Source of the DNA: Bacteroidota bacterium
GTDB lineage: Bacteria > Bacteroidota > Bacteroidia > Bacteroidales > SKPS01
DNA length: 64,000 nt
Assembly: GCA_022709695.1 (NCBI GenBank)
Contig: JAKLII010000002.1
Location: 90,955-154,954 of the forward strand
Direction: 5' to 3'
Shown: piece after piece, positions 1 through 64,000 of the stretch
How the letters are laid out: each line of letters begins with the position of its first letter
Numbering within the stretch: the stretch's first letter is position 1
Translations under genes and position numbers: made by a program
Notes under the pieces: generated by a model
Databases searched by the model: none
Told to the model about the DNA's origin: nothing
What the model saw: the letters and a program-made list of their open reading frames with translations, nothing else

Positions 1-105
1 CTCGGACTGCTGTTTTGGCTTATCCTGATTCTGTTTCTGGGCTGTGGCTACATTGGTCCATGCCAGCAGACTCATTACCCATACGGCTAAAATTACTGTT
101 TTCAT
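1..105 (-). CDS. Partial CDS (first 35 codons; continues past the left edge): exported protein of unknown function
   Basis: A reverse-strand ATG at 105..103 opens MKTVILAVWVMSLLAWTNVATAQKQNQDKPKQQSE. This is a signal-peptide-like N-terminus, and the frame stays open to the window edge. It is too short to appear in the ORF track. The product cannot be named. Confidence 0.35.
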   Translation of the reverse strand, partial: MKTVILAVWVMSLLAWTNVATAQKQNQDKPKQQSE

Positions 106-110
106 GGTGG

Positions 111-302
111 TTAGTTGTTTAGTTCATTTAACAAACTGTCAGCCTGGTTTTCCAGATTTTCGGAACCCTCAAGGGTTTGTTTGGCCTCCTGACTTACTTC
201 CTCCGTTGCCGGAGTTACTTCAGTTGCCTCTTCATCCGTTTTGCTCCCGTTGCAGGAAACAAAAACAGCAGTGAATACTGCCAAAAGAATTAACTTTTTC
301 AT
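111..302 (-). CDS. Small acidic lipoprotein, unknown function
   Basis: 63-aa ORF. MKKLILLAVFTAVFVSC is a signal peptide with a lipobox Cys. The mature part is short and rich in E/T/Q. No domain recognised. Confidence 0.5.
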   Translation of the reverse strand: MKKLILLAVFTAVFVSCNGSKTDEEATEVTPATEEVSQEAKQTLEGSENLENQADSLLNELNN

Positions 303-416
303 TTTTGTAAGATTTTGTTAAACAATAAATTGACTCTAATTCCCTTTTTTCTAAAGATCCTCTGACCAGCATGGACCGTTGGATCTGATCTCTGACAAAA
401 ATAGGCAATTTCCGGG

Positions 417-1235
417 CTATCCGATAAGTCCGGCAAAAAGAATTATGTCCTTCAGTTCATCAGGCATCGCTTCAGGGGGTGTTCTGAAGAGCCCGAAAAA
501 AGCTGAGCCACTGCCCGTCATACTGGCATACCAGGCTCCGGAGGCATAAAAGTCCTGCAATATCCGGGTTGCCTCAGGGTGCATTTTAAGGGCCACCCTT
601 TCGAAGTCATTTCTCAGGAAAACCGGCCATCGATCTGCAGATAAATACGGAATTCCCCTCAATGGAAGAACAGGGCTGGCAGGATCTATTAACCTGAATG
701 CTTCAGCAGTGGATATACTGAAGTGAGGCTTTGCAATGATCAGGTAGCTTCCATAAATCGGGTTATCAACAGGTTCCATGAGTTCGCCGCGACCGGTTGC
801 CACAACCGGCCTGTTGCGGATAAAGAATGGGCAGTCACTGCCAAGCTCCAGCGCCAGTGCCTCAAGGTCTTCTGCAGTAAGACCGCAGTTAAACAGCCGG
901 TTCAGGGCCGTAAGGGTAAAAGCCCCGTCAGCAGAGCCCCCGCCCATCCCCGAACCCGCGGGTATTTGCTTGTGCAGATGTATCTTTACAGGGCGAATAC
1001 CAAACCCGGAAGCCATCAGCCTGTATGCTTTCACACAAAGATTCGCATCTTCGGAGCCCTGGATTGCAAGGCCTGTGCTTCTGAATTCAAACCCATCCGG
1101 AGCATGGGCAGATACCTCCAGAATGTCATACACCGGCACAGGTACCATTATGGTCTCAAGATTATGGTACCCGTCAGCACGCTTACCGGTAACGAATAAG
1201 CCAAGGTTGATCTTGGCATTGGGAAATACAATCAT
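417..1235 (-). CDS. ispE: 4-diphosphocytidyl-2-C-methyl-D-erythritol kinase (MEP pathway)
   Basis: 272 aa. The N-terminus FPNAKINLGLFVTGKRADGYHNLETI and the GHMP-kinase loop IPAGSGMGGGSADGA are typical of IspE. Confidence 0.9.
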   Translation of the reverse strand: MIVFPNAKINLGLFVTGKRADGYHNLETIMVPVPVYDILEVSAHAPDGFEFRSTGLAIQGSEDANLCVKAYRLMASGFGIRPVKIHLHKQIPAGSGMGGGSADGAFTLTALNRLFNCGLTAEDLEALALELGSDCPFFIRNRPVVATGRGELMEPVDNPIYGSYLIIAKPHFSISTAEAFRLIDPASPVLPLRGIPYLSADRWPVFLRNDFERVALKMHPEATRILQDFYASGAWYASMTGSGSAFFGLFRTPPEAMPDELKDIILFAGLIG

Positions 1236-1307
1236 ACCGCTGAATCTGCTGACAAAAATAATTAAAACCCCACCCCTTCACAAATGTAAGGTATAAGGAA
1301 ATTTGGA

Positions 1308-1315
1308 TATATTTG
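1308..1315 (+). promoter_or_regulatory. Candidate Bacteroidota -7 promoter box (TATATTTG) for the GH3-family gene
   Basis: Exact match to TAnnTTTG, 18 nt upstream of ATG 1333. No clear -33 TTTG at the canonical spacing. Confidence 0.35.
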
Positions 1316-1332
1316 CTGAAACAACAAGCAGC

Positions 1333-2841
1333 ATGCCTATCCTGAATGCCGTACTGTCATGGTTCATGAAGAAGAGAATGCACCAGATTGATCTCTTCCT
1401 CAAATACCCTGTTGAGGTTCAGCTTGAATGGATGAAAAAACTGATGCAAAGAGCCGCATTCACTGAATGGGGACAGAAATATGAATTCAGCTCCGTCGAA
1501 ACCCCGGATACCTATAAGAACAGGGTTCCTCTGCAGGATTATAACCAGATACAACCTTACATCGACAGAATCAGAAAAGGTGAACAGAACATTCTCTGGC
1601 CTGCAAAAATTGTCTGGTTCGCCAGGTCATCCGGAACAACCGGCAGTAAGAGCAAATATATACCCGTCAGCAATGAAGCACTGGAAGAGTGCCACTTCAA
1701 GGGGGGCAAAGATCTGCTGAGCATCTATTGCAACAACAACCCCGACACCAGAATATTCGACGGAAAAACCCTTGGGCTGGGCGGTACACATGACTACAGC
1801 TCTGAAAAGCCGGGTCCCTATCATGGTGATGTCTCAGCTGTAATCATGCAGAATCTCCCGTTCTGGTTTGAACTGATCAGGACCCCGGACCTGACAACTG
1901 CCCTGATGGAGGACTGGGAGCAAAAACTGCTGCGGATTGCTGAAATCACCAGTCAGGAAAATGTTACCATCATTTCAGGGGTTCCAAGCTGGATGCTGCT
2001 GCTGTTGAATAAGGTGATGGAGATCAATGGAACAGACCTGATTGAGAAAATATGGCCTAACCTCGAAATGTTTGCCCATGGGGGTGTGAATTTTACTCCC
2101 TATAAGGATAAATTCAGGTCCATCTGCCCCGGAAGCATGAATTATATCGAAACCTACAACGCTTCAGAAGGATTCTTCGGTATTCAGGACAGTAACCAGG
2201 CAGATGATATGTTGCTGATGCTCGATTATGGTATCTTCTATGAATTCATCCCCCTTGATACAGCCAATGATGAATATCCTGATACCATCTGGCTCGATCA
2301 GGTCGAAACGGATGTGCCCTATGCGATGGTCATCACAACCAACTCAGGATTATGGAGATACCGGATCGGGGATGTGGTTACCTTCACTTCCCTGAATCCT
2401 TTCCGGATCAGGATCCTGGGGAGAACCAGAAGCTTCATCAATGCCTTCGGAGAAGAACTCATGGTGGAAAATGCAGAAAAAGCCATGAAAGCCGCATGCC
2501 TTGCCACCAATGCCTCAGTGATGGAATTTACGGCTGCTCCGGTTTACCTCAATGGCAATGAATCCGGTGCCCATCAGTGGATCATTGAGTTTAGCAAAGA
2601 ACCCGCTGACCTCGGGAAATTTACCCTTGAACTTGACCGCTCACTGCAGAACCTGAACTCAGATTACGAAGCAAAAAGATATAAGGACCTGATCCTTGGA
2701 CTACCACAGATCATCAAAGCACCCCAGGGTACCTTTTACCGGTGGATGAAACAAAAAGGGAAGCTGGGCGGACAGCACAAGGTTCCGCGGCTTCACAACA
2801 ACAGACTCTATGTGGATGAAATCATTCATATGCTTGGTTAA
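1333..2841 (+). CDS. GH3-family acyl-acid amido synthetase-like protein ('GH3 auxin-responsive promoter' family)
   Basis: The ORF opens at TTG 1303, but ATG 1333 (MPILNAVLSWFMKKR...) follows the -7 box. It carries the adenylation-type motif SSGTTGSKSKYIPV. The ~500-aa length and the FYEFIP / RYRIGD blocks fit the GH3 family as annotated in Bacteroidota. Confidence 0.75.
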   Translation: MPILNAVLSWFMKKRMHQIDLFLKYPVEVQLEWMKKLMQRAAFTEWGQKYEFSSVETPDTYKNRVPLQDYNQIQPYIDRIRKGEQNILWPAKIVWFARSSGTTGSKSKYIPVSNEALEECHFKGGKDLLSIYCNNNPDTRIFDGKTLGLGGTHDYSSEKPGPYHGDVSAVIMQNLPFWFELIRTPDLTTALMEDWEQKLLRIAEITSQENVTIISGVPSWMLLLLNKVMEINGTDLIEKIWPNLEMFAHGGVNFTPYKDKFRSICPGSMNYIETYNASEGFFGIQDSNQADDMLLMLDYGIFYEFIPLDTANDEYPDTIWLDQVETDVPYAMVITTNSGLWRYRIGDVVTFTSLNPFRIRILGRTRSFINAFGEELMVENAEKAMKAACLATNASVMEFTAAPVYLNGNESGAHQWIIEFSKEPADLGKFTLELDRSLQNLNSDYEAKRYKDLILGLPQIIKAPQGTFYRWMKQKGKLGGQHKVPRLHNNRLYVDEIIHMLG

Positions 2842-2857
2842 TGCTGTATGGCTCATC

Positions 2858-3628
2858 ATGTGCCCCCTCAGGGTGATGCAGGATGATCTCACACTTGCGT
2901 TGAGAATCCCGCTGAACTTTGATTTTATTGCAGCAGACCATCTGGGTAACCTCTACACGATCAGGGGAAATACCCTTTCGAAATATAACGATAAAGGGGT
3001 AAAGACCGCTGAATTTACAGACCGGACCGTGATCAGTCTCTCTTCTGCGGATGTGTCAGACCCCCTGAAAATACTTCTCTTCTCCAAAGAAACATCAGAA
3101 ATAAAAAGGGTTGACAATCAGCTTTCTCCACAGGGAAATACACTGAACCTTCATAACCTCGGACTGTTTGCCCCTACCCTTGTGTGCAATTCCTACGAAA
3201 ACGGATGCTGGGTCCTCGACCAAACCCTGTTTGAACTTGTCCGGGTAAACCATCAGGGTATTATTGATCAGCGGACAGGCTCTCTTCTGAACCTTTCAAC
3301 CAATCCTCCCCTCATCTCCCGGATTATTGAACATGACCGCTTCCTGTATGCCATTATCAGAAATTACGGCGTTTGGAAATTCGACCGTTATGGTAACTTT
3401 GCAGGCAGGATTCCATTACCCCCGGATTTTACCGACTGCTGGATCCTTCAAAACCGGATGGCATACACCCAAAACAACAACCTCGTGTTCTTCGACCCCG
3501 CCAGGAATGTTGGCAGGACTGTCGAAATCCCCGTTAAAAACCCGTCATCCGTTCAGCTGGATGCCAATAAATTGCTGATTTCCACCCCTGATACCCTGCT
3601 TGTCTATCAATTCAACAACCCCCAATGA
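2858..3628 (+). CDS. Hypothetical protein (beta-rich, no signal peptide)
   Basis: The ORF opens at 2810 inside the GH3 gene. The first in-frame ATG after the GH3 stop is 2858, with an alternative at 2876. No domain recognised. Its stop overlaps the next start in an ATGA at 3625-3628, which suggests translational coupling. Confidence 0.55.
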   Translation: MCPLRVMQDDLTLALRIPLNFDFIAADHLGNLYTIRGNTLSKYNDKGVKTAEFTDRTVISLSSADVSDPLKILLFSKETSEIKRVDNQLSPQGNTLNLHNLGLFAPTLVCNSYENGCWVLDQTLFELVRVNHQGIIDQRTGSLLNLSTNPPLISRIIEHDRFLYAIIRNYGVWKFDRYGNFAGRIPLPPDFTDCWILQNRMAYTQNNNLVFFDPARNVGRTVEIPVKNPSSVQLDANKLLISTPDTLLVYQFNNPQ

Positions 3629-4257
3629 ACCCTCCCTTTCATATTGCAATTGCCGGAAATATAGGATCCGGAAAAACAACCCTTACAAGGCTCCTGGCAA
3701 AACACTTCAAATGGGATCCCCATTATGAAGATGTCGATAACAACCCCTATCTGGAGAACTTTTACGAAGACATGAGGCGCTGGTCGTTCAACCTCCAGAT
3801 TTACTTCCTTACCCAGCGGTTTAAACAGATCATTGATATCAGAAAAGGGAAAAAAAGCATCGTGCAGGATCGCACGATTTATGAAGATGCCTTCATCTTT
3901 GCACCTAACCTCCACGAAATGGGGCTTATGCGAACCCAGGACTTCGAAAGCTACATCTCCCTGTTTGAATTGGTAAACCAGTTTATCCAGCCTCCTGATC
4001 TCCTTATCTACTTGAGAGCCAGTGTACCTACGCTGGTCAGGCAAATTCAGGCCCGGGGGCGGGAATATGAAAACTCCATCCGTATCGACTACCTGAAAAG
4101 CCTGAATGAGAAATATGAAAAATGGATCGAAAACTATACAGGCGGCAGGTTGATTATCTTTGAGGTGGATCAGCTGGATATTCCGGGAAAACCGGAACAC
4201 CTTGGGGTTGTGATTGAAAAAATTCAGGCTGAACTGTTCGGACTGTTTGAAAAATGA
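3625..4257 (+). CDS. Deoxynucleoside kinase (dCK/dGK family)
   Basis: 210 aa with the P-loop IAIAGNIGSGKTT. The motifs NPYLENFYEDMRRWSFNLQIYFL and VQDRTIYED are typical of bacterial deoxyadenosine/deoxyguanosine kinases. Confidence 0.85.
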   Translation: MNPPFHIAIAGNIGSGKTTLTRLLAKHFKWDPHYEDVDNNPYLENFYEDMRRWSFNLQIYFLTQRFKQIIDIRKGKKSIVQDRTIYEDAFIFAPNLHEMGLMRTQDFESYISLFELVNQFIQPPDLLIYLRASVPTLVRQIQARGREYENSIRIDYLKSLNEKYEKWIENYTGGRLIIFEVDQLDIPGKPEHLGVVIEKIQAELFGLFEK

Positions 4258-5012
4258 AAGAGCCACTGCGTATCCTGGGAATCATTCCGGCCAGGTTTGC
4301 TTCAACCCGCTTTCCGGGCAAACCCCTTGCGGATATCCTCGGAAAATCGATGATTGAACGGGTGTACACTCAGGCCACAAAAGCGTCTGCATTGTCGGAA
4401 GTGGTGGTTGCCACCGACGACAAAAGGATTTTTACCCACGTGCAAAGCTTCGGCGGTAAAGGCGTTATGACTTCACACGATCACATGACCGGAACCGACC
4501 GCTGCCATGAGGTCATCACCCAGTTGCCCTGGAGTGCATTCGATGTGATTGTCAACATCCAGGGGGACGAGCCCCTTATCGACCCTGAACAGATCGACCT
4601 GCTCGCCTCACTCTTTCAGGATCCACAGGTGAAAATCGGAACACTGATCAGGCCCCTATCCAATCCTGAACATCTGGATAACCCCAATGTGGTGAAAGTG
4701 ACCAGGGGGTTGAACCACCGTGCTGCATGGTTCTCCCGTTCCCCGATTCCGTTTATACGCAATTACCCGAAAAATGAATGGCTGAATCATCACCAATTCT
4801 ATGAACATATCGGTATGTACGGTTTTACCCGGGATGCACTCACCAGAGTTGCTGCCCTCGGCCCAAGCATGAATGAGACCGCCGAGTCTCTTGAACAGCT
4901 TCGCTGGCTCGACCATGGTTTTGCCATTCATATCGCCATCTCCAACCACCTGTCATGCAGCGTTGATACCCCTGAAGACCTTGAAAAAGTAACCTCAATA
5001 CTCAACCGTTAA
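4254..5012 (+). CDS. kdsB: 3-deoxy-manno-octulosonate cytidylyltransferase (CMP-Kdo synthetase)
   Basis: 252 aa. IIPARFASTRFPGKPLADILGKSMI, VNIQGDEPLI, HIGMYGF and SVDTPEDLEKV align closely with E. coli KdsB as I recall it. Confidence 0.9.
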   Translation: MKEPLRILGIIPARFASTRFPGKPLADILGKSMIERVYTQATKASALSEVVVATDDKRIFTHVQSFGGKGVMTSHDHMTGTDRCHEVITQLPWSAFDVIVNIQGDEPLIDPEQIDLLASLFQDPQVKIGTLIRPLSNPEHLDNPNVVKVTRGLNHRAAWFSRSPIPFIRNYPKNEWLNHHQFYEHIGMYGFTRDALTRVAALGPSMNETAESLEQLRWLDHGFAIHIAISNHLSCSVDTPEDLEKVTSILNR

Positions 5013-5050
5013 GTTACCCTGCCTCCTTTACATCAGAAAAATACCCCGCA

Positions 5051-6097
5051 ATGGAAATCACCAGGTATATCGCAGAAATGCTGTTCCTTCGCGAATCAGT
5101 AATACTTCCCGGCTTCGGGGAATTGAAAACCAGTGTAAAAAACCCCGGAATCCTTGCGGAAGGCAGCCTCACCCCTCCAGGGAAATCCGTTTCATTCAAT
5201 CCGTCGGTGAAAGCCAACGACTATGTGCTTGCCCGTTTTATAGCAGAAAAAGAGGGTATTTCAATTTCTCAGGGAAATGAGAAGCTGAGAAACCTGGTAG
5301 TGGAAATGATGGAAACGCTTGAGAAGAATGGTGACTTCACCCTTGCAGGCATTGGCAGTTTTTCACTAGACGAACGTAACTCTTTGTCTTTCATGGCTGA
5401 TCCGGAGGCAAACTTCGATCTGTCAACCTATGGCCTTGGAAGGATCAACCCGATAGAGCCCGCAGGCCAACCCGGTAGTGTATCCTCTAAAACCGTGACA
5501 GACAAAGAATCCCCCGAAACTCCTGCCGGCAGCGAACCTTTGTCTGAAGAAATTCCGGTAGCCCGGCAGCGAAAAAGACGCTGGATCTGGGTTTCCATCG
5601 TGGCAATCCTGATTGCCGGCGCTGGAACCATTGGTTACCTTTATCCTGATTACTTCACCTCGGCATGGTCACATATTTCCGAAAAACTGAACCTCAATCA
5701 GAATACCCCTGCAACTGAAACCCAGCCTGCTCCTGCTGATATCCCTGCCAGCAAACCTCAGGAAATGGAAAGCCCTGCAGATTCGACAGATGCCATCTCC
5801 CCTGATTCTGTTGAACCGGCATCTGATGCCGGGGTACAGGCACAGGCTGTCCAACCAGCAGGCACAGGTGACTTTATGATCGTGGCAGGCTGCTTCGGCA
5901 AAGAAGCCAATGCCGAAAAACTGGTAAACCAGCTTCGTGACAAAGGGTTTGCCAATGCTGCCATTGAAGGAAAAACCTCCTCCGGTCTCTTCAGGGTCTC
6001 TGCAGGATCCTTCGCCACACGCGAAGATGCAGAGAAAAGCCTGCAGGAAGCCCATGCCAGAAATGAACTGAAAAATGCCTGGGTTGGAAAGAAATAA
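5051..6097 (+). CDS. SPOR domain protein with an N-terminal HU-like (CCDC81-type) domain
   Basis: N-terminal HU-like repeats (ILPGFGELK..., LAGIGSFSLD). One TM segment (WIWVSIVAILIAGAGTIGYL). A P/A/E-rich linker. A C-terminal SPOR motif (FMIVAGCFGKEANAEKLVNQLRDKGF...FRVSAGSFATREDAEKSL). Confidence 0.7.
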   Translation: MEITRYIAEMLFLRESVILPGFGELKTSVKNPGILAEGSLTPPGKSVSFNPSVKANDYVLARFIAEKEGISISQGNEKLRNLVVEMMETLEKNGDFTLAGIGSFSLDERNSLSFMADPEANFDLSTYGLGRINPIEPAGQPGSVSSKTVTDKESPETPAGSEPLSEEIPVARQRKRRWIWVSIVAILIAGAGTIGYLYPDYFTSAWSHISEKLNLNQNTPATETQPAPADIPASKPQEMESPADSTDAISPDSVEPASDAGVQAQAVQPAGTGDFMIVAGCFGKEANAEKLVNQLRDKGFANAAIEGKTSSGLFRVSAGSFATREDAEKSLQEAHARNELKNAWVGKK

Positions 6098-7034
6098 TAC
6101 ACCCCTGTTTGTGCTGAGGCAAATACACCTGCTTGTTTGCCTTGCCCTTTTCGCATACCTTAACCTGATTTCGTTGCCTCAGAGTCCGGCTCAGACAACA
6201 GATGACCGAGCAGATCAGGCAAATCAAAAAATAAGAAATCCGGTACGAGCCTTGAGTGATCATGACCTGCCTTCACCTGAGTTTCTCACAGACTCCGACA
6301 GCATCCCTTTCAGGCCAGGGTTCCGGATGGCAGCCCCGAAAACAGCCTTCAGACTCACCGGCGGTTACAGACGATATTACCTTAACTCCCCGATCATCTC
6401 AGAATGCCTATGTAACCTCCCCTTCACAAAGGATATGATCAGCCCCTTTTTCCTGAGGGTCTCCGCCGAAGCAAAGCTATACATGAAATATACCTTATCC
6501 GACTCCCTTTCCAATACCCTGAACTGCAACCTGAAAGCGCGCTCCGACAGGCATCTTCAGCGCCAGTGGGTAAATTACCTTTTGGGTAATTTTATACTCG
6601 GAACCGGACCGGAGAATGTGTTGTTTCCCCCGGAAACATCGGCAAGCCAAGCCATTAAAAAGTCAAGGCTGATGCGGAAAACCCTCAGGGAATACATGGC
6701 CGGCCGCAAAGACACCCTCTTCGACCCTTACCCCTTCCGCGCCCATTTCGGCCCTGTCGAAACCATCCTCATGACCTTACACCCAACTGGCATTGAACAT
6801 TTTACAGGATCCTTTGAGGGCGCCATCCAAAAAACGTCCGACTCAACCTGGCGTATGACTGTTATCAATATCACCAGTGTGACCTCCGGTGACCTGTATT
6901 CAGCTTTTATAAAGCCCTCCTCCTGGCTGAAATCCTTCCCCAGATCCAAAGCACCACATCCCTATGGGAATATCATGCAGGTCTTCCAGCTTAACTTCAA
7001 CGAACACGAACTAAGGAAACTTGCACGGTTATAA
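6075..7034 (+). CDS. Hypothetical, probably exported protein
   Basis: 319-aa ORF that fills the gap between the SPOR gene and trmB. The hydrophobic N-terminus is LLVCLALFAYLNLISLPQSPAQ. The start is uncertain: ATG 6075 overlaps the upstream gene by 23 nt, and GTG 6111 is in frame. No domain recognised. Confidence 0.5.
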   Translation: MPGLERNNTPLFVLRQIHLLVCLALFAYLNLISLPQSPAQTTDDRADQANQKIRNPVRALSDHDLPSPEFLTDSDSIPFRPGFRMAAPKTAFRLTGGYRRYYLNSPIISECLCNLPFTKDMISPFFLRVSAEAKLYMKYTLSDSLSNTLNCNLKARSDRHLQRQWVNYLLGNFILGTGPENVLFPPETSASQAIKKSRLMRKTLREYMAGRKDTLFDPYPFRAHFGPVETILMTLHPTGIEHFTGSFEGAIQKTSDSTWRMTVINITSVTSGDLYSAFIKPSSWLKSFPRSKAPHPYGNIMQVFQLNFNEHELRKLARL

Positions 7035-7098
7035 AATTGATCAGATCTTTACAGCCCGCAAACATCATCCGAAGGGTACGCTAACCTCTGAATCAGGT

Positions 7099-7782
7099 AT
7101 GGGAAAAAAGAAAAAGCTGGCCAGATTTGCAGAAAACGAGACTTTCCCCAATATGTTCCAGTTGTCATTCGAAGAACTGGATTCTGCAGGTTTCCCCTTA
7201 AAAGGGCAATGGAAAGATCGCTTCTTTAAAAACCAGAACCCCCTGGTCCTTGAACTTGGATGCGGAAAAGGGGAATATTCGGTGGGCCTGGCCAGAGCAT
7301 TTCCCGGGAAGAATTTTATTGGATTGGATATCAAAGGGGCCAGAATGTGGAAAGGGTGCAAAATCTCACAGGAAGAAAAAATGCCCAATGTGGCCTTTGT
7401 AAGGACCCGGATTGAGTTGATCTGTCATTTCTTTGACAAAGAAGAAGTTGACGAGATCTGGATCACATTTCCTGATCCCCAGCCCAGGCAATCAAGGGAG
7501 AAAAAACGCCTTACATCCCCCGTCTTCCTTGACCGGTACCGCCAACTCGGTTCCCGTAATTGCCTGATCCATCTTAAAACCGACAGCGATCTGCTTTTCG
7601 GATATACCATGCAGGTAATTGAAAACCAGCAACTGGAGATACACCAAAAGATCAATAACCTGTATAATGATCCCATGGATGGCCCTGTAAAAGAGATTAA
7701 AACACACTACGAAAAAATATGGCTGGAGCAGGGGCTCACAATCAAATATCTCTGCTTCTCACTTTTCTCAAACCATGCATGA
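7099..7782 (+). CDS. trmB: tRNA (guanine46-N7)-methyltransferase
   Basis: SAM-binding motifs LELGCGKGEY and FIGLDIKG, plus ITFPDPQPR and HLKTDS. I set the start at ATG 7099 (MGKKKKLARF) rather than the ORF opening at 7021, which overlaps the upstream gene. Confidence 0.85.
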   Translation: MGKKKKLARFAENETFPNMFQLSFEELDSAGFPLKGQWKDRFFKNQNPLVLELGCGKGEYSVGLARAFPGKNFIGLDIKGARMWKGCKISQEEKMPNVAFVRTRIELICHFFDKEEVDEIWITFPDPQPRQSREKKRLTSPVFLDRYRQLGSRNCLIHLKTDSDLLFGYTMQVIENQQLEIHQKINNLYNDPMDGPVKEIKTHYEKIWLEQGLTIKYLCFSLFSNHA

Positions 7783-8116
7783 CCAGAATTTCTTCGAAAA
7801 AGTCTGGTGGGTAGCCGGTCAGATCCCCTATGGCAGGGTTACCAGCTATGGTGCCATTGCTTCCTTCCTTTCCGCTGGCAGCGCAGCAAGAATGGTAGGG
7901 TGGGCTATGAATGCCTCCCACACCTCCCGTATCCAAATCCCGGCTCATCGTGTGGTGAACCGGTCTGGAATGCTAACCGGGAAACACCATTTCGGACACC
8001 CCGACCTGATGCAGCAACTTCTTGAAAACGAAGGAATTTCTGTAGTCAATGACCGGATCGTTGACTTCAAACGCCTGTTCTGGAATCCTGCTGACCATCT
8101 GGTATTTCCTTTCTGA
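7775..8116 (+). CDS. Alkyltransferase-like (ATL) protein: MGMT-fold DNA-binding domain without the catalytic Cys
   Basis: 113 aa. It has the MGMT C-terminal domain pattern (GQIPYGRVTSYGAIA ... IQIPAHRVVNRSGMLTG). The PCHRV active-site motif reads PAHRV here. It overlaps the trmB stop by 8 nt. Confidence 0.7.
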   Translation: MHDQNFFEKVWWVAGQIPYGRVTSYGAIASFLSAGSAARMVGWAMNASHTSRIQIPAHRVVNRSGMLTGKHHFGHPDLMQQLLENEGISVVNDRIVDFKRLFWNPADHLVFPF

Positions 8117-8120
8117 ATAT

Positions 8121-8151
8121 TTTGCCTTTCCGGAACTTATCCATATATTTG
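8121..8151 (+). promoter_or_regulatory. Bacteroidota-type promoter: -33 TTTG (8121-8124), 19-nt spacer, -7 TATATTTG (8144-8151)
   Basis: Both consensus elements are present at canonical spacing. It sits about 185 nt upstream of the tryptophanase-type gene and directly after the ATL stop. Confidence 0.5.
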
Positions 8152-8336
8152 CACCGTCTGAGCTACTGATGATTAGTGATGAACAGGATCCATCCATTGA
8201 TATGATGACACTGAATATTTTCGCATCTCTGAGATACCTGAATATTAAAAACCGGGATGAATTCTCCCGATCATAGCCCCTTCACCCTATTTTTCCTTTC
8301 TTTCATCACAAACATTAATTCAAAATTTAAAGTCAG

Positions 8337-9713
8337 ATGGAACTTCCTTTCGCAGAATCGTACAAAATAAAAATGGTCGAGCAGATTCACCCATCAACCC
8401 GCGAGGATCGTGAGCGCTGGATCAGAGAAGCCAGATATAACCTCTTCAATCTTAAAAGCAATCAGGTATTCATTGACCTTCTTACCGATTCCGGTACCGG
8501 TGCCATGTCCGATAAACAGTGGTCGGAAATGATGATAGGAGATGAAAGCTATGCAGGTGCTTCCTCATATTTTAAACTCAAAGATGCTATCTCCAACATT
8601 ACAGGCTTCCCGTATTTTTTACCTACCCATCAGGGCCGTGCCGCCGAAAATGTGCTTTTCTCCGCATTGATCAAAGAGGGTGACTTCGTCCCCGGAAATG
8701 CCCATTTTGATACCACCAAGGGGCATATTGAATTCAGAAAAGCCACCGCAGTGGATTGCACCATTGATGAAGCCTACGACACCTTTGTATATCACCCGTT
8801 TAAAGGGAATGTCGACCTTGGGAAACTCGAGGAAGCCATTCTGAAATATACCCCGTCCAAAATACCCGCACTGGTCATTACCATAACCTGTAATACCTCT
8901 GGTGGACAGCCGGTTTCCATGGAAAACCTGAGACAAACGTACCATCTTGCCAAAAAATATGACATTCCGGTGGTCTTCGACTCAGCCCGTTTTGCTGAAA
9001 ATGCCTATTTCATCAAGATGCGTGAACCCGGTTATCAGGACAAGTCCATCCGCGAAATTGTGGCCGAGATGTTTTCCTATGCTGACATCATGACGATGAG
9101 CAGTAAGAAGGATGCCATCGTTAATATGGGTGGCTTCATTGCTATGCGAAGCGAGGAGCTTTATCGGAAAGCTACGGTCTTTAATATCGTATTTGAAGGC
9201 TATATTACCTATGGCGGAATGTCAGGCAGGGACATGAATGCCCTTGCTCAGGGACTCTATGAAGGAACCGAATTTGATTACCTCGACACCCGGATCAAAC
9301 AGGTGGCATATCTTGGAACAAGGCTGAAAGAATACGGCGTTGAGATTCAGGAACCCTTTGGGGGCCATGCCATTTTTGTAAATGCCGGCTCCATGATGAA
9401 ACACATTCCAAAAGATCAGTTTCAGGCACAAACCCTTGCCATTGAACTTTACCTCGAGAGTGGCGTCAGAGGTGTGGAGATCGGAACCCTGCTTGCGGAC
9501 CGGGATCCCGTAACCCGTGAAAACCGCTACCCAAAGCTTGAACTCCTCAGACTCGCTATCCCAAGAAGGGTTTATACAAATAACCATATGGATTATATTG
9601 CTGTTGCCCTCGGAAATGTTGCTGCCAGAAAAAACAGCATCACCAAAGGATTCAGAATTCTGAGGGAAGCACCCATCATGAGGCACTTTACCGTTGAACT
9701 CGAAAGGGTCTGA
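8337..9713 (+). CDS. Beta-eliminating PLP lyase: tryptophanase or tyrosine phenol-lyase
   Basis: 458 aa. IDLLTDSGTGAMSDKQW, PTHQGRAAEN, GGQPVSMENL, the PLP-lysine context MSSKKDAIVNMGGF, and LRLAIPRRVYTNNHMD match TnaA/TPL along the whole length. I cannot decide Trp versus Tyr specificity by eye. Confidence 0.85.
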   Translation: MELPFAESYKIKMVEQIHPSTREDRERWIREARYNLFNLKSNQVFIDLLTDSGTGAMSDKQWSEMMIGDESYAGASSYFKLKDAISNITGFPYFLPTHQGRAAENVLFSALIKEGDFVPGNAHFDTTKGHIEFRKATAVDCTIDEAYDTFVYHPFKGNVDLGKLEEAILKYTPSKIPALVITITCNTSGGQPVSMENLRQTYHLAKKYDIPVVFDSARFAENAYFIKMREPGYQDKSIREIVAEMFSYADIMTMSSKKDAIVNMGGFIAMRSEELYRKATVFNIVFEGYITYGGMSGRDMNALAQGLYEGTEFDYLDTRIKQVAYLGTRLKEYGVEIQEPFGGHAIFVNAGSMMKHIPKDQFQAQTLAIELYLESGVRGVEIGTLLADRDPVTRENRYPKLELLRLAIPRRVYTNNHMDYIAVALGNVAARKNSITKGFRILREAPIMRHFTVELERV

Positions 9714-9783
9714 CCCCTCTTCCTACTTCAACTGTAATCATATCTCTGATATCCATCCCGTTCAACCACCAACCTTATAAGGC

Positions 9784-10329
9784 ATGAATCCCACTGTCAT
9801 GGGCGTTGTTGCTGCCGTTGTTTCGCTGCTGATCGCCTTCTCATTTTCATCCTTCTACTTTAAAACCGGATTCAGGGGACTTGCTTTAAAGGCCATTCCA
9901 TTGTTTCTGATGGTATTTGCCGGCTTTACCGTGTTTGGATGGTTCATCGGGAATTTTGCAGGCAATCAGTTGGAATCCCTTGGAAAACAAGCCGGTGCCT
10001 CTCTGTTGTTGATCCTGGGTATCCGCTTTCTGATCAAAGGTATCACCACCAAAACAACCCGCAGATTGTTCGACATCGGGAAATCCAGGGTCCTTATCGG
10101 ACTGCTGATCATGCTCAATCTGGATGTATTACTGATGTATACGGCTGTTTCCGTGGCATTTGACACACCGGCATTCCCCGTTGTGATCATTGGAACGGGT
10201 GGGGCTTTGGCCGGACTGATTTCCGGAACCGCCATCGGAAAAAGAACCGGGTTCCTGATGCCCAACCTTCTGGAAATCATCACCGCGCTCCTTCTGGGTG
10301 CGGCCGGAATCCTTATACTCCTGGGTTAA
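9784..10329 (+). CDS. Small polytopic membrane protein (possibly MntP/DUF204-like)
   Basis: 181 aa with about 6 hydrophobic helices in two halves. Length and layout resemble MntP-type exporters (LLILGIRFLIKG; GKRTGF...LLGAAGILILL), but the conserved acidic residues of MntP are not obvious. Confidence 0.35.
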   Translation: MNPTVMGVVAAVVSLLIAFSFSSFYFKTGFRGLALKAIPLFLMVFAGFTVFGWFIGNFAGNQLESLGKQAGASLLLILGIRFLIKGITTKTTRRLFDIGKSRVLIGLLIMLNLDVLLMYTAVSVAFDTPAFPVVIIGTGGALAGLISGTAIGKRTGFLMPNLLEIITALLLGAAGILILLG

Positions 10330-12938
10330 ATGTAATCGCGCCAGTCAGTCTTGCGCGTAATTTTCAGATCCTGCAGAACGGATGACTTCACCTTAAGGGT
10401 CATCATATAGCTTTTTCTGGGGCCTAAAGGAATCCAGTCAAGGCTCATATCCCAGCAATGCAGATCACGCCATAAACGTAATCTTGTAAAAGAGAGTTCC
10501 ATCAGCATGAAATCAATACCGGTCTCCACCTCGATCTTCCATTTCGGGGTCAGGTTAAAATCGCCCTGGATACCGAGCGTCTGTATGTGCTGACGATCAC
10601 GGATACCCGGAACTTTCGTAAGTACACTGCTGTACCTGTAATTGTATGATAATGAGAATCTCCACGGATTAGTCCAGTCAATGTAGCTCTGCGGTTGGCC
10701 CGTCACTTCGGATACCTCTGCCTGGTCCTCTTCCGGTACCGATCCGCTTTGGTTGATTTGATCCTTTGAACTGAGCATATAGGAAAAACTTAACGTGATC
10801 TCAGAACTGGTCCTTCTGAAAATCCTGCCGTCACGTTCAAACTCAAACCGGTTGATGCGCCTTCCCAGAGTATCTACCTGGTAGGGATCCCAGGCTCCTG
10901 AAAAATTAATTCTCAGGTTCTTGAACAAGGTAGTATACCCACTCATGCTCAGTGGGCTCCAGTTCAGTGAGTCTTTGGCCAGGTCGTAACTGCCCGAAAA
11001 AGTAAGGTTTTCAATCAGGGTAATCTTACGGATTCCTGTGGTATCCCTGTTCGATTTTATCTTCATTTCCAGGTTGTTGCCCACATTAAAACCTACCCTT
11101 CCCGATCGTCCTGCGGTTGGAGTCCCATACACCAGAGATTCAAAGATGGAATACCGGTTCAATACCGGTCCGGTGGCCCCGGGTGTCTGATAATACCGGT
11201 AATACCCCCACCGCTGGGCCCCGAAATCAGGTGTATAGCTAAACGACATGGAAGGCGTAAGTACATGTCGCACTGTAGTAACCGGGCCGCGTGTAAAATC
11301 ATAAAAGCCGTACATCCGGGTTCCCCAGTTCGAGGTAAAACCGTAATTTCTGGCCGCTTTGAAACCATATACCGTGTCGGTGTCAACATACCCGATGAGT
11401 GTATCTTCAGCCTGTATCAGCGTTCCGTTATTCCAGCTCTTTTCATAATGCCTGAAATACCACCGCTCTGTGTATTGAATGCTGTTGGTGACATTAAGCC
11501 ATCCCCCGATATTGAAATTGCTCTGGACAGGTATGGAATGCTGAATGCCGTTGTTGAAGTCCCGCAACTGCACGTACCGCAGCATCGTATCAGTCGTTAA
11601 CAGGGCATTCTGCGAAACCAGAGAGTAACTCAGGTTAATATCCTCGTACCAACGCGGTTTCCCGGTGGATTTCTTTCTTTTAAAAGGATAAATCCGCTGC
11701 ATCGTCGATAAACTGAAATCGGGTGCTTTTACCTGAAACTCACGGGTCAGTGTGTTCTGACTATGGGTCATGGCAGCACTCAGGCTGAATAAACCCAGGA
11801 GCTGGGTGCTGTAACTGATGTTCGACGAATAGGTGTTCGTGAGATAGTCGGTGGTGGTGGTTGGATTGTAACTGTTGTAATTGGCGGATCCTACATTCAC
11901 ATTAGCGGAAAACCGGCGCGTTGGGTGCGCTCCGGGCTCCTGGGCATGGCTCCATTTGAAAAACATATTCTCTATCCGTTCGTAATCCGGCGAATCCTTG
12001 TCTGTAAGTTTCGTCACCGAATAGCTTGCACTCATCCGGCCCGAATACCGGTACCGCTTCTTGTATACAGACTCTGCTTTCAAACCCCAGCTCCCCCTCG
12101 AGTAGATATCACCCCTTAGTGCCAGATCCACATAATCATTAATGGCAAAGTAGTACCCCCCGTTTTCAAGAAAGAACCCGCGGTTGGCTGCTTCGCCATA
12201 TCCCGGAATCAGAATCCCGCTGGTCTGCCCTTTCTTGTTCGGAAAGAAACCAAACGGAACAAACAATACCGTTGGGATTCCTTCAATCCGCAATATAGCT
12301 GGACCTGTGATGATCTTATCCTTTGGTATTACCTTCGCCTTCCGGAAATAGATATCGAAATGGGGATGTTCATGGTCATTGCAGGTGGTATACGATCCGG
12401 AACTGATGTTGATGTTGTCGTTCGACTGCTTCAGGATTGAATCACCAAGGATATATCCCTCCCCTTCATTGGTAACCACCCATCGGATAAATCCTTGTTT
12501 GGTTTTCATGTTGTAATACATCTCCTTAGCCATGAACTCCCGTTCCGCTTCCCTGAAAACCGGCTGATTGATCAATTTGCCGGTACTGTCCGTATACCCT
12601 CTGGCATACAATAAACTCTTGCTGAAATCAAATTCCAGATAACCACTCTCCTGCTCAATCTTTTGGTATTGTAAGGTCGCATTGCTGTAATTGCCGTACA
12701 AATGGGCTTTCTTTGTGTTAAAATCCATCCTGATGGAATCAGTGGCTTCATAAGTCACCGGGTACTGCAACTGCCCTGATGAAGAGGTTGATGGTATAGA
12801 ATCCCGGATACCCGCAACAGTAGTATCTAAAGGCATCCTGTTCGCTGTATCAACCACCTGGGCGGCTGCATCATACACTCCTGCAATCGCAAGGAAGAGG
12901 ATAATTACACAGGAAGTTGTTAATTTCTTGGTTAGCAA
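10326..12938 (-). CDS. LptD-like LPS-assembly outer-membrane protein (Bacteroidota type)
   Basis: 870 aa with a signal peptide. An OstA-like N-terminal region (YEATDSIRMDFNTKKAHLYGN...YNMKTKQGF...GSYTTCNDHEHPHFDIYFRKAKVIP) is followed by a long Y/N/S/T-rich beta-barrel region. It lies divergent from an amidase gene, as in other Bacteroidota. Confidence 0.65.
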   Translation of the reverse strand: MLTKKLTTSCVIILFLAIAGVYDAAAQVVDTANRMPLDTTVAGIRDSIPSTSSSGQLQYPVTYEATDSIRMDFNTKKAHLYGNYSNATLQYQKIEQESGYLEFDFSKSLLYARGYTDSTGKLINQPVFREAEREFMAKEMYYNMKTKQGFIRWVVTNEGEGYILGDSILKQSNDNINISSGSYTTCNDHEHPHFDIYFRKAKVIPKDKIITGPAILRIEGIPTVLFVPFGFFPNKKGQTSGILIPGYGEAANRGFFLENGGYYFAINDYVDLALRGDIYSRGSWGLKAESVYKKRYRYSGRMSASYSVTKLTDKDSPDYERIENMFFKWSHAQEPGAHPTRRFSANVNVGSANYNSYNPTTTTDYLTNTYSSNISYSTQLLGLFSLSAAMTHSQNTLTREFQVKAPDFSLSTMQRIYPFKRKKSTGKPRWYEDINLSYSLVSQNALLTTDTMLRYVQLRDFNNGIQHSIPVQSNFNIGGWLNVTNSIQYTERWYFRHYEKSWNNGTLIQAEDTLIGYVDTDTVYGFKAARNYGFTSNWGTRMYGFYDFTRGPVTTVRHVLTPSMSFSYTPDFGAQRWGYYRYYQTPGATGPVLNRYSIFESLVYGTPTAGRSGRVGFNVGNNLEMKIKSNRDTTGIRKITLIENLTFSGSYDLAKDSLNWSPLSMSGYTTLFKNLRINFSGAWDPYQVDTLGRRINRFEFERDGRIFRRTSSEITLSFSYMLSSKDQINQSGSVPEEDQAEVSEVTGQPQSYIDWTNPWRFSLSYNYRYSSVLTKVPGIRDRQHIQTLGIQGDFNLTPKWKIEVETGIDFMLMELSFTRLRLWRDLHCWDMSLDWIPLGPRKSYMMTLKVKSSVLQDLKITRKTDWRDYI

Positions 12939-13091
12939 TTGTATGGTGTTGCTTCAGGTTATTCTTGTATTTTGATCTACCTTAGTCCCTGCCTGTAACG
13001 ACAATGTTTCCGCATCATTGTACCTTTTCAGGCAAATTAACGTTTGTAAATCGGTATTCATTTCAGAAAGACGTAACAAAAATAACCCAAA

Positions 13092-14354
13092 ATGTCATAC
13101 AGCCCCCGTTTCAGTTACAGCATACGGCTTCTTGCCATGATCACCCTGGCCATGCTGTATCATGATCTATGGCCGCAAACCGCTTCTCATCCGCCTGCCA
13201 AAACCTGGACGATCGTTATCGACCCGGGGCACGGAGGGACCGACCCGGGAGCGGTGAATGGGACTGTGAAAGAAAAAGATGTGAATCTGGCCATCGCGTT
13301 AAAACTGGGAAAACTCCTCACAGGCTTTGAAAACACCAAAGTGATCTATACTCGCGAAACGGATGTGGCTGTTGACCTCTACAAAAGGCCACAAATTGCA
13401 AATGACCACAAAGCCGACCTCTTTATTTCCGTTCATTGCAATTCCTCAGAGTCTGCAAAACCCTACGGAGCCGAAACATTCGTCATGGGACTCCATAGAA
13501 GCAAAGCCAACCTCGAAGTGGCACGAAAAGAAAATGCCGTCATCCTGCTCGAGGAGAATTATAGCCAGAAATATCAGGGCTTTGATCCTAATTCTCCCGA
13601 ATCAGATATCATCTTCTCACTATACCAGAATGCATTCCTCGAACAAAGCGTCAATCTGGCATCCCTCATCCAGAAAGAGTTCAGAATCAATGCCCAGCGT
13701 TTCGACCGGGGGGTGAAACAGGCAGGATTTCTGGTACTTTACAAAACCAATATGCCTGGTATTCTTGTAGAAGCCGGGTTCCTGAGCAACGAAAACGAAT
13801 GTAAATACCTGGCTTCCGATGCGGGAAAGGCTGCCATTGCCAGCGCTGTTTTTAATGCGGTATTAAACTATCGTGAAAAAATAGACGGCGTTCGTCCTCA
13901 ACCTGTTAAATCCGGCCCTGCAAAAAAAACCACCGAACCCCAAACCAACACCCAAACCCAATCCCCTGTGGTTAAAACCGATCCTGCTGAACCTAAAATT
14001 GTACCCGATAGCCTTTCAACCCAAAAACCAGAAGTAAAAGAAACCGTAGTTCAGGAGAAAAAACCTGCTGCAAATACCCCTCCTGAAGTCCATTTTTCAG
14101 TGCAGTTCCTGACCTCCAGAACCATTCTCAAACCTAACGATCCTGCCCTTAAAGGTATCCCTGAGGTTCATTTCTATGAAGTGGATGGAACCTACCGTTA
14201 TGTCTCAGGATATTTCACTAACCAGCCGGATGCCATCCGTCATAAAAATTCCATTCTTGAGGGTGGAGTGTATAAAGATGCTTTCATTGTCGCTTTTAAT
14301 AAAGGAAAAAGGATTTCTCTGACGGAGGCCGGTACACTCCTGGGAAAACCCTGA
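13092..14354 (+). CDS. N-acetylmuramoyl-L-alanine amidase (Amidase_3) with a C-terminal SPOR-like domain
   Basis: IDPGHGGTDPGAV, KEKDVNLAIALKLGKLL, DLFISVHCNS and GFLSNENE form the AmiA/B/C catalytic core. A P/T/Q/K-rich linker follows, then a SPOR-like end (HFSVQFLTSR...YRYVSGYFTNQPDAIRHKN). Confidence 0.85.
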   Translation: MSYSPRFSYSIRLLAMITLAMLYHDLWPQTASHPPAKTWTIVIDPGHGGTDPGAVNGTVKEKDVNLAIALKLGKLLTGFENTKVIYTRETDVAVDLYKRPQIANDHKADLFISVHCNSSESAKPYGAETFVMGLHRSKANLEVARKENAVILLEENYSQKYQGFDPNSPESDIIFSLYQNAFLEQSVNLASLIQKEFRINAQRFDRGVKQAGFLVLYKTNMPGILVEAGFLSNENECKYLASDAGKAAIASAVFNAVLNYREKIDGVRPQPVKSGPAKKTTEPQTNTQTQSPVVKTDPAEPKIVPDSLSTQKPEVKETVVQEKKPAANTPPEVHFSVQFLTSRTILKPNDPALKGIPEVHFYEVDGTYRYVSGYFTNQPDAIRHKNSILEGGVYKDAFIVAFNKGKRISLTEAGTLLGKP

Positions 14355-14435
14355 TGACTGATGATTGTATGGCCTTCTGATGTGAACGATATGTTCAATG
14401 TAAGGCATCGGTCAACATTTTCGCTGCAGAATGAT

Positions 14436-14443
14436 TACCTTTG
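14436..14443 (+). promoter_or_regulatory. Candidate -7 box (TACCTTTG) for the MlaD-like gene
   Basis: Matches TAnnTTTG 18 nt upstream of ATG 14461. It lies inside the first codons of the ORF-track model (14431), which argues for the downstream start. Confidence 0.3.
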
Positions 14444-14460
14444 TAGAGAATTTTTTTGCT

Positions 14461-15462
14461 ATGAGATTTTCCCGTGAAATAAGAATTGCCTTCCTGTTTC
14501 TGGCTGCCCTTGCCCTGTTGATCTGGGGTATAAACTTTATGAAAGGAAAGAATATTTTCAGGAAAGAAAGGACCTTCTTTGCTGTCTATGAGAGAACTGC
14601 AGGACTCGGGGTAAATAATCCGGTGCTGATAAACGGTCATCAGGTGGGGCTCGTACGGCAGATCAGCTTTATGGAAAACGACCCTCAGGCCCGGCTTCTG
14701 GTGAAAATCGGCATCACCGATAAATTACCCATCCCCTCCGATTCAAGAGCAGTTATTGAGACAAACCTGCTGGGCTCCAATATGGTAAATATTCAGCTCG
14801 GCAGTTCGGCCAAAATGCTTAAAGCGAACGATACCCTTCTTTCCCAGGTAGCTACAACACTTCAGGAGCAATTCAGTATCGAAATGCTGCCGGTGAAGAA
14901 AAAAGCAGAAAACGTAATGCTTTCACTCGATACGGTGCTTACGGTAATCCGCTCGGTTTTTAATGCTGAAACACGTATGAACCTGACCCTGGCCATGGAA
15001 AACATCCGCCGGAGTATCGAAACCCTTCGCAACACAACCTATAATATTGACACTCTGGTATCTTCACAGCGCAACCGCCTTTCCCTCATCCTTTCAAACG
15101 TTGAGTCCATAACCTCCAATTTTGAAAACAACAACGAAACCCTGAACCGGATTATCACCAACATCGGTAATATATCAGATACTCTTGCAAGGGTAAAGAT
15201 ATCTTCAACCCTGATGAATGCTGACAAAGCAATCGCCGATTTTTCTCAGGTTGTGACCAAAATCAACGAAGGCGACGGAAGCCTCTCCATGTTGATCAAC
15301 GATAAGCAACTCTACTATCAGCTGCAAAATGCCTCCACCGAAATGAAGGAACTGATCCGGGATATTAAATTGTACCCTGACAGATACCTCCATTTCAGTA
15401 TCTTTGGAAGAAAAGGGAGTAAAAACCCCTTTACCCTCACCCCGGATTCTTTGCAGAATTAA
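14461..15462 (+). CDS. MlaD/MCE-domain protein (lipid asymmetry/transport family)
   Basis: N-terminal TM segment (IRIAFLFLAALALLIWGINF). MCE core (GLGVNNPVLINGHQVGLVRQISF). A long helical C-terminus. The start is set at the second ATG (MRFSREI). Confidence 0.75.
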   Translation: MRFSREIRIAFLFLAALALLIWGINFMKGKNIFRKERTFFAVYERTAGLGVNNPVLINGHQVGLVRQISFMENDPQARLLVKIGITDKLPIPSDSRAVIETNLLGSNMVNIQLGSSAKMLKANDTLLSQVATTLQEQFSIEMLPVKKKAENVMLSLDTVLTVIRSVFNAETRMNLTLAMENIRRSIETLRNTTYNIDTLVSSQRNRLSLILSNVESITSNFENNNETLNRIITNIGNISDTLARVKISSTLMNADKAIADFSQVVTKINEGDGSLSMLINDKQLYYQLQNASTEMKELIRDIKLYPDRYLHFSIFGRKGSKNPFTLTPDSLQN

Positions 15463-15466
15463 CCGG

Positions 15467-16987
15467 TTACTCGGCTTTGTGGTTCAGGTCGTAACGGGAA
15501 ACCGGCCTTTCAGCCTCCCGAATCAGAAACCCTTTCAGGAATCTTTCAGTCTGGTTAAGCTCCTTTTCAGGGTAGGTAGTGCCACTCACACCCTTCAGAT
15601 ATACAATCGTCTCAATTTCACCTTTCAGAAACTCCATCCGCATCTGTTCCGATCTGGCCTTATCAATGCCAATCAACCCTCCGTTCTCTTCCCGTGCATA
15701 ATATAAGGTTTCAGTCCCTCCATCCACAAACAACCTGTCCAGCTCACGATCCTTAAAAAATCCGGTAATCACATAACCCTTTACCTGGTTGTACCCCGGA
15801 TCCCGATCCTCTGATATGATGAATCCATTCCCTGTCATCCGCATGCTGTCAAGTTTCTGGTTGACAAAATACAAGGTAATGGTATCAGCTGTAATCTGGG
15901 TTTTTTCATTCCAGATCACCGGCATAGCAAACATATACATCACCGAATCCGCAAAATGGTAGGCCATCGAATCACATACCCCCTGAAGGTCCGACCTGAA
16001 AAACCGTACATGATGATATCCAAAAAACTCTCTTCCATTCCGAAGGGTATCATACGTGATGTAGAGGGTGTCACTTTGCAGGACCAGTGTATCCTCCTTA
16101 TCCCATACTTCTGCCCAGGCACTGTCGGTAAGCCAGGCATATCCCGAACTTCCAGCATATTCACCCAAATGCCCCCCCAGAATAACACTGCTGACAGTGT
16201 CCTGTATCTTCACATTTCTGAATGCCCTCGAGAATTCAAGGTTCCGGTCATAGGTAATACTGTCTCCTGATATCCGCGTATCCTTGTTTTGCATCCATGA
16301 ATTCTTCCTGCAGATGGAAAAATCTCTCCTGGTATCATAGGTTCCCCGCTCTGTATAAATCAGGCTTTCATCACCCCTGATCAGTGTAGCTCCAAATACA
16401 TCCGCGATTTCAGAAGGGGTATGATAATGGAGTGTATCGGTGTACAGGGTGAACTTTGGATGCATGAGAACCACATCATCTTCAAAGATAAATTGCTTCC
16501 GGTCAGCATAATAGGTTCCCTTTTTACTCGTAAGGGTATTGGTCCGGCTCACGATTTTACCTCCCTTATCATACCAGGCAATGTTGCGGTTGATGTCGTA
16601 CGTCAGTTCATCTGTCGTAAGTGATACCTGAGGATCCACCAAAACAACATTCCGGAATGCGGTGGCCATCCCTGTGGATGGGAGGTATTTCAGAAAATCA
16701 CAGTAGAGATTCAGGGTATCCGAATCCTGGATATGTACATTTGAAAATGCCTCTACAATATTGGTCTCCTCATAAAAATATGCTGAATCGCATAGCATAA
16801 GGGTTCCCTGATGCCTGAACTGCACCGAACCTATGGCTCTTCGAACCTTCCCGAAATTTACCTGATCATACTCAACATAATCAGAGTAAATCCATTCAAC
16901 CCGCTTTTGTGCATATAGAGTGCCGGCAGCCCCGAAAACCCAAGCCAGAAAAAATAACCGAAATATCGCTCGAATCCGGTAATTCAT
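15467..16987 (-). CDS. OstA-like (LptA/LptD N-terminal fold) repeat protein
   Basis: 506 aa with a signal peptide (AAGTLYAQ). It has repeated OstA-type strands (GSVQFRHQGTLMLCDSAYFYEETN..., LTTDELTYDINRN..., TLYTDTLHYH...). This is the typical Bacteroidota 'OstA-like' architecture. Confidence 0.6.
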   Translation of the reverse strand: MNYRIRAIFRLFFLAWVFGAAGTLYAQKRVEWIYSDYVEYDQVNFGKVRRAIGSVQFRHQGTLMLCDSAYFYEETNIVEAFSNVHIQDSDTLNLYCDFLKYLPSTGMATAFRNVVLVDPQVSLTTDELTYDINRNIAWYDKGGKIVSRTNTLTSKKGTYYADRKQFIFEDDVVLMHPKFTLYTDTLHYHTPSEIADVFGATLIRGDESLIYTERGTYDTRRDFSICRKNSWMQNKDTRISGDSITYDRNLEFSRAFRNVKIQDTVSSVILGGHLGEYAGSSGYAWLTDSAWAEVWDKEDTLVLQSDTLYITYDTLRNGREFFGYHHVRFFRSDLQGVCDSMAYHFADSVMYMFAMPVIWNEKTQITADTITLYFVNQKLDSMRMTGNGFIISEDRDPGYNQVKGYVITGFFKDRELDRLFVDGGTETLYYAREENGGLIGIDKARSEQMRMEFLKGEIETIVYLKGVSGTTYPEKELNQTERFLKGFLIREAERPVSRYDLNHKAE

Positions 16988-16988
16988 T

Positions 16989-17723
16989 CTACTTTTTAAC
17001 CACCAGCTTGCGGGTGAGGATCGTCTGCTGATTCCGTATCAGGGAGTAAAAATAGATACCGCTTTCAACAGTTGAAAGATCAAAGTCGATCAGTCCTTCA
17101 CCCGGCGGAAGGGGAGCTTCACGAACCGTCCGACCGGCAAAATCCCTGAGAGTCAGCACCAGGGGATTTTTATCGTCTTGATGGGTATAGGCGAATGTAA
17201 CTTTATCAGTGGCCGGATTTGGGTAAGCGGCTGTTATTTCCGGGACCACGGAGGGGAAGTCATTTACCCCTATTGTACCGGTAAAACGTACCGTAAAGGA
17301 GATCGTATCATTGGTATTGGCAACATTGAAGAAAGTGTACCTGATGATCGTAGTACCTGTGTTGTTCAGCGGATAATAATCACCTGTGAAACTTGTATCC
17401 CAGCCACCTCCGGCAGCAAGATTGACAGATCCTACAGATACCATCGTAGATCCACCATAGCAATTGCCTGCAAAGCAGAAAGTATTCGTGGAATTCAGTA
17501 CCGTGTATATCTCATCTTTGCGAACTTTCACCTCAACCGCAGCCGAACTGTTGTTAATAACCTTCGCATCCACGATAATCACGGTGTCAATCTTGCCGGA
17601 AACATCAAGCGTGGTTCCATTGAGAACCGCATTCCCGTGAAAGGTTACACTCAGGCTTTGTGCACCGGCACCCAACGAAAGAACTGAAAAGATGGCTGTA
17701 AACAGAATGGATAGTTTTCTCAT
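16989..17723 (-). CDS. Secreted protein with a T9SS C-terminal sorting domain, unknown function
   Basis: Signal peptide (LSLGAGAQS). Ig-like beta-rich body. The C-terminus YPNPATDKVTFAY...GIYFYSLIRNQQTILTRKLVVKK is a type-A T9SS CTD. Confidence 0.7.
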   Translation of the reverse strand: MRKLSILFTAIFSVLSLGAGAQSLSVTFHGNAVLNGTTLDVSGKIDTVIIVDAKVINNSSAAVEVKVRKDEIYTVLNSTNTFCFAGNCYGGSTMVSVGSVNLAAGGGWDTSFTGDYYPLNNTGTTIIRYTFFNVANTNDTISFTVRFTGTIGVNDFPSVVPEITAAYPNPATDKVTFAYTHQDDKNPLVLTLRDFAGRTVREAPLPPGEGLIDFDLSTVESGIYFYSLIRNQQTILTRKLVVKK

Positions 17724-17777
17724 GCCTTAAAAATTTAGGGGCAATTTACTGCAAAAATTGTGCAAAAAATTCAGGAA

Positions 17778-18569
17778 TTAATTGAGATCAATATGCTGAA
17801 GCCTTGACTGCACAATCTCATCTATCTCACTGTCAACCAATATTCTTCCGCAGTATTCGCAAACAATCACCTTTTTGTGCATCCTGATATCGAGGTGCCT
17901 TTGCGGTGGAATTTTATTAAAACATCCGCCACATGCATCACGCTCAATCTTCACCACGGCCAGTCCGTTCATGGCATTTTTTCTGATTCTTTTATAGGCC
18001 GTTAACAACCTCTCCTCAATCAGCTCGCTGTATTCCTGGGAATGCTTCATCAGAATCTCCTCTTCCCTGGCAGTCTCTGCCACAATCTCCGTGAGTTCCT
18101 TCTTCTTTACTGTCAGATCCTCCTGCCGTTCAAGAAGCTTCTTTTCCGACTCTTCAACAGCAGCTTTTTTAATTTCGAGTTCTGCACTGTGTTCCCGGAT
18201 CTTCTTCTCCTGTAATTGAATTTCAAGTCCCTGAAATTCAATTTCTTTGGTTATTGAATCGTATTCCCGGTTGTTCCTCACGTTCATTTGCTGCTCTTCA
18301 TACCGCTTGATCAGCTGCTCGCACTGTTTGATGGCCTCTCTGCGATCCTTGATCAAACCCTCTATCCGTTCAATATCTTCCCTGTGCCTTGCAAGCCTGG
18401 TCTCCAATCCGGCAATCTCATCCTCCAGATCTTCTACCTCCAGAGGTAGCTCCCCATGCACGGTCTTGATGCGGTCGATCTGCGAATCCACTTTCTGTAA
18501 ACTGTATAACGCAATCAACCGGTCTTCTATTTTTACTTCCTTGCTCTGCGTGGTTTCTTCTTTGCTCAT
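17778..18569 (-). CDS. Coiled-coil protein with a C4 zinc ribbon (COG1579-type), the usual partner of Nif3
   Basis: 263 aa. A long heptad-rich region is followed by CGGC...(x)...CEYCGRIL. It sits immediately downstream of a Nif3-family gene, which is a widely conserved pairing. Confidence 0.7.
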   Translation of the reverse strand: MSKEETTQSKEVKIEDRLIALYSLQKVDSQIDRIKTVHGELPLEVEDLEDEIAGLETRLARHREDIERIEGLIKDRREAIKQCEQLIKRYEEQQMNVRNNREYDSITKEIEFQGLEIQLQEKKIREHSAELEIKKAAVEESEKKLLERQEDLTVKKKELTEIVAETAREEEILMKHSQEYSELIEERLLTAYKRIRKNAMNGLAVVKIERDACGGCFNKIPPQRHLDIRMHKKVIVCEYCGRILVDSEIDEIVQSRLQHIDLN

Positions 18570-18579
18570 TGAATTATAG

Positions 18580-19677
18580 CTATTTATGATATATTATCGG
18601 GTTTCTGAGATGCGCTGAAATATGGCTCGCAAAAGTAGTGAATTTTTTTTGTACTGCTTCCGTAATAATACCTGTCATCAACAGCTCAGTTTCAAAGTGC
18701 CCTGCATCCACCAGTAAAAGACTTTTCCCGTAGTCGGTAAATGCATGGTATTTCAGGTCTGAAGTAATCAGGGCATCCATTCCGAGCCGGATAGCCTTTT
18801 CGATCAGAAAGGACCCTGATCCTCCACACACCCCAACCCTTTTTATTGCTTCACCTTCCCAGCGTGAGTACCTGATCCCTTCCGCACCCAGCTCCTGCTT
18901 GACTTTTTCGATGAATTCAATTACCGGAATTGGTGTTTCCAGTTCACCCCACATCCCGGCTCCCGTATAAGGATCACTGTTCATCATCTGGAATACCTCA
19001 TACGCCACTTCCTCATACGGATGTGCCTTTCTCATGGCATTTACCACTTTTCCTGACAGGTACGAAGGAACCACCATCTCCACCCTGACTTCCCTTCCTG
19101 AATGGAACTCTCCGGGACTGCCAATGTAAGGATCTGAACCTTCAAGCGGTCGGTAGGTTCCGGTCCCTTCTGTGTTGAAACTGCACCGGTCATACTCCCC
19201 GATTCTGCCACCACCAGCCATGAACATGGCCTCACGGACTGAATCCGCAGCAGATTCGGGGCAATAGGTCACAACTTTGTGCAAAGAGCCATCCATCGGG
19301 GAAAGAACCGAAGGCTTTCTGATACCCAGTTTTCCCGCAAGATGATAGTTGAGCCCCCTGGGGGCATTGTCGAAGTTGGTGTGTAAAATGATAATGGCGA
19401 TATGATGCCTGATGGCCATTATGACAGCCCGCTCCACTAAGGTAGACCCTGTAAGTCGCTTCAACCCTTTAAATATCAGCGGATGATGGGCAATCACCAC
19501 ATTGCATCCCTTTTTCACCGATTCCTCAATCGTCCCTTCGGTGATATCCAGGGTAACCAGCACACCGGTGACCTCCGTCTCAGGATCCCCTGTCTGGATA
19601 CCCACATTGTCATAACTCTCCTGAAGCCCTGAAGGGGCAAGTGTTTCGATAAAATCAGCCAATTCACGTACAAGCAT
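18580..19677 (-). CDS. Nif3-like dinuclear metal centre protein (YbgI / GTP cyclohydrolase 1 type 2 family)
   Basis: 365 aa. DNVGIQTG, VIAHHPLIFKGLKRL, ILHTNFD and DAGHFETE are Nif3 metal-ligand blocks. There is an inserted PII-like central domain. Confidence 0.85.
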   Translation of the reverse strand: MLVRELADFIETLAPSGLQESYDNVGIQTGDPETEVTGVLVTLDITEGTIEESVKKGCNVVIAHHPLIFKGLKRLTGSTLVERAVIMAIRHHIAIIILHTNFDNAPRGLNYHLAGKLGIRKPSVLSPMDGSLHKVVTYCPESAADSVREAMFMAGGGRIGEYDRCSFNTEGTGTYRPLEGSDPYIGSPGEFHSGREVRVEMVVPSYLSGKVVNAMRKAHPYEEVAYEVFQMMNSDPYTGAGMWGELETPIPVIEFIEKVKQELGAEGIRYSRWEGEAIKRVGVCGGSGSFLIEKAIRLGMDALITSDLKYHAFTDYGKSLLLVDAGHFETELLMTGIITEAVQKKFTTFASHISAHLRNPIIYHK

Positions 19678-19753
19678 GGGGTCGCAGTTAGAATGGCATC
19701 AAAGATAACATATTGTTACTGATCATCAGGATGCCTGAATGGTAAACTTTATC

Positions 19754-19761
19754 TATATTTG
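19754..19761 (+). promoter_or_regulatory. Candidate -7 box (TATATTTG) for lpxK
   Basis: Exact TAnnTTTG match 45 nt upstream of ATG 19806. No clear -33 element. Confidence 0.3.
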
Positions 19762-19805
19762 CCTTGTAAACAGCATTTTCAATTTTTCGTCAGCCTAACA
19801 AAAGG

Positions 19806-20927
19806 ATGATCCAATTAAGTTTATCAGGGAAAAGGGGATCCGTCTGGATTATTCCCGGCTGGATACTCTGGCCCTTTGCTCTGATGTACGGATTTGTCGT
19901 CAGAATCCGGAATTTATTATTTGACAAGCAGATAATCCGGCCTGCAAGATTTAATATACCGGTTATCCTGATCGGGAATCTGGCTGCGGGTGGAACCGGT
20001 AAGACACCCTGCGTCGATTACGTGGCGACACTTCTGGAAAAGGAGCTGAGGCTTGCTATCCTGAGCCGTGGATATGGGAGAAAAACAAAGGGATTTCATG
20101 TGGCAGAGACTACAAATACCTGGCAGGCTGTCGGCGATGAACCCCTGCAGCTCAAGCTGAAACATCCTGATGTCACTGTGGCGGTAAACGAAAACCGGGA
20201 AGAAGGTATCCGGAATCTCATCGGGGATCCGTTTCAGGCTCAGTGTATCCTTATGGATGACGGATTCCAGCATCGGTGGGTCGCACCGGGTTTAAGTATA
20301 TTGCTTACAGATTACTCAAAACCCTATAGCTCAGATCATCTCCTGCCGATGGGATACCTGAGGGAGCACAGATCCGGGAGTAAACGTGCGGATATCATTG
20401 TGGTAACCAAAGCTCCGCCGGTAAGATCTCCGGTATCGGATAAGGCAATGATACGAAAACTTAAGCCCCTCCCCCACCAGCAGGTATTCTTTTCCTATCT
20501 GTTGTATGGTGATCTGATACCGGCCAATGAAGCTGCATCCCATTGGGGTCAAACTTCCGATGTACATACAGCTCTTTTAATTACAGGAATAGCGAACCCT
20601 GATCCTCTGGCCGACCATCTCAGACTCCTGTTTTCCAACCTTTCTCACCTTAGGTTTCCCGATCACCACCCCTTTTCTGAACGTGATGTAAAAAAGATTA
20701 CAGAAGCCTTTCTTAATCTGTTTCAGAAATCCAAAGTTATTATCACCACTGAAAAGGACATTAGCCGGATGAAACATGGACACGCATTTGGAATGCTCAG
20801 GGATTTTCCGGTTTTTTACATTCCCGTTTCCATGGGATTCCATGAGAATTACCGGGGGCAACATTTTCACCAAACTATCCTGAACTATGTCAGAGAAAGC
20901 AAAAGCAGCGGCGGAGTTGATCAGTAA
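19806..20927 (+). CDS. lpxK: Tetraacyldisaccharide 4'-kinase (lipid A biosynthesis)
   Basis: The P-loop context VILIGNLAAGGTGKTP, SRGYGRKTKG, and MDDGFQH are LpxK signatures. Confidence 0.85.
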   Translation: MIQLSLSGKRGSVWIIPGWILWPFALMYGFVVRIRNLLFDKQIIRPARFNIPVILIGNLAAGGTGKTPCVDYVATLLEKELRLAILSRGYGRKTKGFHVAETTNTWQAVGDEPLQLKLKHPDVTVAVNENREEGIRNLIGDPFQAQCILMDDGFQHRWVAPGLSILLTDYSKPYSSDHLLPMGYLREHRSGSKRADIIVVTKAPPVRSPVSDKAMIRKLKPLPHQQVFFSYLLYGDLIPANEAASHWGQTSDVHTALLITGIANPDPLADHLRLLFSNLSHLRFPDHHPFSERDVKKITEAFLNLFQKSKVIITTEKDISRMKHGHAFGMLRDFPVFYIPVSMGFHENYRGQHFHQTILNYVRESKSSGGVDQ

Positions 20928-21702
20928 GAATCTCTCTTTAAAATATGATGCTGCTATCATTTTGGGCAGCGGCCTGAGCCATCTGGCCGATCAGATTAAC
21001 ATTATTGCTACCATTGCCTATTCCGAAATCCCCGGATTTCCCGAATCGACCGTACCAGGCCATGAAGGAAAGCTTGTTGCAGGAATACTTGCCGGAAAGA
21101 CGATACTGGCCCTGAAAGGCCGGTTCCACTATTATGAGGGATATACCATGCAGGAAGTGGTATTTCCGATCAGGGTACTGCACCATTTAGGCATCAACAC
21201 CCTCATCCTCTCCAATGCTGCAGGAGGAACCAATCCGGAATTCAGAATCGGCGATATCATGCTGATCCGTGACCATATCAATCTGATGGGTACAAATCCG
21301 CTGATCGGAAAAAACGATGAAACGCTCGGACCCAGGTTCCCGGATATGAGCCAGGTATACGACCCGGGCCTCCTTCAGGCGGCCCGGGAGGTTGCGATAG
21401 GTTCACACATATCACTGAAAGAAGGGATTTACGCAGCTGTAACCGGCCCGGTATATGAAACACCTGCTGAATACAGGTATATCCGGATCCTCGGAGCCGA
21501 TGCTGTGGGAATGTCTACCGTACCGGAAGCCATTGCAGCCCGGCATTTGGGTATGCGACTGATGGCATTATCGGTTATTACCGACCTGGGTGTTGAAGGG
21601 AAAATTCAAAAGATAACCCACGAAGAAGTCCTTACGGCTGCTGCTGCCTCTGAACCTTTCATCACCACGATCATCAAAGGGGTATTAAAAGGAAATTCCT
21701 GA
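20887..21702 (+). CDS. Purine nucleoside phosphorylase (trimeric PNP/PunA type)
   Basis: ILGSGL, GHEGKLVAGILAGKTILALKGRFHYYEGY, SNAAGG, and GMSTVPEAIAARHLGM. The start overlaps the lpxK 3' end by 41 nt. Confidence 0.85.
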   Translation: MSEKAKAAAELISKNLSLKYDAAIILGSGLSHLADQINIIATIAYSEIPGFPESTVPGHEGKLVAGILAGKTILALKGRFHYYEGYTMQEVVFPIRVLHHLGINTLILSNAAGGTNPEFRIGDIMLIRDHINLMGTNPLIGKNDETLGPRFPDMSQVYDPGLLQAAREVAIGSHISLKEGIYAAVTGPVYETPAEYRYIRILGADAVGMSTVPEAIAARHLGMRLMALSVITDLGVEGKIQKITHEEVLTAAAASEPFITTIIKGVLKGNS

Positions 21703-21728
21703 ATATTAGGATTATACCTTATCGGTGC

Positions 21729-23204
21729 CTAGTAGGCCCTTGCAAATACAACCCGTTGTTTCGAAGGTTTGCCCGAATATACGCAGACCCCATCTTCCGG
21801 ATCCCCTTCCAAAGGAATCAACCGGATCGTTGCCTTGGTTTCGGCTTTGATTTTCTCCTCCGTTTCAGGTGTCCCGTCCCAGTGGGCATACAGAAAACCT
21901 CCCTTGTTCTCCAGGGTTTCCTTGAATTCATTCCATGAATTGACTTTGTGGATATTGGCTTCCCTGAAGGCTTTTGCTTTTGCCAGAAGGTTGTCCTGAA
22001 TCGTTTCGAGAAGTTGTTCGATATGGCCGGTGATCCCTTCCATCGGTAAAATCTCCTTGGTAAGTGTATCCCTTCGTGCAAGTTCCACGGTATGGTTCTC
22101 TAGGTCTTTTGGACCCAGTGCAATCCTCAGAGGTACACCCCTGAACTCATGCTCAGTGAATTTATATCCGGGTTTATGGGTATCACGGTCATCAAATTTG
22201 ATGCGGATTCCACAGGCTTTGAAATCTTTCACCATTTTTTCTGCTACTGCTCTGATGGCTGAGAATTGCTCTTCATTTCTGAAGATCGGTACAATCACTA
22301 CCTGTATCGGAGCTAGCCGGGGGGGCAATACAAGTCCGTGTTCATCGGAATGGGCCATGATCAGGGCTCCCATAAGACGGGTAGAAACCCCCCAGGAAGT
22401 AGCCCAGACATATTCCAGCTGATTCTGCCTGTTGAGGAACTTCACATCAAACGCTTTTGCAAAATTCTGCCCCAGAAAATGGGAAGTTCCGGCCTGAAGT
22501 GCTTTGCCATCCTGCATCAAGGCCTCAATACAGTAGGTGTCCTCAGCCCCGGCAAATTTTTCTGATTCGGTCTTTACACCTTTCAGAACCGGTATTGCCA
22601 TCCATTTCTCCGCAAAATCCGCATAAATACCAAGCATCTGCCTGGTTTCCTCCACTGCCTCTTCACGGGTGGCGTGGGCTGTATGTCCTTCCTGCCATAG
22701 AAACTCAGCAGTGCGCAGGAAGAGGCGGGTACGCATCTCCCACCTGACCACATTGGCCCACTGATTAACAAGGATCGGTAAATCGCGGTAGGATTGAATC
22801 CATCCCCTGTAGGTATCCCAGATGATTGTCTCTGAGGTGGGGCGAACAATGAGCTCCTCTTCCAAACGGGCATCCGGATCTACAACGAGTCCGGTTTGGT
22901 CATCCGACTGTTTCAGACGGTAATGGGTCACAACGGCACACTCTTTGGCAAATCCTTCCACATGTTCCGCTTCGCGACTGAAAAACGATTTGGGGATAAA
23001 GATGGGAAAGTAGGCATTGCTATGCCCGGTCTCCTTAAACATGCCATCAAGGGTATCTCTTATCTTTTCCCAGATGGCATAACCGTAAGGTTTGATTACC
23101 ATACAGCCTCTTACTGCACTGTTCTCCGCAAGATCGGCCTTCACTACCAGATCGTTATACCATTGGGAATAACTCTCTTCCTTCGATGATAAAATCTTCG
23201 CCAT
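21729..23204 (-). CDS. proS: Proline--tRNA ligase (archaeal/eukaryote-like class II type)
   Basis: 491 aa. [51 protein letters not shown], and the C-terminal zinc-domain-like tail are all typical of Bacteroidota ProRS. Confidence 0.9.
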
Positions 23205-23252
23205 AGATGTTATGGTATAGTTATTGTTAATTTATTCGCGCTGCAAAAACGG

Positions 23253-23286
23253 CAAATTTACTATATTCAACGGTAACGAGAACAAA
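23253..23286 (-). promoter_or_regulatory. Candidate proS promoter (minus strand: TTTG at 23286-23283, 22-nt spacer, TAAATTTG at 23260-23253)
   Basis: Read on the reverse complement. The spacer is 1-3 nt longer than the usual 19-21. Confidence 0.3.
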
Positions 23287-23315
23287 AACAAATCAATAAT
23301 TCAGGAGGAATCCCC

Positions 23316-25205
23316 ATGAAAACACTTATCACAATGACTGTTGCCTCCCTGTTGCTTTTCCTCACCTCCTGTAGCTCAACTTATCTGGCTACAGGAAGTG
23401 ATGATGTGTATTATACTCCCAACAGGAATGCAGAAACCACCGTGACTATTGTATCACCATCCACCGGGCAGAACAGTTATGATGTAACCGAAGGATCAAA
23501 ACAAGTCCAGAATGTTACCCCTGTTACATCCCCTGATCCGGAAAAGGATACGGTAGTAAGCGAGTATTATGTTGATGAAGAAGGCAATACCTATATAACC
23601 AACAATTACTACGGAGACGACTACGGCTACGACGATTATTACGACTATACCTACGCTTCCAGGATCCGCAGGTTCCACACAGGCTATTACACCGGTTTCG
23701 GATATTACCATAATTACTACACTGATCTGTATTGGTATACCTATGATCCTTTCTACTATGGAGTAAGCATTTATTACGGCTATCCCTGGTGGTACCCCTC
23801 CTATTACACCTGGTACAGGCCTTTTAACTGGTGCTGGGGATATGGGTACGGATACGGTTATTATCCCTTCTCGTATGGCTATTATCCCTGGTACTACGGA
23901 CCCGGTTATGGATACGGCTATTATGCCGGGTACTGGGATGGCTATTACGACGGCTACTGGGGTAACTACTATAATTATTACTATAACAGTTACGACGGAA
24001 CCAACGGTTATTACTACGGACCCCGCGATTATATCACTTCAGGCGATGGAACCGGAAGGAGTGACAATTCCTGGTTTGGATCAAAGTATGAACAGGCCAT
24101 TGCATCTGAAATCCGGGCAGTTCCCGAAACATCTGTCGGAAACATCAGTGAATCTCAAACACCAAACGGAAATGGCGGAAATACTGTAAGAACGGATCCC
24201 TCCGTGATCAGTTCCCAGGAAGATAAAGCTCCCGGGAACCAAAATGTACGGCCAGCTGCAACGGCACAAACATCTGAAGCCAACCAGACTGAATCAGCTA
24301 TGACCAACCAGCCGGCCGGTGAAACCCGCCAGGAAAAACCGCAGGGTGCACAGGCAGAGACAGCACCGGGAACCTCCCGTCAGGTTGCTACGACTCCAAA
24401 TGCGCAGGAGCAGGCGCCTGCCGTCAGGCCTCAGTACCAGAGACCGGTTACCAATACACCCGTAAGAACCAGGACCTACACCCCTCCGGTGAGCAACAAT
24501 CCAACGCCAACAAGGCAATATCCTGATCTTGGAAGGACAGAATCTGCAGGTGCATCACAGACTCCGGCTGCGAATCCTTCTCAAAGAGAACCACGTGCTG
24601 TTCAACCCGCTCAAAATGCACCAGCCACAACAAGGCCCGTCAGCACCGAACCGGTAAAACCCTATACAAAACCCAGAACCGAGAATGCTCCACCTACCTA
24701 CCGTCAGCCTGGGACTACCCAGGAATATAAGGCTCCGGGCAGCAACCAGGGAAGAGTAACTCCACAAAATAATCAAAACAAAACCTACACCAGGCCTTCC
24801 GCCGGCAACGATCAGCATAGCACCTATGGCAGGCCTTCCGGTTCAACCCCGGCAACCCCGGCACCGTCCAGAACCCAGCAGGGATACAGGCAGGAAAGCA
24901 GACCATCCCAGCCATACAATCCACCTGCCGTAAGGTCCAGGTCTGAATCATCCCCATCCTCCGGCAGCGGTTCATCGCGTCCATCCGGATCCAGCTACCA
25001 AAGTTCTCCCCGTTCCTCCGGAAACACCTCCGGCAGCCACTATTCCTCAGGAAGCTCATCCCGGTCTTCAGGTAGCAGCTATTCTTCCGGAAGCTCTTCC
25101 CGGTCATCCGGCAGCAGCTATTCCTCAGGCAGCTCCTCCCGGTCATCCGGTAGCAGCTCCTCTCGTTCTGGCGGAAGCTCATCATCCTCCGGGCGCAGAA
25201 ACTAA
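23316..25205 (+). CDS. Low-complexity lipoprotein: a Tyr/Gly/Trp-rich zone, a Pro/Thr/Gln-rich zone and a Ser-rich repeat tail; unknown function
   Basis: 629 aa. It has a signal peptide with a lipobox (LLLFLTSCSS). In residues ~95-238 I count about 54 Tyr in about 144 residues (YGYGYGYYPFSYGYYPWYYGPGYGYGYYAGYWDGYYDGYWGNYYNYYYN). This is followed by roughly 300 aa rich in P/T/Q/A/R, then the tail (YSSGSSSRSSGSS)x3. It is the only long ORF at this position. The frame is supported by an ordinary N-terminal ~90 aa and by in-frame repeats. Confidence 0.6.
   Translation: MKTLITMTVASLLLFLTSCSSTYLATGSDDVYYTPNRNAETTVTIVSPSTGQNSYDVTEGSKQVQNVTPVTSPDPEKDTVVSEYYVDEEGNTYITNNYYGDDYGYDDYYDYTYASRIRRFHTGYYTGFGYYHNYYTDLYWYTYDPFYYGVSIYYGYPWWYPSYYTWYRPFNWCWGYGYGYGYYPFSYGYYPWYYGPGYGYGYYAGYWDGYYDGYWGNYYNYYYNSYDGTNGYYYGPRDYITSGDGTGRSDNSWFGSKYEQAIASEIRAVPETSVGNISESQTPNGNGGNTVRTDPSVISSQEDKAPGNQNVRPAATAQTSEANQTESAMTNQPAGETRQEKPQGAQAETAPGTSRQVATTPNAQEQAPAVRPQYQRPVTNTPVRTRTYTPPVSNNPTPTRQYPDLGRTESAGASQTPAANPSQREPRAVQPAQNAPATTRPVSTEPVKPYTKPRTENAPPTYRQPGTTQEYKAPGSNQGRVTPQNNQNKTYTRPSAGNDQHSTYGRPSGSTPATPAPSRTQQGYRQESRPSQPYNPPAVRSRSESSPSSGSGSSRPSGSSYQSSPRSSGNTSGSHYSSGSSSRSSGSSYSSGSSSRSSGSSYSSGSSSRSSGSSSSRSGGSSSSSGRRN
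25041..25157 (+). repeat. Three tandem 39-bp in-frame units encoding YSSGSSSRSSGSS
   Basis: The units are 25041-25079, 25080-25118 and 25119-25157. They differ only at a few mostly synonymous positions. Degenerate Ser-rich copies flank them. Confidence 0.8.
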
Positions 25206-25239
25206 TCCTGTTTCAGACTAATACAAACAATCAATCCTC

Positions 25240-26691
25240 ATGAAGAATAAAGCTTTAATCATCGCCATGCTGGGTATGTTACCCCTTTTTACCTTTGCCC
25301 AGCTTCCGTTTGATGCCTTAAGATTTTCAATGACAGGCCCGGGAGGTACTGCCCGGTACCTCGCCACCGCCGGAGCCTTCGGAGCCATCGGGGCTGATTT
25401 TTCAACCCTCAGTGCCAATCCCGCCGGAATCGGGCTCTTCAGAACTACTGAATTTACCCTAACACCGGGATTAACCTATAATTCAGCCACTGCAAATTAT
25501 GGTGGAATGCTCACCGAAGATGACAAATACAAGCTGAATATGCACAATGCCGGAGTGGTATTTGCTTTTGGGAACAGATCCGTTAAAAATGGTAGCTGGA
25601 AAAGATTTCAGTTTGGGTTTGGAATGAACCAGCTGGCTGATTTTTCAGGCAACACCACCATCGAAGGTGATAATCCGTATGGTTCAATCCTGATGGAGTA
25701 TCAGAAAAAAGCTGCCGGAATTGCTCCTAAAAACCTTGATCTTTATGACACCAAGCTGGCATGGGACACTTACCTGTTTCCGGATACATTTTCAGGATCG
25801 AATGGAATGATCCAATATACCTCTGCCATTCCAAATGGTGGTGTAAGGCAAATGAAGTACATTGAAAGAAAGGGAGGTATGAACGAGGTTGTCCTGAGCC
25901 TGGGTGGAAACTATAACGACAGGATCTACCTGGGAGGCACCATTGGATTTCCCACCCTCCACTACCGGGAAGATGCCAGTTATCGTGAAGTGGATGCAGG
26001 AGATACCATTGCAACTTTCAAGTCATTGACCATCAATGATTACCTGAACACTTCGGGGAGTGGTATCAATTTCAAATTCGGAATCATTGCCAGGCCGTTC
26101 GACTGGATCAGGATCGGTGGCGCGATTCATACACCCACCTTTTTCAGTTTACACGATGAATACAGCAGGAGCATGAAGCACAGGAACGACGTTGGGCAGG
26201 AACTTTTTGCCAGCTCGCCGACAGGATACTATGATTACAGCCTTCGTACCCCTATGAAGGCCATTGTCAGCCTTGGTTTCATCATTGGTAAGTTTGGTTT
26301 TATAGGCATTGATTACGAAGCCGTCGACTATTCTGCCGCCAGGTTCGAGACCAAAAACGACCATTTTACTGATGTGAACAGGGTAATCCGCGAAGACTAC
26401 CATGAAGCTTCCAACCTTAGAATCGGTGGTGAGTTAAACCTCAATCCCATCCGCCTGCGTGCCGGTTACGCTCTTTATGGTTCACCCTATACCAATGGAC
26501 TCAACGATTTCGAAAAGAGCACCCTGGCATTTGGCCTTGGCTTCAAGGATAAGAACTACTTCCTGGATTTCTCCTGGGTGATGACCTCTTACGGTGAGAA
26601 CTATTACCTGTATGATCCGGAGATGGTTTTACCTGCGCAGATCGACAATATGTCAACAGGTATGATCATGACGCTGGGATTTAAATTGTAA
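25240..26691 (+). CDS. Outer-membrane beta-barrel protein (FadL/OMPP1-like)
   Basis: 483 aa with a signal peptide (LPLFTFAQ). The N-terminal motif GGTARYLATAGAFGAIGADFSTLSANPAGIGLF resembles the FadL/PorV-superfamily hatch region. It shows an alternating beta-strand pattern throughout. It lies 35 nt downstream of the low-complexity lipoprotein gene. Confidence 0.5.
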   Translation: MKNKALIIAMLGMLPLFTFAQLPFDALRFSMTGPGGTARYLATAGAFGAIGADFSTLSANPAGIGLFRTTEFTLTPGLTYNSATANYGGMLTEDDKYKLNMHNAGVVFAFGNRSVKNGSWKRFQFGFGMNQLADFSGNTTIEGDNPYGSILMEYQKKAAGIAPKNLDLYDTKLAWDTYLFPDTFSGSNGMIQYTSAIPNGGVRQMKYIERKGGMNEVVLSLGGNYNDRIYLGGTIGFPTLHYREDASYREVDAGDTIATFKSLTINDYLNTSGSGINFKFGIIARPFDWIRIGGAIHTPTFFSLHDEYSRSMKHRNDVGQELFASSPTGYYDYSLRTPMKAIVSLGFIIGKFGFIGIDYEAVDYSAARFETKNDHFTDVNRVIREDYHEASNLRIGGELNLNPIRLRAGYALYGSPYTNGLNDFEKSTLAFGLGFKDKNYFLDFSWVMTSYGENYYLYDPEMVLPAQIDNMSTGMIMTLGFKL

Positions 26692-26710
26692 AAGCATCAG
26701 CTTACAAATA

Positions 26711-26750
26711 AAAAGAGCTGCCCCATTCCCGGAGCAGCTCTTTTCTTTTA
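26711..26750. terminator. Bidirectional rho-independent terminator between convergent genes
   Basis: AAAAGAGCTGC (26711-26721) pairs with GCAGCTCTTTT (26734-26744) across a 12-nt loop. It is followed by TTTTCTTTT and preceded by an A-run, so it can work on both strands. Confidence 0.7.
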
Positions 26751-26763
26751 CTGATTTTGCGGA

Positions 26764-28956
26764 TTATTTCACAGTGAACTTGATGGTGCGGGAGGTTCCG
26801 CCAAAATCGGCCCTTAAAATATACACTCCGGCAGGCAGGCTGGTCACATCAACCTGATGCTGATGTTCTCCAACGGGCATGGTTCCAAGTTCGGCCGAAG
26901 AGACTCTTTCGCCAAGGAGGTTGAGGACTTCCATCCTAACATTGCAGGATTTCACCAGCATAAACTCAATGTTGGTAACATTCTCGGCAGGGTTGGGATA
27001 GAGGGCAGCAAAGTCTCCGTTCAGCTGTTGCTCCTCGATAGCATCTACAAAACCAAGATGGTATTCAGCAGCATTTAAAATAGGCCTCTGGTTCGGATCA
27101 GAATTGTATTTCTGCACAAGGAAGACCACTTTCAGACGGTTGGGGTTGATCCCGGAAGGTACCGTATAGGTATACTGCTTATTGAAAATGTCATTTTTAT
27201 TAACCGTTGCAGGAATTACGCCTGAGGTGCCCCACGGACCACCCAGCATTGCGCGTAATACATGCCTGTGCTTGTACCCAATAATGGGATTGCCGGCACC
27301 ATAATAAGGGTGACCTGCAACGGTGTTGTAATAGTTTGCCTGATTATAGGCAGAACCGGTTCCGGTAACACTGTCCTCAACGATGTATGCATTTACCCTG
27401 AAATCTCCTGAAGCACCAGAATAGAATTTGGCGGACATTTCAATGGTGATCACCTTTCCGGCGCCATAGGTCGCAGTTCCGGTTACAAGAACAGGTACAA
27501 TGTCATTCAGCCTTTCAGCGGTTTTTGCTGCCCAAACCGACCTTGACATCCCAACAGCTGCCTGATCAGGGAAAAGCACCCTGTCAACATAGCCGTTTGG
27601 ATATCCCTGCGCATAGGCACTGTTTACGGCGTTGCCATCGGTAAACGCCATTCCGTCGCCATTATGAATAGCTACACCTATGGTTTTTCCGGGGTTATTG
27701 GCCAGAATGCCAGCCAGTACAACGGATCCATCAGGGCAATACTGGCACCATGCTCCGGTAGCCTGCTCAATTACAACTGTTTTTGCTACGATCGTATCGA
27801 AAATTGAAACCACCTTGCTCAGGGTGTCATTTGTGTTGTCAGCGTCCGTCTGTCCATTTGGACTTGCAGCCCAGACCTTGATGGTGAAGTTTCCGGTGGT
27901 TGAGGGGGTCCAGTTAATATTATGGGTAAAGGCATAGGTCTGATTGGTCGTAGTGGACAATCCTGTTACATTCTGGGTCTGGACAGGACCGTTATCGACC
28001 TGGTAGTTAAGGCTGACATCGTTCAGGGTGATCAGTCCCTTATTCTTGATTACACCCTTGATCTGCATCGGATTATTAACCACTGCATTGGTTGGGAAAG
28101 TAAGGCTCTCCATGGCTACATCGAATGAATCGGGCTGAATGGAAGCCAGGTCATAGCCAAAAAGGACGGCATTCTGAACGACACCGCCGAGTGTAACCGT
28201 ACCAGGAATAAGATTGGGGGTGATAAACAGGCCACCACCACTGGTAGCTCCTGTGGGATTTACATCGTCGGCGGTGTAATGCATCAGACCTGTTGACAAA
28301 CCAGTTGTCACACTAATCTGGTGGATTTCAGCAGGAAAACTTCCGCCGGTTATAATCCAAATGTATGGACCACCTGGAGTAACCGTATCGAACGCAGAAC
28401 CAGCCATAGAGGTCTGGCCATGGACTGTAGAGAGAATAGTTTGCATCACAGCACCTGTAGTTTTATTGAGGAGCACCAGATTTGAGCCCCAGGCCCCTAC
28501 CCAGAGCCCATCGTTGATCGGGTCGTAGCAGATGTTACGTGCAGTTACACCAGTTGCAGAAGAAGGGATTGTGATAGTACTCACCAATGTCTGAGTGCTA
28601 AAATCCATCTTATAGATGGCTGATGCATTGGCACCTCCGTAAAAATAGGTCCCGTCATATGCAAGATCCCTGATAGCAGAAACTCCGGTAATTTTGAAAG
28701 AAGATACGAGTACACCGGCGGTAGTATATTTCCAGATGGTATCGCCATTCCACTTTGTAACATAGATATGGGTTCCATCGGATTCAGCACCATAGGATCC
28801 ACTTTGTGAGATCGTAGTATGGGCAAACTGTGCAACCCATGCTTTTGAGCTTACGGGTTTAATGCCATTGAAAGGCACATTGGAGGATTCAGACTGGGCA
28901 TTCAGCAGCATGCCGAAAACCGTTACCAAGAGCAAGGTACATAGAATTCTTTTCAT
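26764..28956 (-). CDS. T9SS cargo protein: N-terminal beta-propeller-like region, CARDB-like Ig domain, CxxC thioredoxin-like (Omp28-related) domain, T9SS CTD
   Basis: 730 aa with a signal peptide (MLLNAQS). CARDB-like segment (MQIKGVIKNKGLITLNDVSLNYQVDNGPV...NTNDT). Thioredoxin-like segment VVIEQATGAWCQYCPDG...GYPNGYVDR...YKHRHVLRAMLGGPWG. CTD LYPNPAENVTNIEF...GVYILRADFGGTSRTIKFTVK. Confidence 0.65.
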   Translation of the reverse strand: MKRILCTLLLVTVFGMLLNAQSESSNVPFNGIKPVSSKAWVAQFAHTTISQSGSYGAESDGTHIYVTKWNGDTIWKYTTAGVLVSSFKITGVSAIRDLAYDGTYFYGGANASAIYKMDFSTQTLVSTITIPSSATGVTARNICYDPINDGLWVGAWGSNLVLLNKTTGAVMQTILSTVHGQTSMAGSAFDTVTPGGPYIWIITGGSFPAEIHQISVTTGLSTGLMHYTADDVNPTGATSGGGLFITPNLIPGTVTLGGVVQNAVLFGYDLASIQPDSFDVAMESLTFPTNAVVNNPMQIKGVIKNKGLITLNDVSLNYQVDNGPVQTQNVTGLSTTTNQTYAFTHNINWTPSTTGNFTIKVWAASPNGQTDADNTNDTLSKVVSIFDTIVAKTVVIEQATGAWCQYCPDGSVVLAGILANNPGKTIGVAIHNGDGMAFTDGNAVNSAYAQGYPNGYVDRVLFPDQAAVGMSRSVWAAKTAERLNDIVPVLVTGTATYGAGKVITIEMSAKFYSGASGDFRVNAYIVEDSVTGTGSAYNQANYYNTVAGHPYYGAGNPIIGYKHRHVLRAMLGGPWGTSGVIPATVNKNDIFNKQYTYTVPSGINPNRLKVVFLVQKYNSDPNQRPILNAAEYHLGFVDAIEEQQLNGDFAALYPNPAENVTNIEFMLVKSCNVRMEVLNLLGERVSSAELGTMPVGEHQHQVDVTSLPAGVYILRADFGGTSRTIKFTVK

Positions 28957-28991
28957 AGAACTTGTGTTGTTTTGGTTAATAAATGATTGTA

Positions 28992-31010
28992 TTACTGAAT
29001 AATGAGTTTTGATGATTCGGAGTGGTTAAAACCGGAGAGGCGAACAAAATACAAACCCTTAGCCAGGTTGGTCAGATCAAATTCATTTTGAAAAACCCCT
29101 ACTGAAGTGGCATTTCTGGATAAGGTGCGGATGGTCTTTCCTGAAGAAGAGATCAGCTCCAACGTAACCATGCCCGGTTCTGCAACGAGGTACTGTACCT
29201 GGGTCGATTCTTTTGCAGGGTTCGGGAACAGTCCAAGGATATGTTTCTGTGAGGTGCTTTCATCAATGCTGTTGGTTTGGGTGGAAATGGCTGACTGCAA
29301 CACCTTTTTGGTTGCATCATCCTGTACAAAAACCACCACCTGCAGGTTGCTGAAGTTTTCGATATTGTTGGTTGTGGGGAATGTATATGTACGTGTGATG
29401 GTTTTAAAAACCGCCTTCTGGAGCTGCCCGAGATTTACCCCTGCTGCATCAGGGATGAATTTGCGGAAGGTGTTGTAGAAGATGGTTTCACCGTTGGATC
29501 CCACATTGCCGGTTGTGGTTTTTTCCACTACGGCAACCCTCAATACCAGGGTACCGGAAGTATAATTCTCAAAGGGCAGCACCGATGCTGTTACCGAAAA
29601 TGTGTTTCCAACCCTGGTGTGGGTAGGATTGAACATCATATAGGATTTGTCCCAGAGGTCATTATACTGGATTGTATCGATATAGGTAGGGTCAACGATG
29701 TTGCCGTTCACATACATATCCGGTAGTGAATCAACCTCGTAGTAGGTAGCCCGTGTACCCCCTTCGGCGGTATAGTAAGGATCGCCTGCATCGGGGTAGT
29801 TCATGGCGTATTTGATTAAGGCGTAATCATTCGGATATTTATCCAGAACGGATTTAAGGTTGATGTTGCCGTCTTTACAGGGGATGCAGGATGAAGAGGT
29901 AAACTCCTCAAAGAGCCGGAGCTTGGGAGTAAAGGCATTGGAAACCTCCACAATCTTGAACATGGTATCGTTGCTGTGATTTTCATCGCCACCCCCATTG
30001 ATGTTGGAAGCCCAGTATTTAAAGTGGTACACTCCAGTATCAGGGGGCATCCAGATGCTGTCGTGGATAAACCACTCTTCACCATAGGCCGGAATGTCAT
30101 AGGCAGCACCTGTAAGGTTACAGGTTTTCACAGGGCCATTGTTCACGCTGTAGTTCATATCATAACTGGTAACTGCAGTTCCGGTGTAATTTTTTACTTT
30201 TCCTTTCACATCAAAGGGGCCTGCATTGAGGATCACGAAGTTGCTCATCTGCAACCAGGAAACTCCAAGATCGCGGGAGGGGGGAGAGCCTTTGATGAAT
30301 GTATAGTATTTATTATCTACGGCCGTTTTGCTTTGACCGGCCACGGTGCCAAGATTAGGGGAACCGTTAACCATGACAGCAGTAGTTCCGTTTATCTGTA
30401 ACCCAATGGTCAGGGTAGGCTGGCAGAAGCCCTTGTCTGAACAACGCTGATCGACCACATAGATGTTGTTGGTAGTCTCCTCAAGCACGATACTGTAATA
30501 AAGATAGCACCACTGGGTATTATATCCAGGGATGTTATAGGTGTTGAACTGGATCCAGTGCTGCCGGTTGGGAGCGACCCCGAAGGTTTTGGTTACAATA
30601 CGGTCGTTGCAGTTTGGTCCGCCGGTCCAGGAAACTCCCCATACGCAAACCGATTTGTCGGGGATCCCGGGATCCGGTAAAATGTTATTGGAGGAACCCG
30701 GAGGGCTTCCGGCAGTAGTTGTAAAGGTTAAAACCCCGGTATTTGATACCAGGTACTGGGTTACAGGAGCCCCGTTGAACTGGAAGGTAAAAGGGATGTT
30801 CTGCACGGCAGTCCATGCAGGAGAAGCATTCATAGGGTCAATATTCGTCCAGCCCGGCATCAGTCCGTCTCCGAAGGGTTCCTCGGTATTGGCATTCAGG
30901 TTACCGGGGTTACCGGATGGATTGATGTTTGCAGGAATGTAATAATACTGGGACCATACACTTCCCAACAGTAACACATTCATTGCCAGAAAAAGTAATA
31001 ATCTTTTCAT
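28992..31010 (-). CDS. T9SS cargo protein: unknown N-terminal domain, CARDB-like domain, CxxC thioredoxin-like (Omp28-related) domain, T9SS CTD
   Basis: I set the start at MKRLLLFLAMNVLLLGSVWSQ (31010). The ORF-track start at 31049 adds 13 non-signal residues. CARDB-like segment (FDVKGKVKNYTGTAVTSYDMNYSVNNGPV...HSNDT). Thioredoxin-like segment LRLFEEFTSSSCIPCKDG...LPDMYVNG. CTD LFPNPAKESTQVQY...GLYFVRLSGFNHSESSKLIIQ. Confidence 0.65.
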   Translation of the reverse strand: MKRLLLFLAMNVLLLGSVWSQYYYIPANINPSGNPGNLNANTEEPFGDGLMPGWTNIDPMNASPAWTAVQNIPFTFQFNGAPVTQYLVSNTGVLTFTTTAGSPPGSSNNILPDPGIPDKSVCVWGVSWTGGPNCNDRIVTKTFGVAPNRQHWIQFNTYNIPGYNTQWCYLYYSIVLEETTNNIYVVDQRCSDKGFCQPTLTIGLQINGTTAVMVNGSPNLGTVAGQSKTAVDNKYYTFIKGSPPSRDLGVSWLQMSNFVILNAGPFDVKGKVKNYTGTAVTSYDMNYSVNNGPVKTCNLTGAAYDIPAYGEEWFIHDSIWMPPDTGVYHFKYWASNINGGGDENHSNDTMFKIVEVSNAFTPKLRLFEEFTSSSCIPCKDGNINLKSVLDKYPNDYALIKYAMNYPDAGDPYYTAEGGTRATYYEVDSLPDMYVNGNIVDPTYIDTIQYNDLWDKSYMMFNPTHTRVGNTFSVTASVLPFENYTSGTLVLRVAVVEKTTTGNVGSNGETIFYNTFRKFIPDAAGVNLGQLQKAVFKTITRTYTFPTTNNIENFSNLQVVVFVQDDATKKVLQSAISTQTNSIDESTSQKHILGLFPNPAKESTQVQYLVAEPGMVTLELISSSGKTIRTLSRNATSVGVFQNEFDLTNLAKGLYFVRLSGFNHSESSKLIIQ

Positions 31011-31166
31011 ATTTCGGAAATTTTGGGGTGCAATGTACAAATAATACACATCAACGATACAAAAAAATCAAAATTAAAAAGCACTGTAAATCAATACATA
31101 ATTTTAGCAAATGGGTTTAGTGACCCGGAAAGGAAACTGCACCCGTTTCATCATTCATTAAATCTC

Positions 31167-31174
31167 TATATTTG
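31167..31174 (+). promoter_or_regulatory. Candidate -7 box (TATATTTG) for the TlpA-like/barrel/Omp28-like operon
   Basis: Exact TAnnTTTG match 42 nt upstream of ATG 31216. Upstream there is only an imperfect TTTC at 17-nt spacing. Confidence 0.3.
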
Positions 31175-31215
31175 TCAGGAATTTCAAACCCGCTACCCTT
31201 AAAGAACAGAATAAA

Positions 31216-31722
31216 ATGAGACAATCACTGTTTATGCTTATGGTGCTTTTAGTCTGGGCAGGTAACCTGAATGCCCAGGATACCACAAAAGTACAAACAT
31301 CCGACATTCCCTCTGCGGAAATCCGAACCCTCGACGACAAAATTGTGAACGCGAGGGACATTTTAAATGACACTGTACCGATAGTTGTTTCATTCTGGGC
31401 AACATGGTGCAAACCCTGCATCAAGGAACTTACAGCGATCAATGATGAGATGGATACCTGGAAGGAGGAAGTTCCGTTCAGGATGGTGGCCGTATCCATT
31501 GATGATGCAAGAACAACCCACATGGTTAAGAACCTGGTAAACAGCAAGGGATGGACCTTTGAAGTGTACCTTGACCGCAACAGTGATCTTAAAAAGCTGA
31601 TGAATGTAGCCCAGCCGCCCCACATCTTCATTATATACAAAGGGAGGATCGTATATCAGCACACCTCTTATGCAGAGGGAGATGAAGAAGCATTGTTTGA
31701 AGAGTTAAAGAAATATAGGTAG
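31216..31722 (+). CDS. TlpA/ResA-like periplasmic thiol:disulfide oxidoreductase (thioredoxin fold)
   Basis: 168 aa with a signal peptide (VWAGNLNAQ). The motif VVSFWATWCKPCIKELTAIN carries a WCxxC active site, in the TlpA/AhpC-TSA-like layout. Confidence 0.8.
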   Translation: MRQSLFMLMVLLVWAGNLNAQDTTKVQTSDIPSAEIRTLDDKIVNARDILNDTVPIVVSFWATWCKPCIKELTAINDEMDTWKEEVPFRMVAVSIDDARTTHMVKNLVNSKGWTFEVYLDRNSDLKKLMNVAQPPHIFIIYKGRIVYQHTSYAEGDEEALFEELKKYR

Positions 31723-31756
31723 GACTTTTTTTTTATCAACCAAAATTCACTGATTT

Positions 31757-33418
31757 ATGCCGGCAAGATACTGGATGGCACTGATATTTCTGATGGTATT
31801 TACATCGGGATTGAAAGCACAGTTAACAGGGGGAACCATCAAGGGGAGTTTTCAAACTGATTTTCAGTACTATCAGGATGATTCCATACTGGGAATCAAT
31901 GATTCGACATTGCAGGGAAGGAGAACCGGATCGAACACCTTTCTGAATCTTACCTACAGCAGCAATAATTTAGAGGCCGGGTTAAGGATGGAGAGTTTCC
32001 TTCCGTCGATGACCGGATATGACCAGCGGTACACCGGGGCCGGCATTCCGTACAAGTATCTGAGGTTCCATGATGACATCTGGGATATAACAGCAGGTAA
32101 CTTTTATGAGCAGTTCGGTAACGGGATGGTATTCAGAAGCTACCAGGACTGGACTCTTGGGATCGACAATTCCGTAGAGGGAATCCGGATCAAGAGCAAG
32201 CCCTTTAAAGGGGTGTTTATCACGGCTATATCCGGTGTACAACGGTATTACTGGGATCGGTGGGACAAGGATGATGACCGTGGGATCATTACAGGAGCAG
32301 ATGCCGAAGTTGATCTGAATGATGCTCTTCCATTTTTTGGTAAGAAAGTCAAAGTGATTGCCGGGGGAAGTTTTATCACAAAAAGCCAGAAAGACAATCA
32401 TCCCGTTTACAAGGTACCCAAACAGGTGGCCGCCTTTGCGGGGAGGCTGAATCTTTCTTATGGCCCGGTAACGCTTCTGGGTGAGTATGCCTATAAAATC
32501 AACGATCCATCGGCAGAAAACGGAATGATCTACAAACCAGGAGAGGCCATTTTCCTGCAGGCTTCCTATGCCGTTAAAGGATTTTCTTTCTCTGCCGGGG
32601 TAAAGCGGCTTGACAACATGGGTTTCAGGAGCGACCGTAATGCAGGATTGAATGATCTGACGATTAATTATCTGCCTTCCATTACCAAACAACACATTAA
32701 CAGTTTGCCTGCAAAATATCCCTATGCCACTCAGGTTCAGGGAGAAATGGGATTTTCCCTCAACCTTGGTTACAAAATCAAAAAGGGGACATGGCTGGGG
32801 GGTAAATATGGCACTGACCTGTCGGCAACCTTTTCAAGACTCACAGATATCACCCGTCTTCCTTTAGACAGCATTACTCCGGTCGGACAGGCGGGCACCC
32901 TTGGATATACCACCGATTTTTTCAGGAGCGGTGAAAAATTCTTCGAAGATATCTCTCTTGAACTGCAGCGGAAAATCACCAAAGACCTGAAAATATCCTT
33001 TATCTATGCCTGGATATTTTACAATATCGGAGTAATTGAAGGGCATCTGGGCGAAGAGAATGTGGTTTCGCACAATGCGGTGGCAGATATCACCTGGAAA
33101 GTCACCTCCAGAAAAGCACTGCGGTTTGAAGTACAACACCTTCTTACCCATGAGGATGACGGTGACTGGATGGCAGGGCTGATAGAATTCACCCATCACG
33201 GATTTTTCGCCTCGGTGAGCGACCAGTGGAATTACGGCAACCCGGAGGCTTCAAAACAGATCCATTACCTGATGGTTGCATGCGGATTGTCCAAAGGTGC
33301 CACCCGGATTGCAGCCTCATACGGCAGGCAGAACGACGGGATTCTCTGCATTGGAGGCGTTTGCAGGTACGTTCCTGCTATCAGTGGTTTCTCAGTAACC
33401 CTTACTTCATCATTTTAA
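31757..33418 (+). CDS. Outer-membrane beta-barrel protein of unknown function (I recall similar proteins annotated DUF6029; unverified)
   Basis: 553 aa with a signal peptide (SGLKAQ). It shows an alternating aromatic/glycine strand pattern and a terminal Phe (VTLTSSF), typical of BAM substrates. Confidence 0.45.
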   Translation: MPARYWMALIFLMVFTSGLKAQLTGGTIKGSFQTDFQYYQDDSILGINDSTLQGRRTGSNTFLNLTYSSNNLEAGLRMESFLPSMTGYDQRYTGAGIPYKYLRFHDDIWDITAGNFYEQFGNGMVFRSYQDWTLGIDNSVEGIRIKSKPFKGVFITAISGVQRYYWDRWDKDDDRGIITGADAEVDLNDALPFFGKKVKVIAGGSFITKSQKDNHPVYKVPKQVAAFAGRLNLSYGPVTLLGEYAYKINDPSAENGMIYKPGEAIFLQASYAVKGFSFSAGVKRLDNMGFRSDRNAGLNDLTINYLPSITKQHINSLPAKYPYATQVQGEMGFSLNLGYKIKKGTWLGGKYGTDLSATFSRLTDITRLPLDSITPVGQAGTLGYTTDFFRSGEKFFEDISLELQRKITKDLKISFIYAWIFYNIGVIEGHLGEENVVSHNAVADITWKVTSRKALRFEVQHLLTHEDDGDWMAGLIEFTHHGFFASVSDQWNYGNPEASKQIHYLMVACGLSKGATRIAASYGRQNDGILCIGGVCRYVPAISGFSVTLTSSF

Positions 33419-33435
33419 AAGACCGGATCGAAATT

Positions 33436-34281
33436 ATGAAAATAAGAAATTCCATTTTTCTGACGTCAGGCCTGATGGCTGTTGGAATTGCAGTGTTCTT
33501 TATGGCATGTGAGGTACTGGATGCCCCCTACAAAAAGGACAATATAGTGATCCAGAGCGAACGGAAGGTGTTGCTTGAGGATTACACCAGCCATGAGTGT
33601 GTGAATTGCCCTACTGCCGGAAAGGTCTCTCATGAACTTCTGGATATATACGGAGACAATGTGGTGGTTATAGCTGTACATGCAGGGCAATTATCTAAGA
33701 TACTGATACCTCCCTGTACCTATAATTTCACCACTGCTACGGGTGATCTCTGGTGTTCGTATTTTGAAGTGGAAAACCAGGGATTCCCCAATGGGCTTGT
33801 CAACCGGAAAGAGCGAAGTGGCAGCAAGATTATCCCTTACAACAACTGGTTTACGGTCGTAGCGGAGGAGCTGGCGCAACCAGCAGAGGCTGAATTATTG
33901 CTCGAAGCTGATTTCACTCCTTCCACGAGGGAAATCGAGGTGCAGTTTTCTTCCAACATCAAATCCCCGGTTCCGGGTGAAAAATATTATGTTACCATTG
34001 TCCTTACTGAGGACAGTATCATTAAACCACAGAAAAACAACAATGCCACTGTGGGTACAACACCTGTGATTATGGATTACAAGCACATGCATGTGCTCCG
34101 GACCAACATCACTGATCATTGGGGGCTGGAGGTTAATCCATCGATCATTGACACCCGGACTGTTAAAAGGACGCTGCCCGAAGGATACGATTATTTACCT
34201 GAGAAGTGTCATATCGTAGCCTTCATCAGCAATGCCAACAGGGAGGTGCTGCAGGCGGAGGAGATCAAACTTCTCCCGTAA
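33436..34281 (+). CDS. Omp28-related lipoprotein with a CxxC thioredoxin-like domain
   Basis: I set the start at ATG 33436 (MKIRNSIFLTSGLMAVGIAVFFMAC, signal peptide plus lipobox). The ORF-track start at 33226 overlaps the barrel gene. Motifs: VLLEDYTSHECVNCPTAG...FPNGLVNRKE...YKHMHVLRTNITDHWG. Confidence 0.65.
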   Translation: MKIRNSIFLTSGLMAVGIAVFFMACEVLDAPYKKDNIVIQSERKVLLEDYTSHECVNCPTAGKVSHELLDIYGDNVVVIAVHAGQLSKILIPPCTYNFTTATGDLWCSYFEVENQGFPNGLVNRKERSGSKIIPYNNWFTVVAEELAQPAEAELLLEADFTPSTREIEVQFSSNIKSPVPGEKYYVTIVLTEDSIIKPQKNNNATVGTTPVIMDYKHMHVLRTNITDHWGLEVNPSIIDTRTVKRTLPEGYDYLPEKCHIVAFISNANREVLQAEEIKLLP

Positions 34282-34313
34282 GACAGGAACAGAAAGCTAA
34301 GGCCTGAAGCCGT

Positions 34314-36464
34314 TTACCTGATAATATTCATCTCCTCGATCAGGTTTTTGGCGCCGGCAAATTTATCGATCACAAATAGGACGTAGCGGATATCGCATAC
34401 GATGGTTCGCTGCAATTTCGGGTCAAACTGCAGGTCGGAGCTCATTGCTTCGGAGTTACCATCGAATGCTGTACCGATAAGGTGGCCCTCGCCGTTGATC
34501 ACCGGGCTGCCTGAGTTACCACCGGTGATATCGTTATCTGTGAGGAAGCATACCGGCATTCTGCCATCCAGCCCATAGACCCCAAAATCCTTCTTTGCAA
34601 AGAGCTCTTTGAGTTTTGGGTGTACGTCAAACTCCTCATCTCCGGGAACTTCTTTCTCCATTACCCCATCAAGGTAGGTAAGATAATGGTAATGCACGGC
34701 ATCGCGGGGATCATAGGATAATACTTTTCCGTAGGTAACCCGCATGGAGGAGTTGGCATCGGGATAGTAGGGCCTGGTTTCATTCATTTCACGAATACCC
34801 TGAATATACAGACGGTTGGCATTGCGCAGTTTTTCATCGGTTTGGTGTTGCGCGGTGAGCACACCACGGTACATATCAAGCAGTTGCGACATTACCAGGT
34901 ATGCAGGATCTCCGGTGAGTTTTTTCACAGACGGTTTTTTCAGGAATGCCTGGAAATCCTCTTTAGAGGCAAAGATTGATTTTTTGAAGACGGCATCCGC
35001 ATATTTCTTCCAGTCGCCTTTGTACTTTTTATGCGCTTTCACAAGGAAGTCCGGTTTATAGTCGTCGGAAAGTCCGTTGAAGAGCTGTCCCATCATCGTG
35101 GCAAACAGGGCTTTTTCGATATTTACACTGAAGGCAGCGTACATTCCATCGGCCTGGGTTGACAGTGCCTGGGCAGCCTCTTTGGTGGATTTTCCTTCCT
35201 TGATGCTTCTGAGGAAAGAGGTGCTTTTATAGGCATTGAAAACCACCTTTGGATCTATGAATGATTCAAGAAAATATGCCAATACCTTTTCGTATTCATT
35301 CCGGGAGATGGTGCGGTAGGCTTCATTGATATCGGCAAGCACACTGCCGTAGGTTTTCTTTCTTTCCGGATCGGCATTCACCCATTCTGCGAATAACTTT
35401 TCCTGCTGTTGTTTCTGGTTCACCACGTCAAGGGCAATAAGTGCTTTACGCTGTTCGGCTGACTTTTTCCAGAAGTTACCGAGGTAGGCATAGGAATCAG
35501 CATACATGATTTTAAGTGCCTCATCTGCATCCATATAAGGTTTCATGGCATCCATCTTGGCCCGGCGGAGGTCACGGCCGGCGGGGTCTATCTGATCGAT
35601 ATTCAGTTGGATACCCTGGGAGGTACGGTAGCGGTCCGTAGCCCCCGGGAAGCCCCATATCATAGCAAAATCATTCTCATTCAATCCTTTAAGTGAAACC
35701 GGCAGGTAGTGTTTCGGGGTATAGGGGACATTTTCCTTTGCATAGGGAGCGGGTTTGCCATCGGGGCTGCAATAGACCCTGAAGAGGGTGAAATCACCGG
35801 TATGGCGGGGCCACATCCAGTTATCGGTATCTCCGCCAAATTTTCCGATTGAGGAAGGGGGGGCTCCCACCAGACGGACATCGAGAAAGACTTCATACAC
35901 ATAGAGGTAAAATTCACTTCCGGCGAACATCTCTTTTACTTCTGCCTCATAGTGGGTATCTTTAACGCTTTCTTCTTCAATAACTTCTATGTTGGCAGCA
36001 ATTACAGAATCCCTTTCGGCCATTTTCATGGAGGGTGTAACACCTTTCAGCACCCTGGCGGTTACATCATCAATACGCACCAGAAAGGAGGCTGTCTTTT
36101 TGGGATTTGGGAGCTCTTCCGAGGTTGAGTAAGCCCAGAAACCATCCTTCAGGTAGTTGGCGGAGGGAGTTGAGTGGTCCTGGATTTCACCGTATCCGCA
36201 ATGGTGGTTGGTGAGGAGGAGCCCTTTGGATGAGATTATTTCTCCGGTGCAGGAGCCACGGTCAAGAAGCACGATCGCATCTTTCAGGCTGCTCTTATTA
36301 ACGGCGTACAGCTCTTCAGGGGTAAGTTTAAGGCCGAGGCGCTGCATCTCAGCATAATTCTTTGAGAGAAGGAGCGGGATCCACATTCCCTCATCTGCTT
36401 TCAGGCGTATAAAAGGAGCAGAGAGCAGGGATACCAGCAACAAGAGAACCGTTATTTTTTTCAT
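34314..36464 (-). CDS. S46-family dipeptidyl-peptidase (DPP7/DPP11 type)
   Basis: 716 aa. ADEGMWIP directly after the signal peptide. Catalytic His context LLLTNHHCG. Catalytic Ser context ITGGNSGSPVINGEGHLIGTAFDGN. Confidence 0.9.
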   Translation of the reverse strand: MKKITVLLLLVSLLSAPFIRLKADEGMWIPLLLSKNYAEMQRLGLKLTPEELYAVNKSSLKDAIVLLDRGSCTGEIISSKGLLLTNHHCGYGEIQDHSTPSANYLKDGFWAYSTSEELPNPKKTASFLVRIDDVTARVLKGVTPSMKMAERDSVIAANIEVIEEESVKDTHYEAEVKEMFAGSEFYLYVYEVFLDVRLVGAPPSSIGKFGGDTDNWMWPRHTGDFTLFRVYCSPDGKPAPYAKENVPYTPKHYLPVSLKGLNENDFAMIWGFPGATDRYRTSQGIQLNIDQIDPAGRDLRRAKMDAMKPYMDADEALKIMYADSYAYLGNFWKKSAEQRKALIALDVVNQKQQQEKLFAEWVNADPERKKTYGSVLADINEAYRTISRNEYEKVLAYFLESFIDPKVVFNAYKSTSFLRSIKEGKSTKEAAQALSTQADGMYAAFSVNIEKALFATMMGQLFNGLSDDYKPDFLVKAHKKYKGDWKKYADAVFKKSIFASKEDFQAFLKKPSVKKLTGDPAYLVMSQLLDMYRGVLTAQHQTDEKLRNANRLYIQGIREMNETRPYYPDANSSMRVTYGKVLSYDPRDAVHYHYLTYLDGVMEKEVPGDEEFDVHPKLKELFAKKDFGVYGLDGRMPVCFLTDNDITGGNSGSPVINGEGHLIGTAFDGNSEAMSSDLQFDPKLQRTIVCDIRYVLFVIDKFAGAKNLIEEMNIIR

Positions 36465-36596
36465 ATCAATCTGATTATAAATTAATTGAATTTTGATTCA
36501 GGGGTCAATATCCAGATAAGTTACGCTAATCCAAAGGTGGGCAAAGATAGGGAATCCTTTGCGAATGACAATTGTCGAAAAAAGGGATGAATAATA

Positions 36597-36628
36597 TTTG
36601 CTTGGATGAAAAAGTGTTACTATTTTTG
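36597..36628 (+). promoter_or_regulatory. Bacteroidota-type promoter for rplM-rpsI: TTTG (36597-36600), 20-nt spacer, TATTTTTG (36621-36628)
   Basis: Both elements are at canonical spacing, 48 nt upstream of the rplM ATG. Confidence 0.55.
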
Positions 36629-36675
36629 CAGCCCCAAATTCCCCAGTGGGAAAATAAGAGACAAAAACGAGCAAG

Positions 36676-37131
36676 ATGAACACATTGAGTTACAAAACGA
36701 AGTCGGCGAACCAGTCGATGGTTGAAAAGGAGTGGTTGCTTATCGACGGAACCGATCAGGTGGTTGGGCGGCTGGCATCGAAGATTGCGCTGGTATTGCG
36801 TGGAAAACACAAGCCTTATTACACGCCTCACGTGGATTGCGGAGACAATGTAGTGGTTATCAATGCCGACAAGGTAATTTTTACCGGCAATAAGCTTACC
36901 GACAAAGAATACGTAAGATACAGCGGTTATCCGGGAGGACAGCGCACCAGGACTGCAGAGGAGATGTTCACCAAATTTCCCGAGCGTGTGCTTGAGAACG
37001 CGGTGAAGGGTATGCTGCCCAAGAACCGGTTGGGAGCGGATTTGTTCCGTAACCTTTATGTATATGCAGGTCCTGAGCACAAGCAGCAGGGACAACAGCC
37101 GAAGGTGTTTAATATCAATGAAATAAAATAA
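36676..37131 (+). CDS. rplM: 50S ribosomal protein L13
   Basis: KEWLLIDGTDQVVGRLASKIALVLRGKHKPYYTPHVDCGDNVVVINADKV is canonical L13. Confidence 0.95.
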   Translation: MNTLSYKTKSANQSMVEKEWLLIDGTDQVVGRLASKIALVLRGKHKPYYTPHVDCGDNVVVINADKVIFTGNKLTDKEYVRYSGYPGGQRTRTAEEMFTKFPERVLENAVKGMLPKNRLGADLFRNLYVYAGPEHKQQGQQPKVFNINEIK

Positions 37132-37134
37132 GAG

Positions 37135-37521
37135 ATGGAAGTTATCAATACTTCAGGAAGAAGGAAGACTGCTGTTGCGAGAGTTTATCTGAAGCCGGGC
37201 AACGGTTCTATCACGGTAAACCGCAAGGATTACAAGGCCTATTTTACCACCGAGATGTTGCATTACACCATTGAACAGCCTTTCAAGCTCACCAACAATG
37301 AAGGCAAGTTTGACGTTTTGGTGAACGTAAAGGGAGGTGGATTCAAAGGGCAGGCAGAAGCAGTTCGTCTTGCCATTTCGAAGGCACTTACCGAGGTTGA
37401 TCAGGAGAACAGGCCCATGTTGAAACCCGAAGGGCTGCTCAGGAGGGATCCCAGAATGGTTGAGCGTAAAAAACCGGGTCAGAAAAAGGCCAGGAAACGC
37501 TTCCAGTTCAGCAAACGATAA
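37135..37521 (+). CDS. rpsI: 30S ribosomal protein S9
   Basis: GRRKTAVARVYLKPGNGSITVN ... GGGFKGQAEAVRLAISKAL ... RDPRMVERKKPGQKKARKRFQFSKR. Confidence 0.95.
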   Translation: MEVINTSGRRKTAVARVYLKPGNGSITVNRKDYKAYFTTEMLHYTIEQPFKLTNNEGKFDVLVNVKGGGFKGQAEAVRLAISKALTEVDQENRPMLKPEGLLRRDPRMVERKKPGQKKARKRFQFSKR

Positions 37522-37617
37522 TCATTACAGATATTGTTTAGTATCCAAATCGCTGAGACTCCTGCGGAAGGGCTACTCAGTGATTGTCTTTAGTGAAAGT
37601 AAACAAACCAACAACCC

Positions 37618-38445
37618 ATGGAAAACAGAACCACATTTGAAGCGCTACTTGATGCCGGCGTACACTTCGGGCATCTCAAGAGGAAATGGAACCCGAACAT
37701 GGCTCCCTACATTTTTATGGAGCGTAACGGTATCCACATCATCGACCTGCACAAAACCATGGCAAAGCTGGATGAAGCAGCTGCTGCCATGCGTCAGATT
37801 TCGAAATCGGGGAAAAGGGTACTTTTCGTTGCCACCAAAAAGCAGGCTAAGGAAATTGTTGCCGAGCGGGTAAAGAAGGTAAGCATGCCTTATGTTACTG
37901 AGCGCTGGCCGGGTGGTATGCTCACCAACTTTGCCACCATTCGCAAAGCGGTTAGGAAAATGACCTCGATCGACAAGCTGATGATCGACAAATCATGGAA
38001 CAACATCTCCAAACGCGAGCGGCTTCAGATCACCCGTGAAAGGGCCAAGCTTGAGAAGAACCTTGGCAGTATTTCTGATCTGAACAGGTTGCCGTCGGCT
38101 ATTTTTATCGTTGATATCATCAAAGAACACATTGCACTGGCAGAAGCCCGCAAGCTGGGAATTCCCACTTTTGCCATTGTTGACACCAATTCAGATCCCA
38201 ACCAGGTGGATTTCCCCATTCCGGCCAATGATGATGCGGCAAAATCCATTGCACTGATTATTGACGTGATGGTGCAGGCGATAGAGGAAGGGGTGGCAGA
38301 GCGTAAGTTCAGCAGTGACCGGGGCATGGATGATGATCAGACGGATGAAATGGATGATATGCTGGATGATGAAGTGATCGAAGAGCATGAGGATTTCGGT
38401 GGCGATGAGGAAGAGAGTACCGATGAAACCACCGTTGAAGAGTAG
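37618..38445 (+). CDS. rpsB: 30S ribosomal protein S2 (with an acidic C-terminal extension)
   Basis: LLDAGVHFGHLKRKWNPNMAPYIF, VLFVATKKQA and IVDTNSDP. The tail is DDDQTDEMDDMLDDEVIEEHEDFGGDEEESTDETTVEE. Confidence 0.95.
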   Translation: MENRTTFEALLDAGVHFGHLKRKWNPNMAPYIFMERNGIHIIDLHKTMAKLDEAAAAMRQISKSGKRVLFVATKKQAKEIVAERVKKVSMPYVTERWPGGMLTNFATIRKAVRKMTSIDKLMIDKSWNNISKRERLQITRERAKLEKNLGSISDLNRLPSAIFIVDIIKEHIALAEARKLGIPTFAIVDTNSDPNQVDFPIPANDDAAKSIALIIDVMVQAIEEGVAERKFSSDRGMDDDQTDEMDDMLDDEVIEEHEDFGGDEEESTDETTVEE

Positions 38446-38480
38446 GAAGTTTCAAATTTAAATTTCAGGAGATTATATAC

Positions 38481-39317
38481 ATGGCAAATATAACTGCAGC
38501 CGATATCAATAAATTACGGCAGATGACAGGAGCTGGCATGATGGATTGCAAAGCAGCTCTGATTGAGAACAATGGTGATTTCCAGCAGGCCATCGACTGG
38601 CTCAGAAAAAAAGGGCAGAAAGTGGCAGAGAAGCGTGCTGACCGTCAAGCGAACGAAGGGTTTATTTTTGCAAAAACAAGTGATGACCACACCTTTGGCG
38701 TGATCGTTATGCTGAATTGCGAAACCGATTTCGTGGCCAAGAACGACGATTTCAAAGCGCTGGGAATGAAAGCAGCTGAAGTGGCGCTGCAAAAGAAACC
38801 CGCAACACTCAACGAATTCATGGCACTTGATCTTGAAGGAAGATCGATCGCGGATCACATTGACGAACAAGTAGGCAAGATTGGTGAAAAAATCGGCTTC
38901 AATGCATATCATTGCATTTCAGCTCCCTCGGTATTTGCCTACAACCATCATGGAAACAGGATTGCTACCATCATCGGCCTGAATAAAGCCGGGATTGAAG
39001 GAATTGACGTACTTGGAAAAGAGGTTTGCATGCAGATTACTGCCATGAGCCCCATCGCCATCGACAAGGAAGATGTTGATGCTACCACCATCCAGCGTGA
39101 AATCGAAATCGGGATGGAACAAGCCAGGCTGGAAGGCAAGCCTGAGGCCATGCTTGAAAATATAGCCAAAGGGAAACTCAACAAATTCTTCAGAGAGCGC
39201 ACCCTGCTGAACCAGGAATTCATCAAGGACGGGAAGAAGACTGTTGCCCAGGTGATCTCAGAGGTTGACAAAGACCTGAAGGTTACCACCTTCCATCGTA
39301 TTGCACTGGGAGAATAA
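38481..39317 (+). CDS. tsf: Translation elongation factor Ts
   Basis: ITAADINKLRQMTGAGMMDCKAALIENNGDFQQAIDWLRKKG (UBA-like N-terminus), with the dimerisation core following. Confidence 0.95.
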   Translation: MANITAADINKLRQMTGAGMMDCKAALIENNGDFQQAIDWLRKKGQKVAEKRADRQANEGFIFAKTSDDHTFGVIVMLNCETDFVAKNDDFKALGMKAAEVALQKKPATLNEFMALDLEGRSIADHIDEQVGKIGEKIGFNAYHCISAPSVFAYNHHGNRIATIIGLNKAGIEGIDVLGKEVCMQITAMSPIAIDKEDVDATTIQREIEIGMEQARLEGKPEAMLENIAKGKLNKFFRERTLLNQEFIKDGKKTVAQVISEVDKDLKVTTFHRIALGE

Positions 39318-39336
39318 ATACCCGGAATATTCCGGT

Positions 39337-39373
39337 AAAAAAGAAGCCATCCTGCTGATGGCTTCTTTTTTTT
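39337..39373 (+). terminator. Rho-independent terminator after tsf
   Basis: GAAGCCATC (39343-39351) pairs with GATGGCTTC (39357-39365) across a 5-nt loop. The stem is extended by A/T pairs and followed by a T8 run. The palindrome CCGGAATATTCCGG (39322-39335) lies immediately upstream. Confidence 0.8.
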
Positions 39374-39402
39374 ATGCAATTTTACCATGAAAAAGATACA
39401 AC

Positions 39403-40110
39403 ATGAAATACCGGAAGATACTATTGAAACTTAGCGGTGAATCGCTAATGGGAGAACAGGGTTACGGAATTGATCCCATACGTCTGGAATATTATGCTGA
39501 TGAGATTGCCACTGCTGTGCAGGCAGGTTGCGAAACGGGGATCGTGATAGGAGGAGGGAATATTTTCAGGGGTTTGCAGGGGGCATCAGAAATCATGGAC
39601 CGTGTACAGGGCGATTACATGGGAATGCTGGCCACGCTGATCAACAGTGTGGCCCTGAGATCGGCTCTCGAATCCCGGTCGATTCCCACTTTACTGCTCA
39701 GTGGCCTTCCGGTGGATGGGATTGCTGCCAAAGCCACAAGACCTGCTGCCATGGAGGCTTTTAAAGCCGGAAAGGTGGTGATTTTTGCCGGAGGGACCGG
39801 GAATCCGTTTTTCACCACTGATACGGCGGCAGCCCTCAGGGCAGCCGAAGCACATGCAGAAGTTCTGCTGAAAGGCACACGGGTGGATGGGGTCTATACT
39901 GATGACCCTGAAAAAAATCCTGCTGCGATAAAACTCACCCGGATTACCTTTAACGATGCGATCCAGAAAGGTTATAAAATACTGGACATCACTGCATTTA
40001 CCATGTGCCGTGAAAATCATATCCCCATTATCGTATTTGATATCCAGAAGCCAGGAAACCTTTTAAAAGAACTCCTTGGGGAGCAGACCGGGACACTCGT
40101 TTCTGATTAA
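39403..40110 (+). CDS. pyrH: UMP kinase
   Basis: YRKILLKLSGESLMGEQGYGID, GIVIGGGNIFRG and VIFAGGTGNPFFTTDTAAALRA. Confidence 0.95.
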   Translation: MKYRKILLKLSGESLMGEQGYGIDPIRLEYYADEIATAVQAGCETGIVIGGGNIFRGLQGASEIMDRVQGDYMGMLATLINSVALRSALESRSIPTLLLSGLPVDGIAAKATRPAAMEAFKAGKVVIFAGGTGNPFFTTDTAAALRAAEAHAEVLLKGTRVDGVYTDDPEKNPAAIKLTRITFNDAIQKGYKILDITAFTMCRENHIPIIVFDIQKPGNLLKELLGEQTGTLVSD

Positions 40111-40230
40111 CGATTGACAGATAGACCCTTAGCCAACTAACACCCCTTTGTTCAAAATATGAAATCTCAAGGGGGGCGATTTACATACTTATGTAGTAAT
40201 TTCGGCGTTAGAAAACAAATCTACTAAGCT

Positions 40231-40944
40231 ATGGGTATGTTGTTATTTGCAGTGATACAGGAAGTTGGTGCCGGAATGACTGCTCCGGTTCAGGACACCG
40301 TGCAGGAAGGCACCAAAAAGATGCTTTCGATGTGGGAACTGATACAGTATGGCGGCTGGGCATTCATGGGACCGCTTTTTCTTATGCTGGCATTGGCGGC
40401 GTTTATTCTCGTTGAGCGGTTCCTGACGATCAACAGGGCATCGAAAGAGGAGGGCCATTTCATGTTCAATATACGGGATCTGATTCATGACGGAAAGATT
40501 GAAGCGGCCCTGGCATTATGCCGGAAGAATGGAACCCCGATCAGCAGGATGGTGGAGAAGGGCATTAACCGGATTGGCAGGCCATTGAATGACATCAACG
40601 CAGCCATAGAAAATGTCGGGAAGCTGGAAGTATCCCGGCTGGAAAAGAACATTGCCACCCTTGCCACCATTTCGGGAAGTGCCCCGATGATAGGCTTTTT
40701 AGGGACGGTGGTTGGGATGGTAAAAGTATTTTTCAGGATCTCCAATGAAGGAAATCAGATCCGTGTCGACATCCTTTCTGAAGGGATGTACCAGGCTATG
40801 GTTACTACGGTTGCTGGTCTGATTGTAGGAATATTGGCATACATTTCCTATAATTTTCTGGTTGCCCGGATCGAAAAGGTGGTGTACATCATGGAGGCAC
40901 GTGCCACAGAGTTTATGGATCTGTTACACGAACCGGCTGTATAA
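40231..40944 (+). CDS. exbB: MotA/TolQ/ExbB proton-channel protein
   Basis: 237 aa with three TM segments. The ExbB signature region is LATISGSAPMIGFLGTVVGMVKVF ... QAMVTTVAGLIVGILAY. Confidence 0.85.
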   Translation: MGMLLFAVIQEVGAGMTAPVQDTVQEGTKKMLSMWELIQYGGWAFMGPLFLMLALAAFILVERFLTINRASKEEGHFMFNIRDLIHDGKIEAALALCRKNGTPISRMVEKGINRIGRPLNDINAAIENVGKLEVSRLEKNIATLATISGSAPMIGFLGTVVGMVKVFFRISNEGNQIRVDILSEGMYQAMVTTVAGLIVGILAYISYNFLVARIEKVVYIMEARATEFMDLLHEPAV

Positions 40945-40955
40945 AACAGTGACCT

Positions 40956-41381
40956 ATGGCAATCAAGACACGAAATAAGAGGGAAGTTTCGTTCAGCATG
41001 GCCTCCATGTCTGATCTGGTGTTTCTGCTGCTGATCTTTTTCATCCTGATATCCACCATGGTGAGTCCGAATGCCATTGATGTCAGCCTCCCCAGCAGCC
41101 AATCGAGGACGGTAAGTCCGAAAGGGCCGGTGGTTGCGGTGGATAAATTCAACAATTACTATTTTTCGAGCAATCCTGTTGACCTGAACACCTTGCAGAC
41201 CTTGCTGGGATCGGAACTGTTGAAATATTCCCCGGATGAACCGACCGGAATAGAGTTGCAGGCAGACAAAGAAGCTTCGGTACAAGCCATTGTAAATGTG
41301 TACAATCTTGTCAGCATCCTGAATACCGCAAACAACACCAAGCATAAAGTAATTCTCAAGACTGCTCCATCCCAGAAGTAA
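40956..41381 (+). CDS. exbD: ExbD/TolR biopolymer transport protein
   Basis: 141 aa. The N-terminal TM segment with the conserved Asp is MASMSDLVFLLLIFFIL. The periplasmic domain follows. Confidence 0.85.
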   Translation: MAIKTRNKREVSFSMASMSDLVFLLLIFFILISTMVSPNAIDVSLPSSQSRTVSPKGPVVAVDKFNNYYFSSNPVDLNTLQTLLGSELLKYSPDEPTGIELQADKEASVQAIVNVYNLVSILNTANNTKHKVILKTAPSQK

Positions 41382-41481
41382 AGGGGCAGAAAAGCAGATT
41401 TTGATGAAACTTTTCTATTTTAGAGGTGTATACCAAAATATATAAGACCACAGTAATCAGATTCCCAAATATGGCAGCATC

Positions 41482-42252
41482 ATGGACCGAGAGGCAATCA
41501 TAAGCAGGAACGACCGGATCAAAGGTATGATTGCAGCCATATTGGTGCTGTTGCTGGTATTTATGCTGAGTCTTTTCTTTGGGTTTCAATACCCGGATCC
41601 ACCGATTCCGGATGAGGGCGTGGAGATTGAGATGGGCGGAAGCGGCAGCAGCGGCGGGATTGAGGGGCAGAACACGTTGCCTGAAACGGAACCGGTCAGC
41701 CGACCCAATCCTGAACAAGGTGAGCGCACCTATGTAACGGATAACCGTCCTGATAACCCGCCTGCACCTGTAGCCTCACCCACGGTGAAGCTTACGCAGA
41801 CCGCTCCGGTTACACAGCCTGAAACGCCAAAACAAAAGGTTAACCCCAATGCCCTGTTTACCAAAAAGGGGACATCAGGATCCGGTGGCAGTGGAAGCAG
41901 CAGTGGAAGCGGGAAGGGCAGCGGAACCGGAACCAAGCCTGGTGACGGAACCGGAACGGGAAAAGGCAGCGGAACTGGTCCGAGTTTCAGCCTGACAGGC
42001 CGAACCCACAAGGAGTTGCCCCTACCCTCCTATAATTCAGACCGGCAGGGGAAAATCGTGATTGATGTAAATGTTGACCAGCAGGGCAATGTGGTTGATG
42101 CACAGTATAACTCGCGGTTATCTACCACTTCAGATCTTCAGTTAAAAGCCGCCGCCATTGAAGCAGCCAAAAGAAGCCGGTTTTCAGTGAATCTCGATGC
42201 TCCTGTTGTTCAAAGGGGTATGATTACCTATACCTTTATCAAACTGAATTAG
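41482..42252 (+). CDS. TonB-family energy transducer
   Basis: N-terminal TM segment (IAAILVLLLVFMLSLFF). A P-rich then G/S-rich linker (SGSGGSGSSSGSGKGSGTGTKPGDGTGTGKGSGTG). A C-terminal TonB fold (QGKIVIDVNVDQQGNVVDAQ...AAIEAAKRSRF). Confidence 0.75.
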   Translation: MDREAIISRNDRIKGMIAAILVLLLVFMLSLFFGFQYPDPPIPDEGVEIEMGGSGSSGGIEGQNTLPETEPVSRPNPEQGERTYVTDNRPDNPPAPVASPTVKLTQTAPVTQPETPKQKVNPNALFTKKGTSGSGGSGSSSGSGKGSGTGTKPGDGTGTGKGSGTGPSFSLTGRTHKELPLPSYNSDRQGKIVIDVNVDQQGNVVDAQYNSRLSTTSDLQLKAAAIEAAKRSRFSVNLDAPVVQRGMITYTFIKLN

Positions 42253-42382
42253 CCTTTCCTGTGACCGGTGACAATCCTTTATTTGGTGCCGCAGCAGGCT
42301 TCAGGGCACGCCATTTAAGGTGTTTCACAATAACCGTCGGTTGTCAAACGTTCAGTTTTCCGGAGTGAATGGGTCTGTTGCC

Positions 42383-43678
42383 ATGAATTACGAAGAAACG
42401 CTGCAGTATTTATATGACCGGTTGCCCATGTTTCAACGCATCGGGGCAGCTGCCTATAAAGCGAATCTTGACAATACCCTTCGGTTGGTGGATTTTCTCG
42501 GTAATCCTCAGAAGAAATTACGATTCATCCATATTGCAGGCACCAATGGCAAAGGTTCCGTTTCGCATATGCTGGCAGCGATTCTGCAGTCGCAGGGGCT
42601 CCGGACCGGTCTGTTTACCTCTCCCCATCTGAAAGATTTCAGGGAACGTATCAAAGTTGACGGGAAGATGGTGCCCAGAAGCTGGGTAACCTGGTTTGTT
42701 CAGTATTTCAAAAAGGATTTCGAGCAGTTGCAACCCTCCTTTTTCGAAATGTCGTTCGGGATGGCGATGCGGTACTTCAAAGAACAGAACTGTGATATTG
42801 TGGTGCTTGAGACGGGAATGGGGGGAAGGCTGGATTCTACGAATATTGTGCATCCGGTGGTATCGGTGATCACGAACATCAGTTTTGATCACAGGGAGTT
42901 TCTGGGAGACTCCCTGGAAATGATTGCCGCAGAAAAAGCGGGCATTATCAAGGAGCACATACCGGTTGTAATTGGCAGGCATCATCCCGATACTGACGAA
43001 ATATTCAGCTACAAGGCAGAACTGGAAGAATCGCGTATCACCTATGCACAGGATGTATTCGAGGTTGTTCAGGCAGGTATGGCAGGTTCGGTACGTGGCA
43101 AGCTGATGCTGGATATTCACAGGATGGGGAGACCCTACCTGCGGGAGCTCAAATGCCCCTTAACCGGATCGTACCAGAAGGAGAATATCCTTACGGTTCT
43201 GGCAGCGGTTGAAGAGTTGATCGCAGCAGGGTATGATATCCGCAAAAACCATATTATCAAGGGAATCAATGATGTGATCAAGCTTACCGGTTTGATGGGG
43301 AGGTACCAGATTCTGGGATCCAATCCATTGAGGATATGTGATACAGCACACAACCCCGATGGGCTGAAAATGGTCATGGAACAGCTGAAGGGTGAAACAT
43401 ACAGGAAACTGCACTTTGTGCTGGGTGTGGTTTCTGACAAAGATCTCAAAGGGATCCTGAAACTTTTCCCACAGGATGCAGTCTACTATTTCTGCAAGGC
43501 CAACATACCGCGGGGACTGGATGCAGGCATCCTCCGTGACCAGGCAGCAGGCTACGGGCTTCGGGGGAATGTTTATGCCTCTGTCAATGAAGCGTATAAG
43601 GCAGCCTGCAGTGCAGCAGGAGCAGATGACCTTGTATTTACGGGAGGTTCAACGTTTACCGTTGCTGAAGTGTTGTAA
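42383..43678 (+). CDS. folC: Bifunctional folylpolyglutamate synthase / dihydrofolate synthase
   Basis: I set the start at ATG 42383 (MNYEETLQYLY); the ORF track opens at GTG 42320. It has the P-loop IHIAGTNGKGSV and the Mur-ligase blocks VLETGMGGRLDSTN and ISFDH. Confidence 0.9.
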   Translation: MNYEETLQYLYDRLPMFQRIGAAAYKANLDNTLRLVDFLGNPQKKLRFIHIAGTNGKGSVSHMLAAILQSQGLRTGLFTSPHLKDFRERIKVDGKMVPRSWVTWFVQYFKKDFEQLQPSFFEMSFGMAMRYFKEQNCDIVVLETGMGGRLDSTNIVHPVVSVITNISFDHREFLGDSLEMIAAEKAGIIKEHIPVVIGRHHPDTDEIFSYKAELEESRITYAQDVFEVVQAGMAGSVRGKLMLDIHRMGRPYLRELKCPLTGSYQKENILTVLAAVEELIAAGYDIRKNHIIKGINDVIKLTGLMGRYQILGSNPLRICDTAHNPDGLKMVMEQLKGETYRKLHFVLGVVSDKDLKGILKLFPQDAVYYFCKANIPRGLDAGILRDQAAGYGLRGNVYASVNEAYKAACSAAGADDLVFTGGSTFTVAEVL

Positions 43679-45020
43679 CCCTTTCCACTGCGATAAGGCG
43701 GTCATAAAGTTCAGAGGGTAATTTCTGATACACATAAACGGTATAAAAGTTTTCCGTTTCTGAATGGTCGCCTTCGGTCAGTACCGTTTCAAACCGTGTA
43801 CCGGCGGAGTCCAGCATCACATAATGGTAATTGTAATAGCCCTGTTTAAGATAGAGTGAAGCCTCATAGGAATTTCGTTCTTCACTGTAAACCAGCCTGG
43901 CTTCAGGTGTGAGTTGCCAGTTCGTAAAAGCACCGAGCAGGTACATATCACGATGGCCAAAGGATGACTGGAAAGGGAAGGTGAAATGTACCCAGGCATA
44001 ATCTTCCTCATTACCAGCGGTTGAATGGGCATCATCGTTCCGGATAATGAACTCACCGTTCAGGTCTTTTTCGGATTGATACACCTGAAAACCCCTTTTA
44101 AAATCGGGTTTGAGAAACACATGATGGAAGGCGGAATCCTGGGTGATAAAAGCGACGCGGGGAGTTACTTTCGAGAGTGTGCGAATATCGAAATAGCGGA
44201 ACTCATTGCCTCCGTTAAAGGTATTCACCTTTTCCCAGTTATAGGAGATTGTATTGCCGGTAACCAGACGAGGCTGCAGCCCCTCCACCCTATTATCAAG
44301 CCGCCCGTTCTGGGCAATAAAGATTTTCAGTTCCTGGTATGGGTTTTCGACAGGCCAGCTGCTTTTTACCAGATCCACATCCACTTCCTGTTTATACCCT
44401 GCCTCTTCTATATCAGATGATTTCCGTACCGATATTTTCAGGGATGCCCGGTTTTCGGTAACCATAAACCGACGGGTCAGAATCAACTGGTTTTGTTGGG
44501 CGGGGTCGTAAATTACAAGGAGATAATTTCCTGATTTACTGATTTTTACCTCTTCGTTGGGAATCAAAAGGGTATAATGCACATAGGCCTGCCGGGTAGC
44601 CCTTGAGAGAAGATACTGATTCAAAAAGCCTTCTGTATAGGGGGAGAGGTATTCGGATTGCAGGAGATCGGAGGGATTCCATGAGGCATCGCAATGGATG
44701 AGGGTATATCTGAACTGTCGGGGTAATCCGTTGAGCTCATCAAAAGAGATTTCGAGTTGCCCGGATTTATCCAGCTCCAGCAATGGCAGCGAAAACTCCA
44801 CTCCAGTGCGTTGCATCTTCACGGATGTAATGGCAGGTGTATAGGCATGGTCGAGGGTTGAAAACCGTACAGGATTGAACCATGAGAAACCACTGAGAGA
44901 GGAATAGGCAGGGGTTGTGAGGATTTTCCCGGTTGCATCCGCGCTTTGGGGTGTGCGGCATGAATACAGGAGCAGCACGGTTGCAAACAGAAAAATCAGG
45001 GATGAACAGGTTTTTTTCAT
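43656..45020 (-). CDS. Exported protein with a CBM48/early-set-like C-terminal domain (I recall this architecture annotated DUF5103 / T9SS plug-protein-like; unverified)
   Basis: 454 aa with a signal peptide and a possible lipobox (LLYSC). The C-terminal WVHFTFPF...MYLLGAFTNWQ...YEASLYLKQGYYNYHYV resembles AMPK-beta/CBM48 modules. The 3' end overlaps the folC 3' end by 23 nt (convergent genes). Confidence 0.45.
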   Translation of the reverse strand: MKKTCSSLIFLFATVLLLYSCRTPQSADATGKILTTPAYSSLSGFSWFNPVRFSTLDHAYTPAITSVKMQRTGVEFSLPLLELDKSGQLEISFDELNGLPRQFRYTLIHCDASWNPSDLLQSEYLSPYTEGFLNQYLLSRATRQAYVHYTLLIPNEEVKISKSGNYLLVIYDPAQQNQLILTRRFMVTENRASLKISVRKSSDIEEAGYKQEVDVDLVKSSWPVENPYQELKIFIAQNGRLDNRVEGLQPRLVTGNTISYNWEKVNTFNGGNEFRYFDIRTLSKVTPRVAFITQDSAFHHVFLKPDFKRGFQVYQSEKDLNGEFIIRNDDAHSTAGNEEDYAWVHFTFPFQSSFGHRDMYLLGAFTNWQLTPEARLVYSEERNSYEASLYLKQGYYNYHYVMLDSAGTRFETVLTEGDHSETENFYTVYVYQKLPSELYDRLIAVERVTTLQQR

Positions 45021-45152
45021 GGGGGTTGTTTGATCCGAAGCGGCAAAGGTAAAAGAAAGAGATCAGGGGAACACATGTTCAACCAAATTAAAAAATTCGC
45101 AAGTTTGCAGTAGCAAGGAACATGATGCATGGTACGGTAAATAATAGATGGT

Positions 45153-46433
45153 ATGAGCAATTTTATGCTTATTGTTTTAGTGCTGATAACGGGAGTACTG
45201 ACCGCCGGCACACAAACTTTTGATCAATATTTTCACCGTAAGACCCTGCGGTATGACTACATCCATTCAGGCACCCGGAACAAGGAACAGATTAAACCCG
45301 GAAAACTGATTTCAGAGCCCTACTGGGGCGGATCCCTGACCCAACTGATTGATACATTTGGTTTTGGCAGATACCATTTTAATCTGAGGGATGCAAAATC
45401 AGGTACGCTGATTTATTCCAGAGGGTTCAGCACCCTGTTTGTGGAGTGGCAGGACACGGAGGAGGCTAAAACAAAACGGAAAGGATTCAGGGAATCCATT
45501 GTGATGCCCTTTCCGAAGGATGATGCGGTTCTGGAAATTTACCGGAGAGACAAGAAGAATGTACTCCATCTGATTTTCAGTGACAAGATACACCCTGGCA
45601 AGGAAAAAATCATGACCCGGGGAGTCCCTTCCTGGGAAAAGCGGGATATTGCCGTGCATGGTGATCCGGCAGAGAAACTTGACATTGTATTTCTGGCAGA
45701 GGGATACACTGCAGATGATATGCACCTTTTCTGGGATGATTGCCGGAAATTTGCAGGGTATTTAACAGGGGCAGCACCGTATGGTGAGGTCAGTGAAAGT
45801 ATCAATTTCAGGGGGGTCGGCGTTATTTCAGACGAATCGGGAGTGTCTTTGCCGGGTGAAAAGATCTTCAGAAAAACAGGGCTGGGAGCATCATTTAGCA
45901 CCTTTGGATCAGAGCGTTACCTGATGGCAGAGGACTTTCAGCGTGTGAGGGATGCCGCAGGGCTGGTACCCTATGATCAGATTTTTATTATTGTAAATTC
46001 TGACAAATACGGGGGTGGTGGCATATATAATTTTTACGCTACGGGGACCCGTGGCAACAAGGAGGCTGGGTTCCTCCTGATCCATGAGTTTGGGCATTCC
46101 TTTGCAGGCCTGGCAGATGAATATTACACCTCGGAGGTTGCGGTGGATGCTTTTTACGATCTGCAGACTGAGCCCTGGGAGCCAAATATCACCACACTGA
46201 TTGATTTTGAACGAAAATGGAAAGGGATGTTGTTACCCGGCACACCGGTCCCCACACCTGCGATACCTGCCAATGAACAGACTATCGGGGTATTCGAGGG
46301 TGCGGGGTATTCTGCCAGGGGCATTTATCGTCCCTATCAGGAGTGCACGATGAAATCGGTACGTTATGATGCCTTTTGCCCGGTATGCCGACGGGCGATT
46401 CTTCAGATGATTCGTTTTTACAGTACACCCTGA
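45153..46433 (+). CDS. M64-family (IgA-peptidase-like) zinc metallopeptidase
   Basis: 426 aa with a signal peptide. N-terminal M64 domain (LRYDYIHSG). Zincin site LIHEFGHSFAGLADEY. Confidence 0.8.
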   Translation: MSNFMLIVLVLITGVLTAGTQTFDQYFHRKTLRYDYIHSGTRNKEQIKPGKLISEPYWGGSLTQLIDTFGFGRYHFNLRDAKSGTLIYSRGFSTLFVEWQDTEEAKTKRKGFRESIVMPFPKDDAVLEIYRRDKKNVLHLIFSDKIHPGKEKIMTRGVPSWEKRDIAVHGDPAEKLDIVFLAEGYTADDMHLFWDDCRKFAGYLTGAAPYGEVSESINFRGVGVISDESGVSLPGEKIFRKTGLGASFSTFGSERYLMAEDFQRVRDAAGLVPYDQIFIIVNSDKYGGGGIYNFYATGTRGNKEAGFLLIHEFGHSFAGLADEYYTSEVAVDAFYDLQTEPWEPNITTLIDFERKWKGMLLPGTPVPTPAIPANEQTIGVFEGAGYSARGIYRPYQECTMKSVRYDAFCPVCRRAILQMIRFYSTP

Positions 46434-46445
46434 TGTTCAGTTTCG

Positions 46446-46477
46446 TTTGGAGGATTACACCGAAGGGTGTATTTTTG
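46446..46477 (+). promoter_or_regulatory. Bacteroidota-type promoter for ptb-buk: TTTG (46446-46449), 20-nt spacer, TATTTTTG (46470-46477)
   Basis: Canonical spacing. It overlaps the ORF-track GTG start (46467), which favours ATG 46515 as the real start. Confidence 0.5.
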
Positions 46478-46514
46478 CAGGCCACCGCGAGAAATCATTA
46501 AAATATTGACCTAT

Positions 46515-47411
46515 ATGCTGAAAACATTGGACTCGTTGATCGACAAAGCACGCAGCGGAAAGATCAGGCGGCTTGCCGTTGTTGCTGCTTCGGATGAACC
46601 GGTACTGGAAGCGGTAAAAAACGCCACCCGGGAAGGTATTATTGAACCTGTTCTGACCGGAGACAAATATCTGATTGACCAGTTATGTGAAAAGATCGGG
46701 TTTGACCTGCAGGGAATCGAAGTGCTTCACGAAAAGGATGCCTACCGGGCAGCTGTAAGATCTGTTGAATTGATCCGGGAAGGGAGAGCAGACATTATGA
46801 TGAAGGGGTACATTTCCACCGGTCCACTGCTGAAAGCCATTCTCGACAAGGAAAAAGGTTTACGGAAGGGGGGATTGCTCAGTCATATTGCCCTGTATGA
46901 AACCCCATATTATCATAAACTGCTGGGTGTTACAGATGCAGCCATGAATGTGGCACCTACTTTTGAAGAAAAAACCGATATTCTGCTGAATGCCGTAGAG
47001 CTTTTTCATAAGCTGGGAATCACCAGTCCAAAAGTTGCAGTGATAGGAGCTGTTGAAACCGTCAATCCAAAGATGGAGGCTACCGTTCACGCTGCCATGC
47101 TTGCGATGATGAACCGCAGGGGACAGATCACAGGGTGCCTGGTGGATGGCCCGCTTGCCATCGACAATGCTGTATCGAAGGAAGCCGCAGAACACAAGGG
47201 CATTATCAGTGAGGTGGCCGGTGATGCTGACATCCTTGTCACCCCTGACATCAACTCAGGGAATGTCCTTTACAAGACACTGGGATTTCTGGGAGGTGGA
47301 GTATCAGCAGCTGTACTGATGGGAGCCACTGTACCGGTGGTACTCACATCCCGTTCGGATACCGAGAGGAGCAAAATGTTGTCGATTGCCCTTGCTGCAG
47401 CGATGGAATAG
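46515..47411 (+). CDS. ptb: Phosphate butyryltransferase
   Basis: MLKTLDSLIDKARSGKIRRLAVVAASDEPVLEAVKNATREGIIEPVLTGD, MMKGYISTG and ADILVTPDINSGNVLYK. This is the PTA_PTB family short form, and it sits directly upstream of butyrate kinase. Confidence 0.85.
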   Translation: MLKTLDSLIDKARSGKIRRLAVVAASDEPVLEAVKNATREGIIEPVLTGDKYLIDQLCEKIGFDLQGIEVLHEKDAYRAAVRSVELIREGRADIMMKGYISTGPLLKAILDKEKGLRKGGLLSHIALYETPYYHKLLGVTDAAMNVAPTFEEKTDILLNAVELFHKLGITSPKVAVIGAVETVNPKMEATVHAAMLAMMNRRGQITGCLVDGPLAIDNAVSKEAAEHKGIISEVAGDADILVTPDINSGNVLYKTLGFLGGGVSAAVLMGATVPVVLTSRSDTERSKMLSIALAAAME

Positions 47412-47438
47412 AATACACACCAAGAAAAGGAAAGCATC

Positions 47439-48515
47439 ATGGGTAACCAATGTATTCTGGCCATCAATCCCGGCTCTACCTCCACAAAAATTGCGGTGTA
47501 TGAAGGGAACCGGCAGATATTTCTGAAAAACATCCAGCACAGTTCCGAGGAGATCGGGAGTTTCGAGAGGATCACTGATCAGTATGAATTCCGGAAGAAT
47601 ATTATCCTGCAGGAATTGAGGAATGCAGGTATCACCATTGAGAATCTGCGGGTGATTGTTGGGCGGGGAGGTTTGTTAAAACCCATTCCTTCCGGTGTTT
47701 ACGAGGTTAATGACCTGATGAAGGAGGATCTGCGCACAGGGGTACTAGGGCAGCATGCGAGCAACCTCGGAGGTCTTATTGCCAGTGATATCGCCAGGAG
47801 CCTCCCATCCGCCAAGGCCTATATTGCCGATCCGGTTGTGGTGGATGAACTGGAGCCTGTAGCAAGGATATCAGGGCACCCTCTGTTTGAACGGATCAGT
47901 ATCTTCCATGCATTAAACCAGAAAGCGATTGCACGTGCCCATGCCAAACTGCAGAACGTTCCGCTCGAAGATCTTAATCTGATTGTGGCGCATTTGGGGG
48001 GTGGGGTTAGTGTGGGAGCACACCGGAAAGGGCGGGTGATTGATGTGAATCAGGCACTTGACGGAGAGGGTCCGTTTTCACCCGAGCGTTCAGGTACACT
48101 TCCTGCAGGTGCACTTGCCAAAGCCTGTTTCAGCGGAGACTACACCCCGGATGATATCAGGAAGATGATTACCGGAAAAGGGGGCTTTGTGGCTTATCTG
48201 GGAACCAACAATGCAATTGACGTTGAACAGCGGGCTGAAGCAGGAGATGAAAAGGCTACACTGATTCAGGAGGCTTTCGCCTATCAGGTTTCCAAGGAGA
48301 TCGGGGCTATGTCGACGGTTCTAAAGGGTGAAGTTGATGCCATTCTCCTTACCGGAGGAGTAGCTTACGGCAAACCTGTGGTTGCGATGATCCGTGAGCG
48401 GGTTGAGCATCTGGCACCGGTATTTGTGTATCCCGGTGAGGATGAAATGAAAGCATTGGCGGGTAACGGGCTGATGATCCTCAATAACGAAATATCGGCG
48501 CGGGAGTACAGGTAG
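47439..48515 (+). CDS. buk: Butyrate kinase
   Basis: ILAINPGSTSTKIAVYEG, VGRGGLLKP, IVAHLGGGVSVGAH and PERSGTLPAG are ASKHA-fold Buk signatures. Confidence 0.9.
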   Translation: MGNQCILAINPGSTSTKIAVYEGNRQIFLKNIQHSSEEIGSFERITDQYEFRKNIILQELRNAGITIENLRVIVGRGGLLKPIPSGVYEVNDLMKEDLRTGVLGQHASNLGGLIASDIARSLPSAKAYIADPVVVDELEPVARISGHPLFERISIFHALNQKAIARAHAKLQNVPLEDLNLIVAHLGGGVSVGAHRKGRVIDVNQALDGEGPFSPERSGTLPAGALAKACFSGDYTPDDIRKMITGKGGFVAYLGTNNAIDVEQRAEAGDEKATLIQEAFAYQVSKEIGAMSTVLKGEVDAILLTGGVAYGKPVVAMIRERVEHLAPVFVYPGEDEMKALAGNGLMILNNEISAREYR

Positions 48516-48635
48516 ACATCTTCCCTGAAGGAGCAGAAGACAGAATCAGGGTAATTTTTACGGTTATTTACAAGCTCACCCCTTATTTTAACGAACTATT
48601 AACAGCTGTAAGGAATTGAAATTCGCATTTATAGG

Positions 48636-48643
48636 TAATTTTG
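48636..48643 (+). promoter_or_regulatory. Candidate -7 box (TAATTTTG) for the His/Cys-rich protein / TonB-dependent receptor / HMA operon
   Basis: Exact TAnnTTTG match 26 nt upstream of ATG 48669. No clear -33 element. Confidence 0.3.
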
Positions 48644-48668
48644 CAGAGCAAAAGTATGCAATAACCGG

Positions 48669-49139
48669 ATGAAGAAGATACTGGCCATACTGATCGCATT
48701 AAACATCACTGTAAGCACCAGCGGCTTTATGGTGTTTGTGCATCATTGCCGTTTACATCAGGAGACCATGTCATCCCTGTTTGTGAACTTCAATGATGAT
48801 GTGCATCACGAATGTGGTCACAATCACCATCCGGCAGCACCTCATTCAGGTTCATGCTGCAGCCCGGAACCTTCTGTTTCATCTGAAAAACTATCAGGCA
48901 ATTGCTGCACCGAATATGAGTTCCTGCTGCGTTTCTCACCCGATACAGAACCCGCCAGAAAAGCTGCCCTCAAATTTAACACACCTGATACCAGGATAGC
49001 TTATTGCCACTATGTGATTGAGGATAAAGCACCGGACCAGCCTGAAGTTTTTACCGGCAGGTTTGATGACCCCTGCCCTGCACCAGCAGGGCGTCCACTC
49101 CTGATCACCCTTAGTCAATTAAAAATTTACGGTTGCTGA
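48669..49139 (+). CDS. Small exported His/Cys-rich protein (I recall RefSeq calling this type 'HYC_CC_PP family'; unverified)
   Basis: 156 aa. N-terminal signal/anchor (ILAILIALNITVSTSG). VHHC, HHECGHNHHP, two vicinal Cys pairs (GSCCSP, GNCCTE), and a C-terminal PCPAPAGRP. It sits directly upstream of a TonB-dependent receptor. Confidence 0.5.
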   Translation: MKKILAILIALNITVSTSGFMVFVHHCRLHQETMSSLFVNFNDDVHHECGHNHHPAAPHSGSCCSPEPSVSSEKLSGNCCTEYEFLLRFSPDTEPARKAALKFNTPDTRIAYCHYVIEDKAPDQPEVFTGRFDDPCPAPAGRPLLITLSQLKIYGC

Positions 49140-49161
49140 TACACCCTGATTTCTGATAGTA

Positions 49162-49169
49162 TAGTTTTG
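49162..49169 (+). promoter_or_regulatory. Possible internal -7 box (TAGTTTTG) embedded in an AT-rich palindrome upstream of the receptor gene
   Basis: TAnnTTTG match. It overlaps the near-perfect palindrome AGTTTTGAT-T-ATCAAAACT (49163-49181). This could equally be an operator or a weak hairpin. Confidence 0.2.
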
Positions 49170-49263
49170 ATTATCAAAACTCTGCATCATCAGAATGAGG
49201 TATCGGAAGCATGTTCCGTGCCTCGGTCAATCAGTATCAAATACACCATAAATTTTTAATTCC

Positions 49264-51486
49264 ATGAAAAAGTACAGCATAATAATCTCTATCCTGTTGT
49301 TGATTCTCCCGATACGGATATGGGCCGGTGAACTCACCGGGTTTGTATATGAACCAGGGGAGAATGGCAACAAAACACCGCTCCCGAATGTGCATGTCTT
49401 CTGGGCAGGCACCTCTGTGGGAACACACACAAACGATGAAGGGAGGTTTCACCTTGACCGGGTTAAAGGGAAGGACATTCTGGTGGTCAGTTATGTGGGT
49501 TTTGAAAAGGACTCCATCAGGGTCAATCCTGATGAAAGAGAACTTAGCATCGGGCTCAGCCGCAATGTGATTCTTAAAAAACTTGTGATAACCGCCCGGG
49601 AGTCTGCCACATATATCAGTAAATTCGATCCTATCATTACCCAGAACATCACCGGTGCTGAGCTGCACAAAGCAGCCTGCTGCAACCTGGGCGAGAGTTT
49701 CGAAACCAATGCGTCGGTGGATGTATCGTATGGCGATGCGATCTCCGGTGCGAAGAAAATTGAGATGCTCGGGCTGACAGGCATCTACAGTCAGCTGATG
49801 ATTGAGAACATTCCGGATTATCAGGGATTTGGCCGTTCGTTCGGGTTGAGTTACATACCGGGTCACTGGCTGGAGTCGATTTCGGTTTCCAAAGGTGCAT
49901 CATCCGTGGTTTCGGGGAATGAATCGATCACCGGCCAGATCAGTGCAGATTTTAAAAAGCCTGACGGGAAAGAGGTGTTTTACCTCAATCTCTACGGCAA
50001 TTCACACGGGCACATGGAGGGTAATTCCAATGCAGCCTGGAAGATCAATGACCGTCTCAGCACCATGTTTCTTGGCTACGGCGGGTATAATAACCTGAGG
50101 ATCGACCATAACAATGACGGCTTCATGGATGAGCCGCTGACAAAACGGTATCACCTGATGAATCGGTGGAAGTATGCATCTTCTGATCATCAGCGGACGA
50201 TACTGCAGGCCGGGATTAATTTTCTTAATGAGGAGCGCCTCGGTGGAGAAATGGACTACAAAGTTGTTGATCCCGGAGAACTGAAATATGGTTTCACCGT
50301 AAATACCCTGAGGACCGGCGGGTTTTTCAAAGGGTGTTACATTTTTCGCGGAAGGGCTATGACCAGTATATCAACCATGAATAATTATGCCCTGCACAGG
50401 CAGGAATCGGTATTTGGGTTCAATACCCATACCGTGGAACAAAACAGCCTCAACAGCCGGGTGAGTTTCGACACCTACCTGTTCAACAGCAACCATCTGA
50501 TCCAGACCGGGGTATCATACCAACTGCAGGATTACGACGAAAAGATGAATGATTCGCTGATGGGTAAGAAGGAGCTTGTTTATGGAGCATTTGGCCAGTA
50601 TACTTTTTCTCACCTGAAGACCTTTACCCTTTTGGCTGGTTTCAGGGCTGATTACAACAGCCTTTATAGCGTGCAGCTCACCCCCAGGCTTCATATCCGT
50701 TACCAGCCCACGGAGCATACCACGATAAGGGTTTCGGGAGGCAAGGGGTACCGGAGTGTGCACATGTATGCTGAGAATTTATTCCTGCTGGCAAGTTCGA
50801 GGAGGATCGTATTTGAGAATGAGGTCATCCCTGAAGTAGCATGGAATTACGGAATCCATCTCACACAGGATCTGCACCTCGCCGGAAGAAAAGCCGTCTT
50901 GAATGCGGAGGTTTTCAGGACTCAATTTACTGATCAGATGGTGATAGATCTGGATCGCGACTTTGAGCACATCTACGTGTACCAGCTTGACGGGCGTTCA
51001 TTTGCCAACAATTTACAGGTTGATTTCACCTTTGAGCCCATTAAGAGGCTGGATGTCCTGCTGGCCATAAGGGTAAGTGATGCACGGGCCACCATGGACG
51101 GAGAGCTGGTACGGCTTCCGTTTTCTAAGCGCTATAAAGGACTTGCAAACTTCTCCTACAAAACTCCGAGCACCAAATGGCAGTTCGACTACACAACACA
51201 GTTCAACGGGCCGTCAAGGCTGCCTGAAAACCACAATCTGCCAGTTCAATATCATACAGCACAGGAATCACCTGCCTATGTGATTATGAACGCACAGGTG
51301 ACAAAGTACTTCAGACACTGGAATGTGTATATGGGTGGAGAAAATTTGACTAATTTTGTGCAACATCATCCGATCATTGCAGCCGATGATCCATTCGGGA
51401 AGTATTTTGATGCTTCTCAGGTCTGGGGCCCGGTTATCGGAAGAAAAATTTATGCAGGATTCAGATATTATATAAAACAACTTTAA
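49264..51486 (+). CDS. TonB-dependent outer-membrane receptor with an N-terminal carboxypeptidase-regulatory-like domain
   Basis: 740 aa with a signal peptide. CarbopepD_reg-like start (LTGFVYEPGENGNKTPLPNVHVFWAGTSVGTHTNDEGRFHL). Plug-region motif AELHKAACCNLGESFETNASVDVSYGDAISGAKKIEMLGL. A long barrel ends in a basic/aromatic strand (AGFRYYIKQL). Confidence 0.8.
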   Translation: MKKYSIIISILLLILPIRIWAGELTGFVYEPGENGNKTPLPNVHVFWAGTSVGTHTNDEGRFHLDRVKGKDILVVSYVGFEKDSIRVNPDERELSIGLSRNVILKKLVITARESATYISKFDPIITQNITGAELHKAACCNLGESFETNASVDVSYGDAISGAKKIEMLGLTGIYSQLMIENIPDYQGFGRSFGLSYIPGHWLESISVSKGASSVVSGNESITGQISADFKKPDGKEVFYLNLYGNSHGHMEGNSNAAWKINDRLSTMFLGYGGYNNLRIDHNNDGFMDEPLTKRYHLMNRWKYASSDHQRTILQAGINFLNEERLGGEMDYKVVDPGELKYGFTVNTLRTGGFFKGCYIFRGRAMTSISTMNNYALHRQESVFGFNTHTVEQNSLNSRVSFDTYLFNSNHLIQTGVSYQLQDYDEKMNDSLMGKKELVYGAFGQYTFSHLKTFTLLAGFRADYNSLYSVQLTPRLHIRYQPTEHTTIRVSGGKGYRSVHMYAENLFLLASSRRIVFENEVIPEVAWNYGIHLTQDLHLAGRKAVLNAEVFRTQFTDQMVIDLDRDFEHIYVYQLDGRSFANNLQVDFTFEPIKRLDVLLAIRVSDARATMDGELVRLPFSKRYKGLANFSYKTPSTKWQFDYTTQFNGPSRLPENHNLPVQYHTAQESPAYVIMNAQVTKYFRHWNVYMGGENLTNFVQHHPIIAADDPFGKYFDASQVWGPVIGRKIYAGFRYYIKQL

Positions 51487-51511
51487 TCACTAAACACGAA
51501 AAAGAATCATT

Positions 51512-52111
51512 ATGAAAAAAAGCGCAATTGTACTGACGTTGATTATGGGGCTGTTTTTATCAGCTTTTCAGCTGGAAGCAGCCAAGCCGGATCTGAAGAC
51601 GGTGAAATTTTCGGTTAATATGCACTGTGCCTCCTGTCAGCAGAAGATTATGGAAAACCTGCCTTTTGAGAAGGGGGTAAAGGAGGTTAAGGCTGATCTG
51701 GCTACAAAAATTGTGGAGGTGACCTACGATGCCAAAAAAACAGATCCTGAAAAGATCAAGGCAGCGATACAGAAACTAGGATACGAGGTAAAAACTCCTG
51801 AAGAAGCTTCTGCCAATGCCAATCAGCCAGAGCATAAATGCACCGGACAAAAGGAGGAAGGTCATAAATGCCAGAAAGAGGGTGCTGATGCCAAGCAGGA
51901 ACACAAATGCACGGGGCAGAAGGATGCCAAGACGGGCGATGCTGAACACAAATGCACAGGGCAGAAGGATGATGCCAAGACGGGCGATGCTGAACACAAA
52001 TGCACAGGGCAGAAAGATGACAAATCAGGCAGCGCGGAGCATAAATGTACAGGTGAAAAAAAGGCTGACGGTACCACAGAGCCTCACAAGTGTAACCACG
52101 AGAAGAAGTGA
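51512..52111 (+). CDS. Periplasmic heavy-metal-associated (HMA) domain protein with a C-terminal His-Lys-Cys repeat tail
   Basis: 199 aa with a signal peptide (FQLEAAK). The HMA ferredoxin-like fold carries MHCASCQQKI (CxxC). The tail then has 7 HKC motifs: PEHKCTGQKEEGHKCQKEG...EHKCTGQKD (repeated)...PHKCNHEKK. Confidence 0.75.
   Translation: MKKSAIVLTLIMGLFLSAFQLEAAKPDLKTVKFSVNMHCASCQQKIMENLPFEKGVKEVKADLATKIVEVTYDAKKTDPEKIKAAIQKLGYEVKTPEEASANANQPEHKCTGQKEEGHKCQKEGADAKQEHKCTGQKDAKTGDAEHKCTGQKDDAKTGDAEHKCTGQKDDKSGSAEHKCTGEKKADGTTEPHKCNHEKK
51899..52036 (+). repeat. Three tandem in-frame units (45, 48 and 45 bp) encoding EHKCTGQKD(D)(A)K(T/S)G(D/S)A
   Basis: The units are 51899-51943, 51944-51991 and 51992-52036. 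The first two are almost identical at the nucleotide level. Degenerate copies lie on both sides (about 51830-52108). Confidence 0.85.
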
Positions 52112-52135
52112 CAGAACTTCAGATGTATGCAAAAG

Positions 52136-52169
52136 AAAACCGACAGCCAGATGGTTGCCGGTTTTTTTT
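52136..52169. terminator. Bidirectional rho-independent terminator between convergent genes
   Basis: AAAACCGACAGCC (52136-52148) pairs with GGTTGCCGGTTTT (52153-52165), with one mismatch and one G-U pair, across a 4-nt loop. It is followed by a T8 run and preceded by an A-run. Confidence 0.65.
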
Positions 52170-52854
52170 ATTTCAAAAGGTAACTCAGACGTATCTGACT
52201 GATCAGGGACATGACTGCACGTGTCCCATTTGAACTTCCTGAATAGGTGCTTCCACTCTGGGAAGAATTATTCCATGATTCCTTCCAGATTTCATATCTG
52301 GCCGACGACTCAAAACCAAGGGTAAATCTTTTGCCCACTGGAAATCCAAAACCAATGTATGGATCAATACCAAACACATCATCCTTGTTGCTGTTTTTGT
52401 AGTTGTCGGTGGGGTTCTGATATTCACTCTCCGACCGGACGTGTGTAATCACTTTGGAAAAGTCGACCCCATAGCTCAGGATAAAGTTTTTCCGATGGGT
52501 AATCCCGCCAATTCCCAGCATAGCTGCCGTCCAGTTCCTGTTTTCCTCAAAAGCATAGGTACTCTCTCTGGTGTCAGTTTCAAGGTGAAGGGCATGGAGG
52601 CCAAGTCTTGCATACATATTCTTGTACTGCAGCATGTATTGGAGTCCGGGGACCGGCCTGGTGGTTCTTTGCGGAAAATACATGATATCCAGCCATGGAT
52701 AATACCACCCATTCCAGTTATCATCGCTGAGGGTGAGTAATGAAAATGAGAGGGTGTGTGACCAGGGGGATTTTACAGTTTCTTCCGTTTGGGCAACACC
52801 ATGCAAACACATAGTACAGATTACCATCATCAGAGCCATTGTCAGTTTTTTCAT
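52168..52854 (-). CDS. Small outer-membrane beta-barrel-like protein, unknown function
   Basis: 228 aa with a signal peptide (MCLHGVAQT). Alternating aromatic/Gly strands (LSYGVDFSK, DPYIGFGFPVGKRFTLGFESSARYEIW). No family recognised. Confidence 0.4.
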   Translation of the reverse strand: MKKLTMALMMVICTMCLHGVAQTEETVKSPWSHTLSFSLLTLSDDNWNGWYYPWLDIMYFPQRTTRPVPGLQYMLQYKNMYARLGLHALHLETDTRESTYAFEENRNWTAAMLGIGGITHRKNFILSYGVDFSKVITHVRSESEYQNPTDNYKNSNKDDVFGIDPYIGFGFPVGKRFTLGFESSARYEIWKESWNNSSQSGSTYSGSSNGTRAVMSLISQIRLSYLLK

Positions 52855-53074
52855 ACTGTAATTTTATTGAAACGTTAAATACCTTATTCTCTTGATGAAA
52901 ACACTCATTTCAGTTCCATATTTTGTGGAATAGCTGTTACTTTTGTACCGGCTAACCTTTCGTATGATGAAAAGATGCGGGCGAAAGTTGCGCCCGGGGG
53001 AAATTCACCGGTTTACCTGAAGCACGCAACCCATCCTGATTACGATTCATCATTAACCTTGAAACCCGCAGTCG

Positions 53075-53680
53075 GTGGAAGAGCAGGACAGTATCCGTGA
53101 GATGATAGAGGGTTGCCTCCGTAAAGACCGACGGGCGCAAAAACGATTATACGACCAGTATGCTTCAAAGTTGTTTGCCGTATGTTTATCATATTCCTTT
53201 GATTACGAGGAAGCCCAGGATAACCTGCACGATGGTTTTATCAAGATTCTGATGTATATGAACCAATATAAGGGAGAAGGGTCTTTTGAAGGGTGGATGC
53301 GCCGGATCATGGTGAACACCTCGCTGGAACGATACCGGCGGAGGCATAAGATGAAACTGATTGCAGAAGAGATACGTGCTGAATCCTCCCTTTCAGTTGA
53401 GCACATTCTGGAGGAGATTTCTGCTGCTGAGCTTATGGACGCTGTTCAGGAACTGAGCCCACAGTACAGGATGGTATTTTTGTTATATGCCGTGGAAGGT
53501 TACAACCACAAAGAGATAGGTAAGATGCTGGAGATCTCGGAAGGAACTTCAAAGTCGAATTATTCGCGGGCCCGTTCGGTTTTGCAGGAAAGACTGAAAA
53601 ACTACGGTACCCCGGCAGAGGCAAGGGGCAGGTTCAGGACGATCAAACCGGCAGCAGAGGATGAGATCGGAGTAAAATAA
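53075..53680 (+). CDS. ECF-type RNA polymerase sigma-70 factor
   Basis: Region 2 (RLYDQYASKLFAVCLSYSFDYEEAQDNLHDGFIKI...FEGWMRRIMVNTSLERYRR) and region 4 (FLLYAVEGYNHKEIGKMLEISEGTSKSNYSRARSVLQ). The ORF opens at GTG 53075, and ATG 53102 (MIEGCLRKD) is an alternative start. Confidence 0.85.
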   Translation: MEEQDSIREMIEGCLRKDRRAQKRLYDQYASKLFAVCLSYSFDYEEAQDNLHDGFIKILMYMNQYKGEGSFEGWMRRIMVNTSLERYRRRHKMKLIAEEIRAESSLSVEHILEEISAAELMDAVQELSPQYRMVFLLYAVEGYNHKEIGKMLEISEGTSKSNYSRARSVLQERLKNYGTPAEARGRFRTIKPAAEDEIGVK

Positions 53681-53686
53681 AAGGTT

Positions 53687-54991
53687 ATGGAACGACGATC
53701 AGACCGATTGGAAGAGCGCATAAAAAAAGCCATGCTGGCAGGGGAGGCCACTCCTCCGGCAGGAGCATGGGCCAGGATCGAGGAGTCGCTGCTGGCAGTA
53801 TCACGGCACCACAGGGTTGTGATGTGGCGCAGGATTGCCGGTGTTGCAGCCGTTTCTGCAGCCCTGATCACAGGATATCTGATACGGAATGAGTGGGGGG
53901 ATGTCAGGCAGGAAAAGTATGACCTTGTTGCCCATCAGACTCCCCCTCAGAAACATCCCTTATCCATACAAAAAGGGTACATGAAATCAAAAGTGGCATC
54001 TGCAGAATCGGAGAAAACCTTAAGGAGAAATGGGGACGCTGAAGGTTCTGTTCAGGCAGGGAATTACAAATCCCGGACAGGCCCGTCATCCATATCAAAT
54101 GAAGCTGTTACCACAAACCCCGAAATACCGCTCACCTATATCACTATTCAAACATCTGATGAGACATACCCTCCTGACCAGCTGGCGGTAACCATTCCCT
54201 GGATTCCGGTTTTTCTGATTCCTGACCTGAAACCGCAGATTGCCCATGATTTTCCGGCAGCACCGGAAAAAATGAGAAGACGATGGCAGATGACAGGATA
54301 TGCAGGCAGGACGTTTGCCGGTTATTATGCCTCCGGTGACGGTGGTATCAGCAACTCTTCCTTCCGGAATGATATGATAGAGAACTCCGGAGAGCAGATC
54401 ATCAGACCCAAAGGTTCTATCGGGCTTGGTGTGGGCTTTCGTATTACTGACCGGATCGGTTTGCAGACCGGTGCTGTGTACAACCAGTTCAGTACCACCC
54501 TCTCGTCAGGGGAGCAGGAAATTACCGTTTTAAGTAATTACAGACCGGCCTCCAATATTTTTGGCGAATTATCCTACAGTTCCGCTCTGAAGGACGAACT
54601 GGTCACCTATCCCATTCTCGAGGTACCATCAGGGGAATTGGTACAGCACTTCAGTTGGCTGGAGGTTCCACTTACTGGTTCATACACCCTGGTCAAAGGG
54701 CCCGTTGGTATTTCCGTCAAAGCCGGTTTTGGGGGAAACATCCTCACTGACAATCGGTTAATTCGCCAGACCGGAAATAATGAGGCATACATCGGAACCA
54801 CATTGGGATTAAAAAGGATGTATGTAAGTGGACTCATTGGAATTGATCTGTACTATGAAGCCGGAAAATCATGGGCTTTAAGCTTTAATCCCCTCTACAG
54901 GCAATCACTGCAGCCAATCAGCAGGGGGCAGGAATCAAAACCTTTCCTGCTCAACCTGGGTATTTATTCAGGTATCAGTTACAGGTTCTGA
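53687..54991 (+). CDS. Membrane-anchored protein with a C-terminal outer-membrane beta-barrel-like domain (anti-sigma-like by position only)
   Basis: 434 aa. A ~48-aa charged N-terminus, one TM segment (IAGVAAVSAALITGYLI), a ~140-aa linker, then an OMP_b-brl-type region (WLEVPLTGSYTLVKGPVGISVKAGFGGN...LNLGIYSGISYRF) with a terminal Phe. It starts 7 nt after the sigma gene. Confidence 0.5.
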   Translation: MERRSDRLEERIKKAMLAGEATPPAGAWARIEESLLAVSRHHRVVMWRRIAGVAAVSAALITGYLIRNEWGDVRQEKYDLVAHQTPPQKHPLSIQKGYMKSKVASAESEKTLRRNGDAEGSVQAGNYKSRTGPSSISNEAVTTNPEIPLTYITIQTSDETYPPDQLAVTIPWIPVFLIPDLKPQIAHDFPAAPEKMRRRWQMTGYAGRTFAGYYASGDGGISNSSFRNDMIENSGEQIIRPKGSIGLGVGFRITDRIGLQTGAVYNQFSTTLSSGEQEITVLSNYRPASNIFGELSYSSALKDELVTYPILEVPSGELVQHFSWLEVPLTGSYTLVKGPVGISVKAGFGGNILTDNRLIRQTGNNEAYIGTTLGLKRMYVSGLIGIDLYYEAGKSWALSFNPLYRQSLQPISRGQESKPFLLNLGIYSGISYRF

Positions 54992-55001
54992 GATTAAATG
55001 C

Positions 55002-55691
55002 CTAAAGCAGCCCCTTCACCCTTGGTTTTCCCGCTGCAAAATCTTTCACATAGAGTGGTTCGAAATAGGCTAGGTCATCTGCATCGCCCTTTTGAAGTCT
55101 TTCGATGGCGGGTTGCACCAGATATTCAGCCTGTGGATATATTTCAGGGATCAGCAGGATATTTTCCCTGCCGGCGAAGGTATCTCCGAATTTCAGAATT
55201 CCATCGCCTACGATAAAAACCCTGCCTGACCGGGTATAATGATCGAATGATTCCGGGTTAATAATCACGGGTTCCACTGATTCCAGCAGGTTCATCTGAT
55301 GGTCATACACCTCCCGGTACACTTCCATCCGGCGCGCATCAATCATAGGCACTACGATATCACCAGGGCTGCAGAGGTATCCGGCCTTTCGCGCCATGGC
55401 AAAAAGGGATGATACTGCTACCAGTGGAATGTTGCAGGCGAAACATATCCCTTTGGCAGCAGAGGCCCCTATTCTCAAACCTGTGTAGGAACCGGGGCCT
55501 TTGCTGACCGCAACTGCATCGATTTCCTTTCCTGAGACCGCCCCTTCCTGCAGGACCTCCTCCATGAATTTTGTAAGCAGGGCCGCATGCTGATTTCCGT
55601 TGACCACTTCACGGGAGGCGATTATCCGGGTTTCATCAGCCAATACAACCGAACAGACTTTGGTTGAGGATTCAATGGCAAGTAAGGTCAT
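55002..55691 (-). CDS. tsaB: tRNA threonylcarbamoyladenosine (t6A) biosynthesis protein TsaB
   Basis: MTLLAIESSTKVCSVVLAD ... VAVSKGPGSYTGLRIGASAAKG. This is the typical inactive-Kae1 paralogue. Confidence 0.85.
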   Translation of the reverse strand: MTLLAIESSTKVCSVVLADETRIIASREVVNGNQHAALLTKFMEEVLQEGAVSGKEIDAVAVSKGPGSYTGLRIGASAAKGICFACNIPLVAVSSLFAMARKAGYLCSPGDIVVPMIDARRMEVYREVYDHQMNLLESVEPVIINPESFDHYTRSGRVFIVGDGILKFGDTFAGRENILLIPEIYPQAEYLVQPAIERLQKGDADDLAYFEPLYVKDFAAGKPRVKGLL

Positions 55692-55693
55692 AG

Positions 55694-57070
55694 CTATTCC
55701 TTATCCCTGAAAAGTTCATTTTTGCTGACTTTCTTTACTTTATCACCGTTTTTCAGGTCTTTTGTAACAGCACTGTAAGGGGCTACCACAATTTCCTCAC
55801 CTTCTTTCAACCCGGATACAACCCTGATGTATTCCGAATCCTGAATACCGGTTTCCACTTCTCTCATTTTTACGGTTCCGGCTTCATATACAAAAACATA
55901 CTGCTTCAATTCCTTTAGTTCGGCCTTTTTTTGCCGCTGCTTTTCTTCCTCGCTCTGCTCTTCGGCAGGCTGATCCTTGAAGTTCTTTTTCAGTGCGGCA
56001 ATCTTTGAACCGCTGGTATCGGCACGTGCTGTAACTGATTCGATGGGAATCGTAAGTACATTATCAGCGTATGCAGTGCGGATATCAACGCTGGCCGACA
56101 TACCGGGCCGGAAGGGTGACTGCCCCGGGTCATCGGATACCAGATCCGTATAGGAGGCCTGCAGTAGTCTGATTTTCACTTCGAAATTGGTAACCTGATC
56201 GGTATTTAACTGCGTTGAGCTGGCTGAGTTGGCGATACGGGTTACCACACCCGAGAACTTCCTGTCGGGGTAAGCATCCACTTCCACTTCTGCCGTATCA
56301 TTAAGTTTAACCCGGATGATATCATTTTCACTCACTTCTATACTCACTTCCATATTTGAAAGATCGGCAATACGCATGATTTCTGTTCCTTCGAACTGTG
56401 AGGTCCCTACAACCCTCTCCCCTTTTTTCTTCGAGAGACGTGAAACTGTGCCATCCATCGGGGCAAACAAGGTGGTTTTGGTAAGGTTAACACGGGCTTC
56501 CCTGAGGGATGCTTCAGCGCTTTTGACTCCGAATCTGGCGGCTTCAATACTTTGCTTTGCTGCCTCCAGCTCTGCAGTGGCAATATCGAGCGCTACTGAT
56601 GCTGCCTCAAATTCAGCTTCTGAAACGGCTCCCTTCTTGTGCAGGGTGTTGATTCTGTTGTACTCGCTTTTGCTCTTCAGCAGCTGGGCTTCCATCTGCA
56701 CCTGCCTGGTGCGGGCATTGGCCAGGTTGGCCCTTTGGGTATTTACGCCGGCTTCCATCTGTTCCAGAAATGAAAGGTAGTTCTCAGGATTGATCCTGGC
56801 GAGCATCTGCCCCTTCTTCACTTTATCCCCTTCCTTTACATACAACTCAACGATTTCCCCCGATACATCAGGGGTAATCAGCAATTCCACCTCCGGCTGA
56901 ATTTTGCCACTGGCAGAAACGATTTCAATGATGGATCGTTTTTCGGCTTTCTCAGTGGACACTTTAACGGATTTGTCCTTAGCGATCCAACCCTGCTTTT
57001 TGGCTACCACCAATAGAATCAGAATTACCACTGCTGCGGCCACCAATACATATACAGTACGCTTTTTCAT
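55694..57070 (-). CDS. Efflux periplasmic adaptor (HlyD/MFP, MacA-like) protein
   Basis: N-terminal TM segment. Lipoyl-like hairpins (ITPDVSGEIVELYVKEGDKVKKGQMLARI; LFAPMDGTVS). A long coiled-coil hairpin. A beta-barrel domain and a membrane-proximal domain. Confidence 0.8.
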   Translation of the reverse strand: MKKRTVYVLVAAAVVILILLVVAKKQGWIAKDKSVKVSTEKAEKRSIIEIVSASGKIQPEVELLITPDVSGEIVELYVKEGDKVKKGQMLARINPENYLSFLEQMEAGVNTQRANLANARTRQVQMEAQLLKSKSEYNRINTLHKKGAVSEAEFEAASVALDIATAELEAAKQSIEAARFGVKSAEASLREARVNLTKTTLFAPMDGTVSRLSKKKGERVVGTSQFEGTEIMRIADLSNMEVSIEVSENDIIRVKLNDTAEVEVDAYPDRKFSGVVTRIANSASSTQLNTDQVTNFEVKIRLLQASYTDLVSDDPGQSPFRPGMSASVDIRTAYADNVLTIPIESVTARADTSGSKIAALKKNFKDQPAEEQSEEEKQRQKKAELKELKQYVFVYEAGTVKMREVETGIQDSEYIRVVSGLKEGEEIVVAPYSAVTKDLKNGDKVKKVSKNELFRDKE

Positions 57071-57109
57071 GATCGGAGATTTGTTCGGTTTTGTGAAAAC
57101 GGAAAGGGG

Positions 57110-58540
57110 TTATAAGGTGATTTCCTTCCCCATATAAAAATCGAGGAGACTGGTTTTAAAGATATATTCATAGCGGGCTCCGAGCATTTGTGCTTCTGCA
57201 GCCATCAGGCGATTTTTCGCTTCGTTAAATTCGAGGGAACCCACCATCCCCACATTGAACCGTTCTTCTGCATATAAAAACGATTCTTTGAGTGCTTCCC
57301 ATGACTTTTTTGCAGCCAGGTAGGTTTTCAGGGCTGCTGCAGCATCTGCATGAGCCTGCTGAATTTCCTGAAACAGCTGCTGTTGCTGCAGTTCGCTGTT
57401 AAAGCGTGCATTAGCAAGACTGAGTTCGGCGTTTTTGATGGAGGTCTGATTCTGTAATCCGTTGAATAAGGGGACGGTAAGGTAAACTGCCACCGACTGG
57501 TTAAAGTTGTCATTGAGCTGTTTGCCAAATGGTCTGAGGGCTTCCTGCACATCCAGAACCGGAGCATAAACCGTATCAAAGCCTGAAGTGAACATTCCGT
57601 TGGGTTCAAACCCCGCGATGGAATAGGTATAATCCTTTCTGGCCCCCGAGAAGCCTGTTCCCATGGATGCTGTGAGGTGCAACGAAGGCCACATGCCACC
57701 CCTGGCTGCCTTTAACCCCAGGTCGGCCATTTTTACCTGCATTTCAGCACTTTGAATCTGTGGCAGGTGGTCATTGGCATATTTATATATATCCACCGGG
57801 GACAGCAGCAAGGTTTCGGTGGGTTCCTTACCGGTGCTTTCAGGTTTCATCACCAGAAATTCAGTGCCCGGATCGAGATTAAGCAGCTGGCTTAATATAA
57901 GATACGACATCGCCAGCTGGTTTTCGGCACGTACCACGTTTGCCTCTTCAGAGGCCAGCTGGGCTTCGAGGGTGAGCAGTTCGCCCCGGGGGCGCATGCC
58001 GGATTCAACCAACTGCTCTATTCTGGCAACCTGCTGTTGCGTGATCGTGCGCTGTCCTTCCGCTACCGCAAGCTGCTCGGTGTTATAAAGTACCTGAAGG
58101 TAGGCAGTTGCCACATTCAGCATGATATCGTTGGTGGCTTTATCGCAATCGAGCCGCTTGGCAGTAAGTCCGGCATGCTGTTGTGCAGCGATATTCAGCA
58201 GCCTGAACCCGTTAAAAATGGTGACTCCCGATTGGACGTAGAAGTTATTGGTTTGAACCCTTTCCGAGGCAAACTGGTTGGTATAGAGGTCCACAGTCTG
58301 CCCCCAGTTATACCCGTGCGATGCATTGGCATTGAGGGTAGGCAACATGGCAGCCCTGGCCTGCTGCATGCTGTTTTTCTGCATCTCCACCCCCAGTCTT
58401 GCTACCTTGAGGCCGATATTATTCCCGATTGCGAGGTCGATGCATGCAGAAAGGTCATATACAGGTGTTTGCCCGTATAACAGCACCGGAATAAAAACAC
58501 CCAACCCCAGCAGCCATTTTTTCATCTTTTTGGATTTCAT
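57110..58540 (-). CDS. TolC-family outer-membrane efflux channel
   Basis: 476 aa with a signal peptide. It shows the two-repeat TolC pattern (DLSACIDLAIGNNIGLKVARL...; LSPVDIYKYANDHLPQIQSAEMQVKMADLGLKAARG...). The start may be the second ATG (MKKWLLG). Confidence 0.8.
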   Translation of the reverse strand: MKSKKMKKWLLGLGVFIPVLLYGQTPVYDLSACIDLAIGNNIGLKVARLGVEMQKNSMQQARAAMLPTLNANASHGYNWGQTVDLYTNQFASERVQTNNFYVQSGVTIFNGFRLLNIAAQQHAGLTAKRLDCDKATNDIMLNVATAYLQVLYNTEQLAVAEGQRTITQQQVARIEQLVESGMRPRGELLTLEAQLASEEANVVRAENQLAMSYLILSQLLNLDPGTEFLVMKPESTGKEPTETLLLSPVDIYKYANDHLPQIQSAEMQVKMADLGLKAARGGMWPSLHLTASMGTGFSGARKDYTYSIAGFEPNGMFTSGFDTVYAPVLDVQEALRPFGKQLNDNFNQSVAVYLTVPLFNGLQNQTSIKNAELSLANARFNSELQQQQLFQEIQQAHADAAAALKTYLAAKKSWEALKESFLYAEERFNVGMVGSLEFNEAKNRLMAAEAQMLGARYEYIFKTSLLDFYMGKEITL

Positions 58541-58670
58541 GGTGAAGAAATTTCAAGGGCTTCAGTTGTTTGCCCCTGATCAGATAACAGGTTACAAACT
58601 TACTAAAAGTATGGCACCGGAAAATTCTCTATCTTGCAATCGAAAATTTTTTCCTGCGAATAACACCATC

Positions 58671-61016
58671 ATGAAATACTTGCGGCTGTATATCACCGGG
58701 TTGTTTGCCCTGATTGCCGGTTATGCCGGCAGTCAGACCCTGAAGAGCGACACCGTTGATGTGCTGAATTACACGATACGTCTGGATATGCGGCATCTGT
58801 CGACCCAGCAGATTTATGGCAATACCGAAATCCTGCTGGTACCCCGTATGGCCCAGGTCATCAGTTTTTCACTGGATTTCAGAAAGCTTACCATCGACAG
58901 TATCTTTCTGAACCATCAGGTTTTCAGTAACTTTACCTATAACGATACCGTTCTCGGAATTTTACTGCCGGCAGCAGCAACCCCATCAGACACACTCACC
59001 CTGAGGGTTGTATATCATGGTACTCCGCTGATTGAGCCATACAACTGGGGTGGTTTTCATTTTCTTCCCGACAGTACCATGGCTTACAACCTGGGGGTAG
59101 CATTTCAGGATTATCCCCACAATTATGGCAGGATCTGGTTCCCATGCCTCGATGATTTTACCGACAGAGCCACCTACGATGTGATTGTTCGCACAAAAGG
59201 CTCACACAAAGCGGTTTGCGGAGGTTACCTGGCCGACACCCTTCAGTTTTCTGACGGCAGCATTGCCTGGCACTGGAAGCTTGAACAACCCATCCCCACC
59301 TATCTTGCTTCGGTGGCAGTGGGTGAATTTTCCCTTATTCCGGGAAGTATCAACGGGATTCAGGGGCCCATTCCGGTGACCATTTTTGTAAAGCCACAGG
59401 ATTCTGTCAAAGCTATCGGGTCATTTTCGAATCTGGGGTACATGGTCGGGATATTTGAAAACAGGTTCGGCCCGTACCGGTGGCCCAGAATCGGTTATAC
59501 CGGAACCACCAAAGGGGCCATGGAGCATGCCACCAATATCGCACTGCCCAGAAACCTGATTACCGGTAACAACAGCTACGACTGGCTGATTGCCCATGAG
59601 TTGTCGCACCACTGGTTTGGGAATCTGATGACCTGTTCTTCGGCCGAGGATATGTGGATCAATGAGGGGTGGGCAAGGTATTGTGAAGCGATCTTTTCTG
59701 AAGGGATTTCCGGATGGGACAGCTACAAATCCTATATCATGGGGCTGCAGAAGGATGTATTGAACTATGCCCACACCAACAGCTCAGGGGGAGATGGTTC
59801 ATTTTTCCCGCTGTATCCTGTTCCCCAGACACATACCTACGGCACTACGGTGTACGACAAAGGGGCACTGGTGGCACATTCCCTTCGCGGTTACCTGGGA
59901 GACAGCCTTTTTTTCAGCGGCATCAAAGCGCTGCTGTCCCAATTCGCCTTTATGCCCGCCAGCAGTTATCAGATCCGGGATTTTCTTTCCCAGCAAACCG
60001 GCAAAAACCTGAACCCATTCTTTGATGGCTGGGTTTTTACACCGGGCTTCCCCCATTTTTCGATCGATTCGATCCGTTCCATTGCCGCCGGGAATCAGTG
60101 GAATGTTACGGTATATGCAAGGCAAAAGATGTTCGGAAGGTCTGTGCTGACGCAGGACAATACGGTTGAAATCGGTTTTTATCAGGACAGGAATAATTGG
60201 CAGATACACCGGATGAACTTCTCAGGGCAGCTGGGACAGACCACCTTTGTGCTTCCATTCAATCCTGTACTTGTATTGATGGACCCCGAGGACCGTCTGT
60301 CGGATGCCATTACTGCTGAAACTGCGAAGATCACCACAACCGGCACCCTGCAGTTCCCAAATGAGTTTTTCCGGCTTAAGGTTGACTCCCTTCCTGATAC
60401 CCTCCTGGTAAGGATTGAGCACTCCTTTGTGCCTCCTGATCCTCTTCCGCAACCGGTTGCAGGGCTCACACTCTCTCCGAACCGGTACTGGAAAATCAGT
60501 GGTATTATACCTTCCGGGACCAGTCTCGAAGGATTATTCACTTACAGCACTGGAAACCAGTTCGACAATGCCCTGATCACAAACACCCAGGATTCTTTGG
60601 TGATTCTGTACAGAAATTCACCGGGCGATGTGTGGAGTGGCGTTGCATTTTCGAGAACCCCCTCTCCTACCGCCGGCACCATCACGGTTCCCGATTTTCA
60701 GCCAGGCGAATATGTGCTGGCCAGGTGGGATAAAAATCATATCGGTATCGTTCAACCCCTCCCCGATGTCCGGTTGAATATCTACCCCAATCCTGTTTGT
60801 AATGAACTGATTATATACAGTCCCGAACGATTTCATGTGACAACGGAGCTCATTTCTCCGGAGGGGAAAATTGTATTCTCCATGCAGCACCTGCTTGAAG
60901 AGGGGGAACAAAAAATACGGCTGCCCGGTGATCTTCCGTTCAGCCATTATGTCCTGAGAATATCAGAGACAAACGGGTCATGGGTTCATTCTGAAAAAAT
61001 TACCGTATGTCCTTAA
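58671..61016 (+). CDS. M1-family zinc metallopeptidase (aminopeptidase N-like) with a T9SS C-terminal sorting domain
   Basis: I set the start at ATG 58671 (MKYLRLYITGLFALIAGYAGSQ). The ORF-track start at 58326 runs antisense through the TolC gene. It has the gluzincin site HELSHHWFGNLMT-x-WINEGWA (HExxH-x18-E). The exopeptidase motif reads GAMEH. The CTD is IYPNPVCNELIIYS...HYVLRISETNGSWVHSEKITVCP. Confidence 0.8.
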   Translation: MKYLRLYITGLFALIAGYAGSQTLKSDTVDVLNYTIRLDMRHLSTQQIYGNTEILLVPRMAQVISFSLDFRKLTIDSIFLNHQVFSNFTYNDTVLGILLPAAATPSDTLTLRVVYHGTPLIEPYNWGGFHFLPDSTMAYNLGVAFQDYPHNYGRIWFPCLDDFTDRATYDVIVRTKGSHKAVCGGYLADTLQFSDGSIAWHWKLEQPIPTYLASVAVGEFSLIPGSINGIQGPIPVTIFVKPQDSVKAIGSFSNLGYMVGIFENRFGPYRWPRIGYTGTTKGAMEHATNIALPRNLITGNNSYDWLIAHELSHHWFGNLMTCSSAEDMWINEGWARYCEAIFSEGISGWDSYKSYIMGLQKDVLNYAHTNSSGGDGSFFPLYPVPQTHTYGTTVYDKGALVAHSLRGYLGDSLFFSGIKALLSQFAFMPASSYQIRDFLSQQTGKNLNPFFDGWVFTPGFPHFSIDSIRSIAAGNQWNVTVYARQKMFGRSVLTQDNTVEIGFYQDRNNWQIHRMNFSGQLGQTTFVLPFNPVLVLMDPEDRLSDAITAETAKITTTGTLQFPNEFFRLKVDSLPDTLLVRIEHSFVPPDPLPQPVAGLTLSPNRYWKISGIIPSGTSLEGLFTYSTGNQFDNALITNTQDSLVILYRNSPGDVWSGVAFSRTPSPTAGTITVPDFQPGEYVLARWDKNHIGIVQPLPDVRLNIYPNPVCNELIIYSPERFHVTTELISPEGKIVFSMQHLLEEGEQKIRLPGDLPFSHYVLRISETNGSWVHSEKITVCP

Positions 61017-62284
61017 TCTCCCATACCTTTTTTTGCTGGGTGTTCCTTTTTGGGATATACCTGATACCCTGGCACGCATCGGCCCAGAAGCTTTACAGAA
61101 TCGGGGCTGAGAACGGGGATTGTCAGAACGCCATCGAACTGCTGGATACCGTTTTCGGACCAACCACCCCCCCCCTGGGGCCGGGAAGCGTGCCCGAATT
61201 CAACAGCACAAAGCATGATCTCTACTCTTTTGAACAGGAGCATCATACGGTTTGGTACATATTTGAAGCACTTGATGACTGTGATTTACTGCTTGAGGTT
61301 GTTCCTTTGTCGGTTAAAGATGATTATGACTTTATCCTGTTTCGTTATGAAGGGGATAACACCTGTGCAGATATACGGGAGAGGAAAATCATTCCGGTTC
61401 GGAGCTGCATTTCAAGAAACGATACTTTAATAAAGAGCCGGACCGGATTATCCTATTCCGCCAAGGACGATTTTATCCATTCGGGTCCCGGCCCCTCCTT
61501 TTCCCGTCCGCTGCCCATGAAAAAAGGCGAAAGATACCTTCTGGTGCTTGATAATGTATATTCCGGCGGGGATGGGCACCATCTGTACCTGAAATACGGG
61601 AACTGCAGAAAGCCTGAACCGGCAGTCCAGGTGCAGCCCTCCAACTACCTGAATCTGACGGTCAGAGAATCCGGAACCATAAAACCTGTTGCTGCCCGGA
61701 TCACCCTGATAGACAAATCTGCCACAGGAGCTGATGCAGATTCTGTGATCTGGGAAGACTCATCTTCCATTTTCACAAAAATGAAAAGGTCAGCGCAATA
61801 TCAGCTTTTGGTACAGGCACCGGGTTACTTTCAGTTCTCCGATATCGTGAAAACCGGAGCTGATTTCCAGACCTACCTGAAAACGGTAAATCTTGTGCCG
61901 ATCAAAGAGGGTAAAAAGGTTTCGTTCAGCAACATCCTGTTTGTGGGCGGTAGCGACCAATTTCTTCGCGAATCGTACCCGGTGCTGGAGGATATCATTC
62001 AGACCCTGAAGGATCAGCCGGGTATCGAAATCGACATCATCGGGCACGTGAATGAACCCTATAACAACCGAAGCGGGAAATCCACCGCTGAAAACCAGAC
62101 GCTCAGCGAAAAAAGGGCATTTGCGGTGTATCAGTATCTGATCCGCAAGGGCATTGCTTCCTCAAGGCTTTCCTGGCAGGGGAAAGGAAGTACCGAGATG
62201 GTTTACCCGTATGCTTCAACCGAAGATCAGATGCAGGCGAACCGAAGGGTTGAACTGTACATAAAAAAATACAGCAGTGAATAG
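61007..62284 (+). CDS. OmpA-family protein (C-terminal peptidoglycan-binding OmpA domain) with an unknown N-terminal domain
   Basis: 425 aa with a signal peptide (PWHASAQ). The N-terminal domain has CQNAIEL...HTVWYIFEA...DDYDFILFRYEG...GERYLLVLDNVYSGGDGHHLYLKY. The OmpA_C end has ILFVGGSDQF...IIGHVN...LSEKRAFAVYQYLIRKGI...NRRVELYI. It overlaps the M1 gene by 10 nt. Confidence 0.75.
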   Translation: MSLISHTFFCWVFLFGIYLIPWHASAQKLYRIGAENGDCQNAIELLDTVFGPTTPPLGPGSVPEFNSTKHDLYSFEQEHHTVWYIFEALDDCDLLLEVVPLSVKDDYDFILFRYEGDNTCADIRERKIIPVRSCISRNDTLIKSRTGLSYSAKDDFIHSGPGPSFSRPLPMKKGERYLLVLDNVYSGGDGHHLYLKYGNCRKPEPAVQVQPSNYLNLTVRESGTIKPVAARITLIDKSATGADADSVIWEDSSSIFTKMKRSAQYQLLVQAPGYFQFSDIVKTGADFQTYLKTVNLVPIKEGKKVSFSNILFVGGSDQFLRESYPVLEDIIQTLKDQPGIEIDIIGHVNEPYNNRSGKSTAENQTLSEKRAFAVYQYLIRKGIASSRLSWQGKGSTEMVYPYASTEDQMQANRRVELYIKKYSSE

Positions 62285-62299
62285 GAATCCACTGCTGTA
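62270..62299. terminator. 10-bp perfect hairpin spanning the OmpA-family stop codon (possible terminator between convergent genes)
   Basis: TACAGCAGTG (62270-62279) pairs with CACTGCTGTA (62290-62299) across a 10-nt loop. The T-tract is weak (TTATCATT), so terminator function is uncertain. Confidence 0.4.
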
Positions 62300-62320
62300 T
62301 TATCATTCGTACCCAGGCAA

Positions 62321-63178
62321 CTACTGCTTAACTACGATCACCAGATGGCGGGATGTTCTCCAGAAGGCCTGATAATCAAGAATTTCGATTTTCTCAACTA
62401 CTTTATCGCCTACCAAATTATAGCTCTGTGTCGGGTGGTTGGTAATAAGCCTTGCTGATTTTGCATTCACCGGGATGGTTTTCAGTTTCCGGATATCGAT
62501 TTCCGTAAAATTCTGTGCATTGAAATCTTTGGAGAGGACACGGGTCTTGCCGATTCCCACAAATCCGCCCTCACGGGAGATGATTCCCTTATCCCTGAGT
62601 TCCCTTTCAGTTCCGATCACATAATAGGCTTTGTTCAGCTCTGCGTCCTGCTGGCTGATGGTTTGCTCCCTGGTTGCCAGATCCGAAGAGATGTTTTTGA
62701 TCTGCACTGCCAGATCTTTAAGCTCAGAATCCTTGGCTGCAAGCTGATTGGAGAGGGCCACAATTTCTGCATCCTTTTCTTCGATGGTTTTGGTAAGGAG
62801 CTCAATCGTTTTCTGGAACTCAGCAATCTTCACATCAGAACTGTTCAGCTTCTTCTTCAGGGATGCGATGGTCTGCTTGTTTTTCTCCATCAACTGTGAG
62901 ATGAGGGTCAGGTCATCGGTAATTCTCTGGCGTGAGTCGGCGTTGATATCTGCTGCACCTGCTTTACGGATCAGCTTTTCTTTTTCCTTGATCATTGCCA
63001 GGTTCTCTTCAATTTCGTTATAGGATGAAAAAACGGAGTTCAGGGTAGAATCCTTGGCCATTGATTCAGTTCTCAACCGCTCGTTTTCTTTCTTTAGTTC
63101 ATCCATTTCGGGATTTGTACCACTTTTGCAGGCAACCAGCAGTGCCATCGGAACCAATAAAATCCACAGTTTTTTCAT
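62321..63178 (-). CDS. Coiled-coil lipoprotein, unknown function
   Basis: 285 aa. Signal peptide plus lipobox (PMALLVACKS). About 170 aa of heptad-rich sequence, then a globular C-terminus (YYVIGTERELRDKGIISREGGFVGIGK...). Confidence 0.55.
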   Translation of the reverse strand: MKKLWILLVPMALLVACKSGTNPEMDELKKENERLRTESMAKDSTLNSVFSSYNEIEENLAMIKEKEKLIRKAGAADINADSRQRITDDLTLISQLMEKNKQTIASLKKKLNSSDVKIAEFQKTIELLTKTIEEKDAEIVALSNQLAAKDSELKDLAVQIKNISSDLATREQTISQQDAELNKAYYVIGTERELRDKGIISREGGFVGIGKTRVLSKDFNAQNFTEIDIRKLKTIPVNAKSARLITNHPTQSYNLVGDKVVEKIEILDYQAFWRTSRHLVIVVKQ

Positions 63179-63277
63179 GTCGTCGTGTTTTTGAAATTTT
63201 GTGCAATAATAACCAAATATAGAGTGTGATATTGTATGTTTAAGAATTTTTAAGATTTTACATATCAGATATTTAGA

Positions 63278-64000
63278 TCATCTGAGGACAGCTCCTGCCC
63301 TTTGGGCAAGTATTTTTATTACCCGCGACATGATCTTGTCGATCTCATCTTCTGACAAGGTTTTATCATCATGACGAAGGGTAAGGCTCACTGCATAGGA
63401 GACTTTACCCGGGGGGAGCGTATCGGAGGAGAAGACATCAAACAGATTCACAGTTCTGATCAGGGGATCCGCTTCAAGGATCATATTCCGGATGGTTGAA
63501 TAGAGCACCTCATTCCCGATGATGAGGGAGAGATCCCTGCGGACACCCGGATATTTGGGAAGGACGGTGGTGGTTTTGGAAGAAGGCTTCTGTTCTGCGA
63601 GGGGTTCCAGGCAGAACCGGGCATAAAATACCGGTTGTTTCAATTGGAATGATTTCAGGTAATCATGGTTCACCCGGCCAAAGCGTACCAGTTCATGATC
63701 ACCGAGACGGATCGTGGTTCCCATGAGGAAGGTGGCATCGCTGACCGGTTCGGAAACATATTCTGAACTATCGATACCTGCCAGTAAAAGTAGTGCATCG
63801 ACATACGCTTTCAAATCAAAGAATTCCGTTTCCGTCTGAGGTCTTCTCCAGGATTCCGGGCTGGCTTTGCCGGTAAGCACGAGTGCCATCTGCCGTGACT
63901 CGGCAAAGCGTTGTTCAACCGGTTTATCAGCGGGCATTCCGGCGAGAGTACCATATGTGAAGCCGAACTCAAAGAATTTTACATCAGGATTCTGCCGGTT
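63278..64000 (-). CDS. pheT: Phenylalanine--tRNA ligase beta subunit, C-terminal part (gene continues past the right edge)
   Basis: The C-terminal FDX-ACB domain (YPGVRRDLSLIIGNEVLYSTIRNMI...LFDVF...VSYAVSLTLRHDDKTLSEDEIDKIMSRVI) matches PheT. The frame stays open upstream of the track's Met, reading ...NRQNPDVKFFEFGFTYGTLAGM... up to position 64000. Confidence 0.85.
   Translation of the reverse strand, partial: NRQNPDVKFFEFGFTYGTLAGMPADKPVEQRFAESRQMALVLTGKASPESWRRPQTETEFFDLKAYVDALLLLAGIDSSEYVSEPVSDATFLMGTTIRLGDHELVRFGRVNHDYLKSFQLKQPVFYARFCLEPLAEQKPSSKTTTVLPKYPGVRRDLSLIIGNEVLYSTIRNMILEADPLIRTVNLFDVFSSDTLPPGKVSYAVSLTLRHDDKTLSEDEIDKIMSRVIKILAQRAGAVLR

Follow-up and report, generated by a model that had tools for sequence, protein, structure and literature searches.

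A tyrosine-rich lipoprotein and a FadL-superfamily barrel form a widely conserved, uncharacterized outer-membrane gene pair of Bacteroidota

Results

The window analyzed here, a stretch of 64,000 nucleotides from a Bacteroidota genome, carries two adjacent genes on the same strand, one encoding a 629-aa lipoprotein whose lipobox LFLTSC places the lipid-bearing cysteine at residue 19 and the other a 483-aa barrel (Table 1), both where a preliminary description of the sequence had put them. That description gave the gap between the genes as 35 nt; the adjacency stands, and the length is corrected to 34 nt. An AGGAGG element at 23303-23308 lies 7 nt 5' of the lipoprotein ATG. The divergent proS gene, recognized by its ProRS domains, has a -7 box of the Bacteroidota type, TAAATTTG, at 23253-23260 on the minus strand, and a scan of the plus strand of the 111-nt spacer for a canonical -7 box (TAnnTTTG) found none. 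Downstream, a hairpin (dG -24.2 kcal/mol, z = -4.2, with 0 of 200 shuffles equally stable) is common to the barrel gene and a convergent T9SS-cargo gene, and the pair is indeed bracketed by proS and a bidirectional terminator, as first described. Long spurious antisense ORFs overlap the Tyr-rich gene.

Table 1. Features of the gene pair and its flanks, in window coordinates
Feature	Position	Strand	Basis
Tyr-rich lipoprotein gene, 629 aa	23316..25205	+	ORF
FadL-superfamily outer-membrane barrel gene, 483 aa	25240..26691	+	ORF
proS (prolyl-tRNA synthetase), divergent neighbor	21729..23204	-	Pfam ProRS-C_1, tRNA-synt_2b, HGTP_anticodon
Divergent intergenic region, proS to lipoprotein gene	23205..23315	.	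111-nt spacer
Signal peptide plus lipobox, MKTLITMTVASLLLFLTSC; lipid-bearing Cys19	23316..23372	+	Read from sequence; pattern in relatives
N-terminal tail after Cys, SSTYLATGSDDVYYTPN	23373..23423	+	Column conservation in family
Tyr-rich core domain, aa 83-262	23562..24101	+	Family alignments and profile search
P/T/Q/A/R-rich disordered net-basic region	24102..24935	+	Composition
Ser/Gly/Arg tail, end ...SGRRN, with tandem repeat 25029-25158	24936..25202	+	TRF
Terminator hairpin, A-run and T-run at its sides, bidirectional	~26711..26744	.	Fold energy

As judged by pattern, the lipoprotein has the signal peptide and cysteine-containing lipobox of an SPII substrate; the lipobox pattern is present in 54 of 56 family members, and C19 is conserved in at least 90% of aligned relatives. 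Across the relatives the layout is that of a conserved N-terminal tail, a variable linker and a conserved core. The tail after the cysteine follows the consensus C-[ST]-[ST]-x-Y-x5-Y-D-D-[VI]-Y-Y-S, with D29, D30 and Y32 at least 90% conserved, and is a candidate barrel-docking segment. The Tyr zone, first estimated at about 54 Tyr in about 144 residues, has 52 in the 144 residues of aa 100-243 and includes the peptide originally quoted; aa 91-250 contain 55 Tyr (34% Y, 16% G, 9 Trp). The core begins with a β-hairpin (EYYVDEEGNTYITNNYY), followed by DDYYDYxYxxRIRRFH and YYxxYYTxxYWYxYDPxxxGxSIYxGYxWW, and continues with a variable insert of aromatic residues and Gly, then GYWxGYYDGYW period-4 repeats, YYYNSYDxxxxYYGPR and an FGxxYE helix. 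The Tyr-Tyr spacing distribution is highest at offset 4, and Y113, R119, T136, Y141, P145, S151, Y153 and G235 are invariant in the family alignments (A2, A3). In the AF2 monomer the core has a pLDDT of 32-45 except for the hairpin (83-95) and helix (254-267). The P/T/Q/A/R-rich zone and the Ser-rich repeat tail that had been noted are both confirmed by composition and by TRF. Residues 251-560 consist of P 14%, S 12%, T 12%, A 10%, Q 10% and R 8%; this disordered, net-basic region differs in sequence from species to species and repeats short Y-[S/T]-x-P motifs, with 370 YxxP motifs observed in 47 family members where shuffles give 47. Ser makes up 59% of the tail (aa 561-629), which is underlain by a 39-nt repeat in 3.3 copies and has a basic end in nearly all members (RR in 30 of 56, elsewhere RK, GR, NR or HR).

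Searches returned 352 homologs of the lipoprotein, all unnamed, and a profile of the core retrieved 1138 representative clusters with a single architecture throughout, the Tyr-core family comprising at least 679 representative clusters at E ≤ 1e-10. No Pfam or NCBIfam model matches the window lipoprotein and none of 54 family members matches any Pfam family, in line with the initial remark that no characterized system has such a composition; a Pfam search of both window proteins was likewise empty, upholding the statement that no enzymatic domain is present. More than 50 species retain the reading frame, the domain order and single residues, at 35-80% identity. With its invariant positions the Tyr zone is a conserved domain, beyond what chance low complexity would give.

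The barrel, with 2457 homologs, has a signal peptide at aa 1-20, an invariant Gln21 as its mature N-terminus and a barrel proper at about aa 71-482. Its N-terminus is highly conserved: R28 and R39 are invariant, as is N60-P61-A62-G63 of the hatch segment in 23 sequences, which provides the NPA motif of the FadL family. A sequence search against PDB chains gave no match, and structural comparison was made with an AF2 model (pLDDT 82, pTM 0.77). The best 26 Foldseek PDB matches are all FadL, TodX, TbuX, CymD or BamG (E 7e-17 to 6e-11, TM 0.48-0.65), among them BtBamG at 7e-17, EcFadL at 1.6e-16, TodX at 1e-13, PgBamG and FjBamG; PorV (8gl6_F) is a weaker match (E = 3.7e-5, TM 0.35-0.44). As modeled, the protein has a FadL-type fold with an N-terminal hatch. 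It resembles BamG, FadL and TodX to about the same degree (E about 1e-16). The window barrel matches nothing in Pfam at E ≤ 1 and so lies below the gathering threshold of Toluene_X (PF03349), which weakly matches 14 of 23 relatives (best 6.8e-11). Its sole NCBIfam match is BamG (NF053685; 24.8 bits, E = 1e-5, residues 194-439 only), short of the 250-bit equivalog cutoff, and the same model weakly matches 7 of the 23. The PorV/PorQ models NF033709, NF033711 and NF052325 do not match the window barrel at E ≤ 1 and give weak matches among the relatives (PorV_fam 19 of 23, best 1e-10; PorV2 7 of 23; PorQ 3 of 23). The barrel belongs to the FadL/PorV/BamG superfamily, as proposed from the start, and reaches no subfamily threshold. 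Two more specific assignments were rejected. For a Slam-type (DUF560) translocator, one of the comparisons suggested at the outset, there is no Pfam match and no periplasmic domain in the model, and the best fold matches are of FadL type. For BamG-BamH proper, the barrel falls below the BamG cutoff, and the lipoprotein and 54 relatives are without PF14092; hhalign against a genuine BamH aligns the lipobox alone (probability 17%), and a related genome encodes a separate BamH gene.

At about 70 of 76 testable loci in related Bacteroidota genomes, a lipoprotein gene lies immediately 5' of the barrel gene on the same strand, encoding 400-700 aa with 50-80 Tyr (median gap 76 nt), and the pairing is also recovered from the lipoprotein side in a genome of 4.5 Mb, in a Flavobacteriales MAG and in two more. 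In 68 of 80 related loci proS lies next to the pair in divergent orientation, and it recurs, with NIF3 and lpxK, among the housekeeping neighbors; it is a conserved neighbor and no functional part of the pair. The conserved neighborhood contained no T9SS genes and no signaling partner, and no conserved tyrosinase, peroxidase or cross-linking enzyme was found near the pair. For the Tyr core and the barrel, distance matrices correlate at r = 0.40 (partial r given proS = 0.43; reached in 0 of 500 permutations) and for the core and proS at r = 0.09, the mirror-tree correlation being modest and the alignments of the low-complexity region noisy. The divergence rates of core and barrel thus correlate beyond the part explained by proS. 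Synteny, seen from both sides, and correlated divergence bear out the view of a self-contained, co-inherited unit in which the lipoprotein has a dedicated barrel partner. On the three points on which the preliminary description had staked its case beforehand, the outcome is favorable: relatives keep the Tyr-rich frame, synteny of the two genes holds, and the barrel is no ordinary free-standing FadL. The pair is genuine, uncharacterized and conserved across Bacteroidia and related classes.

In this phylum, surface lipoproteins are marked by an acidic residue at most six positions from the lipid cysteine (PMC12578637). Positions +1 to +6 are free of acidic residues in all 54 family members examined, and in 52 of the 54 an acidic pair is placed at +10 to +12; the genuine BamH of a related genome (L083), taken as positive control, reads CKKEEEI. 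Because the export signal is missing throughout the family, the lipoprotein is predicted, short of proof, to face the periplasm and is probably not a surface adhesin. Flavobacterium johnsoniae encodes ProRS (Fjoh_4939), an SPII lipoprotein without a known domain (Fjoh_4940) and a FadL-family protein (Fjoh_4941) (PMC12045153); by synteny and annotation only, the last two are probably orthologs of the pair. Both were detected in membrane proteomes, Fjoh_4940 being seen by mass spectrometry and classed as periplasm-facing, without export signal; on TamL depletion Fjoh_4940 rises 2.6-fold and Fjoh_4941 5.6-fold, and Fjoh_4941, but not Fjoh_4940, was found in outer-membrane vesicles (PMC12045153). 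The authors read Fjoh_4941 as a FadL homolog and wrote that the pair "might indicate a functional link" (PMC12045153). The surface location originally proposed for the lipoprotein is unsupported, in view of the missing signal, the BamH control and the orientation class given to Fjoh_4940.

Discussion

The reading that we tentatively put first, and hold well short of confidence, is a dedicated outer-membrane complex in which the FadL-superfamily barrel docks a periplasm-facing lipoprotein, with a housekeeping role in envelope homeostasis. The barrel would be a membrane platform for its partner, as BamG is for BamH and PorV/PorQ for PorU/PorZ; the invariant NPA motif of its hatch fits a working FadL-type channel equally well. 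The lipoprotein would be lipid-anchored in the inner leaflet of the outer membrane, facing the periplasm, and we infer that its N-terminal tail (Y...YDDVYYS) and Tyr core contact the barrel, the membrane interface or both. Since its positions are conserved, the core, without a stable fold of its own, may fold on binding. The long net-basic disordered region, with about eight Y-[S/T]-x-P motifs followed by the Ser/Arg tail, would reach into the periplasm and could act as a multivalent tether or scaffold, the pair as a whole serving as a housekeeping unit for the outer membrane and envelope. Quite improbable, to our mind, is an extension in which the prion-like Tyr/Gly domain forms a gel, condensate or Tyr-ladder layer nucleated at the barrel and tethered to the wall by the Y-[S/T]-x-P and Ser/Arg repeats, or in which a lateral gate lets the aromatic segment, or else peptides anchored by lipid, cross the membrane. 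If true, such a layer or gate passage would be a new principle of Bacteroidota envelope organization, and the pair, on the low-complexity-domain reading, would offer a phylum-wide housekeeping envelope module.

A serious, if minority, possibility is that the barrel works as a FadL-type channel for hydrophobic molecules, long-chain fatty acids or lipids for example, with the lipoprotein acting as its periplasmic acceptor, gate or regulator and the aromatic domain as a sticky sink that catches amphipathic substrates as they leave the barrel. The fold (E ~1e-16 to EcFadL and a Pseudomonas FadL homolog, 1e-13 to TodX), the conserved N-terminus with N60-P61-A62 invariant in the hatch, at positions of the kind mutated in FadL as functional probes (NPA mutants are PDB entries among the Foldseek matches), the Toluene_X matches in 14 of 23 relatives and the recurrence of lpxK are all consistent with it, as is the 5.6-fold rise of Fjoh_4941 when TamL, which is linked to lipid transport, is depleted. 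Against this, the window protein is below the Toluene_X threshold and its family scores equally on PorV/PorQ and BamG models, while canonical FadL and TodX function without a lipoprotein partner. A substrate binder would moreover be expected to have a folded pocket rather than a 34%-Tyr low-complexity domain and ~370 disordered residues, and the characterized FadL-fold proteins of Bacteroidota (BamG, PorV, PorQ) are docking platforms, not transporters.

The preliminary description had the barrel export or anchor the lipoprotein at the surface, where it would form an adhesive, cross-linkable or gel-like Tyr-rich matrix. We consider this improbable: the acidic residue at +1 to +6 found in BamH of a related genome occurs in 0 of 54 members, Fjoh_4940 is classed as periplasm-facing and was not found in vesicles in which Fjoh_4941 was, and no conserved tyrosinase, peroxidase or cross-linking enzyme lies nearby. 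Roles as a matrix, an adhesin, dityrosine-linked material or a condensate are speculative. In favor of the surface model, surface proteins do dock on BamG and PorV/PorQ, the acidic pair, with its strict placement at +10 to +12, might function as a signal of non-canonical type, and loops of outer-membrane proteins as well as carbohydrate-binding repeats typically have a composition rich in Y/G/W/N/D. Bacteroidota BamA has a disordered extracellular Tyr/Gly/Asn-rich loop with 13 Tyr in 38 residues (PMC12578637), so that a composition of this kind is met with on the surface of the phylum. By analogy with RcsF in OmpA/C/F, part of the lipoprotein might instead be threaded through the barrel lumen or a lateral opening, one end outside and the disordered tail periplasmic, the pair sensing envelope stress or forming a trans-membrane tether; a lateral opening exists in FadL-fold barrels and is filled by peptide in BamG, BamH has its N-terminus squeezed between a pair of barrel strands, a long flexible linker separates the N-terminal tail of the lipoprotein from its core, and in F. 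johnsoniae the pair reacts to stress at the outer membrane. The barrel's own conserved hatch should fill the lumen, however, and no signaling partner is conserved nearby, so that threading seems very unlikely. Practically inconceivable is an artifact (misassembled repeats, non-coding low-complexity DNA or a wrong frame) beside an unrelated barrel gene. The low-complexity DNA with its tandem repeats and the long antisense ORFs might invite that thought, but it is refuted by the retained synteny, by the conservation of frame, domain order and residues in more than 50 species and by more than 1000 profile clusters, and the syntenic F. johnsoniae protein has been seen by mass spectrometry.

Comparison with known systems

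BamG docks BamH by the lipidated N-terminal tail and a folded end of the latter, and BamG2-BamH2 are encoded in one operon (PMC12611786, PMC12578637). There, as in the window, a FadL-fold barrel is paired with a lipoprotein, and BamG2-BamH2 share the joint encoding seen here. BamG is among the best structural matches of the window barrel (E 7e-17 to 1e-15), yet the barrel scores 24.8 bits against a cutoff of 250 and shares 12-14% identity with it, and the window lipoprotein is unrelated in sequence to BamH and lacks the surface-export signal that BamH has; the pair has no known link to BamA. Fjoh_4939-4941, compared by synteny and annotation, present the identical triad of proS, lipoprotein and FadL-family barrel in a genetically tractable species (PMC12045153). 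The T9SS attachment complexes PorV-PorU and PorQ-PorZ likewise use superfamily barrels to hold partner proteins at the outer membrane, those partners being T9SS C-terminal-domain proteins and the one in the window a lipoprotein. With E. coli FadL and Pseudomonas TodX/TbuX the barrel shares its fold (E 1e-16 to 1e-13) and a hatch with the NPA motif, but identity is 10-14% and those channels have no obligate lipoprotein partner. Extracellular loop 3 of BamA, from the same phylum, has a similarly extreme Tyr/Gly/Asn composition and is disordered in cryo-EM (PMC12578637), but it is a 38-residue surface loop, whereas the Tyr core spans 180 residues as a conserved domain of a lipoprotein that probably faces the periplasm. 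The core differs from the Tyr/Gly-rich low-complexity proteins of eukaryotes in having no homology to them, in its compartment and in that no cross-linking enzymes are evident. Those proteins (FUS-type domains, resilin, plant glycine-rich and mussel foot proteins) resemble it in composition only, through GY/YG repeats and, in stretches rich in Pro/Ser/Thr, motifs of the Y-x-x-P type; in the window core individual positions are conserved in the manner of a folded or binding domain.

A conserved tyrosine-rich lipoprotein family

The tyrosine zone of the lipoprotein is more than low complexity. Behind a signal peptide with the lipobox LFLTSC (Cys19), residues 91–250 include 55 Tyr (34%), 16% Gly and nine Trp; about 310 residues rich in P, S, T, A, Q and R follow, and the final 69 residues, 59% Ser, are based on 3.3 copies of a 39-nt repeat. 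The lipobox and this succession of Tyr zone, P/T/Q/A/R-rich middle and Ser-repeat tail are as the preliminary description gave them; its estimate of some 54 Tyr in about 144 residues was right as to Tyr richness, the direct count being 52 in residues 100–243.

Database searches returned 352 lipoprotein homologs, all of them unnamed and all from Bacteroidota. In alignments of 54–56 of these the order of parts is constant: the lipobox, a conserved tail C-[ST]-[ST]-x-Y-x5-Y-D-D-[VI]-Y-Y-S, a variable linker, the Tyr-rich core, a variable disordered region and a Ser-rich tail that nearly always closes with basic residues, such as GGRR. The core (residues 83–262) is made up of the blocks GNTYITNNYY, DDYYDYxYxxRIRRFH, YYTNxYWYxYDP, GxSIYxGY, GYWNGYW, YYNSYD, YYGPR and FGxxYE, with a variable aromatic-Gly insert, and Y113, R119, T136, Y141, P145, S151, Y153 and G235 are invariant. 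A profile of the core only, searched against 1.84 billion representative proteins, matched 1138 clusters at E ≤ 1e-3, of which 679 pass at ≤ 1e-10 and 197 at ≤ 1e-30; in the best 150 matches the domain always lies at about residues 65–300 of a protein of 230–660 residues. Reading frame, domain order and single residues are thus kept across the homologs, and the conserved order, the invariant residues and the 1138 clusters refute an assembly artefact or a wrong frame, to which we give practically no credence. A Pfam scan of the 54 aligned members matched no family, and Pfam and NCBIfam scans of the window lipoprotein gave no match. Protein searches for named or cultured homologues (one seeded with a Prolixibacteraceae barrel) and cluster look-ups yielded only 'hypothetical proteins' of MAGs and metagenomes. 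The lipoprotein is unlike any described protein family, and its family and the associated barrel clade are undescribed.

The barrel and its linkage to the lipoprotein

The AlphaFold2 model of the barrel (mean pLDDT 82, pTM 0.77) bears out the earlier assignment to a FadL/PorV-like superfamily: the 26 solved structures most similar to it are without exception FadL-type, including Bacteroides thetaiotaomicron BamG (E = 7e-17) and Escherichia coli FadL (E = 1.6e-16), together with Porphyromonas gingivalis BamG, Flavobacterium johnsoniae BamG, a Pseudomonas FadL homologue, TodX, TbuX and CymD, the match to PorV being far weaker (E = 3.7e-5). At the sequence level the family, with 2457 homologs, lies outside every named subfamily. 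The window barrel has no match in a Pfam scan and only a sub-threshold one to BamG in NCBIfam (24.8 bits against a 250-bit cutoff), a PDB sequence search with the barrel and its family profile gave no meaningful chain match, and the weak profile matches of 23 relatives are scattered over PorV/PorQ_fam (19), Toluene_X (14), BamG (7) and PorV2 (7). Conservation is highest in the N-terminal hatch segment, where the mature N-terminal Gln21, R28, R39 and N60-P61-A62-G63 are invariant. This is no ordinary, free-standing FadL. One homologue of 49% identity (P0293) carries the label of a 'Chlamydiia bacterium' MAG; as all other family members come from Bacteroidota, a binning error is the probable cause.

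The pairing is conserved well beyond the window. Via the barrel we fetched 80 loci, which belong to Bacteroidales, Lentimicrobiaceae, Marinilabiliales, Saprospiraceae, Sphingobacteriia and further lineages. Of the 76 that reach far enough upstream, about 70 encode a lipoprotein of 400–700 residues and 50–80 Tyr directly upstream on the same strand (median gap 76 nt); proS is the adjoining, divergent gene in 68 of the 80. On a wider scale the most frequent layout is proS< LIPO> BARREL> Zn-ribbon< NIF3< lpxK> pnp>, which is rearranged in the window and its closest relative with proS, lipoprotein and barrel kept together. A search seeded with the lipoprotein confirmed the synteny from that side: one 4.5-Mb genome, a MAG from the Flavobacteriales and two further lineages show this layout too. 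In pairwise comparisons, the extent to which the Tyr core has diverged correlates with the divergence seen in the barrel (r = 0.40; given proS, partial r is 0.43, reached in none of 500 permutations) and hardly with that of proS (r = 0.09). As far as noisy low-complexity alignments permit, this is modest evidence that core and barrel co-evolve.

Within the window both ORFs stand exactly where they had been placed, closely spaced on one strand, with a gap of 34 nt instead of the 35 first reported. The pair is bracketed, as proposed, by divergent proS across a 111-nt spacer and, between the barrel gene and the convergent gene, by a hairpin with an A-run on one side and a T-run on the other (dG -24.2 kcal/mol, z-score -4.2); owing to a mismatch in the stem a consensus terminator scan overlooked it, and folding found it. 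The spacer carries a Bacteroidota-type -7 box for proS; no canonical -7 box was found on its + strand, and scanning for sigma-70 promoters is not informative in Bacteroidota. Shine-Dalgarno sequences are mostly absent from Bacteroidota, and the perfect AGGAGG 7 nt 5' of the lipoprotein ATG is unusual there; the barrel gene has no such site.

The surroundings (see table) include an envelope-biogenesis cluster upstream of proS. In several relatives a conserved gene that encodes about 230 aa and has no Pfam match follows proS; the window lacks it there, pnp abutting proS instead. On the other side, two tandem paralogues for Omp28-domain proteins run toward the barrel gene, with which they have the terminator in common. 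Of the relatives, only the closest (L001) keeps them beside the pair, and for want of conservation at this place a functional link to these adjacent type IX secretion (T9SS) cargo genes was rejected. The gene for a T9SS plug protein indicates that the organism has this secretion system. A full-length member (E = 1e-171) of DUF6029, a family with no assigned function, is encoded near the cargo genes.

Features of the window and of related loci (locus coordinates for the latter)
Feature	Source	Position	Strand	Remarks
LptD_2	window	10326-12938	-	envelope-biogenesis cluster (10326-21702)
Amidase_3 N-acetylmuramoyl-L-alanine amidase	window	13092-14354		envelope-biogenesis cluster
OstA_2/LptD_N-like protein	window	15467-16987	-	envelope-biogenesis cluster
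Zn-ribbon protein, NIF3, LpxK, PNP-family phosphorylase	window	within 10326-21702		envelope-biogenesis cluster
lpxK/pnp ORF overlap	window	20887-20927		41 nt
AGGAGG	window	23303-23308
Tyr-rich lipoprotein gene	window	23316-25205	+	629 aa
Overlapping ORF	window	23842-24189	+	115 aa; low-complexity coding by-product, not a gene
Y-[S/T]-x-P motif region	window	24102-24935
Overlapping ORF	window	24715-25185	-	156 aa; low-complexity coding by-product, not a gene
FadL-superfamily barrel gene	window	25240-26691	+	483 aa
Omp28-domain tandem paralogues	window	26764-28956; 28992-31049	-	T9SS C-terminal sorting domain; one with CARDB
DUF6029 protein	window	31757-33418	+
T9SS plug protein first domain (PF17116)	window	43656-45020	-
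Conserved ~230-aa gene after proS	L081	3675-4367	-
Conserved ~230-aa gene after proS	L085	3627-4325	-
Conserved ~230-aa gene after proS	L086	3666-4358	-
Conserved ~230-aa gene after proS	L087	3630-4328	-
BamH (PF14092)	L083	11670-12980	-	lipobox, then KKEEEI

Disorder, motifs and orientation of the lipoprotein

An AlphaFold2 monomer model of lipoprotein residues 1–277, built on a 54-sequence alignment, gives the Tyr zone a pLDDT of 32–45 and predicts only a β-hairpin (residues 83–95) and a helix (254–267). That the core is conserved position by position and yet has no monomer fold suggests that it may fold on a partner or on a membrane, or may self-assemble. Spacing between tyrosines in the core peaks at offset 4, reflecting GY-x-x repeats, and not at 2, so there is no simple β-strand alternation and an amyloid-type strand pattern was rejected. 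The disordered half is net basic and enriched about eightfold in Y-[S/T]-x-P motifs (370 in 47 proteins, about eight per protein, against 47 expected from shuffling), a pattern typical of multivalent short linear motifs; no binding partner or modification that would account for them is known.

Surface lipoproteins of Bacteroidota carry acidic residues in the six positions right after the lipid-bearing Cys (PMC12578637). In all 54 family members this stretch is free of acidic residues; 52 of them instead have an acidic pair fixed at +10 to +12. The BamH of a related locus (L083) reads CKKEEEI, and the export rule therefore applies in these lineages. The absence of the signal from the family argues for a lipoprotein that probably faces the periplasm, and against the surface location first proposed; it agrees with the classification of a likely counterpart in F. 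johnsoniae.

In that species Fjoh_4939 is proline-tRNA ligase, Fjoh_4940 an SPII lipoprotein with no domain, classed as periplasm-facing and without an export signal, and Fjoh_4941 an annotated OMPP1/FadL/TodX barrel (PMC12045153). This triad matches the layout conserved around the window pair, and on synteny and annotation Fjoh_4940/4941 are likely its orthologs. Both products were detected in membrane proteomes, Fjoh_4940 with about 46 spectral counts against 45 for BamG (Fjoh_1412); upon depletion of TamL they rose 2.6-fold and 5.6-fold, respectively, and the authors remark only that the adjacency of the two genes 'might indicate a functional link' (PMC12045153). A literature search found no other paper mentioning either, and the supplements of the two recent BAM studies contain nothing on Fjoh_4940/4941 or on other B. 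thetaiotaomicron FadL paralogues.

A possible outer-membrane complex

We infer the protein–protein contact, the orientation and the physiological role together in one tentative model, which we hold at somewhat less than an even chance. The barrel would dock the lipoprotein through the conserved N-terminal tail, the Tyr-rich core or both; the lipoprotein would face the periplasm, into which its basic, motif-bearing tail would extend as a tether or scaffold, and the unit would serve envelope homeostasis. Rather unlikely, in our judgement, is a genuine FadL-type channel for hydrophobic molecules with the lipoprotein as periplasmic acceptor, which the invariant NPA of the hatch and the TamL response of the F. 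johnsoniae pair would favor. The surface matrix or adhesin of the preliminary description, suggested by the Tyr-rich composition, is weakened by the missing export signal and has become improbable, and an arrangement threaded through the barrel in the manner of RcsF is more doubtful still. A Slam-like translocator was rejected, the barrel having neither DUF560 nor TPR.

If the docked complex is real, it is an unrecognized component of the Bacteroidota envelope, and the lipoprotein a rare bacterial case of extreme aromatic low-complexity sequence under strong position-specific selection. The family is large: it numbers more than 1000 representative clusters, has a model in neither Pfam nor NCBIfam, and is associated with proS and lpxK. 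In F. johnsoniae, a tractable organism, its probable counterpart is abundant in membranes and reacts to outer-membrane lipid stress.

Pairing a FadL-fold barrel with a lipoprotein is an established arrangement in Bacteroidota. In two 2025 structures of the BAM complex, BamG is a FadL-family barrel whose extracellular strands and surface groove dock the surface lipoprotein BamH, the lipidated N-tail of which packs onto the barrel; the paralogous BamG2 and BamH2 genes form an operon (PMC12611786, PMC12578637). PorV and PorQ are likewise FadL-type docking barrels. Bacteroidota BamA also has a disordered extracellular loop rich in Tyr, Gly and Asn, with no function assigned (PMC12578637). The pair described here is not BamG–BamH, however: the window barrel fails the BamG model, and the lipoprotein is unrelated to BamH, with which hhalign aligns the lipobox only and whose Pfam family no member matches. 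A separate, genuine BamH gene in L083, about 4 kb downstream of the pair and beyond NIF3 and glmS, likewise excludes that identity. To the docking of lipoproteins by FadL folds known from BAM and T9SS, the pair would add a third, apparently housekeeping module, whose partner combines a conserved domain of one-third Tyr with a long, motif-bearing disordered tail. The barrel–lipoprotein design is already known; it is above all the Tyr-rich lipoprotein that is new.

Follow-up and report, generated by a model that had tools for sequence, protein, structure and literature searches.

The closest characterised relative of the protein module described here is hemin-binding protein 35 (HBP35, PG0616, PDB 5y1a) of P. 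gingivalis. HBP35 is a single-module protein, encoded alone, in which a thioredoxin-like domain with a CxxC motif and a beta-sandwich are followed by a T9SS CTD for cell-surface display. Its DTT-driven insulin-reductase activity outpaces that of E. coli thioredoxin and is lost in C48S/C51S, and the protein binds hemin (PMC2907840). Omp28 of P. gingivalis (PG2173; PF11551, NF033782, PDB 2r2c) is a lipoprotein described solely as an antigen or putative adhesin. The full-length protein keeps a CxxC (EEFTGQKCLNCP). Its crystal structure (2r2c) and the Pfam model cover the C-terminal part only, without the CxxC half, which is why neither reveals that Omp28 is thioredoxin-like. In the literature, we found no described link between HBP35 and the TlpA-barrel-Omp28 operon reported below.

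The locus studied lies in a 64-kb window (the whole stretch of 64,000 nucleotides analysed) from an uncultured Bacteroidales bacterium. A first-pass annotation had noted five adjacent genes in a divergent pair, with a ~250-aa module common to A, B, and E. All five ORFs (5/5) are present, and the observation is confirmed:

Gene A: 26764..28956, minus strand; T9SS cargo protein of 730 aa (Pfam matches and independent profile).
Gene B: 28992..31010 (ORF 28992-31049), minus strand; T9SS cargo protein (Por_Secre_tail, A-B alignment, profile).
Intergenic region: 31011..31215, no strand; 205 bp between the divergent genes (direct sequence reading).
Gene C: 31216..31722, plus strand; exported TlpA/ResA-like thioredoxin of 168 aa (Pfam, NCBIfam).
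Gene D: 31757..33418, plus strand; DUF6029 outer-membrane beta-barrel of 553 aa with ~24 strands (Pfam, AF2).
Gene E: 33436..34281, plus strand; Omp28-family lipoprotein of 281 aa (Pfam, NCBIfam, AF2, Foldseek).

The ORF of gene B opens with GTG at 31049, and its true start is most likely the ATG at 31010 (MKRLLLF...). The intergenic region holds two tentative promoter elements, for which the Bacteroidetes-type -7 box consensus is TAnnTTTG. A sigma-70 scan of promoter motifs gave no enrichment.

31167-31174, plus strand: candidate -7 box TATATTTG of the plus-strand operon (weak evidence).
31069-31076, minus strand: candidate -7 box CAAAATTA, reverse complement TAATTTTG, of the minus-strand genes (weak evidence).

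A and B had been proposed as T9SS cargo, and both match Por_Secre_tail, with 43.2 bits (A, cut-off 27) and 39 bits (B). Gene A also matches Pfam Omp28 (56.8 bits, cut-off 34.9) and CARDB (28.4 bits, cut-off 22.7). Its N-terminal domain is beta-propeller-like, the propeller-like matches being weak only. In gene B, the N-terminal domain is Cys-rich, of no recognised type, and gave no match to PDB sequences. The Ig region of B aligns with the CARDB domain of A, and its Pfam Omp28 score of 32.4 bits is slightly below the cut-off of 34.9. The signal peptides of A and C end in LNA, with cleavage before Q. The parts of A, B, and E that bear on the module are as follows:

Residues 284-380 of A, minus strand: CARDB Ig domain (Pfam CARDB).
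27061-27822, minus strand: Omp28/HBP35-type module of A, residues ~379-632 (Pfam and profile).
26767-27003, minus strand: T9SS CTD of A (Por_Secre_tail).
27736..27747, minus strand: CxxC of A, C404-Q-Y-C407 in ATGAWCQYCP (aligned with the family CxxC).
29289-29921, minus strand: divergent Omp28-type module of B (profile 27.3 bits; A-B E 3e-29).
28995-29231, minus strand: T9SS CTD of B (Por_Secre_tail).
29877..29888, minus strand: CxxC of B, C388-I-P-C391 (ORF numbering) in FTSSSCIPCK (in register with the family CxxC).
33508-33510, plus strand: lipobox Cys25 of E (lipobox FMAC).
33598..33609, plus strand: CxxC of E, C55-V-N-C58 in LLEDYTSHECVNCP (alignments, AF2 model).

A and E align by BLASTP with E 9e-10 over 261 columns, pairing the CxxC, GxPNGxVxR, and YKHxHVLR motifs. 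A and B align across CARDB, module, and CTD (E 3e-29), while B against E alone is weak (E 0.002). A profile made independently from lipoprotein homologues only, with A and B excluded, finds A with 92.9 bits (1e-30, profile positions 39-280) and B with 27.3 bits (1e-10, Z=1, profile positions 44-278), in both cases with the CxxC in register. The module similarity is not due to chance. The shared module is strong in A and E; in B it is full-length but weak, and B is a divergent copy. The Y-x-H-x-H-V-L-R and E-D-S motifs are missing from B, as was implied when late motifs were reported in two copies only.

The AF2 model of E (pLDDT 93.1) shows a thioredoxin-fold domain (residues 45-146) and a beta-sandwich (residues 152-278). 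The elements run b1, CxxC, a1, b2, a2, Pro118, b3, b4, a3, followed by the sandwich. The CxxC stands where helix 1 (helix 58-75) begins, which is the canonical active-site position, and the invariant Pro118 occupies the cis-Pro position (model and alignments). In an alignment of 123 sequences (120 homologues, E, and the modules of A and B), C55 is kept in 122/123 and C58 in 123/123. Both are invariant in a further alignment (A1), and the CxxC is present in 144/144 representatives clustered at 50% identity. Where lipoproteins are tandemly duplicated, at least one CxxC copy is always retained. The top Foldseek matches for E are HBP35 5y1a (E 2.6e-11), the thioredoxin-like DUF1223 protein 2axo, and 2r2c; DipZ C-terminal domains are also among its structure and sequence matches. 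The family profile covers the whole module in HBP35 (E 1.4e-5); in small thioredoxins, it matches the CxxC helix. The NCBI-curated 'Omp28-related selenoprotein' family matches the CxxC region of E with a sub-threshold score. HBP35 is a detectable homologue with insulin-reductase activity, and the earlier statement that the Omp28-related family has no assigned biochemical function has to be amended at the level of the superfamily.

Gene E, with its real start at 33436, was described as a lipoprotein of the module alone, and the lipobox FMAC and a Pfam Omp28 score of 78.8 bits agree with this. Because it scores 145 bits against NCBIfam lipoprot_Omp28 (cut-off 150), it is annotated as 'Omp28-related', and a 100% identical protein from a Bacteroidales MAG carries the annotation 'Omp28-related outer membrane protein'. 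The lipoprotein export signal used for comparison is K-(D/E)2 (PMC5080379). The stretch D-K-I-E-x-P-Y that follows the lipobox Cys gives no clean match to it.

WCxPCxxE is the motif of the reductive TlpA/ResA/CcmG enzymes. Gene C, reported as a TlpA-like WCKPC protein, scores above the Pfam cut-offs for AhpC-TSA (51 bits), Redoxin (43.7 bits), and Thioredoxin_8 (34.6 bits). It is below the NCBIfam equivalog cut-offs, with ResA as the best match (64.6 vs 170; TlpA 37.1 vs 230, DsbE 33.2 vs 123). Both Cys and the Glu three residues past the second Cys are invariant in 75/75 operon homologues.

31408-31428, plus strand: active site of C, W-C65-K-P-C68-I-K-E71 (WCKPC motif).

Gene D is a barrel as reported (Pfam DUF6029, E 1e-171; AF2 pLDDT 91.1, pTM 0.84). 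It is not a passive neighbour, as it has its own invariant Cys pair in loop L12:

33332..33379, plus strand: loop L12 of D, invariant hairpin C531-I-G-G-V-C536-R-x-V-P-A (alignments, AF2).

Both cysteines are invariant in 81/81 and 67/67 sequences, and L12 is the most conserved barrel segment, with a mean top-residue frequency of 0.86. The same hairpin is found in the P. gingivalis DUF6029 protein. This invariant C-x-G-G-V-C hairpin is a new finding. Strand parity in the model predicts an extracellular position for it. Foldseek of D gave generic large barrels only, the FimD pore being the best (TMq 0.49).

The core unit is a three-gene operon of TlpA-like protein, DUF6029 barrel, and Omp28 lipoprotein, a widespread and previously undescribed gene set. 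Among the 80 best DUF6029 loci, TlpA is upstream in 72/72 testable loci and Omp28 downstream in 73/73, on the same strand and with tight spacing. The barrel occurs in at least 586 species genomes, and the arrangement spans Lentimicrobiaceae, Marinilabiliales, Prolixibacteraceae, Flavobacteriales, Saprospiraceae, and Porphyromonas. Of the five-gene unit first proposed, the three plus-strand genes are fixed in evolution. The two T9SS proteins are accessory; module-bearing T9SS cargo lies in or beside the operon in ~14/80 loci, usually right before tlpA and on its strand, and is missing from 66/80. Neither a variable CxxC, nor a non-thioredoxin fold, nor a lack of co-occurrence elsewhere was found.

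Small T9SS Cys-pair proteins come after omp28 in P. gingivalis and two other genomes (L081, L086). That cargo of either kind, module-bearing or small, recurs next to the operon is a further new observation. One protein of the window is possibly a distant member. It matches the profile of the small-protein family with E 3e-14, and its Cys pair is kept in 10/11 homologues; in P. gingivalis and L086, homologues directly follow omp28.

16989..17723, minus strand: candidate distant member, small T9SS cargo of 244 aa with a C-F-A-G-N-C pair (Por_Secre_tail 42 bits).

We infer that a thiol-disulfide relay is the best reading of these data. The probable role of the gene set is in thiol chemistry at the outer membrane, and the relay may cross this membrane. 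Whether the plus-strand genes are an envelope thiol-disulfide oxidoreductase operon with its working end at the outer membrane is, in our judgement, evenly balanced. An inner-membrane CcdA/DsbD-type transporter, encoded elsewhere, would keep the exported thioredoxin C reduced, and reducing equivalents would go from C to the CxxC of lipoprotein E. E would be the fixed partner of the 24-strand barrel D, in a physical complex. Presumptive clients would be the invariant hairpin cysteines of the barrel and Cys pairs in proteins exported by the T9SS, in this genome the HBP35-like A and B, in which the thioredoxin-like module shared with E would reach the cell surface preceded by variable binding domains. 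E, A, and B would be redox-active, and electrons would flow in this direction up to the surface. The earlier interpretation of an extracytoplasmic relay reaching the surface is partly supported.

Several points stand against the relay. The hairpin is predicted to be extracellular; therefore, the periplasmic TlpA could not reach it directly. No CcdA/DsbD candidate is present in the 64-kb window or among the conserved flanking genes, and one genome (L083) has DUF6029 and Omp28 without an adjoining TlpA. Lipoprotein E has no clean export signal after its lipobox and could face either side of the membrane. We know of no redox character for the C-[GVP]-N-C dipeptide. The numerous invariant polar residues in the beta-sandwich (E192, D193, Q199, Y215, H219, R222) suggest more than simple disulfide exchange, namely a ligand site.

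A rival reading is heme or thiophilic-metal capture and import, which we consider rather unlikely. The Cys pairs and the conserved His/Tyr motif of the sandwich would be ligands and not redox centres, with A, B, and possibly E binding the ligand and the DUF6029 barrel as channel. TlpA would only keep the binding thiols reduced, as it does for those of the copper chaperone Sco. His53 and His82 flank the CxxC, the conserved barrel loops L3, L6, L7, and L12 resemble a defined binding site, and there are weak sequence matches to copper-handling thioredoxin-like proteins (ScsC-type 4gxz, 6nen). Partner T9SS proteins elsewhere have Cleaved_Adhesin domains, like gingipains and hemagglutinins. HBP35 binds hemin via M135-P344, not via the CxxC, and the hbp35 mutant grows poorly without hemin (PMC2907840). 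The proposed heme ligands H204/H206 (PMC2907840) align with Y-x-H-x-H-V-L-R, the family's most conserved sandwich motif. However, this hemin binding was seen only in a gel peroxidase stain, its ligand residues are candidates, and B keeps the CxxC yet lacks the H-x-H motif. The barrel lacks a TonB-box and a plug domain and, by Foldseek, shows no specific structural likeness to known heme/metal transporters. The position of the CxxC is exactly the catalytic one of a thioredoxin fold, with the cis-Pro loop kept, and HBP35 is catalytically active. Moreover, the operon is frequent among free-living Bacteroidia of sediments and digesters, and its conserved neighbours include neither a regulator nor another heme/metal gene.

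It is quite improbable that the Omp28-type modules serve surface adhesion or act as receptors and that the Cys pairs of module and barrel form structural disulfides, the TlpA-like gene being a general periplasmic folding/repair factor co-transcribed by happenstance. Such a role was the first proposal for P. gingivalis Omp28, Pfam describes Omp28 as a putative surface adhesin or receptor, and Omp28 came down with host smooth-muscle cells in a pull-down (PMC9722745). A, B, and their counterparts in other genomes have adhesin-like domains (CARDB, Cleaved_Adhesin, MAM), and in the AF2 model the two barrel Cys are opposed across a short hairpin, a geometry fit for a staple disulfide. Yet the CxxC heads helix 1 of a thioredoxin fold that has a conserved cis-Pro loop, an arrangement that is catalytic and not structural; the HBP35 cysteines are catalytic, and duplicated lipoproteins do not lose the motif altogether. 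The 72/72 linkage to a reductase-type thioredoxin is unexpected for a bystander, and L12 is highly conserved, whereas the outer loops of adhesins and porins are usually variable.

That the five genes are chance neighbours sharing the module by ancestry only is extremely improbable: T9SS genes are missing from most loci and the flanks in this window are unrelated housekeeping genes, but the order, strand, and spacing of C-D-E, kept in every testable locus across many lineages, effectively refute chance for the core, and module-bearing T9SS genes lie beside it (14/80) far above random-neighbour frequency.

The relay reading can be set against known systems. C has the fold, export signal, and WCxPCxxE active site of TlpA/ResA/CcmG (DsbE) and, like them, is in an operon with a presumed client. 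It differs in scoring below every equivalog cut-off, in having no adjoining cytochrome c maturation or Sco/Cox genes, and in its presumed client, an outer-membrane lipoprotein. DsbD/DipZ and CcdA follow the same logic, as Cys pairs in separate domains or proteins act in succession to bring reducing power through a membrane to acceptors of thioredoxin-like type. The inner-membrane protein DsbD is alpha-helical, whereas here a beta-barrel with one loop Cys pair would act, and transfer is hypothetical.

LptD-LptE and MtrB-MtrA/C resemble D as large plug-less barrels (24-26 strands) with an adjoining partner gene, and a partner could sit in or on the barrel; a D-E complex is hypothetical. MtrB and LptD are among the Foldseek matches of D, with generic similarity (TM 0.28-0.40). 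MtrCAB carries electrons across the outer membrane, but D has no hemes and no LPS-transport domains. DUF1223 (2axo, Atu2684), the second-best structural match of E (E 3.9e-9), likewise combines a thioredoxin-like CxxC domain with a beta-rich domain after it, and Pfam DUF1223 matches the CxxC region weakly. It is proteobacterial, has no assigned function, is not an outer-membrane lipoprotein, and lacks a barrel or TlpA partner.

HBP35 shares with A and B the module, the terminal T9SS CTD, and surface display, and its motif FTAEWCGYCP closely resembles ATGAWCQYCP of A, although A against HBP35 is not significant pairwise (E 0.49). A and B have additional domains (propeller-like, unknown, and CARDB); E, unlike HBP35, is a lipoprotein without CTD. 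E is a member or close relative of the P. gingivalis Omp28 family (against 2r2c, E 1.6e-11; with the family profile, 5.5e-31), and both proteins are lipoproteins. The barrel-Omp28 pair is kept in P. gingivalis as well, where 19 nt separate omp28 from an upstream DUF6029 gene with the same Cys hairpin.

The five genes were found exactly where the first-pass annotation had placed them:

A: 26764-28956, minus strand, T9SS cargo with Omp28, CARDB and Por_Secre_tail matches, all above the Pfam cut-offs
B: 28992-31010/31049, minus strand, T9SS cargo with Por_Secre_tail above the cut-off and Omp28 just below it
C: 31216-31722, plus strand, TlpA-like thioredoxin with AhpC-TSA, Redoxin and Thioredoxin_8 matches and a WCKPC site
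D: 31757-33418, plus strand, DUF6029 barrel (E-value 1e-171)
E: 33436-34281, plus strand, Omp28-family lipoprotein (Omp28 78.8 bits, lipobox Cys25)

A and B are separated by 35 nt, C and D by 34 nt, and D and E by 17 nt. TAnnTTTG is the Bacteroidetes-type promoter motif, and one weak candidate for such a box per direction can be read in the 205-bp divergent spacer. A scan of 26.5-34.5 kb for sigma-70 promoters and terminators, which is uninformative for Bacteroidota, gave no enrichment over shuffled sequences. Gln directly follows the predicted signal peptidase I site in A (NA/Q), B (WS/Q), C (NA/Q) and D (KA/Q; the slash marks cleavage). Homologues of C and D likewise keep it behind the signal peptide, in agreement with the Bacteroidetes "Q-rule", by which Gln follows the signal peptidase I cleavage site. 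A Bacteroidales MAG encodes a protein with 100% identity to E, under the annotation "Omp28-related outer membrane protein". The nearest related locus, among the best 80 of at least 586, belongs to a Lentimicrobiaceae MAG.

Several features surround the cluster. An S46 family dipeptidyl-peptidase gene (34314-36464, minus strand, E-value 9e-229) is convergent with E, and this adjacency is not conserved in other loci. GC skew is negative at 1-26 kb, positive at 28-54 kb and negative beyond 54 kb; its cumulative minimum lies inside the five-gene cluster, which could point to a replication origin, a rearrangement or a join made in assembling the MAG. On the plus strand, 23316-25205 encodes a predicted lipoprotein of 629 aa (LFLTSC) of extreme low complexity. 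Its first half is rich in Tyr/Gly/Trp, and its tail is rich in Ser/Gly/Pro/Thr/Gln and contains SSGSSSRSSGSSY repeats; Pfam and NCBIfam searches gave no match. Directly 3' of it, 25240-26691 (plus strand, 483 aa) encodes a signal peptide and a barrel-like sequence with no Pfam match and a far sub-threshold NCBIfam BamG-like match (24.8 bits, cut-off 250). The two may be another lipoprotein-barrel pair.

The ~250-aa module with a CxxC that had been noticed by eye in A, B and E is real, as judged from pairwise alignments and a clean profile. A and E align over 261 columns (E-value 9e-10), and A and B align across CARDB, module and T9SS C-terminal domain (CTD) with an E-value of 3e-29; B against E alone is weak (0.002). 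The clean profile, built from 93 lipoprotein homologues only with A and B left out, gave 92.9 bits for A and 27.3 bits for B; both matches take in almost the full module, and the CxxC stays in register. The B module is a divergent copy, which retains the CxxC and the GxP-loop Pro and has lost E-D-S and Y-x-H-x-H-V-L-R. With Pfam PF11551 (Omp28, cut-off 34.9), E (78.8 bits) and A (56.8 bits) score above and B (32.4 bits) below the cut-off. With NCBIfam NF033782 (lipoprot_Omp28, cut-off 150), E narrowly misses at 145 bits, followed by A with 61.7 and B with 17.3 bits. E also matches the solved Omp28 domain 2r2c by sequence (E-value 1.6e-11), by family profile (5.5e-31) and by Foldseek (2.1e-6); A alone against 2r2c is not significant (0.15).

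The targeting signals of the three copies fit their predicted destinations. E has a lipoprotein signal (FFMA-C25), and the lipobox is conserved in 109 homologues. A and B have signal peptidase I sites and a CTD and hence are not lipoproteins; their Por_Secre_tail matches (43.2 and 39 bits, respectively) are both above the cut-off. A PDB sequence search with the N-terminal domain of A gave marginal designed-propeller matches only, and with that of B it gave nothing.

An AlphaFold2 model of E on the homologue alignment is confident (pLDDT 93.1, pTM 0.86). It contains strand 45-51, C55-x-x-C58, helix 58-75, strand 76-82, helices 101-115 and Pro118, followed by strand 119-122, strand 132-134, helix 135-146 and a beta-sandwich (152-278). 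Residues 45-146 thus have the order b-a-b-a-b-b-a. In this model they adopt the thioredoxin fold that the first-pass annotation had expected; the CxxC, where helix 1 begins, and the Pro both occupy canonical active-site positions. Pro118 is present in 123/123 sequences immediately before strand 119-122 and is a candidate cis-Pro. In the family profile, C55 and C58 match the CxxC of the thioredoxins 1nho and 1fo5. Since 2r2c and the Pfam model span only residues ~100-278, the thioredoxin nature of the Omp28 family was not evident before.

Foldseek with the E model returned HBP35 (5y1a) first (E-value 2.6e-11), the thioredoxin-like DUF1223 protein 2axo second and then 2r2c; DipZ is also among the matches. 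The family profile matches HBP35 over the entire module (E-value 1.4e-5); with small thioredoxins the match covers the CxxC helix. In P. gingivalis, HBP35 lies on the cell surface as T9SS cargo (PMC2907840). With DTT, the recombinant protein reduced insulin faster than E. coli thioredoxin, and the C48S/C51S variant abolished this activity (PMC2907840). According to earlier work as cited in the same paper, hbp35 complemented an E. coli dsbA mutant (PMC2907840). Because HBP35 is active and homologous, the Omp28/HBP35 superfamily has one biochemically characterised member, and the earlier statement that the Omp28-related family lacks assigned biochemistry has to be corrected. A and B have the layout of such cargo, namely a signal peptide, a thioredoxin-like CxxC module and a CTD. 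With their binding domains they are HBP35-type proteins.

The CxxC is kept throughout the family. In an alignment of 120 homologues, E and the A and B modules (123 sequences), C55 is present in 122 and C58 in all 123. Invariant positions in the curated alignment are C25 (the lipid anchor), C55, C58, P118, R124, W138, Q199, G230 and Q273. The module profile matches 14,827 protein clusters at 50% identity (E-value up to 1e-3), and all 144 newly returned top representatives of these clusters have the CxxC at this site. Full-length P. gingivalis Omp28 reads EEFTGQKCLNCP there. An NCBI-curated "Omp28-related selenoprotein" family (NF045500) matches the CxxC region of E below threshold. Tandem-duplicated forms sometimes lose the CxxC in the first copy and never in both. 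Such tandem lipoproteins of ~510-550 aa are L025:9672-11291 (a related locus) and the cluster representatives P0241-P0249, P0258, P0280 and P0301; in several of them, the first copy has no CxxC (e.g., LEFYTGHLDASAP) and the second copy has one.

W-C-x-P-C-x-x-E is a mark of reductive TlpA/ResA/CcmG enzymes. C is an exported thioredoxin fold with Pfam matches above the cut-off and the active site W64-C65-K-P-C68-I-K-E71; in its homologues, both Cys and the Glu are invariant (75/75). C scores below every equivalog cut-off (ResA 64.6/170, StoA 49.9/210, TlpA 37.1/230 and DsbE 33.2/123 bits) and is thus a family member and not the orthologue of a studied enzyme. A peroxiredoxin reading, after the top Pfam name AhpC-TSA, was ruled out because the site is WCxPC and not the peroxidatic PxxxT/SxxC. 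No polytopic PC-motif protein that could be a CcdA/DsbD for C was found within the window or among the conserved neighbours.

D matches Pfam PF19494 (DUF6029) over its full length with 572.5 bits (cut-off 27). The AlphaFold2 model (pLDDT 91.1) is a barrel of ~24 strands with a terminal Phe. Foldseek gave generic large barrels and no close or specific relative, the best being the FimD pore (TMq 0.49). C531 and C536 are the sole conserved cysteines of D, both of them invariant in 81/81 as well as in 67/67 sequences, and lie within C-x-G-G-V-C-R-x-V-P-A; the same hairpin in Porphyromonas reads NCSGGVCRVVPE. In the model they oppose each other across a short hairpin (528-532/535-539) between strand 23 and the last strand. 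Counted from a periplasmic N-terminus, the strands are joined by turns of 2-5 residues (two of 11) on one side and by loops of 7-43 residues on the other. By strand parity, the Cys hairpin would be the last extracellular loop, L12. Mean conservation is highest in L12 (0.86), followed by L3 (0.82) and L6 (0.78), and the strands average 0.64. Such conservation of loops over strands speaks for a fixed partner or a defined site and not for a general porin. The sole paper found to mention DUF6029 speculated on polysaccharide export and suggested a Wzi-like similarity by HHpred (PMC9603273). Wzi-like proteins are not among the top Foldseek matches of D, and the export role was dropped, as the flanks of the 80 loci show no conserved OPX or Wz genes.

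A search with D, in which each GTDB species was represented by one genome, retrieved the related loci; a relative is encoded in at least 586 genomes, and the best 80 were examined. A TlpA-like gene lies immediately upstream of the barrel on the same strand in all 72 testable loci, and an Omp28 lipoprotein gene immediately downstream, again on the same strand, in all 73 testable ones. The co-occurrence of TlpA, barrel and Omp28 genes proposed by the first-pass annotation therefore extends well beyond this genome, and chance adjacency of C-D-E is excluded. The loci come from Lentimicrobiaceae, Marinilabiliales, Prolixibacteraceae, Marinifilum, Draconibacterium, Flavobacteriales, Saprospiraceae and MAGs labelled Chlorobiota. 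The triad is kept in the more distant loci L081/L082 and L086, and one genome (L083) has the barrel-lipoprotein pair without an adjacent TlpA. In P. gingivalis, omp28 starts 19 nt downstream of the DUF6029 gene. Its short contig (L085) reads as follows:

3-206: DUF6029 gene
226-1098: omp28
1126-1848: gene of a 240-aa protein that has a Cys pair and weakly matches the T9SS CTD

From this synteny, the core is C-D-E, with D-E as the tightest pair. Clustering of flanking genes in the 80 loci gave no conserved CcdA/DsbD, regulator or anything redox-related. The commonest extra neighbour, in 44/80 loci, encodes a type I phosphomannose-isomerase-like protein and directly precedes the tlpA-like gene (e.g., L035:6227-7249); the window lacks it.

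T9SS cargo also recurs beside the operon. Large module-bearing proteins adjoin it in 14/80 loci, mostly on the same strand and directly upstream of tlpA. Seven of eight checked have Por_Secre_tail, and their N-terminal domains differ from protein to protein (Cleaved_Adhesin, MAM, CARDB). The eighth, from L025, lacks a CTD and consists of a tandem Omp28 duplication. Partner proteins in seven other loci share the A/B layout of signal peptide, CxxC module and CTD. Another neighbour that recurs is small T9SS cargo, ~240 aa long and marked by a conserved C-x(3-4)-C pair. It was found in 10/80 loci, eight of which also have a large module protein. It directly follows omp28 in P. gingivalis, L081 and L086. 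These neighbourhoods indicate that a periplasmic reductase, an outer-membrane pair and Cys-bearing surface cargo travel together in evolution. The window holds a homologue of the small cargo:

16989-17723: minus strand, small T9SS cargo homologue of 244 aa (Por_Secre_tail 42 bits; C-F-A-G-N-C pair)

This gene is ~9 kb from the cluster, beside an OstA/LptD-N-like gene.

We prefer to read C-D-E, with A and B, as a thiol-disulfide relay, and give this reading an even chance. Its basis is the fold, the motif positions, their invariance, the conserved operon and the homology to an active enzyme. A putative CcdA/DsbD encoded elsewhere would feed C, C would reduce the CxxC of E, and E would work with D. 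The clients would be the Cys hairpin of D and the Cys pairs of T9SS cargo. We infer the activity, the direction of flow, a D-E complex and the topology from this basis.

The main rival is capture and import of a ligand, heme or metal. HBP35 binds hemin, via M135-P344, and has a role in heme-limited growth (PMC2907840). Its H204/H206 align with the family motif Y-x-H-x-H-V-L-R, and A and E have the H-x-H, which B lacks. We consider this rival unlikely. A purely structural or adhesin role is very unlikely, as it fits poorly with a CxxC of catalytic-site type, the fixed linkage to a reductase and the hyper-conserved loop.

In an extension of the thiol-disulfide relay, DUF6029 and Omp28 would together be a beta-barrel counterpart to DsbD and conduct thiol-disulfide exchange through the outer membrane; we regard this as unlikely. 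The periplasmic TlpA would reduce the CxxC of the lipoprotein, which would be docked in or on the barrel and would exchange with the Cys hairpin on the extracellular side. The hairpin would then recharge surface T9SS-anchored HBP35-type modules and small Cys-pair proteins. If E faced outward or lay in the barrel lumen, reducing power would thus be carried across the outer membrane to the surface HBP35-type modules. Anaerobic Bacteroidota would then have a cell-powered extracellular disulfide reductase, which would explain the catalytic activity of surface HBP35. K-(D/E)2 is a lipoprotein export signal (PMC5080379). The residues after the lipid Cys of E are D-K-I-E-x-P-Y, acidic and without a clean match to this signal.

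The operon is very common in Bacteroidia (barrel in at least 586 species genomes), and its barrel-Omp28 pair is found in P. gingivalis, a pathogen that is genetically tractable. There, the parts have been known as no more than an antigen (Omp28), an uncharacterised barrel and a T9SS cargo. Three points make up a testable model of redox chemistry that takes place at the outer membrane or crosses it. By the structural model, Omp28 would be the half of a thioredoxin-fold enzyme that was missing; a barrel having an invariant Cys hairpin is its constant partner; and the reductase is predicted to be co-transcribed. The model proposes a function for DUF6029 and PF11551 and may be relevant to the virulence of P. 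gingivalis and to how it acquires heme. Database annotations already name the parts as Omp28-related, DUF6029 and TlpA family. Our literature search returned no description of the operon, the barrel Cys hairpin, Omp28 as a thioredoxin-fold protein or the Omp28-HBP35 homology.

To our knowledge, extracytoplasmic thiol-disulfide systems end in the periplasm, and we know of no answer to how a thioredoxin-like protein outside the outer membrane, such as HBP35, is recycled. The present system would be of the extracytoplasmic thiol-disulfide kind with an unusual outer-membrane architecture, testable in P. gingivalis. Catalytic disulfide exchange has been demonstrated for HBP35, whereas for E, A and B it is predicted by homology.

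Follow-up and report, generated by a model that had tools for sequence, protein, structure and literature searches.

TonB-dependent receptors such as OprC and NosA of Pseudomonas are thought to import unchelated soft metal with the help of a Cys ligand in the plug, and the copper site of OprC is CxxxM-HxM. ZnuD of Neisseria is a TonB-dependent receptor for free divalent metal. In the mer system, a periplasmic CxxC HMA protein operates together with vicinal-Cys membrane proteins (MerT, MerF) and the C terminus of MerA by thiol ligand exchange; HMA domains are classically regarded as cytoplasmic. TonB-dependent copper import exists but few systems are known, and the described types of outer-membrane receptor for soft metals (OprC, MbnT, CrtA and ZnuD) are a handful, almost all from Proteobacteria (PMC12914433). 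CrtA, a copper-supply receptor subfamily defined recently, has operons that sometimes include the periplasmic copper chaperones PCuAC and ScoI and a dedicated regulator (PMC12914433).

The locus described here lies in a window of 64,000 nucleotides from a Bacteroidota bacterium. Three genes on the forward strand encode a small exported Cys/His-rich protein (48669-49139, 156 aa), a TonB-dependent receptor (49264-51486, 740 aa) and a periplasmic HMA protein (51512-52111, 199 aa), with intergenic gaps of 124 bp and 25 bp, respectively. They are preceded by a Bacteroidota-type -7 promoter box, TAATTTTG (48636-48643, forward strand), which was read from the sequence against the consensus TAnnTTTG and is kept in alignments with the related loci L086, L087 and L001. 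They end at a bidirectional intrinsic terminator (approximately 52132-52169) that is common to the trio and a convergent barrel gene (52168-52854, reverse strand, 228 aa). The terminator hairpin has a predicted folding energy of -18.7 kcal/mol (z -5.4); its stem of 16 pairs contains one internal mismatch and lies between an A-rich stretch and a U-run. An earlier note on this DNA had described three same-strand genes between a -7 box and a strong terminator, and the open reading frames, the box and the hairpin are all as it stated. The trio is one unit, with a single -7-box promoter, an upstream phased TTAACA-N5-TTAACA site and a terminator at its end. The convergent gene, which the note had tied only weakly to the operon, is not linked to the receptor at other loci; it was rejected as a member of the system, having homologues only in the closest relatives and no family match. 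ExbB/ExbD genes are located 7 kb upstream of the trio. The window also contains ptb-buk genes, and its host is a likely anaerobe.

A search with the receptor family found at least 596 places in species-representative genomes. Neighbourhoods were compared at 83 receptor loci, comprising 80 of those places and three contigs of a close relative. A homologue of the small protein occurs within 1.8 kb upstream of the receptor in 74 of the 83 loci, and the HMA protein is adjacent to the receptor in 61 and fused to it in five; about 10-20% of loci are without a detectable HMA or small gene nearby. The only gene clusters widely common to the loci are the members of the trio. The order of the genes varies (small-receptor-HMA, small-HMA-receptor, or small followed by an HMA-receptor fusion), while the set stays together. 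Carriers include Bacteroidales, Marinilabiliales-type lineages, Cytophagales, Chitinophagales, Saprospirales, Flavobacteriales and Ignavibacteria, all with different flanking genes, and the trio is also annotated in Parabacteroides distasonis. The similar three-gene neighbourhoods that the note had mentioned for other Bacteroidota are thus real and far above chance, and the neighbourhood analysis that the note had named as a check came out strongly in favour of linkage. In other lineages, the neighbours of the trio include an ArsR regulator, HMBD, YHS and DUF3347 proteins, CopZ-like proteins and a CopA-type P1B ATPase with CPC, YN and MxxSS motifs; at 11 loci, a CxxC-bearing (HMA-like) AraC regulator lies within the cluster. 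Across the loci, the conserved neighbours of the trio do not include an inner-membrane transporter. A MacA/YknX-type efflux adaptor is found near the trio in seven loci, possibly by chance. Downstream of the trio in the window is an ECF sigma/anti-sigma-like pair, and an orthologous sigma factor (48% identity) is also found 3' of the Parabacteroides distasonis trio; as a regulator of the trio this pair was rejected, because it is missing from the other 80 loci. Our analysis suggests, with a probability only slightly above one half (about 0.55), that the trio works as a three-component envelope system, conserved in Bacteroidota and also present in Ignavibacteria, which moves a thiophilic metal across the outer membrane into periplasmic custody.

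The window receptor is similar to OprC in fold (Foldseek TM of about 0.57), but the likeness in sequence is at the superfamily level only. It has no CxxxM, and its single HxM (residues 297-299) is not conserved in the family; an OprC-type copper receptor was therefore rejected. The window family differs from OprC by an invariant vicinal CC pair that lies earlier in the plug and by a CarboxypepD_reg N-terminal extension, and OprC has neither an HMA partner nor a partner of the HYC_CC_PP type to which we relate the small protein (see below). The copper receptor of a published Bizionia study is an OprC-like protein and does not belong to the window family. ZnuD is among the best fold matches (E 2.5e-20), a likeness generic to the superfamily, but it relies on His/Asp-rich extracellular loops and has neither the CC plug motif nor an HMA partner. 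CrtA, which is not among the closest sequence matches of the window receptor, differs in being proteobacterial and in importing chelated Cu(II) through essential His and carboxylate-binding residues; the text searched of its description reports neither a Cys motif nor an HMA partner (PMC12914433). The trio does resemble MerP-MerT, in that a periplasmic CxxC HMA protein is paired with a CC-bearing membrane protein. However, the CC-bearing partner here is an outer-membrane TonB-dependent receptor rather than an inner-membrane helix bundle, and the trio is a widespread core feature rather than a mobile resistance operon. Neither the window genes nor the conserved neighbours include MerA, MerT/C/F or MerR, so that the locus does not qualify as a mer operon.

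The receptor matches three Pfam families above their cut-offs: CarbopepD_reg_2, Plug (32.1 bits versus 23.9) and TonB_dep_Rec_b-barrel (53.7 bits versus 27), the last of which matches the C-terminal barrel of TonB-dependent receptors. Its layout is a signal peptide, a CarboxypepD_reg-like N-terminal extension (residues 25-100, approximately), an atypical plug in which the usual IRG/DG motifs are replaced by LLGL/EN, and a 22-strand-type barrel; a TonB-box-like LKKLVITAR occupies residues 104-112 (family consensus LxEVVI). Relatives number 5684 proteins at E < 1e-20. In the AF2 model, pLDDT is about 88 in the barrel, about 80 in the N-terminal extension and 32-56 in the plug, and a Foldseek search with this model returns generic TonB-dependent receptors (Cir, ZnuD, BtuB and OprC; TM about 0.55), with E values for solved receptors of about 1e-21 to 1e-18. 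The SusC/RagA family (TIGR04056) reaches just 41 bits versus a cut-off of 368, in a match confined to the N-terminal extension and plug, which does not place the receptor in that family; no SusD-like gene neighbours it at the window locus.

The CC pair that had been noticed in the plug region is located at residues 139-140, within the plug motif E133-V154, ELHKAACCNLGESFETNASVDV (49660-49725, forward strand; CC codons at 49678-49683). Across alignments of 15 and 82 members, the family motif is ELxKAACCNLxESFETNASVDV, in which C139, C140 and most other positions are invariant, and receptors fused to an HMA domain carry the same CC motif. The receptor has only one other Cys. The location of the pair cannot be read from the AF2 model because the plug is modelled at such low pLDDT, and a sequence search of solved structures gave remote receptor matches only, none of which aligns the CC region. 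In a hand alignment to the sequences of Cir and BtuB, the pair would presumably fall some 30 residues past the TonB box and immediately ahead of the first helix of the plug. This suggests a TonB-proximal position, in the part of the plug thought to be pulled out by TonB.

The third protein contains an unambiguous HMA domain (PF00403, residues 33-92, 68.1 bits versus a cut-off of 24.8) that follows a probable signal peptide (residues 1-24, approximately) and precedes a low-complexity tail. The domain carries H38-C39-A-S-C42, of which C39-x-x-C42 is invariant in the HMA alignment, and the tail holds exactly the seven HKC motifs that the note had counted (residues 108-194, nucleotides 51833-52093), underlain in part by a 48-bp tandem repeat. 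This tail is common to L086, L087 and L001, with variable copy number. Among NCBIfam models, MerP (TIGR02052; 30.5 bits versus 92.55), CopZ (NF033795; 45 versus 91) and MerTP (45.8 versus 180) all score below their cut-offs, far below in the case of MerP and MerTP. The partner HMA proteins can be divided into two subtypes, which follow the receptor tree: one with [AG][IV]CxMC and LPxCC, and one with [MIL][DH]CxxC, the His/Asp-CxxC subtype to which the window protein belongs. The C-terminal LPxCC is present in 37 partner proteins. In the fused form, the order is signal peptide, HMA, LPxCC, N-terminal extension, plug and barrel, as confirmed by Pfam.

The small protein has nine Cys and ten His in 156 aa, and the motifs VHHC, HHECGHNHHP, GSCCSP and GNCCTE, noted before, are all found in it. 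A signal-peptide-like helix is followed by a beta-hairpin ending in HHC27 and by CC pairs at residues 63-64 and 79-80; the AF2 model is mostly disordered (overall pLDDT 51), with a helix at 2-17, strands at 20-27 and 32-39, and the remainder below 50. G19, C27, C64, C79 and C80 are conserved in the alignment, and relatives number at least 1334 cluster representatives at E <= 1e-3. The only NCBIfam match is HYC_CC_PP (NF047658), over residues 2-68 only, in the N-terminal half of the protein, and below the cut-off (19.5 bits versus 28, E 1e-3); precomputed Pfam assignments link the protein weakly to DUF8199 (PF26622). The HYC_CC_PP label given in the earlier note therefore holds for counterparts elsewhere: of 58 encoded beside this receptor in other genomes, 39 match the family (best E 2.1e-16), but the window protein itself stays sub-threshold. 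As in that family, an N-terminal hydrophobic segment ends in H-x-C and is followed by two CC pairs, with HHC27 and both pairs aligning to conserved columns; the window protein differs in being unusually His-rich and in having PCPAPAG at the PPP column. It is probably a divergent HYC_CC_PP/DUF8199 member, by continuity with its counterparts, since its own score is below the cut-off. HYC_CC_PP is a named family without a known function, to our knowledge, and a literature search, in agreement with the note, found no functional study of HYC_CC_PP, DUF8199 or the trio. A thiol theme thus runs across all three components: CC in the plug, HxC and two CC pairs in the small protein, and CxxC in the HMA protein together with LPxCC or, in this lineage, HKC.

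Beyond the earlier note, our analysis adds a promoter-phased repeat, the two HMA subtypes, a structured spacer and the finding that the palindrome within it is a clade-specific hairpin. The repeat, TTAACG-N5-TTAACA (48588-48604, forward strand), has an 11-bp period and starts 47 bp 5' of the -7 box. Besides the window, 11 of 59 other loci have exact TAAC-N7-TAAC 5' of the small gene, compared with a mean of 0.26 loci (maximum 3) in shuffled upstream regions and just one of 252 regions upstream of other long open reading frames. It always lies 37 bp or 46-48 bp from the -7 box, and 13 of its 15 intergenic occurrences in the fetched loci are at a trio promoter. TTAACA-N5-TTAACA is thus a candidate operator, phased with the promoter and nearly specific to the trio operon, and possibly a transcription-factor site for an OmpR/PhoB-type response regulator; a CheY query found no response regulator within the window. 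The spacer that separates the small gene from the receptor gene (49147-49235, forward strand) is predicted by RNA folding to form two hairpins, at -33.5 kcal/mol for the whole (z -4.6), and 30 of 51 such spacers have z below -2. The first hairpin holds the palindrome at 49163-49181, which the note had seen and which indeed folds (-10.7 kcal/mol, z -4.3). In L086 and L087, wobble and compensatory changes preserve this hairpin, which is absent from L001 and remoter loci. The Fur-, Zur- or CsoR-like operator that the note had suggested looking for there was rejected, as 60 loci have no palindrome in common, either upstream or between the genes. A riboswitch, which the note had not seen either, or a known leader RNA was rejected, as Rfam covariance models gave no match at E <= 1 in 48300-53200.

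In the system that we propose, TonB would energise the receptor, which would take up the metal with the plug CC pair as a ligand. Ligand exchange would next bring the metal to the CxxC of the HMA protein in the periplasm; the Cys/His tail of that protein may add capacity, and the exported HYC_CC_PP protein could serve as a further thiol-rich partner, either acceptor or donor. Given the lack of a conserved inner-membrane transporter, the route may stop in the periplasm or continue through an importer encoded elsewhere. The hand-off of a soft metal envisaged in the earlier note gains support from the periplasmic HMA-receptor fusions and from the metal-related neighbours and sensor-like regulators of other lineages; fusion of HMA onto the receptor's periplasmic N-terminal extension is the arrangement that a hand-off needs. 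A more specific version, in which metal bound to the CC pair on the TonB-proximal, force-labile part of the plug is carried into the periplasm as TonB unfolds that segment, stripped through ligand exchange by the CxxC/CC of the tethered or free HMA module and passed to HYC_CC_PP, in Cu(I)-like and Zn(II)-like flavours and under a dedicated regulator of TTAACA-N5-TTAACA, would be a mechanism unlike that of characterised TonB-dependent transporters; we consider it possible but doubtful.

We infer uptake, rather than buffering or detoxification, and the same is true of the metal. The lineages with [AG][IV]CxMC and LPxCC adjoin CopA, CopZ and HMBD genes, an indication of Cu(I), while the His/Asp-CxxC type looks better suited to a divalent metal. 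The metal site of ZntA-type proteins is DCxxC; because the [MIL][DH]CxxC of the window resembles it and the partners are His-enriched, Zn(II) or Ni/Co is at least as likely here as copper. The presence of the trio in likely anaerobes (the window organism, Parabacteroides, Odoribacter and Rikenella), which may make little use of copper, also argues against copper as a universal substrate.

In the Cytophagales, the trio lies amid copper-resistance-type genes with a metal-sensor-like activator family, a setting that would be compatible with detoxification as much as with uptake. Under a rival reading, HMA and HYC_CC_PP would buffer the periplasm by sequestering excess Cu, Ag, Cd, Hg or Zn, with the receptor co-regulated for another reason or feeding efflux. 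Dyadobacter-type loci interleave the trio with a CopA-type ATPase, a CopZ-like protein, an HMBD lipoprotein, a His/Met-rich outer-membrane protein and the CxxC-AraC regulator; HMBD, YHS and DUF3347 neighbours elsewhere and an efflux OEP gene adjoining an Ignavibacterium locus agree with this, as do the repeat-expanded HKC tail, which resembles a metal sponge, and the fact that the best NCBIfam likenesses of the HMA protein are to MerP and MerTP. However, TonB-dependent receptors are known solely as importers, a minority of lineages have resistance-type neighbours (the core trio is without them at most loci, the window included), MerA, MerT and MerR are all absent, and an HMA domain fused to an import gate is hard to square with pure sequestration, so that we regard sequestration as rather unlikely. 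The fusion bears differently on the idea that the thiol modules regulate the receptor, a metal-loaded HMA domain, free or tethered, bridging the plug CC and locking the receptor when the periplasm is replete, with a metallophore chelate or some other compound as the substrate. HMA is fused where other receptors bear signalling domains, the CC pair is placed by alignment in the TonB-proximal part of the plug, and no OprC-like Cys/Met/His site is conserved on the extracellular side of the receptor; CrtA illustrates that the cargo of a copper receptor can be a chelate instead of a free ion (PMC12914433). This gating is purely inferential and in our view unlikely, given that genes for metallophore biosynthesis or a periplasmic binding protein/ABC system are not conserved nearby and that a third component with two more CC pairs would be left unexplained.

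CxxC motifs and vicinal disulfides are also classic redox elements, and TlpA-like thioredoxin genes lie divergently upstream of the trio in five loci; with an atypical plug in which the IRG and DG motifs are replaced, the trio could form a metal-free thiol-disulfide relay that imports or processes a sulfur-containing or redox-active substrate, or senses redox state. Yet the thioredoxin neighbours are limited to one clade, metal-sensor regulators and metal-handling genes recur near the trio, the tails are His-rich, and the HMA domain is a bona fide one with the metal-site loop residues M/I-D/H-C-x-x-C or C-x-M-C, all of which make such a relay quite improbable. Chance adjacency or local synteny without joint work could be entertained from the closest relatives, but their synteny is uninformative because they have the entire 20-kb region in common. 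It is refuted by the wider neighbourhoods, and we give it practically no weight: the trio is kept from Bacteroidales to Ignavibacteria while every flanking gene differs, its order permutes yet the set holds together, domain fusions exist, and the HMA subtype co-varies with receptor phylogeny.

The passage of soft metals such as copper and zinc through the outer membrane is poorly known, and the trio, in which a periplasmic HMA chaperone accompanies an import gate, seems to be a widespread solution across the Bacteroidota, organisms that dominate gut, soil and marine particle communities. Testable handles are provided by the fusions, the vicinal-Cys theme common to the three proteins, the co-evolution of two HMA subtypes and the dedicated promoter element, and Parabacteroides distasonis, Dyadobacter and Chitinophaga are cultivable carriers. 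If this role were confirmed, HYC_CC_PP and DUF8199, families that have names but no characterisation, would gain a function.

The trio comprises a small Cys/His-rich exported protein (48669-49139, 156 aa), a TonB-dependent receptor (49264-51486, 740 aa) and a periplasmic HMA protein (51512-52111, 199 aa), all encoded on the + strand with gaps of 124 bp and 25 bp. A Bacteroidota -7 box (TAATTTTG, 48636-48643) lies upstream, and a terminator hairpin of 16 pairs with a U-run (approximately 52132-52169; -18.7 kcal/mol, folding z of -5.4 against shuffled sequence) lies 3' of the genes. The ORF listing, promoter box and hairpin thus bear out the layout described in the earlier note, and the motifs it quoted are all found: VHHC, HHECGHNHHP, GSCCSP and GNCCTE in the small protein, the CC segment KAACCNLGESFETN in the receptor, and MHCASC plus exactly seven HKC motifs in the HMA protein. 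The receptor scores above the Pfam cut-offs for CarbopepD_reg_2, Plug and TonB_dep_Rec_b-barrel; the HMA protein scores 68 bits with Pfam HMA, and falls under the cut-offs of the MerP, MerTP and CopZ models in the family scan. The HYC_CC_PP label (NF047658) given to the small protein in the earlier note holds in part: it is the only NCBIfam match and is matched by 39 of 58 counterparts, but the window protein itself is sub-threshold (19.5 bits against a cut-off of 28). Its record also carries a weak precomputed Pfam DUF8199 label. No Rfam family matches the trio locus.

The receptor family is large and tight, with 5684 matches at E < 1e-20 and approximately 47% identity across the phylum. The closest relatives of the window have the entire 20-kb region in common and are therefore uninformative on the linkage of the trio. 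Scanning one genome per species with the invariant peptides of the receptor family gave at least 596 confirmed receptor loci, 80 of which were fetched (Bacteroidales, Prolixibacteraceae, Saccharicrinis, Dyadobacter, Runella, Chitinophaga, Saprospiraceae, Flavobacteriales, Odoribacter, Rikenella and Ignavibacterium) and combined with three contigs of a close relative into a set of 83 loci, window excluded. With ORFs called de novo in these loci, iterated HMM searches place a small-protein homologue within 1.8 kb upstream of the receptor in 74 of 83 and a separate HMA protein adjacent to it in 61, with the HMA fused to the receptor in five more. With S, T and H denoting the small protein, receptor and HMA protein, the architectures include S-T-H (30), S-T (18), T-H (12), S-H-T (4) and S-HT (3), plus others. 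The Parabacteroides distasonis RefSeq record has the same trio, WP_005855442, WP_005855444 and WP_005855446, annotated as a hypothetical protein, as a TonB-dependent receptor and as a heavy-metal-associated domain-containing protein. The similar three-gene neighbourhoods in other Bacteroidota that the earlier note mentioned are confirmed by these counts. The genes flanking the trio are unrelated between loci, and all-against-all clustering finds no gene family widely shared beyond it. In particular, the convergent 228-aa gene (52168-52854, - strand), which had been judged only weakly linked to the operon, has no match in the family scans and has homologues confined to the nearest relatives, in keeping with that judgement.

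Strong evidence that the HMA protein and the receptor act together comes from the fused forms. The fused receptors (L052, L063, L067, L073 and L075, from Chitinophaga and Saprospiraceae-type genomes) are 847-881 aa long, and their loci have no separate HMA gene. They consist of a signal peptide, an HMA domain (CxxC), LPxCCHYRE, a linker, a CarboxypepD_reg extension, a TonB-box region, a plug with ELFKAACCNLSESFETN and a barrel. Since the N-terminal extension of TonB-dependent receptors is periplasmic, the HMA module of the fusion would sit where the receptor opens to the periplasm.

Conserved thiols mark all three proteins. The best conserved stretch of the receptor family is ELxKAACCNLxESFETNASVDV, and its vicinal pair, C139 and C140, is invariant in 82 receptor sequences; the plug peptide around this pair in the window contains ELHKAACCNLGESFETN. 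The AF2 receptor model has a pLDDT of approximately 88 in the barrel and 80 in the N-terminal extension, and 32-56 in the plug (101-200), the invariant motif included. Foldseek with this model returns generic receptors (Cir, ZnuD, BtuB, PqqU, FrpB and OprC, TM approximately 0.55) with none favoured, and a profile search of solved structures gives remote matches only. Unlike OprC, with its CxxxM-HxM site, the window receptor has no such site. The CC pair was placed tentatively, with the Cir profile alignment as an anchor and a manual extension to the Cir and BtuB sequences; on this alignment, the pair would lie just before the first plug helix, approximately 30 residues after the TonB-box-like LKKLVITAR. 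The plug region near the TonB box is generally regarded as the segment that TonB pulls out, and the CC pair would fall within it. Genes for ExbB (MotA_ExbB) and ExbD and an unassigned 268-aa gene, possibly TonB, occupy 40228-42249, approximately 7 kb upstream of the trio and on its strand. They probably energise the receptor, and close relatives show the same synteny.

The small-protein family (at least 1334 cluster representatives) is highly divergent, with a mean column identity of 16%, and keeps the Gly ending the N-terminal hydrophobic segment, H-x-C and both CC pairs, usually together with PPP. The window member is predicted to form a short N-terminal helix and a beta-hairpin ending at HHC, the remainder being disordered; the conserved S/T-x-G preceding the hairpin fits a candidate signal-peptidase site.

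Most partner HMA proteins have 110-123 aa and combine a signal peptide and CxxC with AYxKLPxCCxK...H, conserved at the C-terminus. In the window clade this tail is replaced by EHKCTGQK repeats (seven in the window, more in its relatives L086 and L001), which arose partly via recent tandem duplication. Two subtypes can be distinguished: subtype 1 has [AG][IV]-C-x-M-C and LPxCC (37 proteins), and subtype 2 has [MIL]-[DH]-C-x-x-C without LPxCC (22 proteins). A single partner protein, which has two domains, mixes both. Two-domain partners are seen in L025 (5883-6422) and L032 (8222-8758), with [IT/IH]CENC in domain 1, GNCDMC in domain 2 and a C-terminal LPDCC(K/R)YR, and thus with both subtypes in one protein. 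The split largely tracks the receptor tree, and the small proteins paired with subtype 2 are richer in His (median 9 versus 5). The window protein belongs to subtype 2 by its MHCASC motif. In ZntA-type domains an Asp directly before CxxC serves as one ligand of the Zn/Cd/Pb site, and Cys/Met sites are typical of Cu(I); on these grounds we infer that subtype 1 is Cu(I)-like and subtype 2 more divalent-like.

The neighbours of the trio in other lineages point to soft-metal handling, mostly of copper, and do not fix the direction of flow. Dyadobacter loci also carry a P1B ATPase that has CPC, YN and MxxSS motifs, a CopZ-like protein of 69 aa, an HMBD lipoprotein and an outer-membrane protein rich in His and Met. 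Other neighbours include a CxC-bearing ArsR-type regulator (L073), a double-HMBD protein (L075), FCCPGC-bearing YHS proteins (L021, L057), a DUF3347 protein (L082), cytoplasmic HMA proteins (L007, L008) and TlpA-like thioredoxins (five loci). Eleven Cytophagales loci (L036, L038, L041, L048, L049, L053, L054, L056, L061, L072 and L078) encode an AraC-family regulator of approximately 190 aa with an N-terminal HMA-like IKNMVCDRC module that a Pfam scan does not detect. Its gene lies immediately downstream of the receptor, between the receptor and HMA genes, in nine loci and upstream in two Runella loci. These proteins possibly represent a new class of metal-sensing AraC regulator.

Several further genes were observed near the trio or elsewhere in the window. 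The Dyadobacter copper-like cluster ends with a 460-500-aa exported protein that has a His/Met-rich N-terminus and no Pfam family (L049 9528-10928, homologues in L036, L056, L061 and L078). At 55694-58525 (- strand), the window encodes a membrane-fusion protein of the YknX/MacA type and an outer-membrane efflux protein (OEP), and related fusion proteins occur within 6 kb of the trio in seven loci of several lineages, which may be chance. In the window (53075-53680, 53687-54991) and in L088 (9815-11617), the trio is followed by an ECF sigma factor and an anti-sigma-like protein that includes an outer-membrane barrel domain, a pair absent from the other 80 loci; the window sigma is 48% identical to the one following the same trio in Parabacteroides distasonis. 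The window also encodes a T9SS plug protein (43656-45020), an M64 peptidase (45153-46433) and two tandem T9SS cargo proteins with Omp28 and Por_Secre_tail domains (26767-31067, - strand). Two long ORFs without Pfam match (642 and 489 aa) occupy 23277-26688, where G+C is raised (0.517) and AT skew is strong, adjacent to a sign change in GC skew at approximately 27 kb, with no DnaA gene nearby.

A candidate site for a response-regulator-type factor is found upstream of the trio promoter. This direct repeat, TTAACA-N5-TTAACA (window 48588-48604; consensus tTTAACaannTaTTAACA), is present in the window and 11 of 59 other loci (L001, L008, L016, L024, L025, L027, L029, L032, L055, L079 and L081), against 0.26 loci in shuffles and one of 252 control upstream regions. 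In approximately 1.4 Mb of fetched loci, 13 of its 15 intergenic occurrences are at the trio promoter. Upstream of the -7 box it keeps a distance of 37 bp or 46-48 bp, placements that differ by one helical turn. The repeat has an 11-bp period, as sites of OmpR/PhoB-type response regulators typically do, and the Bacillus PhoP box is of the same form; a CheY query finds no receiver-domain protein in the 64-kb window. The palindrome at 49163-49181, around which the earlier note advised looking for Fur, Zur or CsoR-like operators, is the tip of a hairpin whose stem is kept in L086 and L087 via wobble and compensatory changes. Since this hairpin is absent in L001 and beyond, the palindrome does not represent a conserved operator. 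The spacers between the small and receptor genes (window 49140-49263 and equivalents) are strongly structured (z < -2 in 30 of 51 loci), and the 51 spacers share no common sequence and match no Rfam family.

Our searches found no literature on HYC_CC_PP, DUF8199 or the trio. In a 2026 paper (PMC12914433), few copper-specific outer-membrane transporters are said to be known and CrtA is defined as a new copper receptor family; the motifs and partners of CrtA described there are unrelated to those of the window receptor family. Within the limits of genomic evidence, the linkage, the HMA fusion and the metal-related neighbours support the proposed hand-off of a soft metal from receptor to periplasmic HMA protein. 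The trio is a phylum-wide and so far uncharacterised TonB-dependent system in which the receptor has a periplasmic HMA protein and a third, thiol-rich protein as partners. Most likely it takes up a thiophilic metal and hands it off in the periplasm. The metal may be copper-like for one subtype and possibly zinc, nickel or cobalt for the subtype found in the window.
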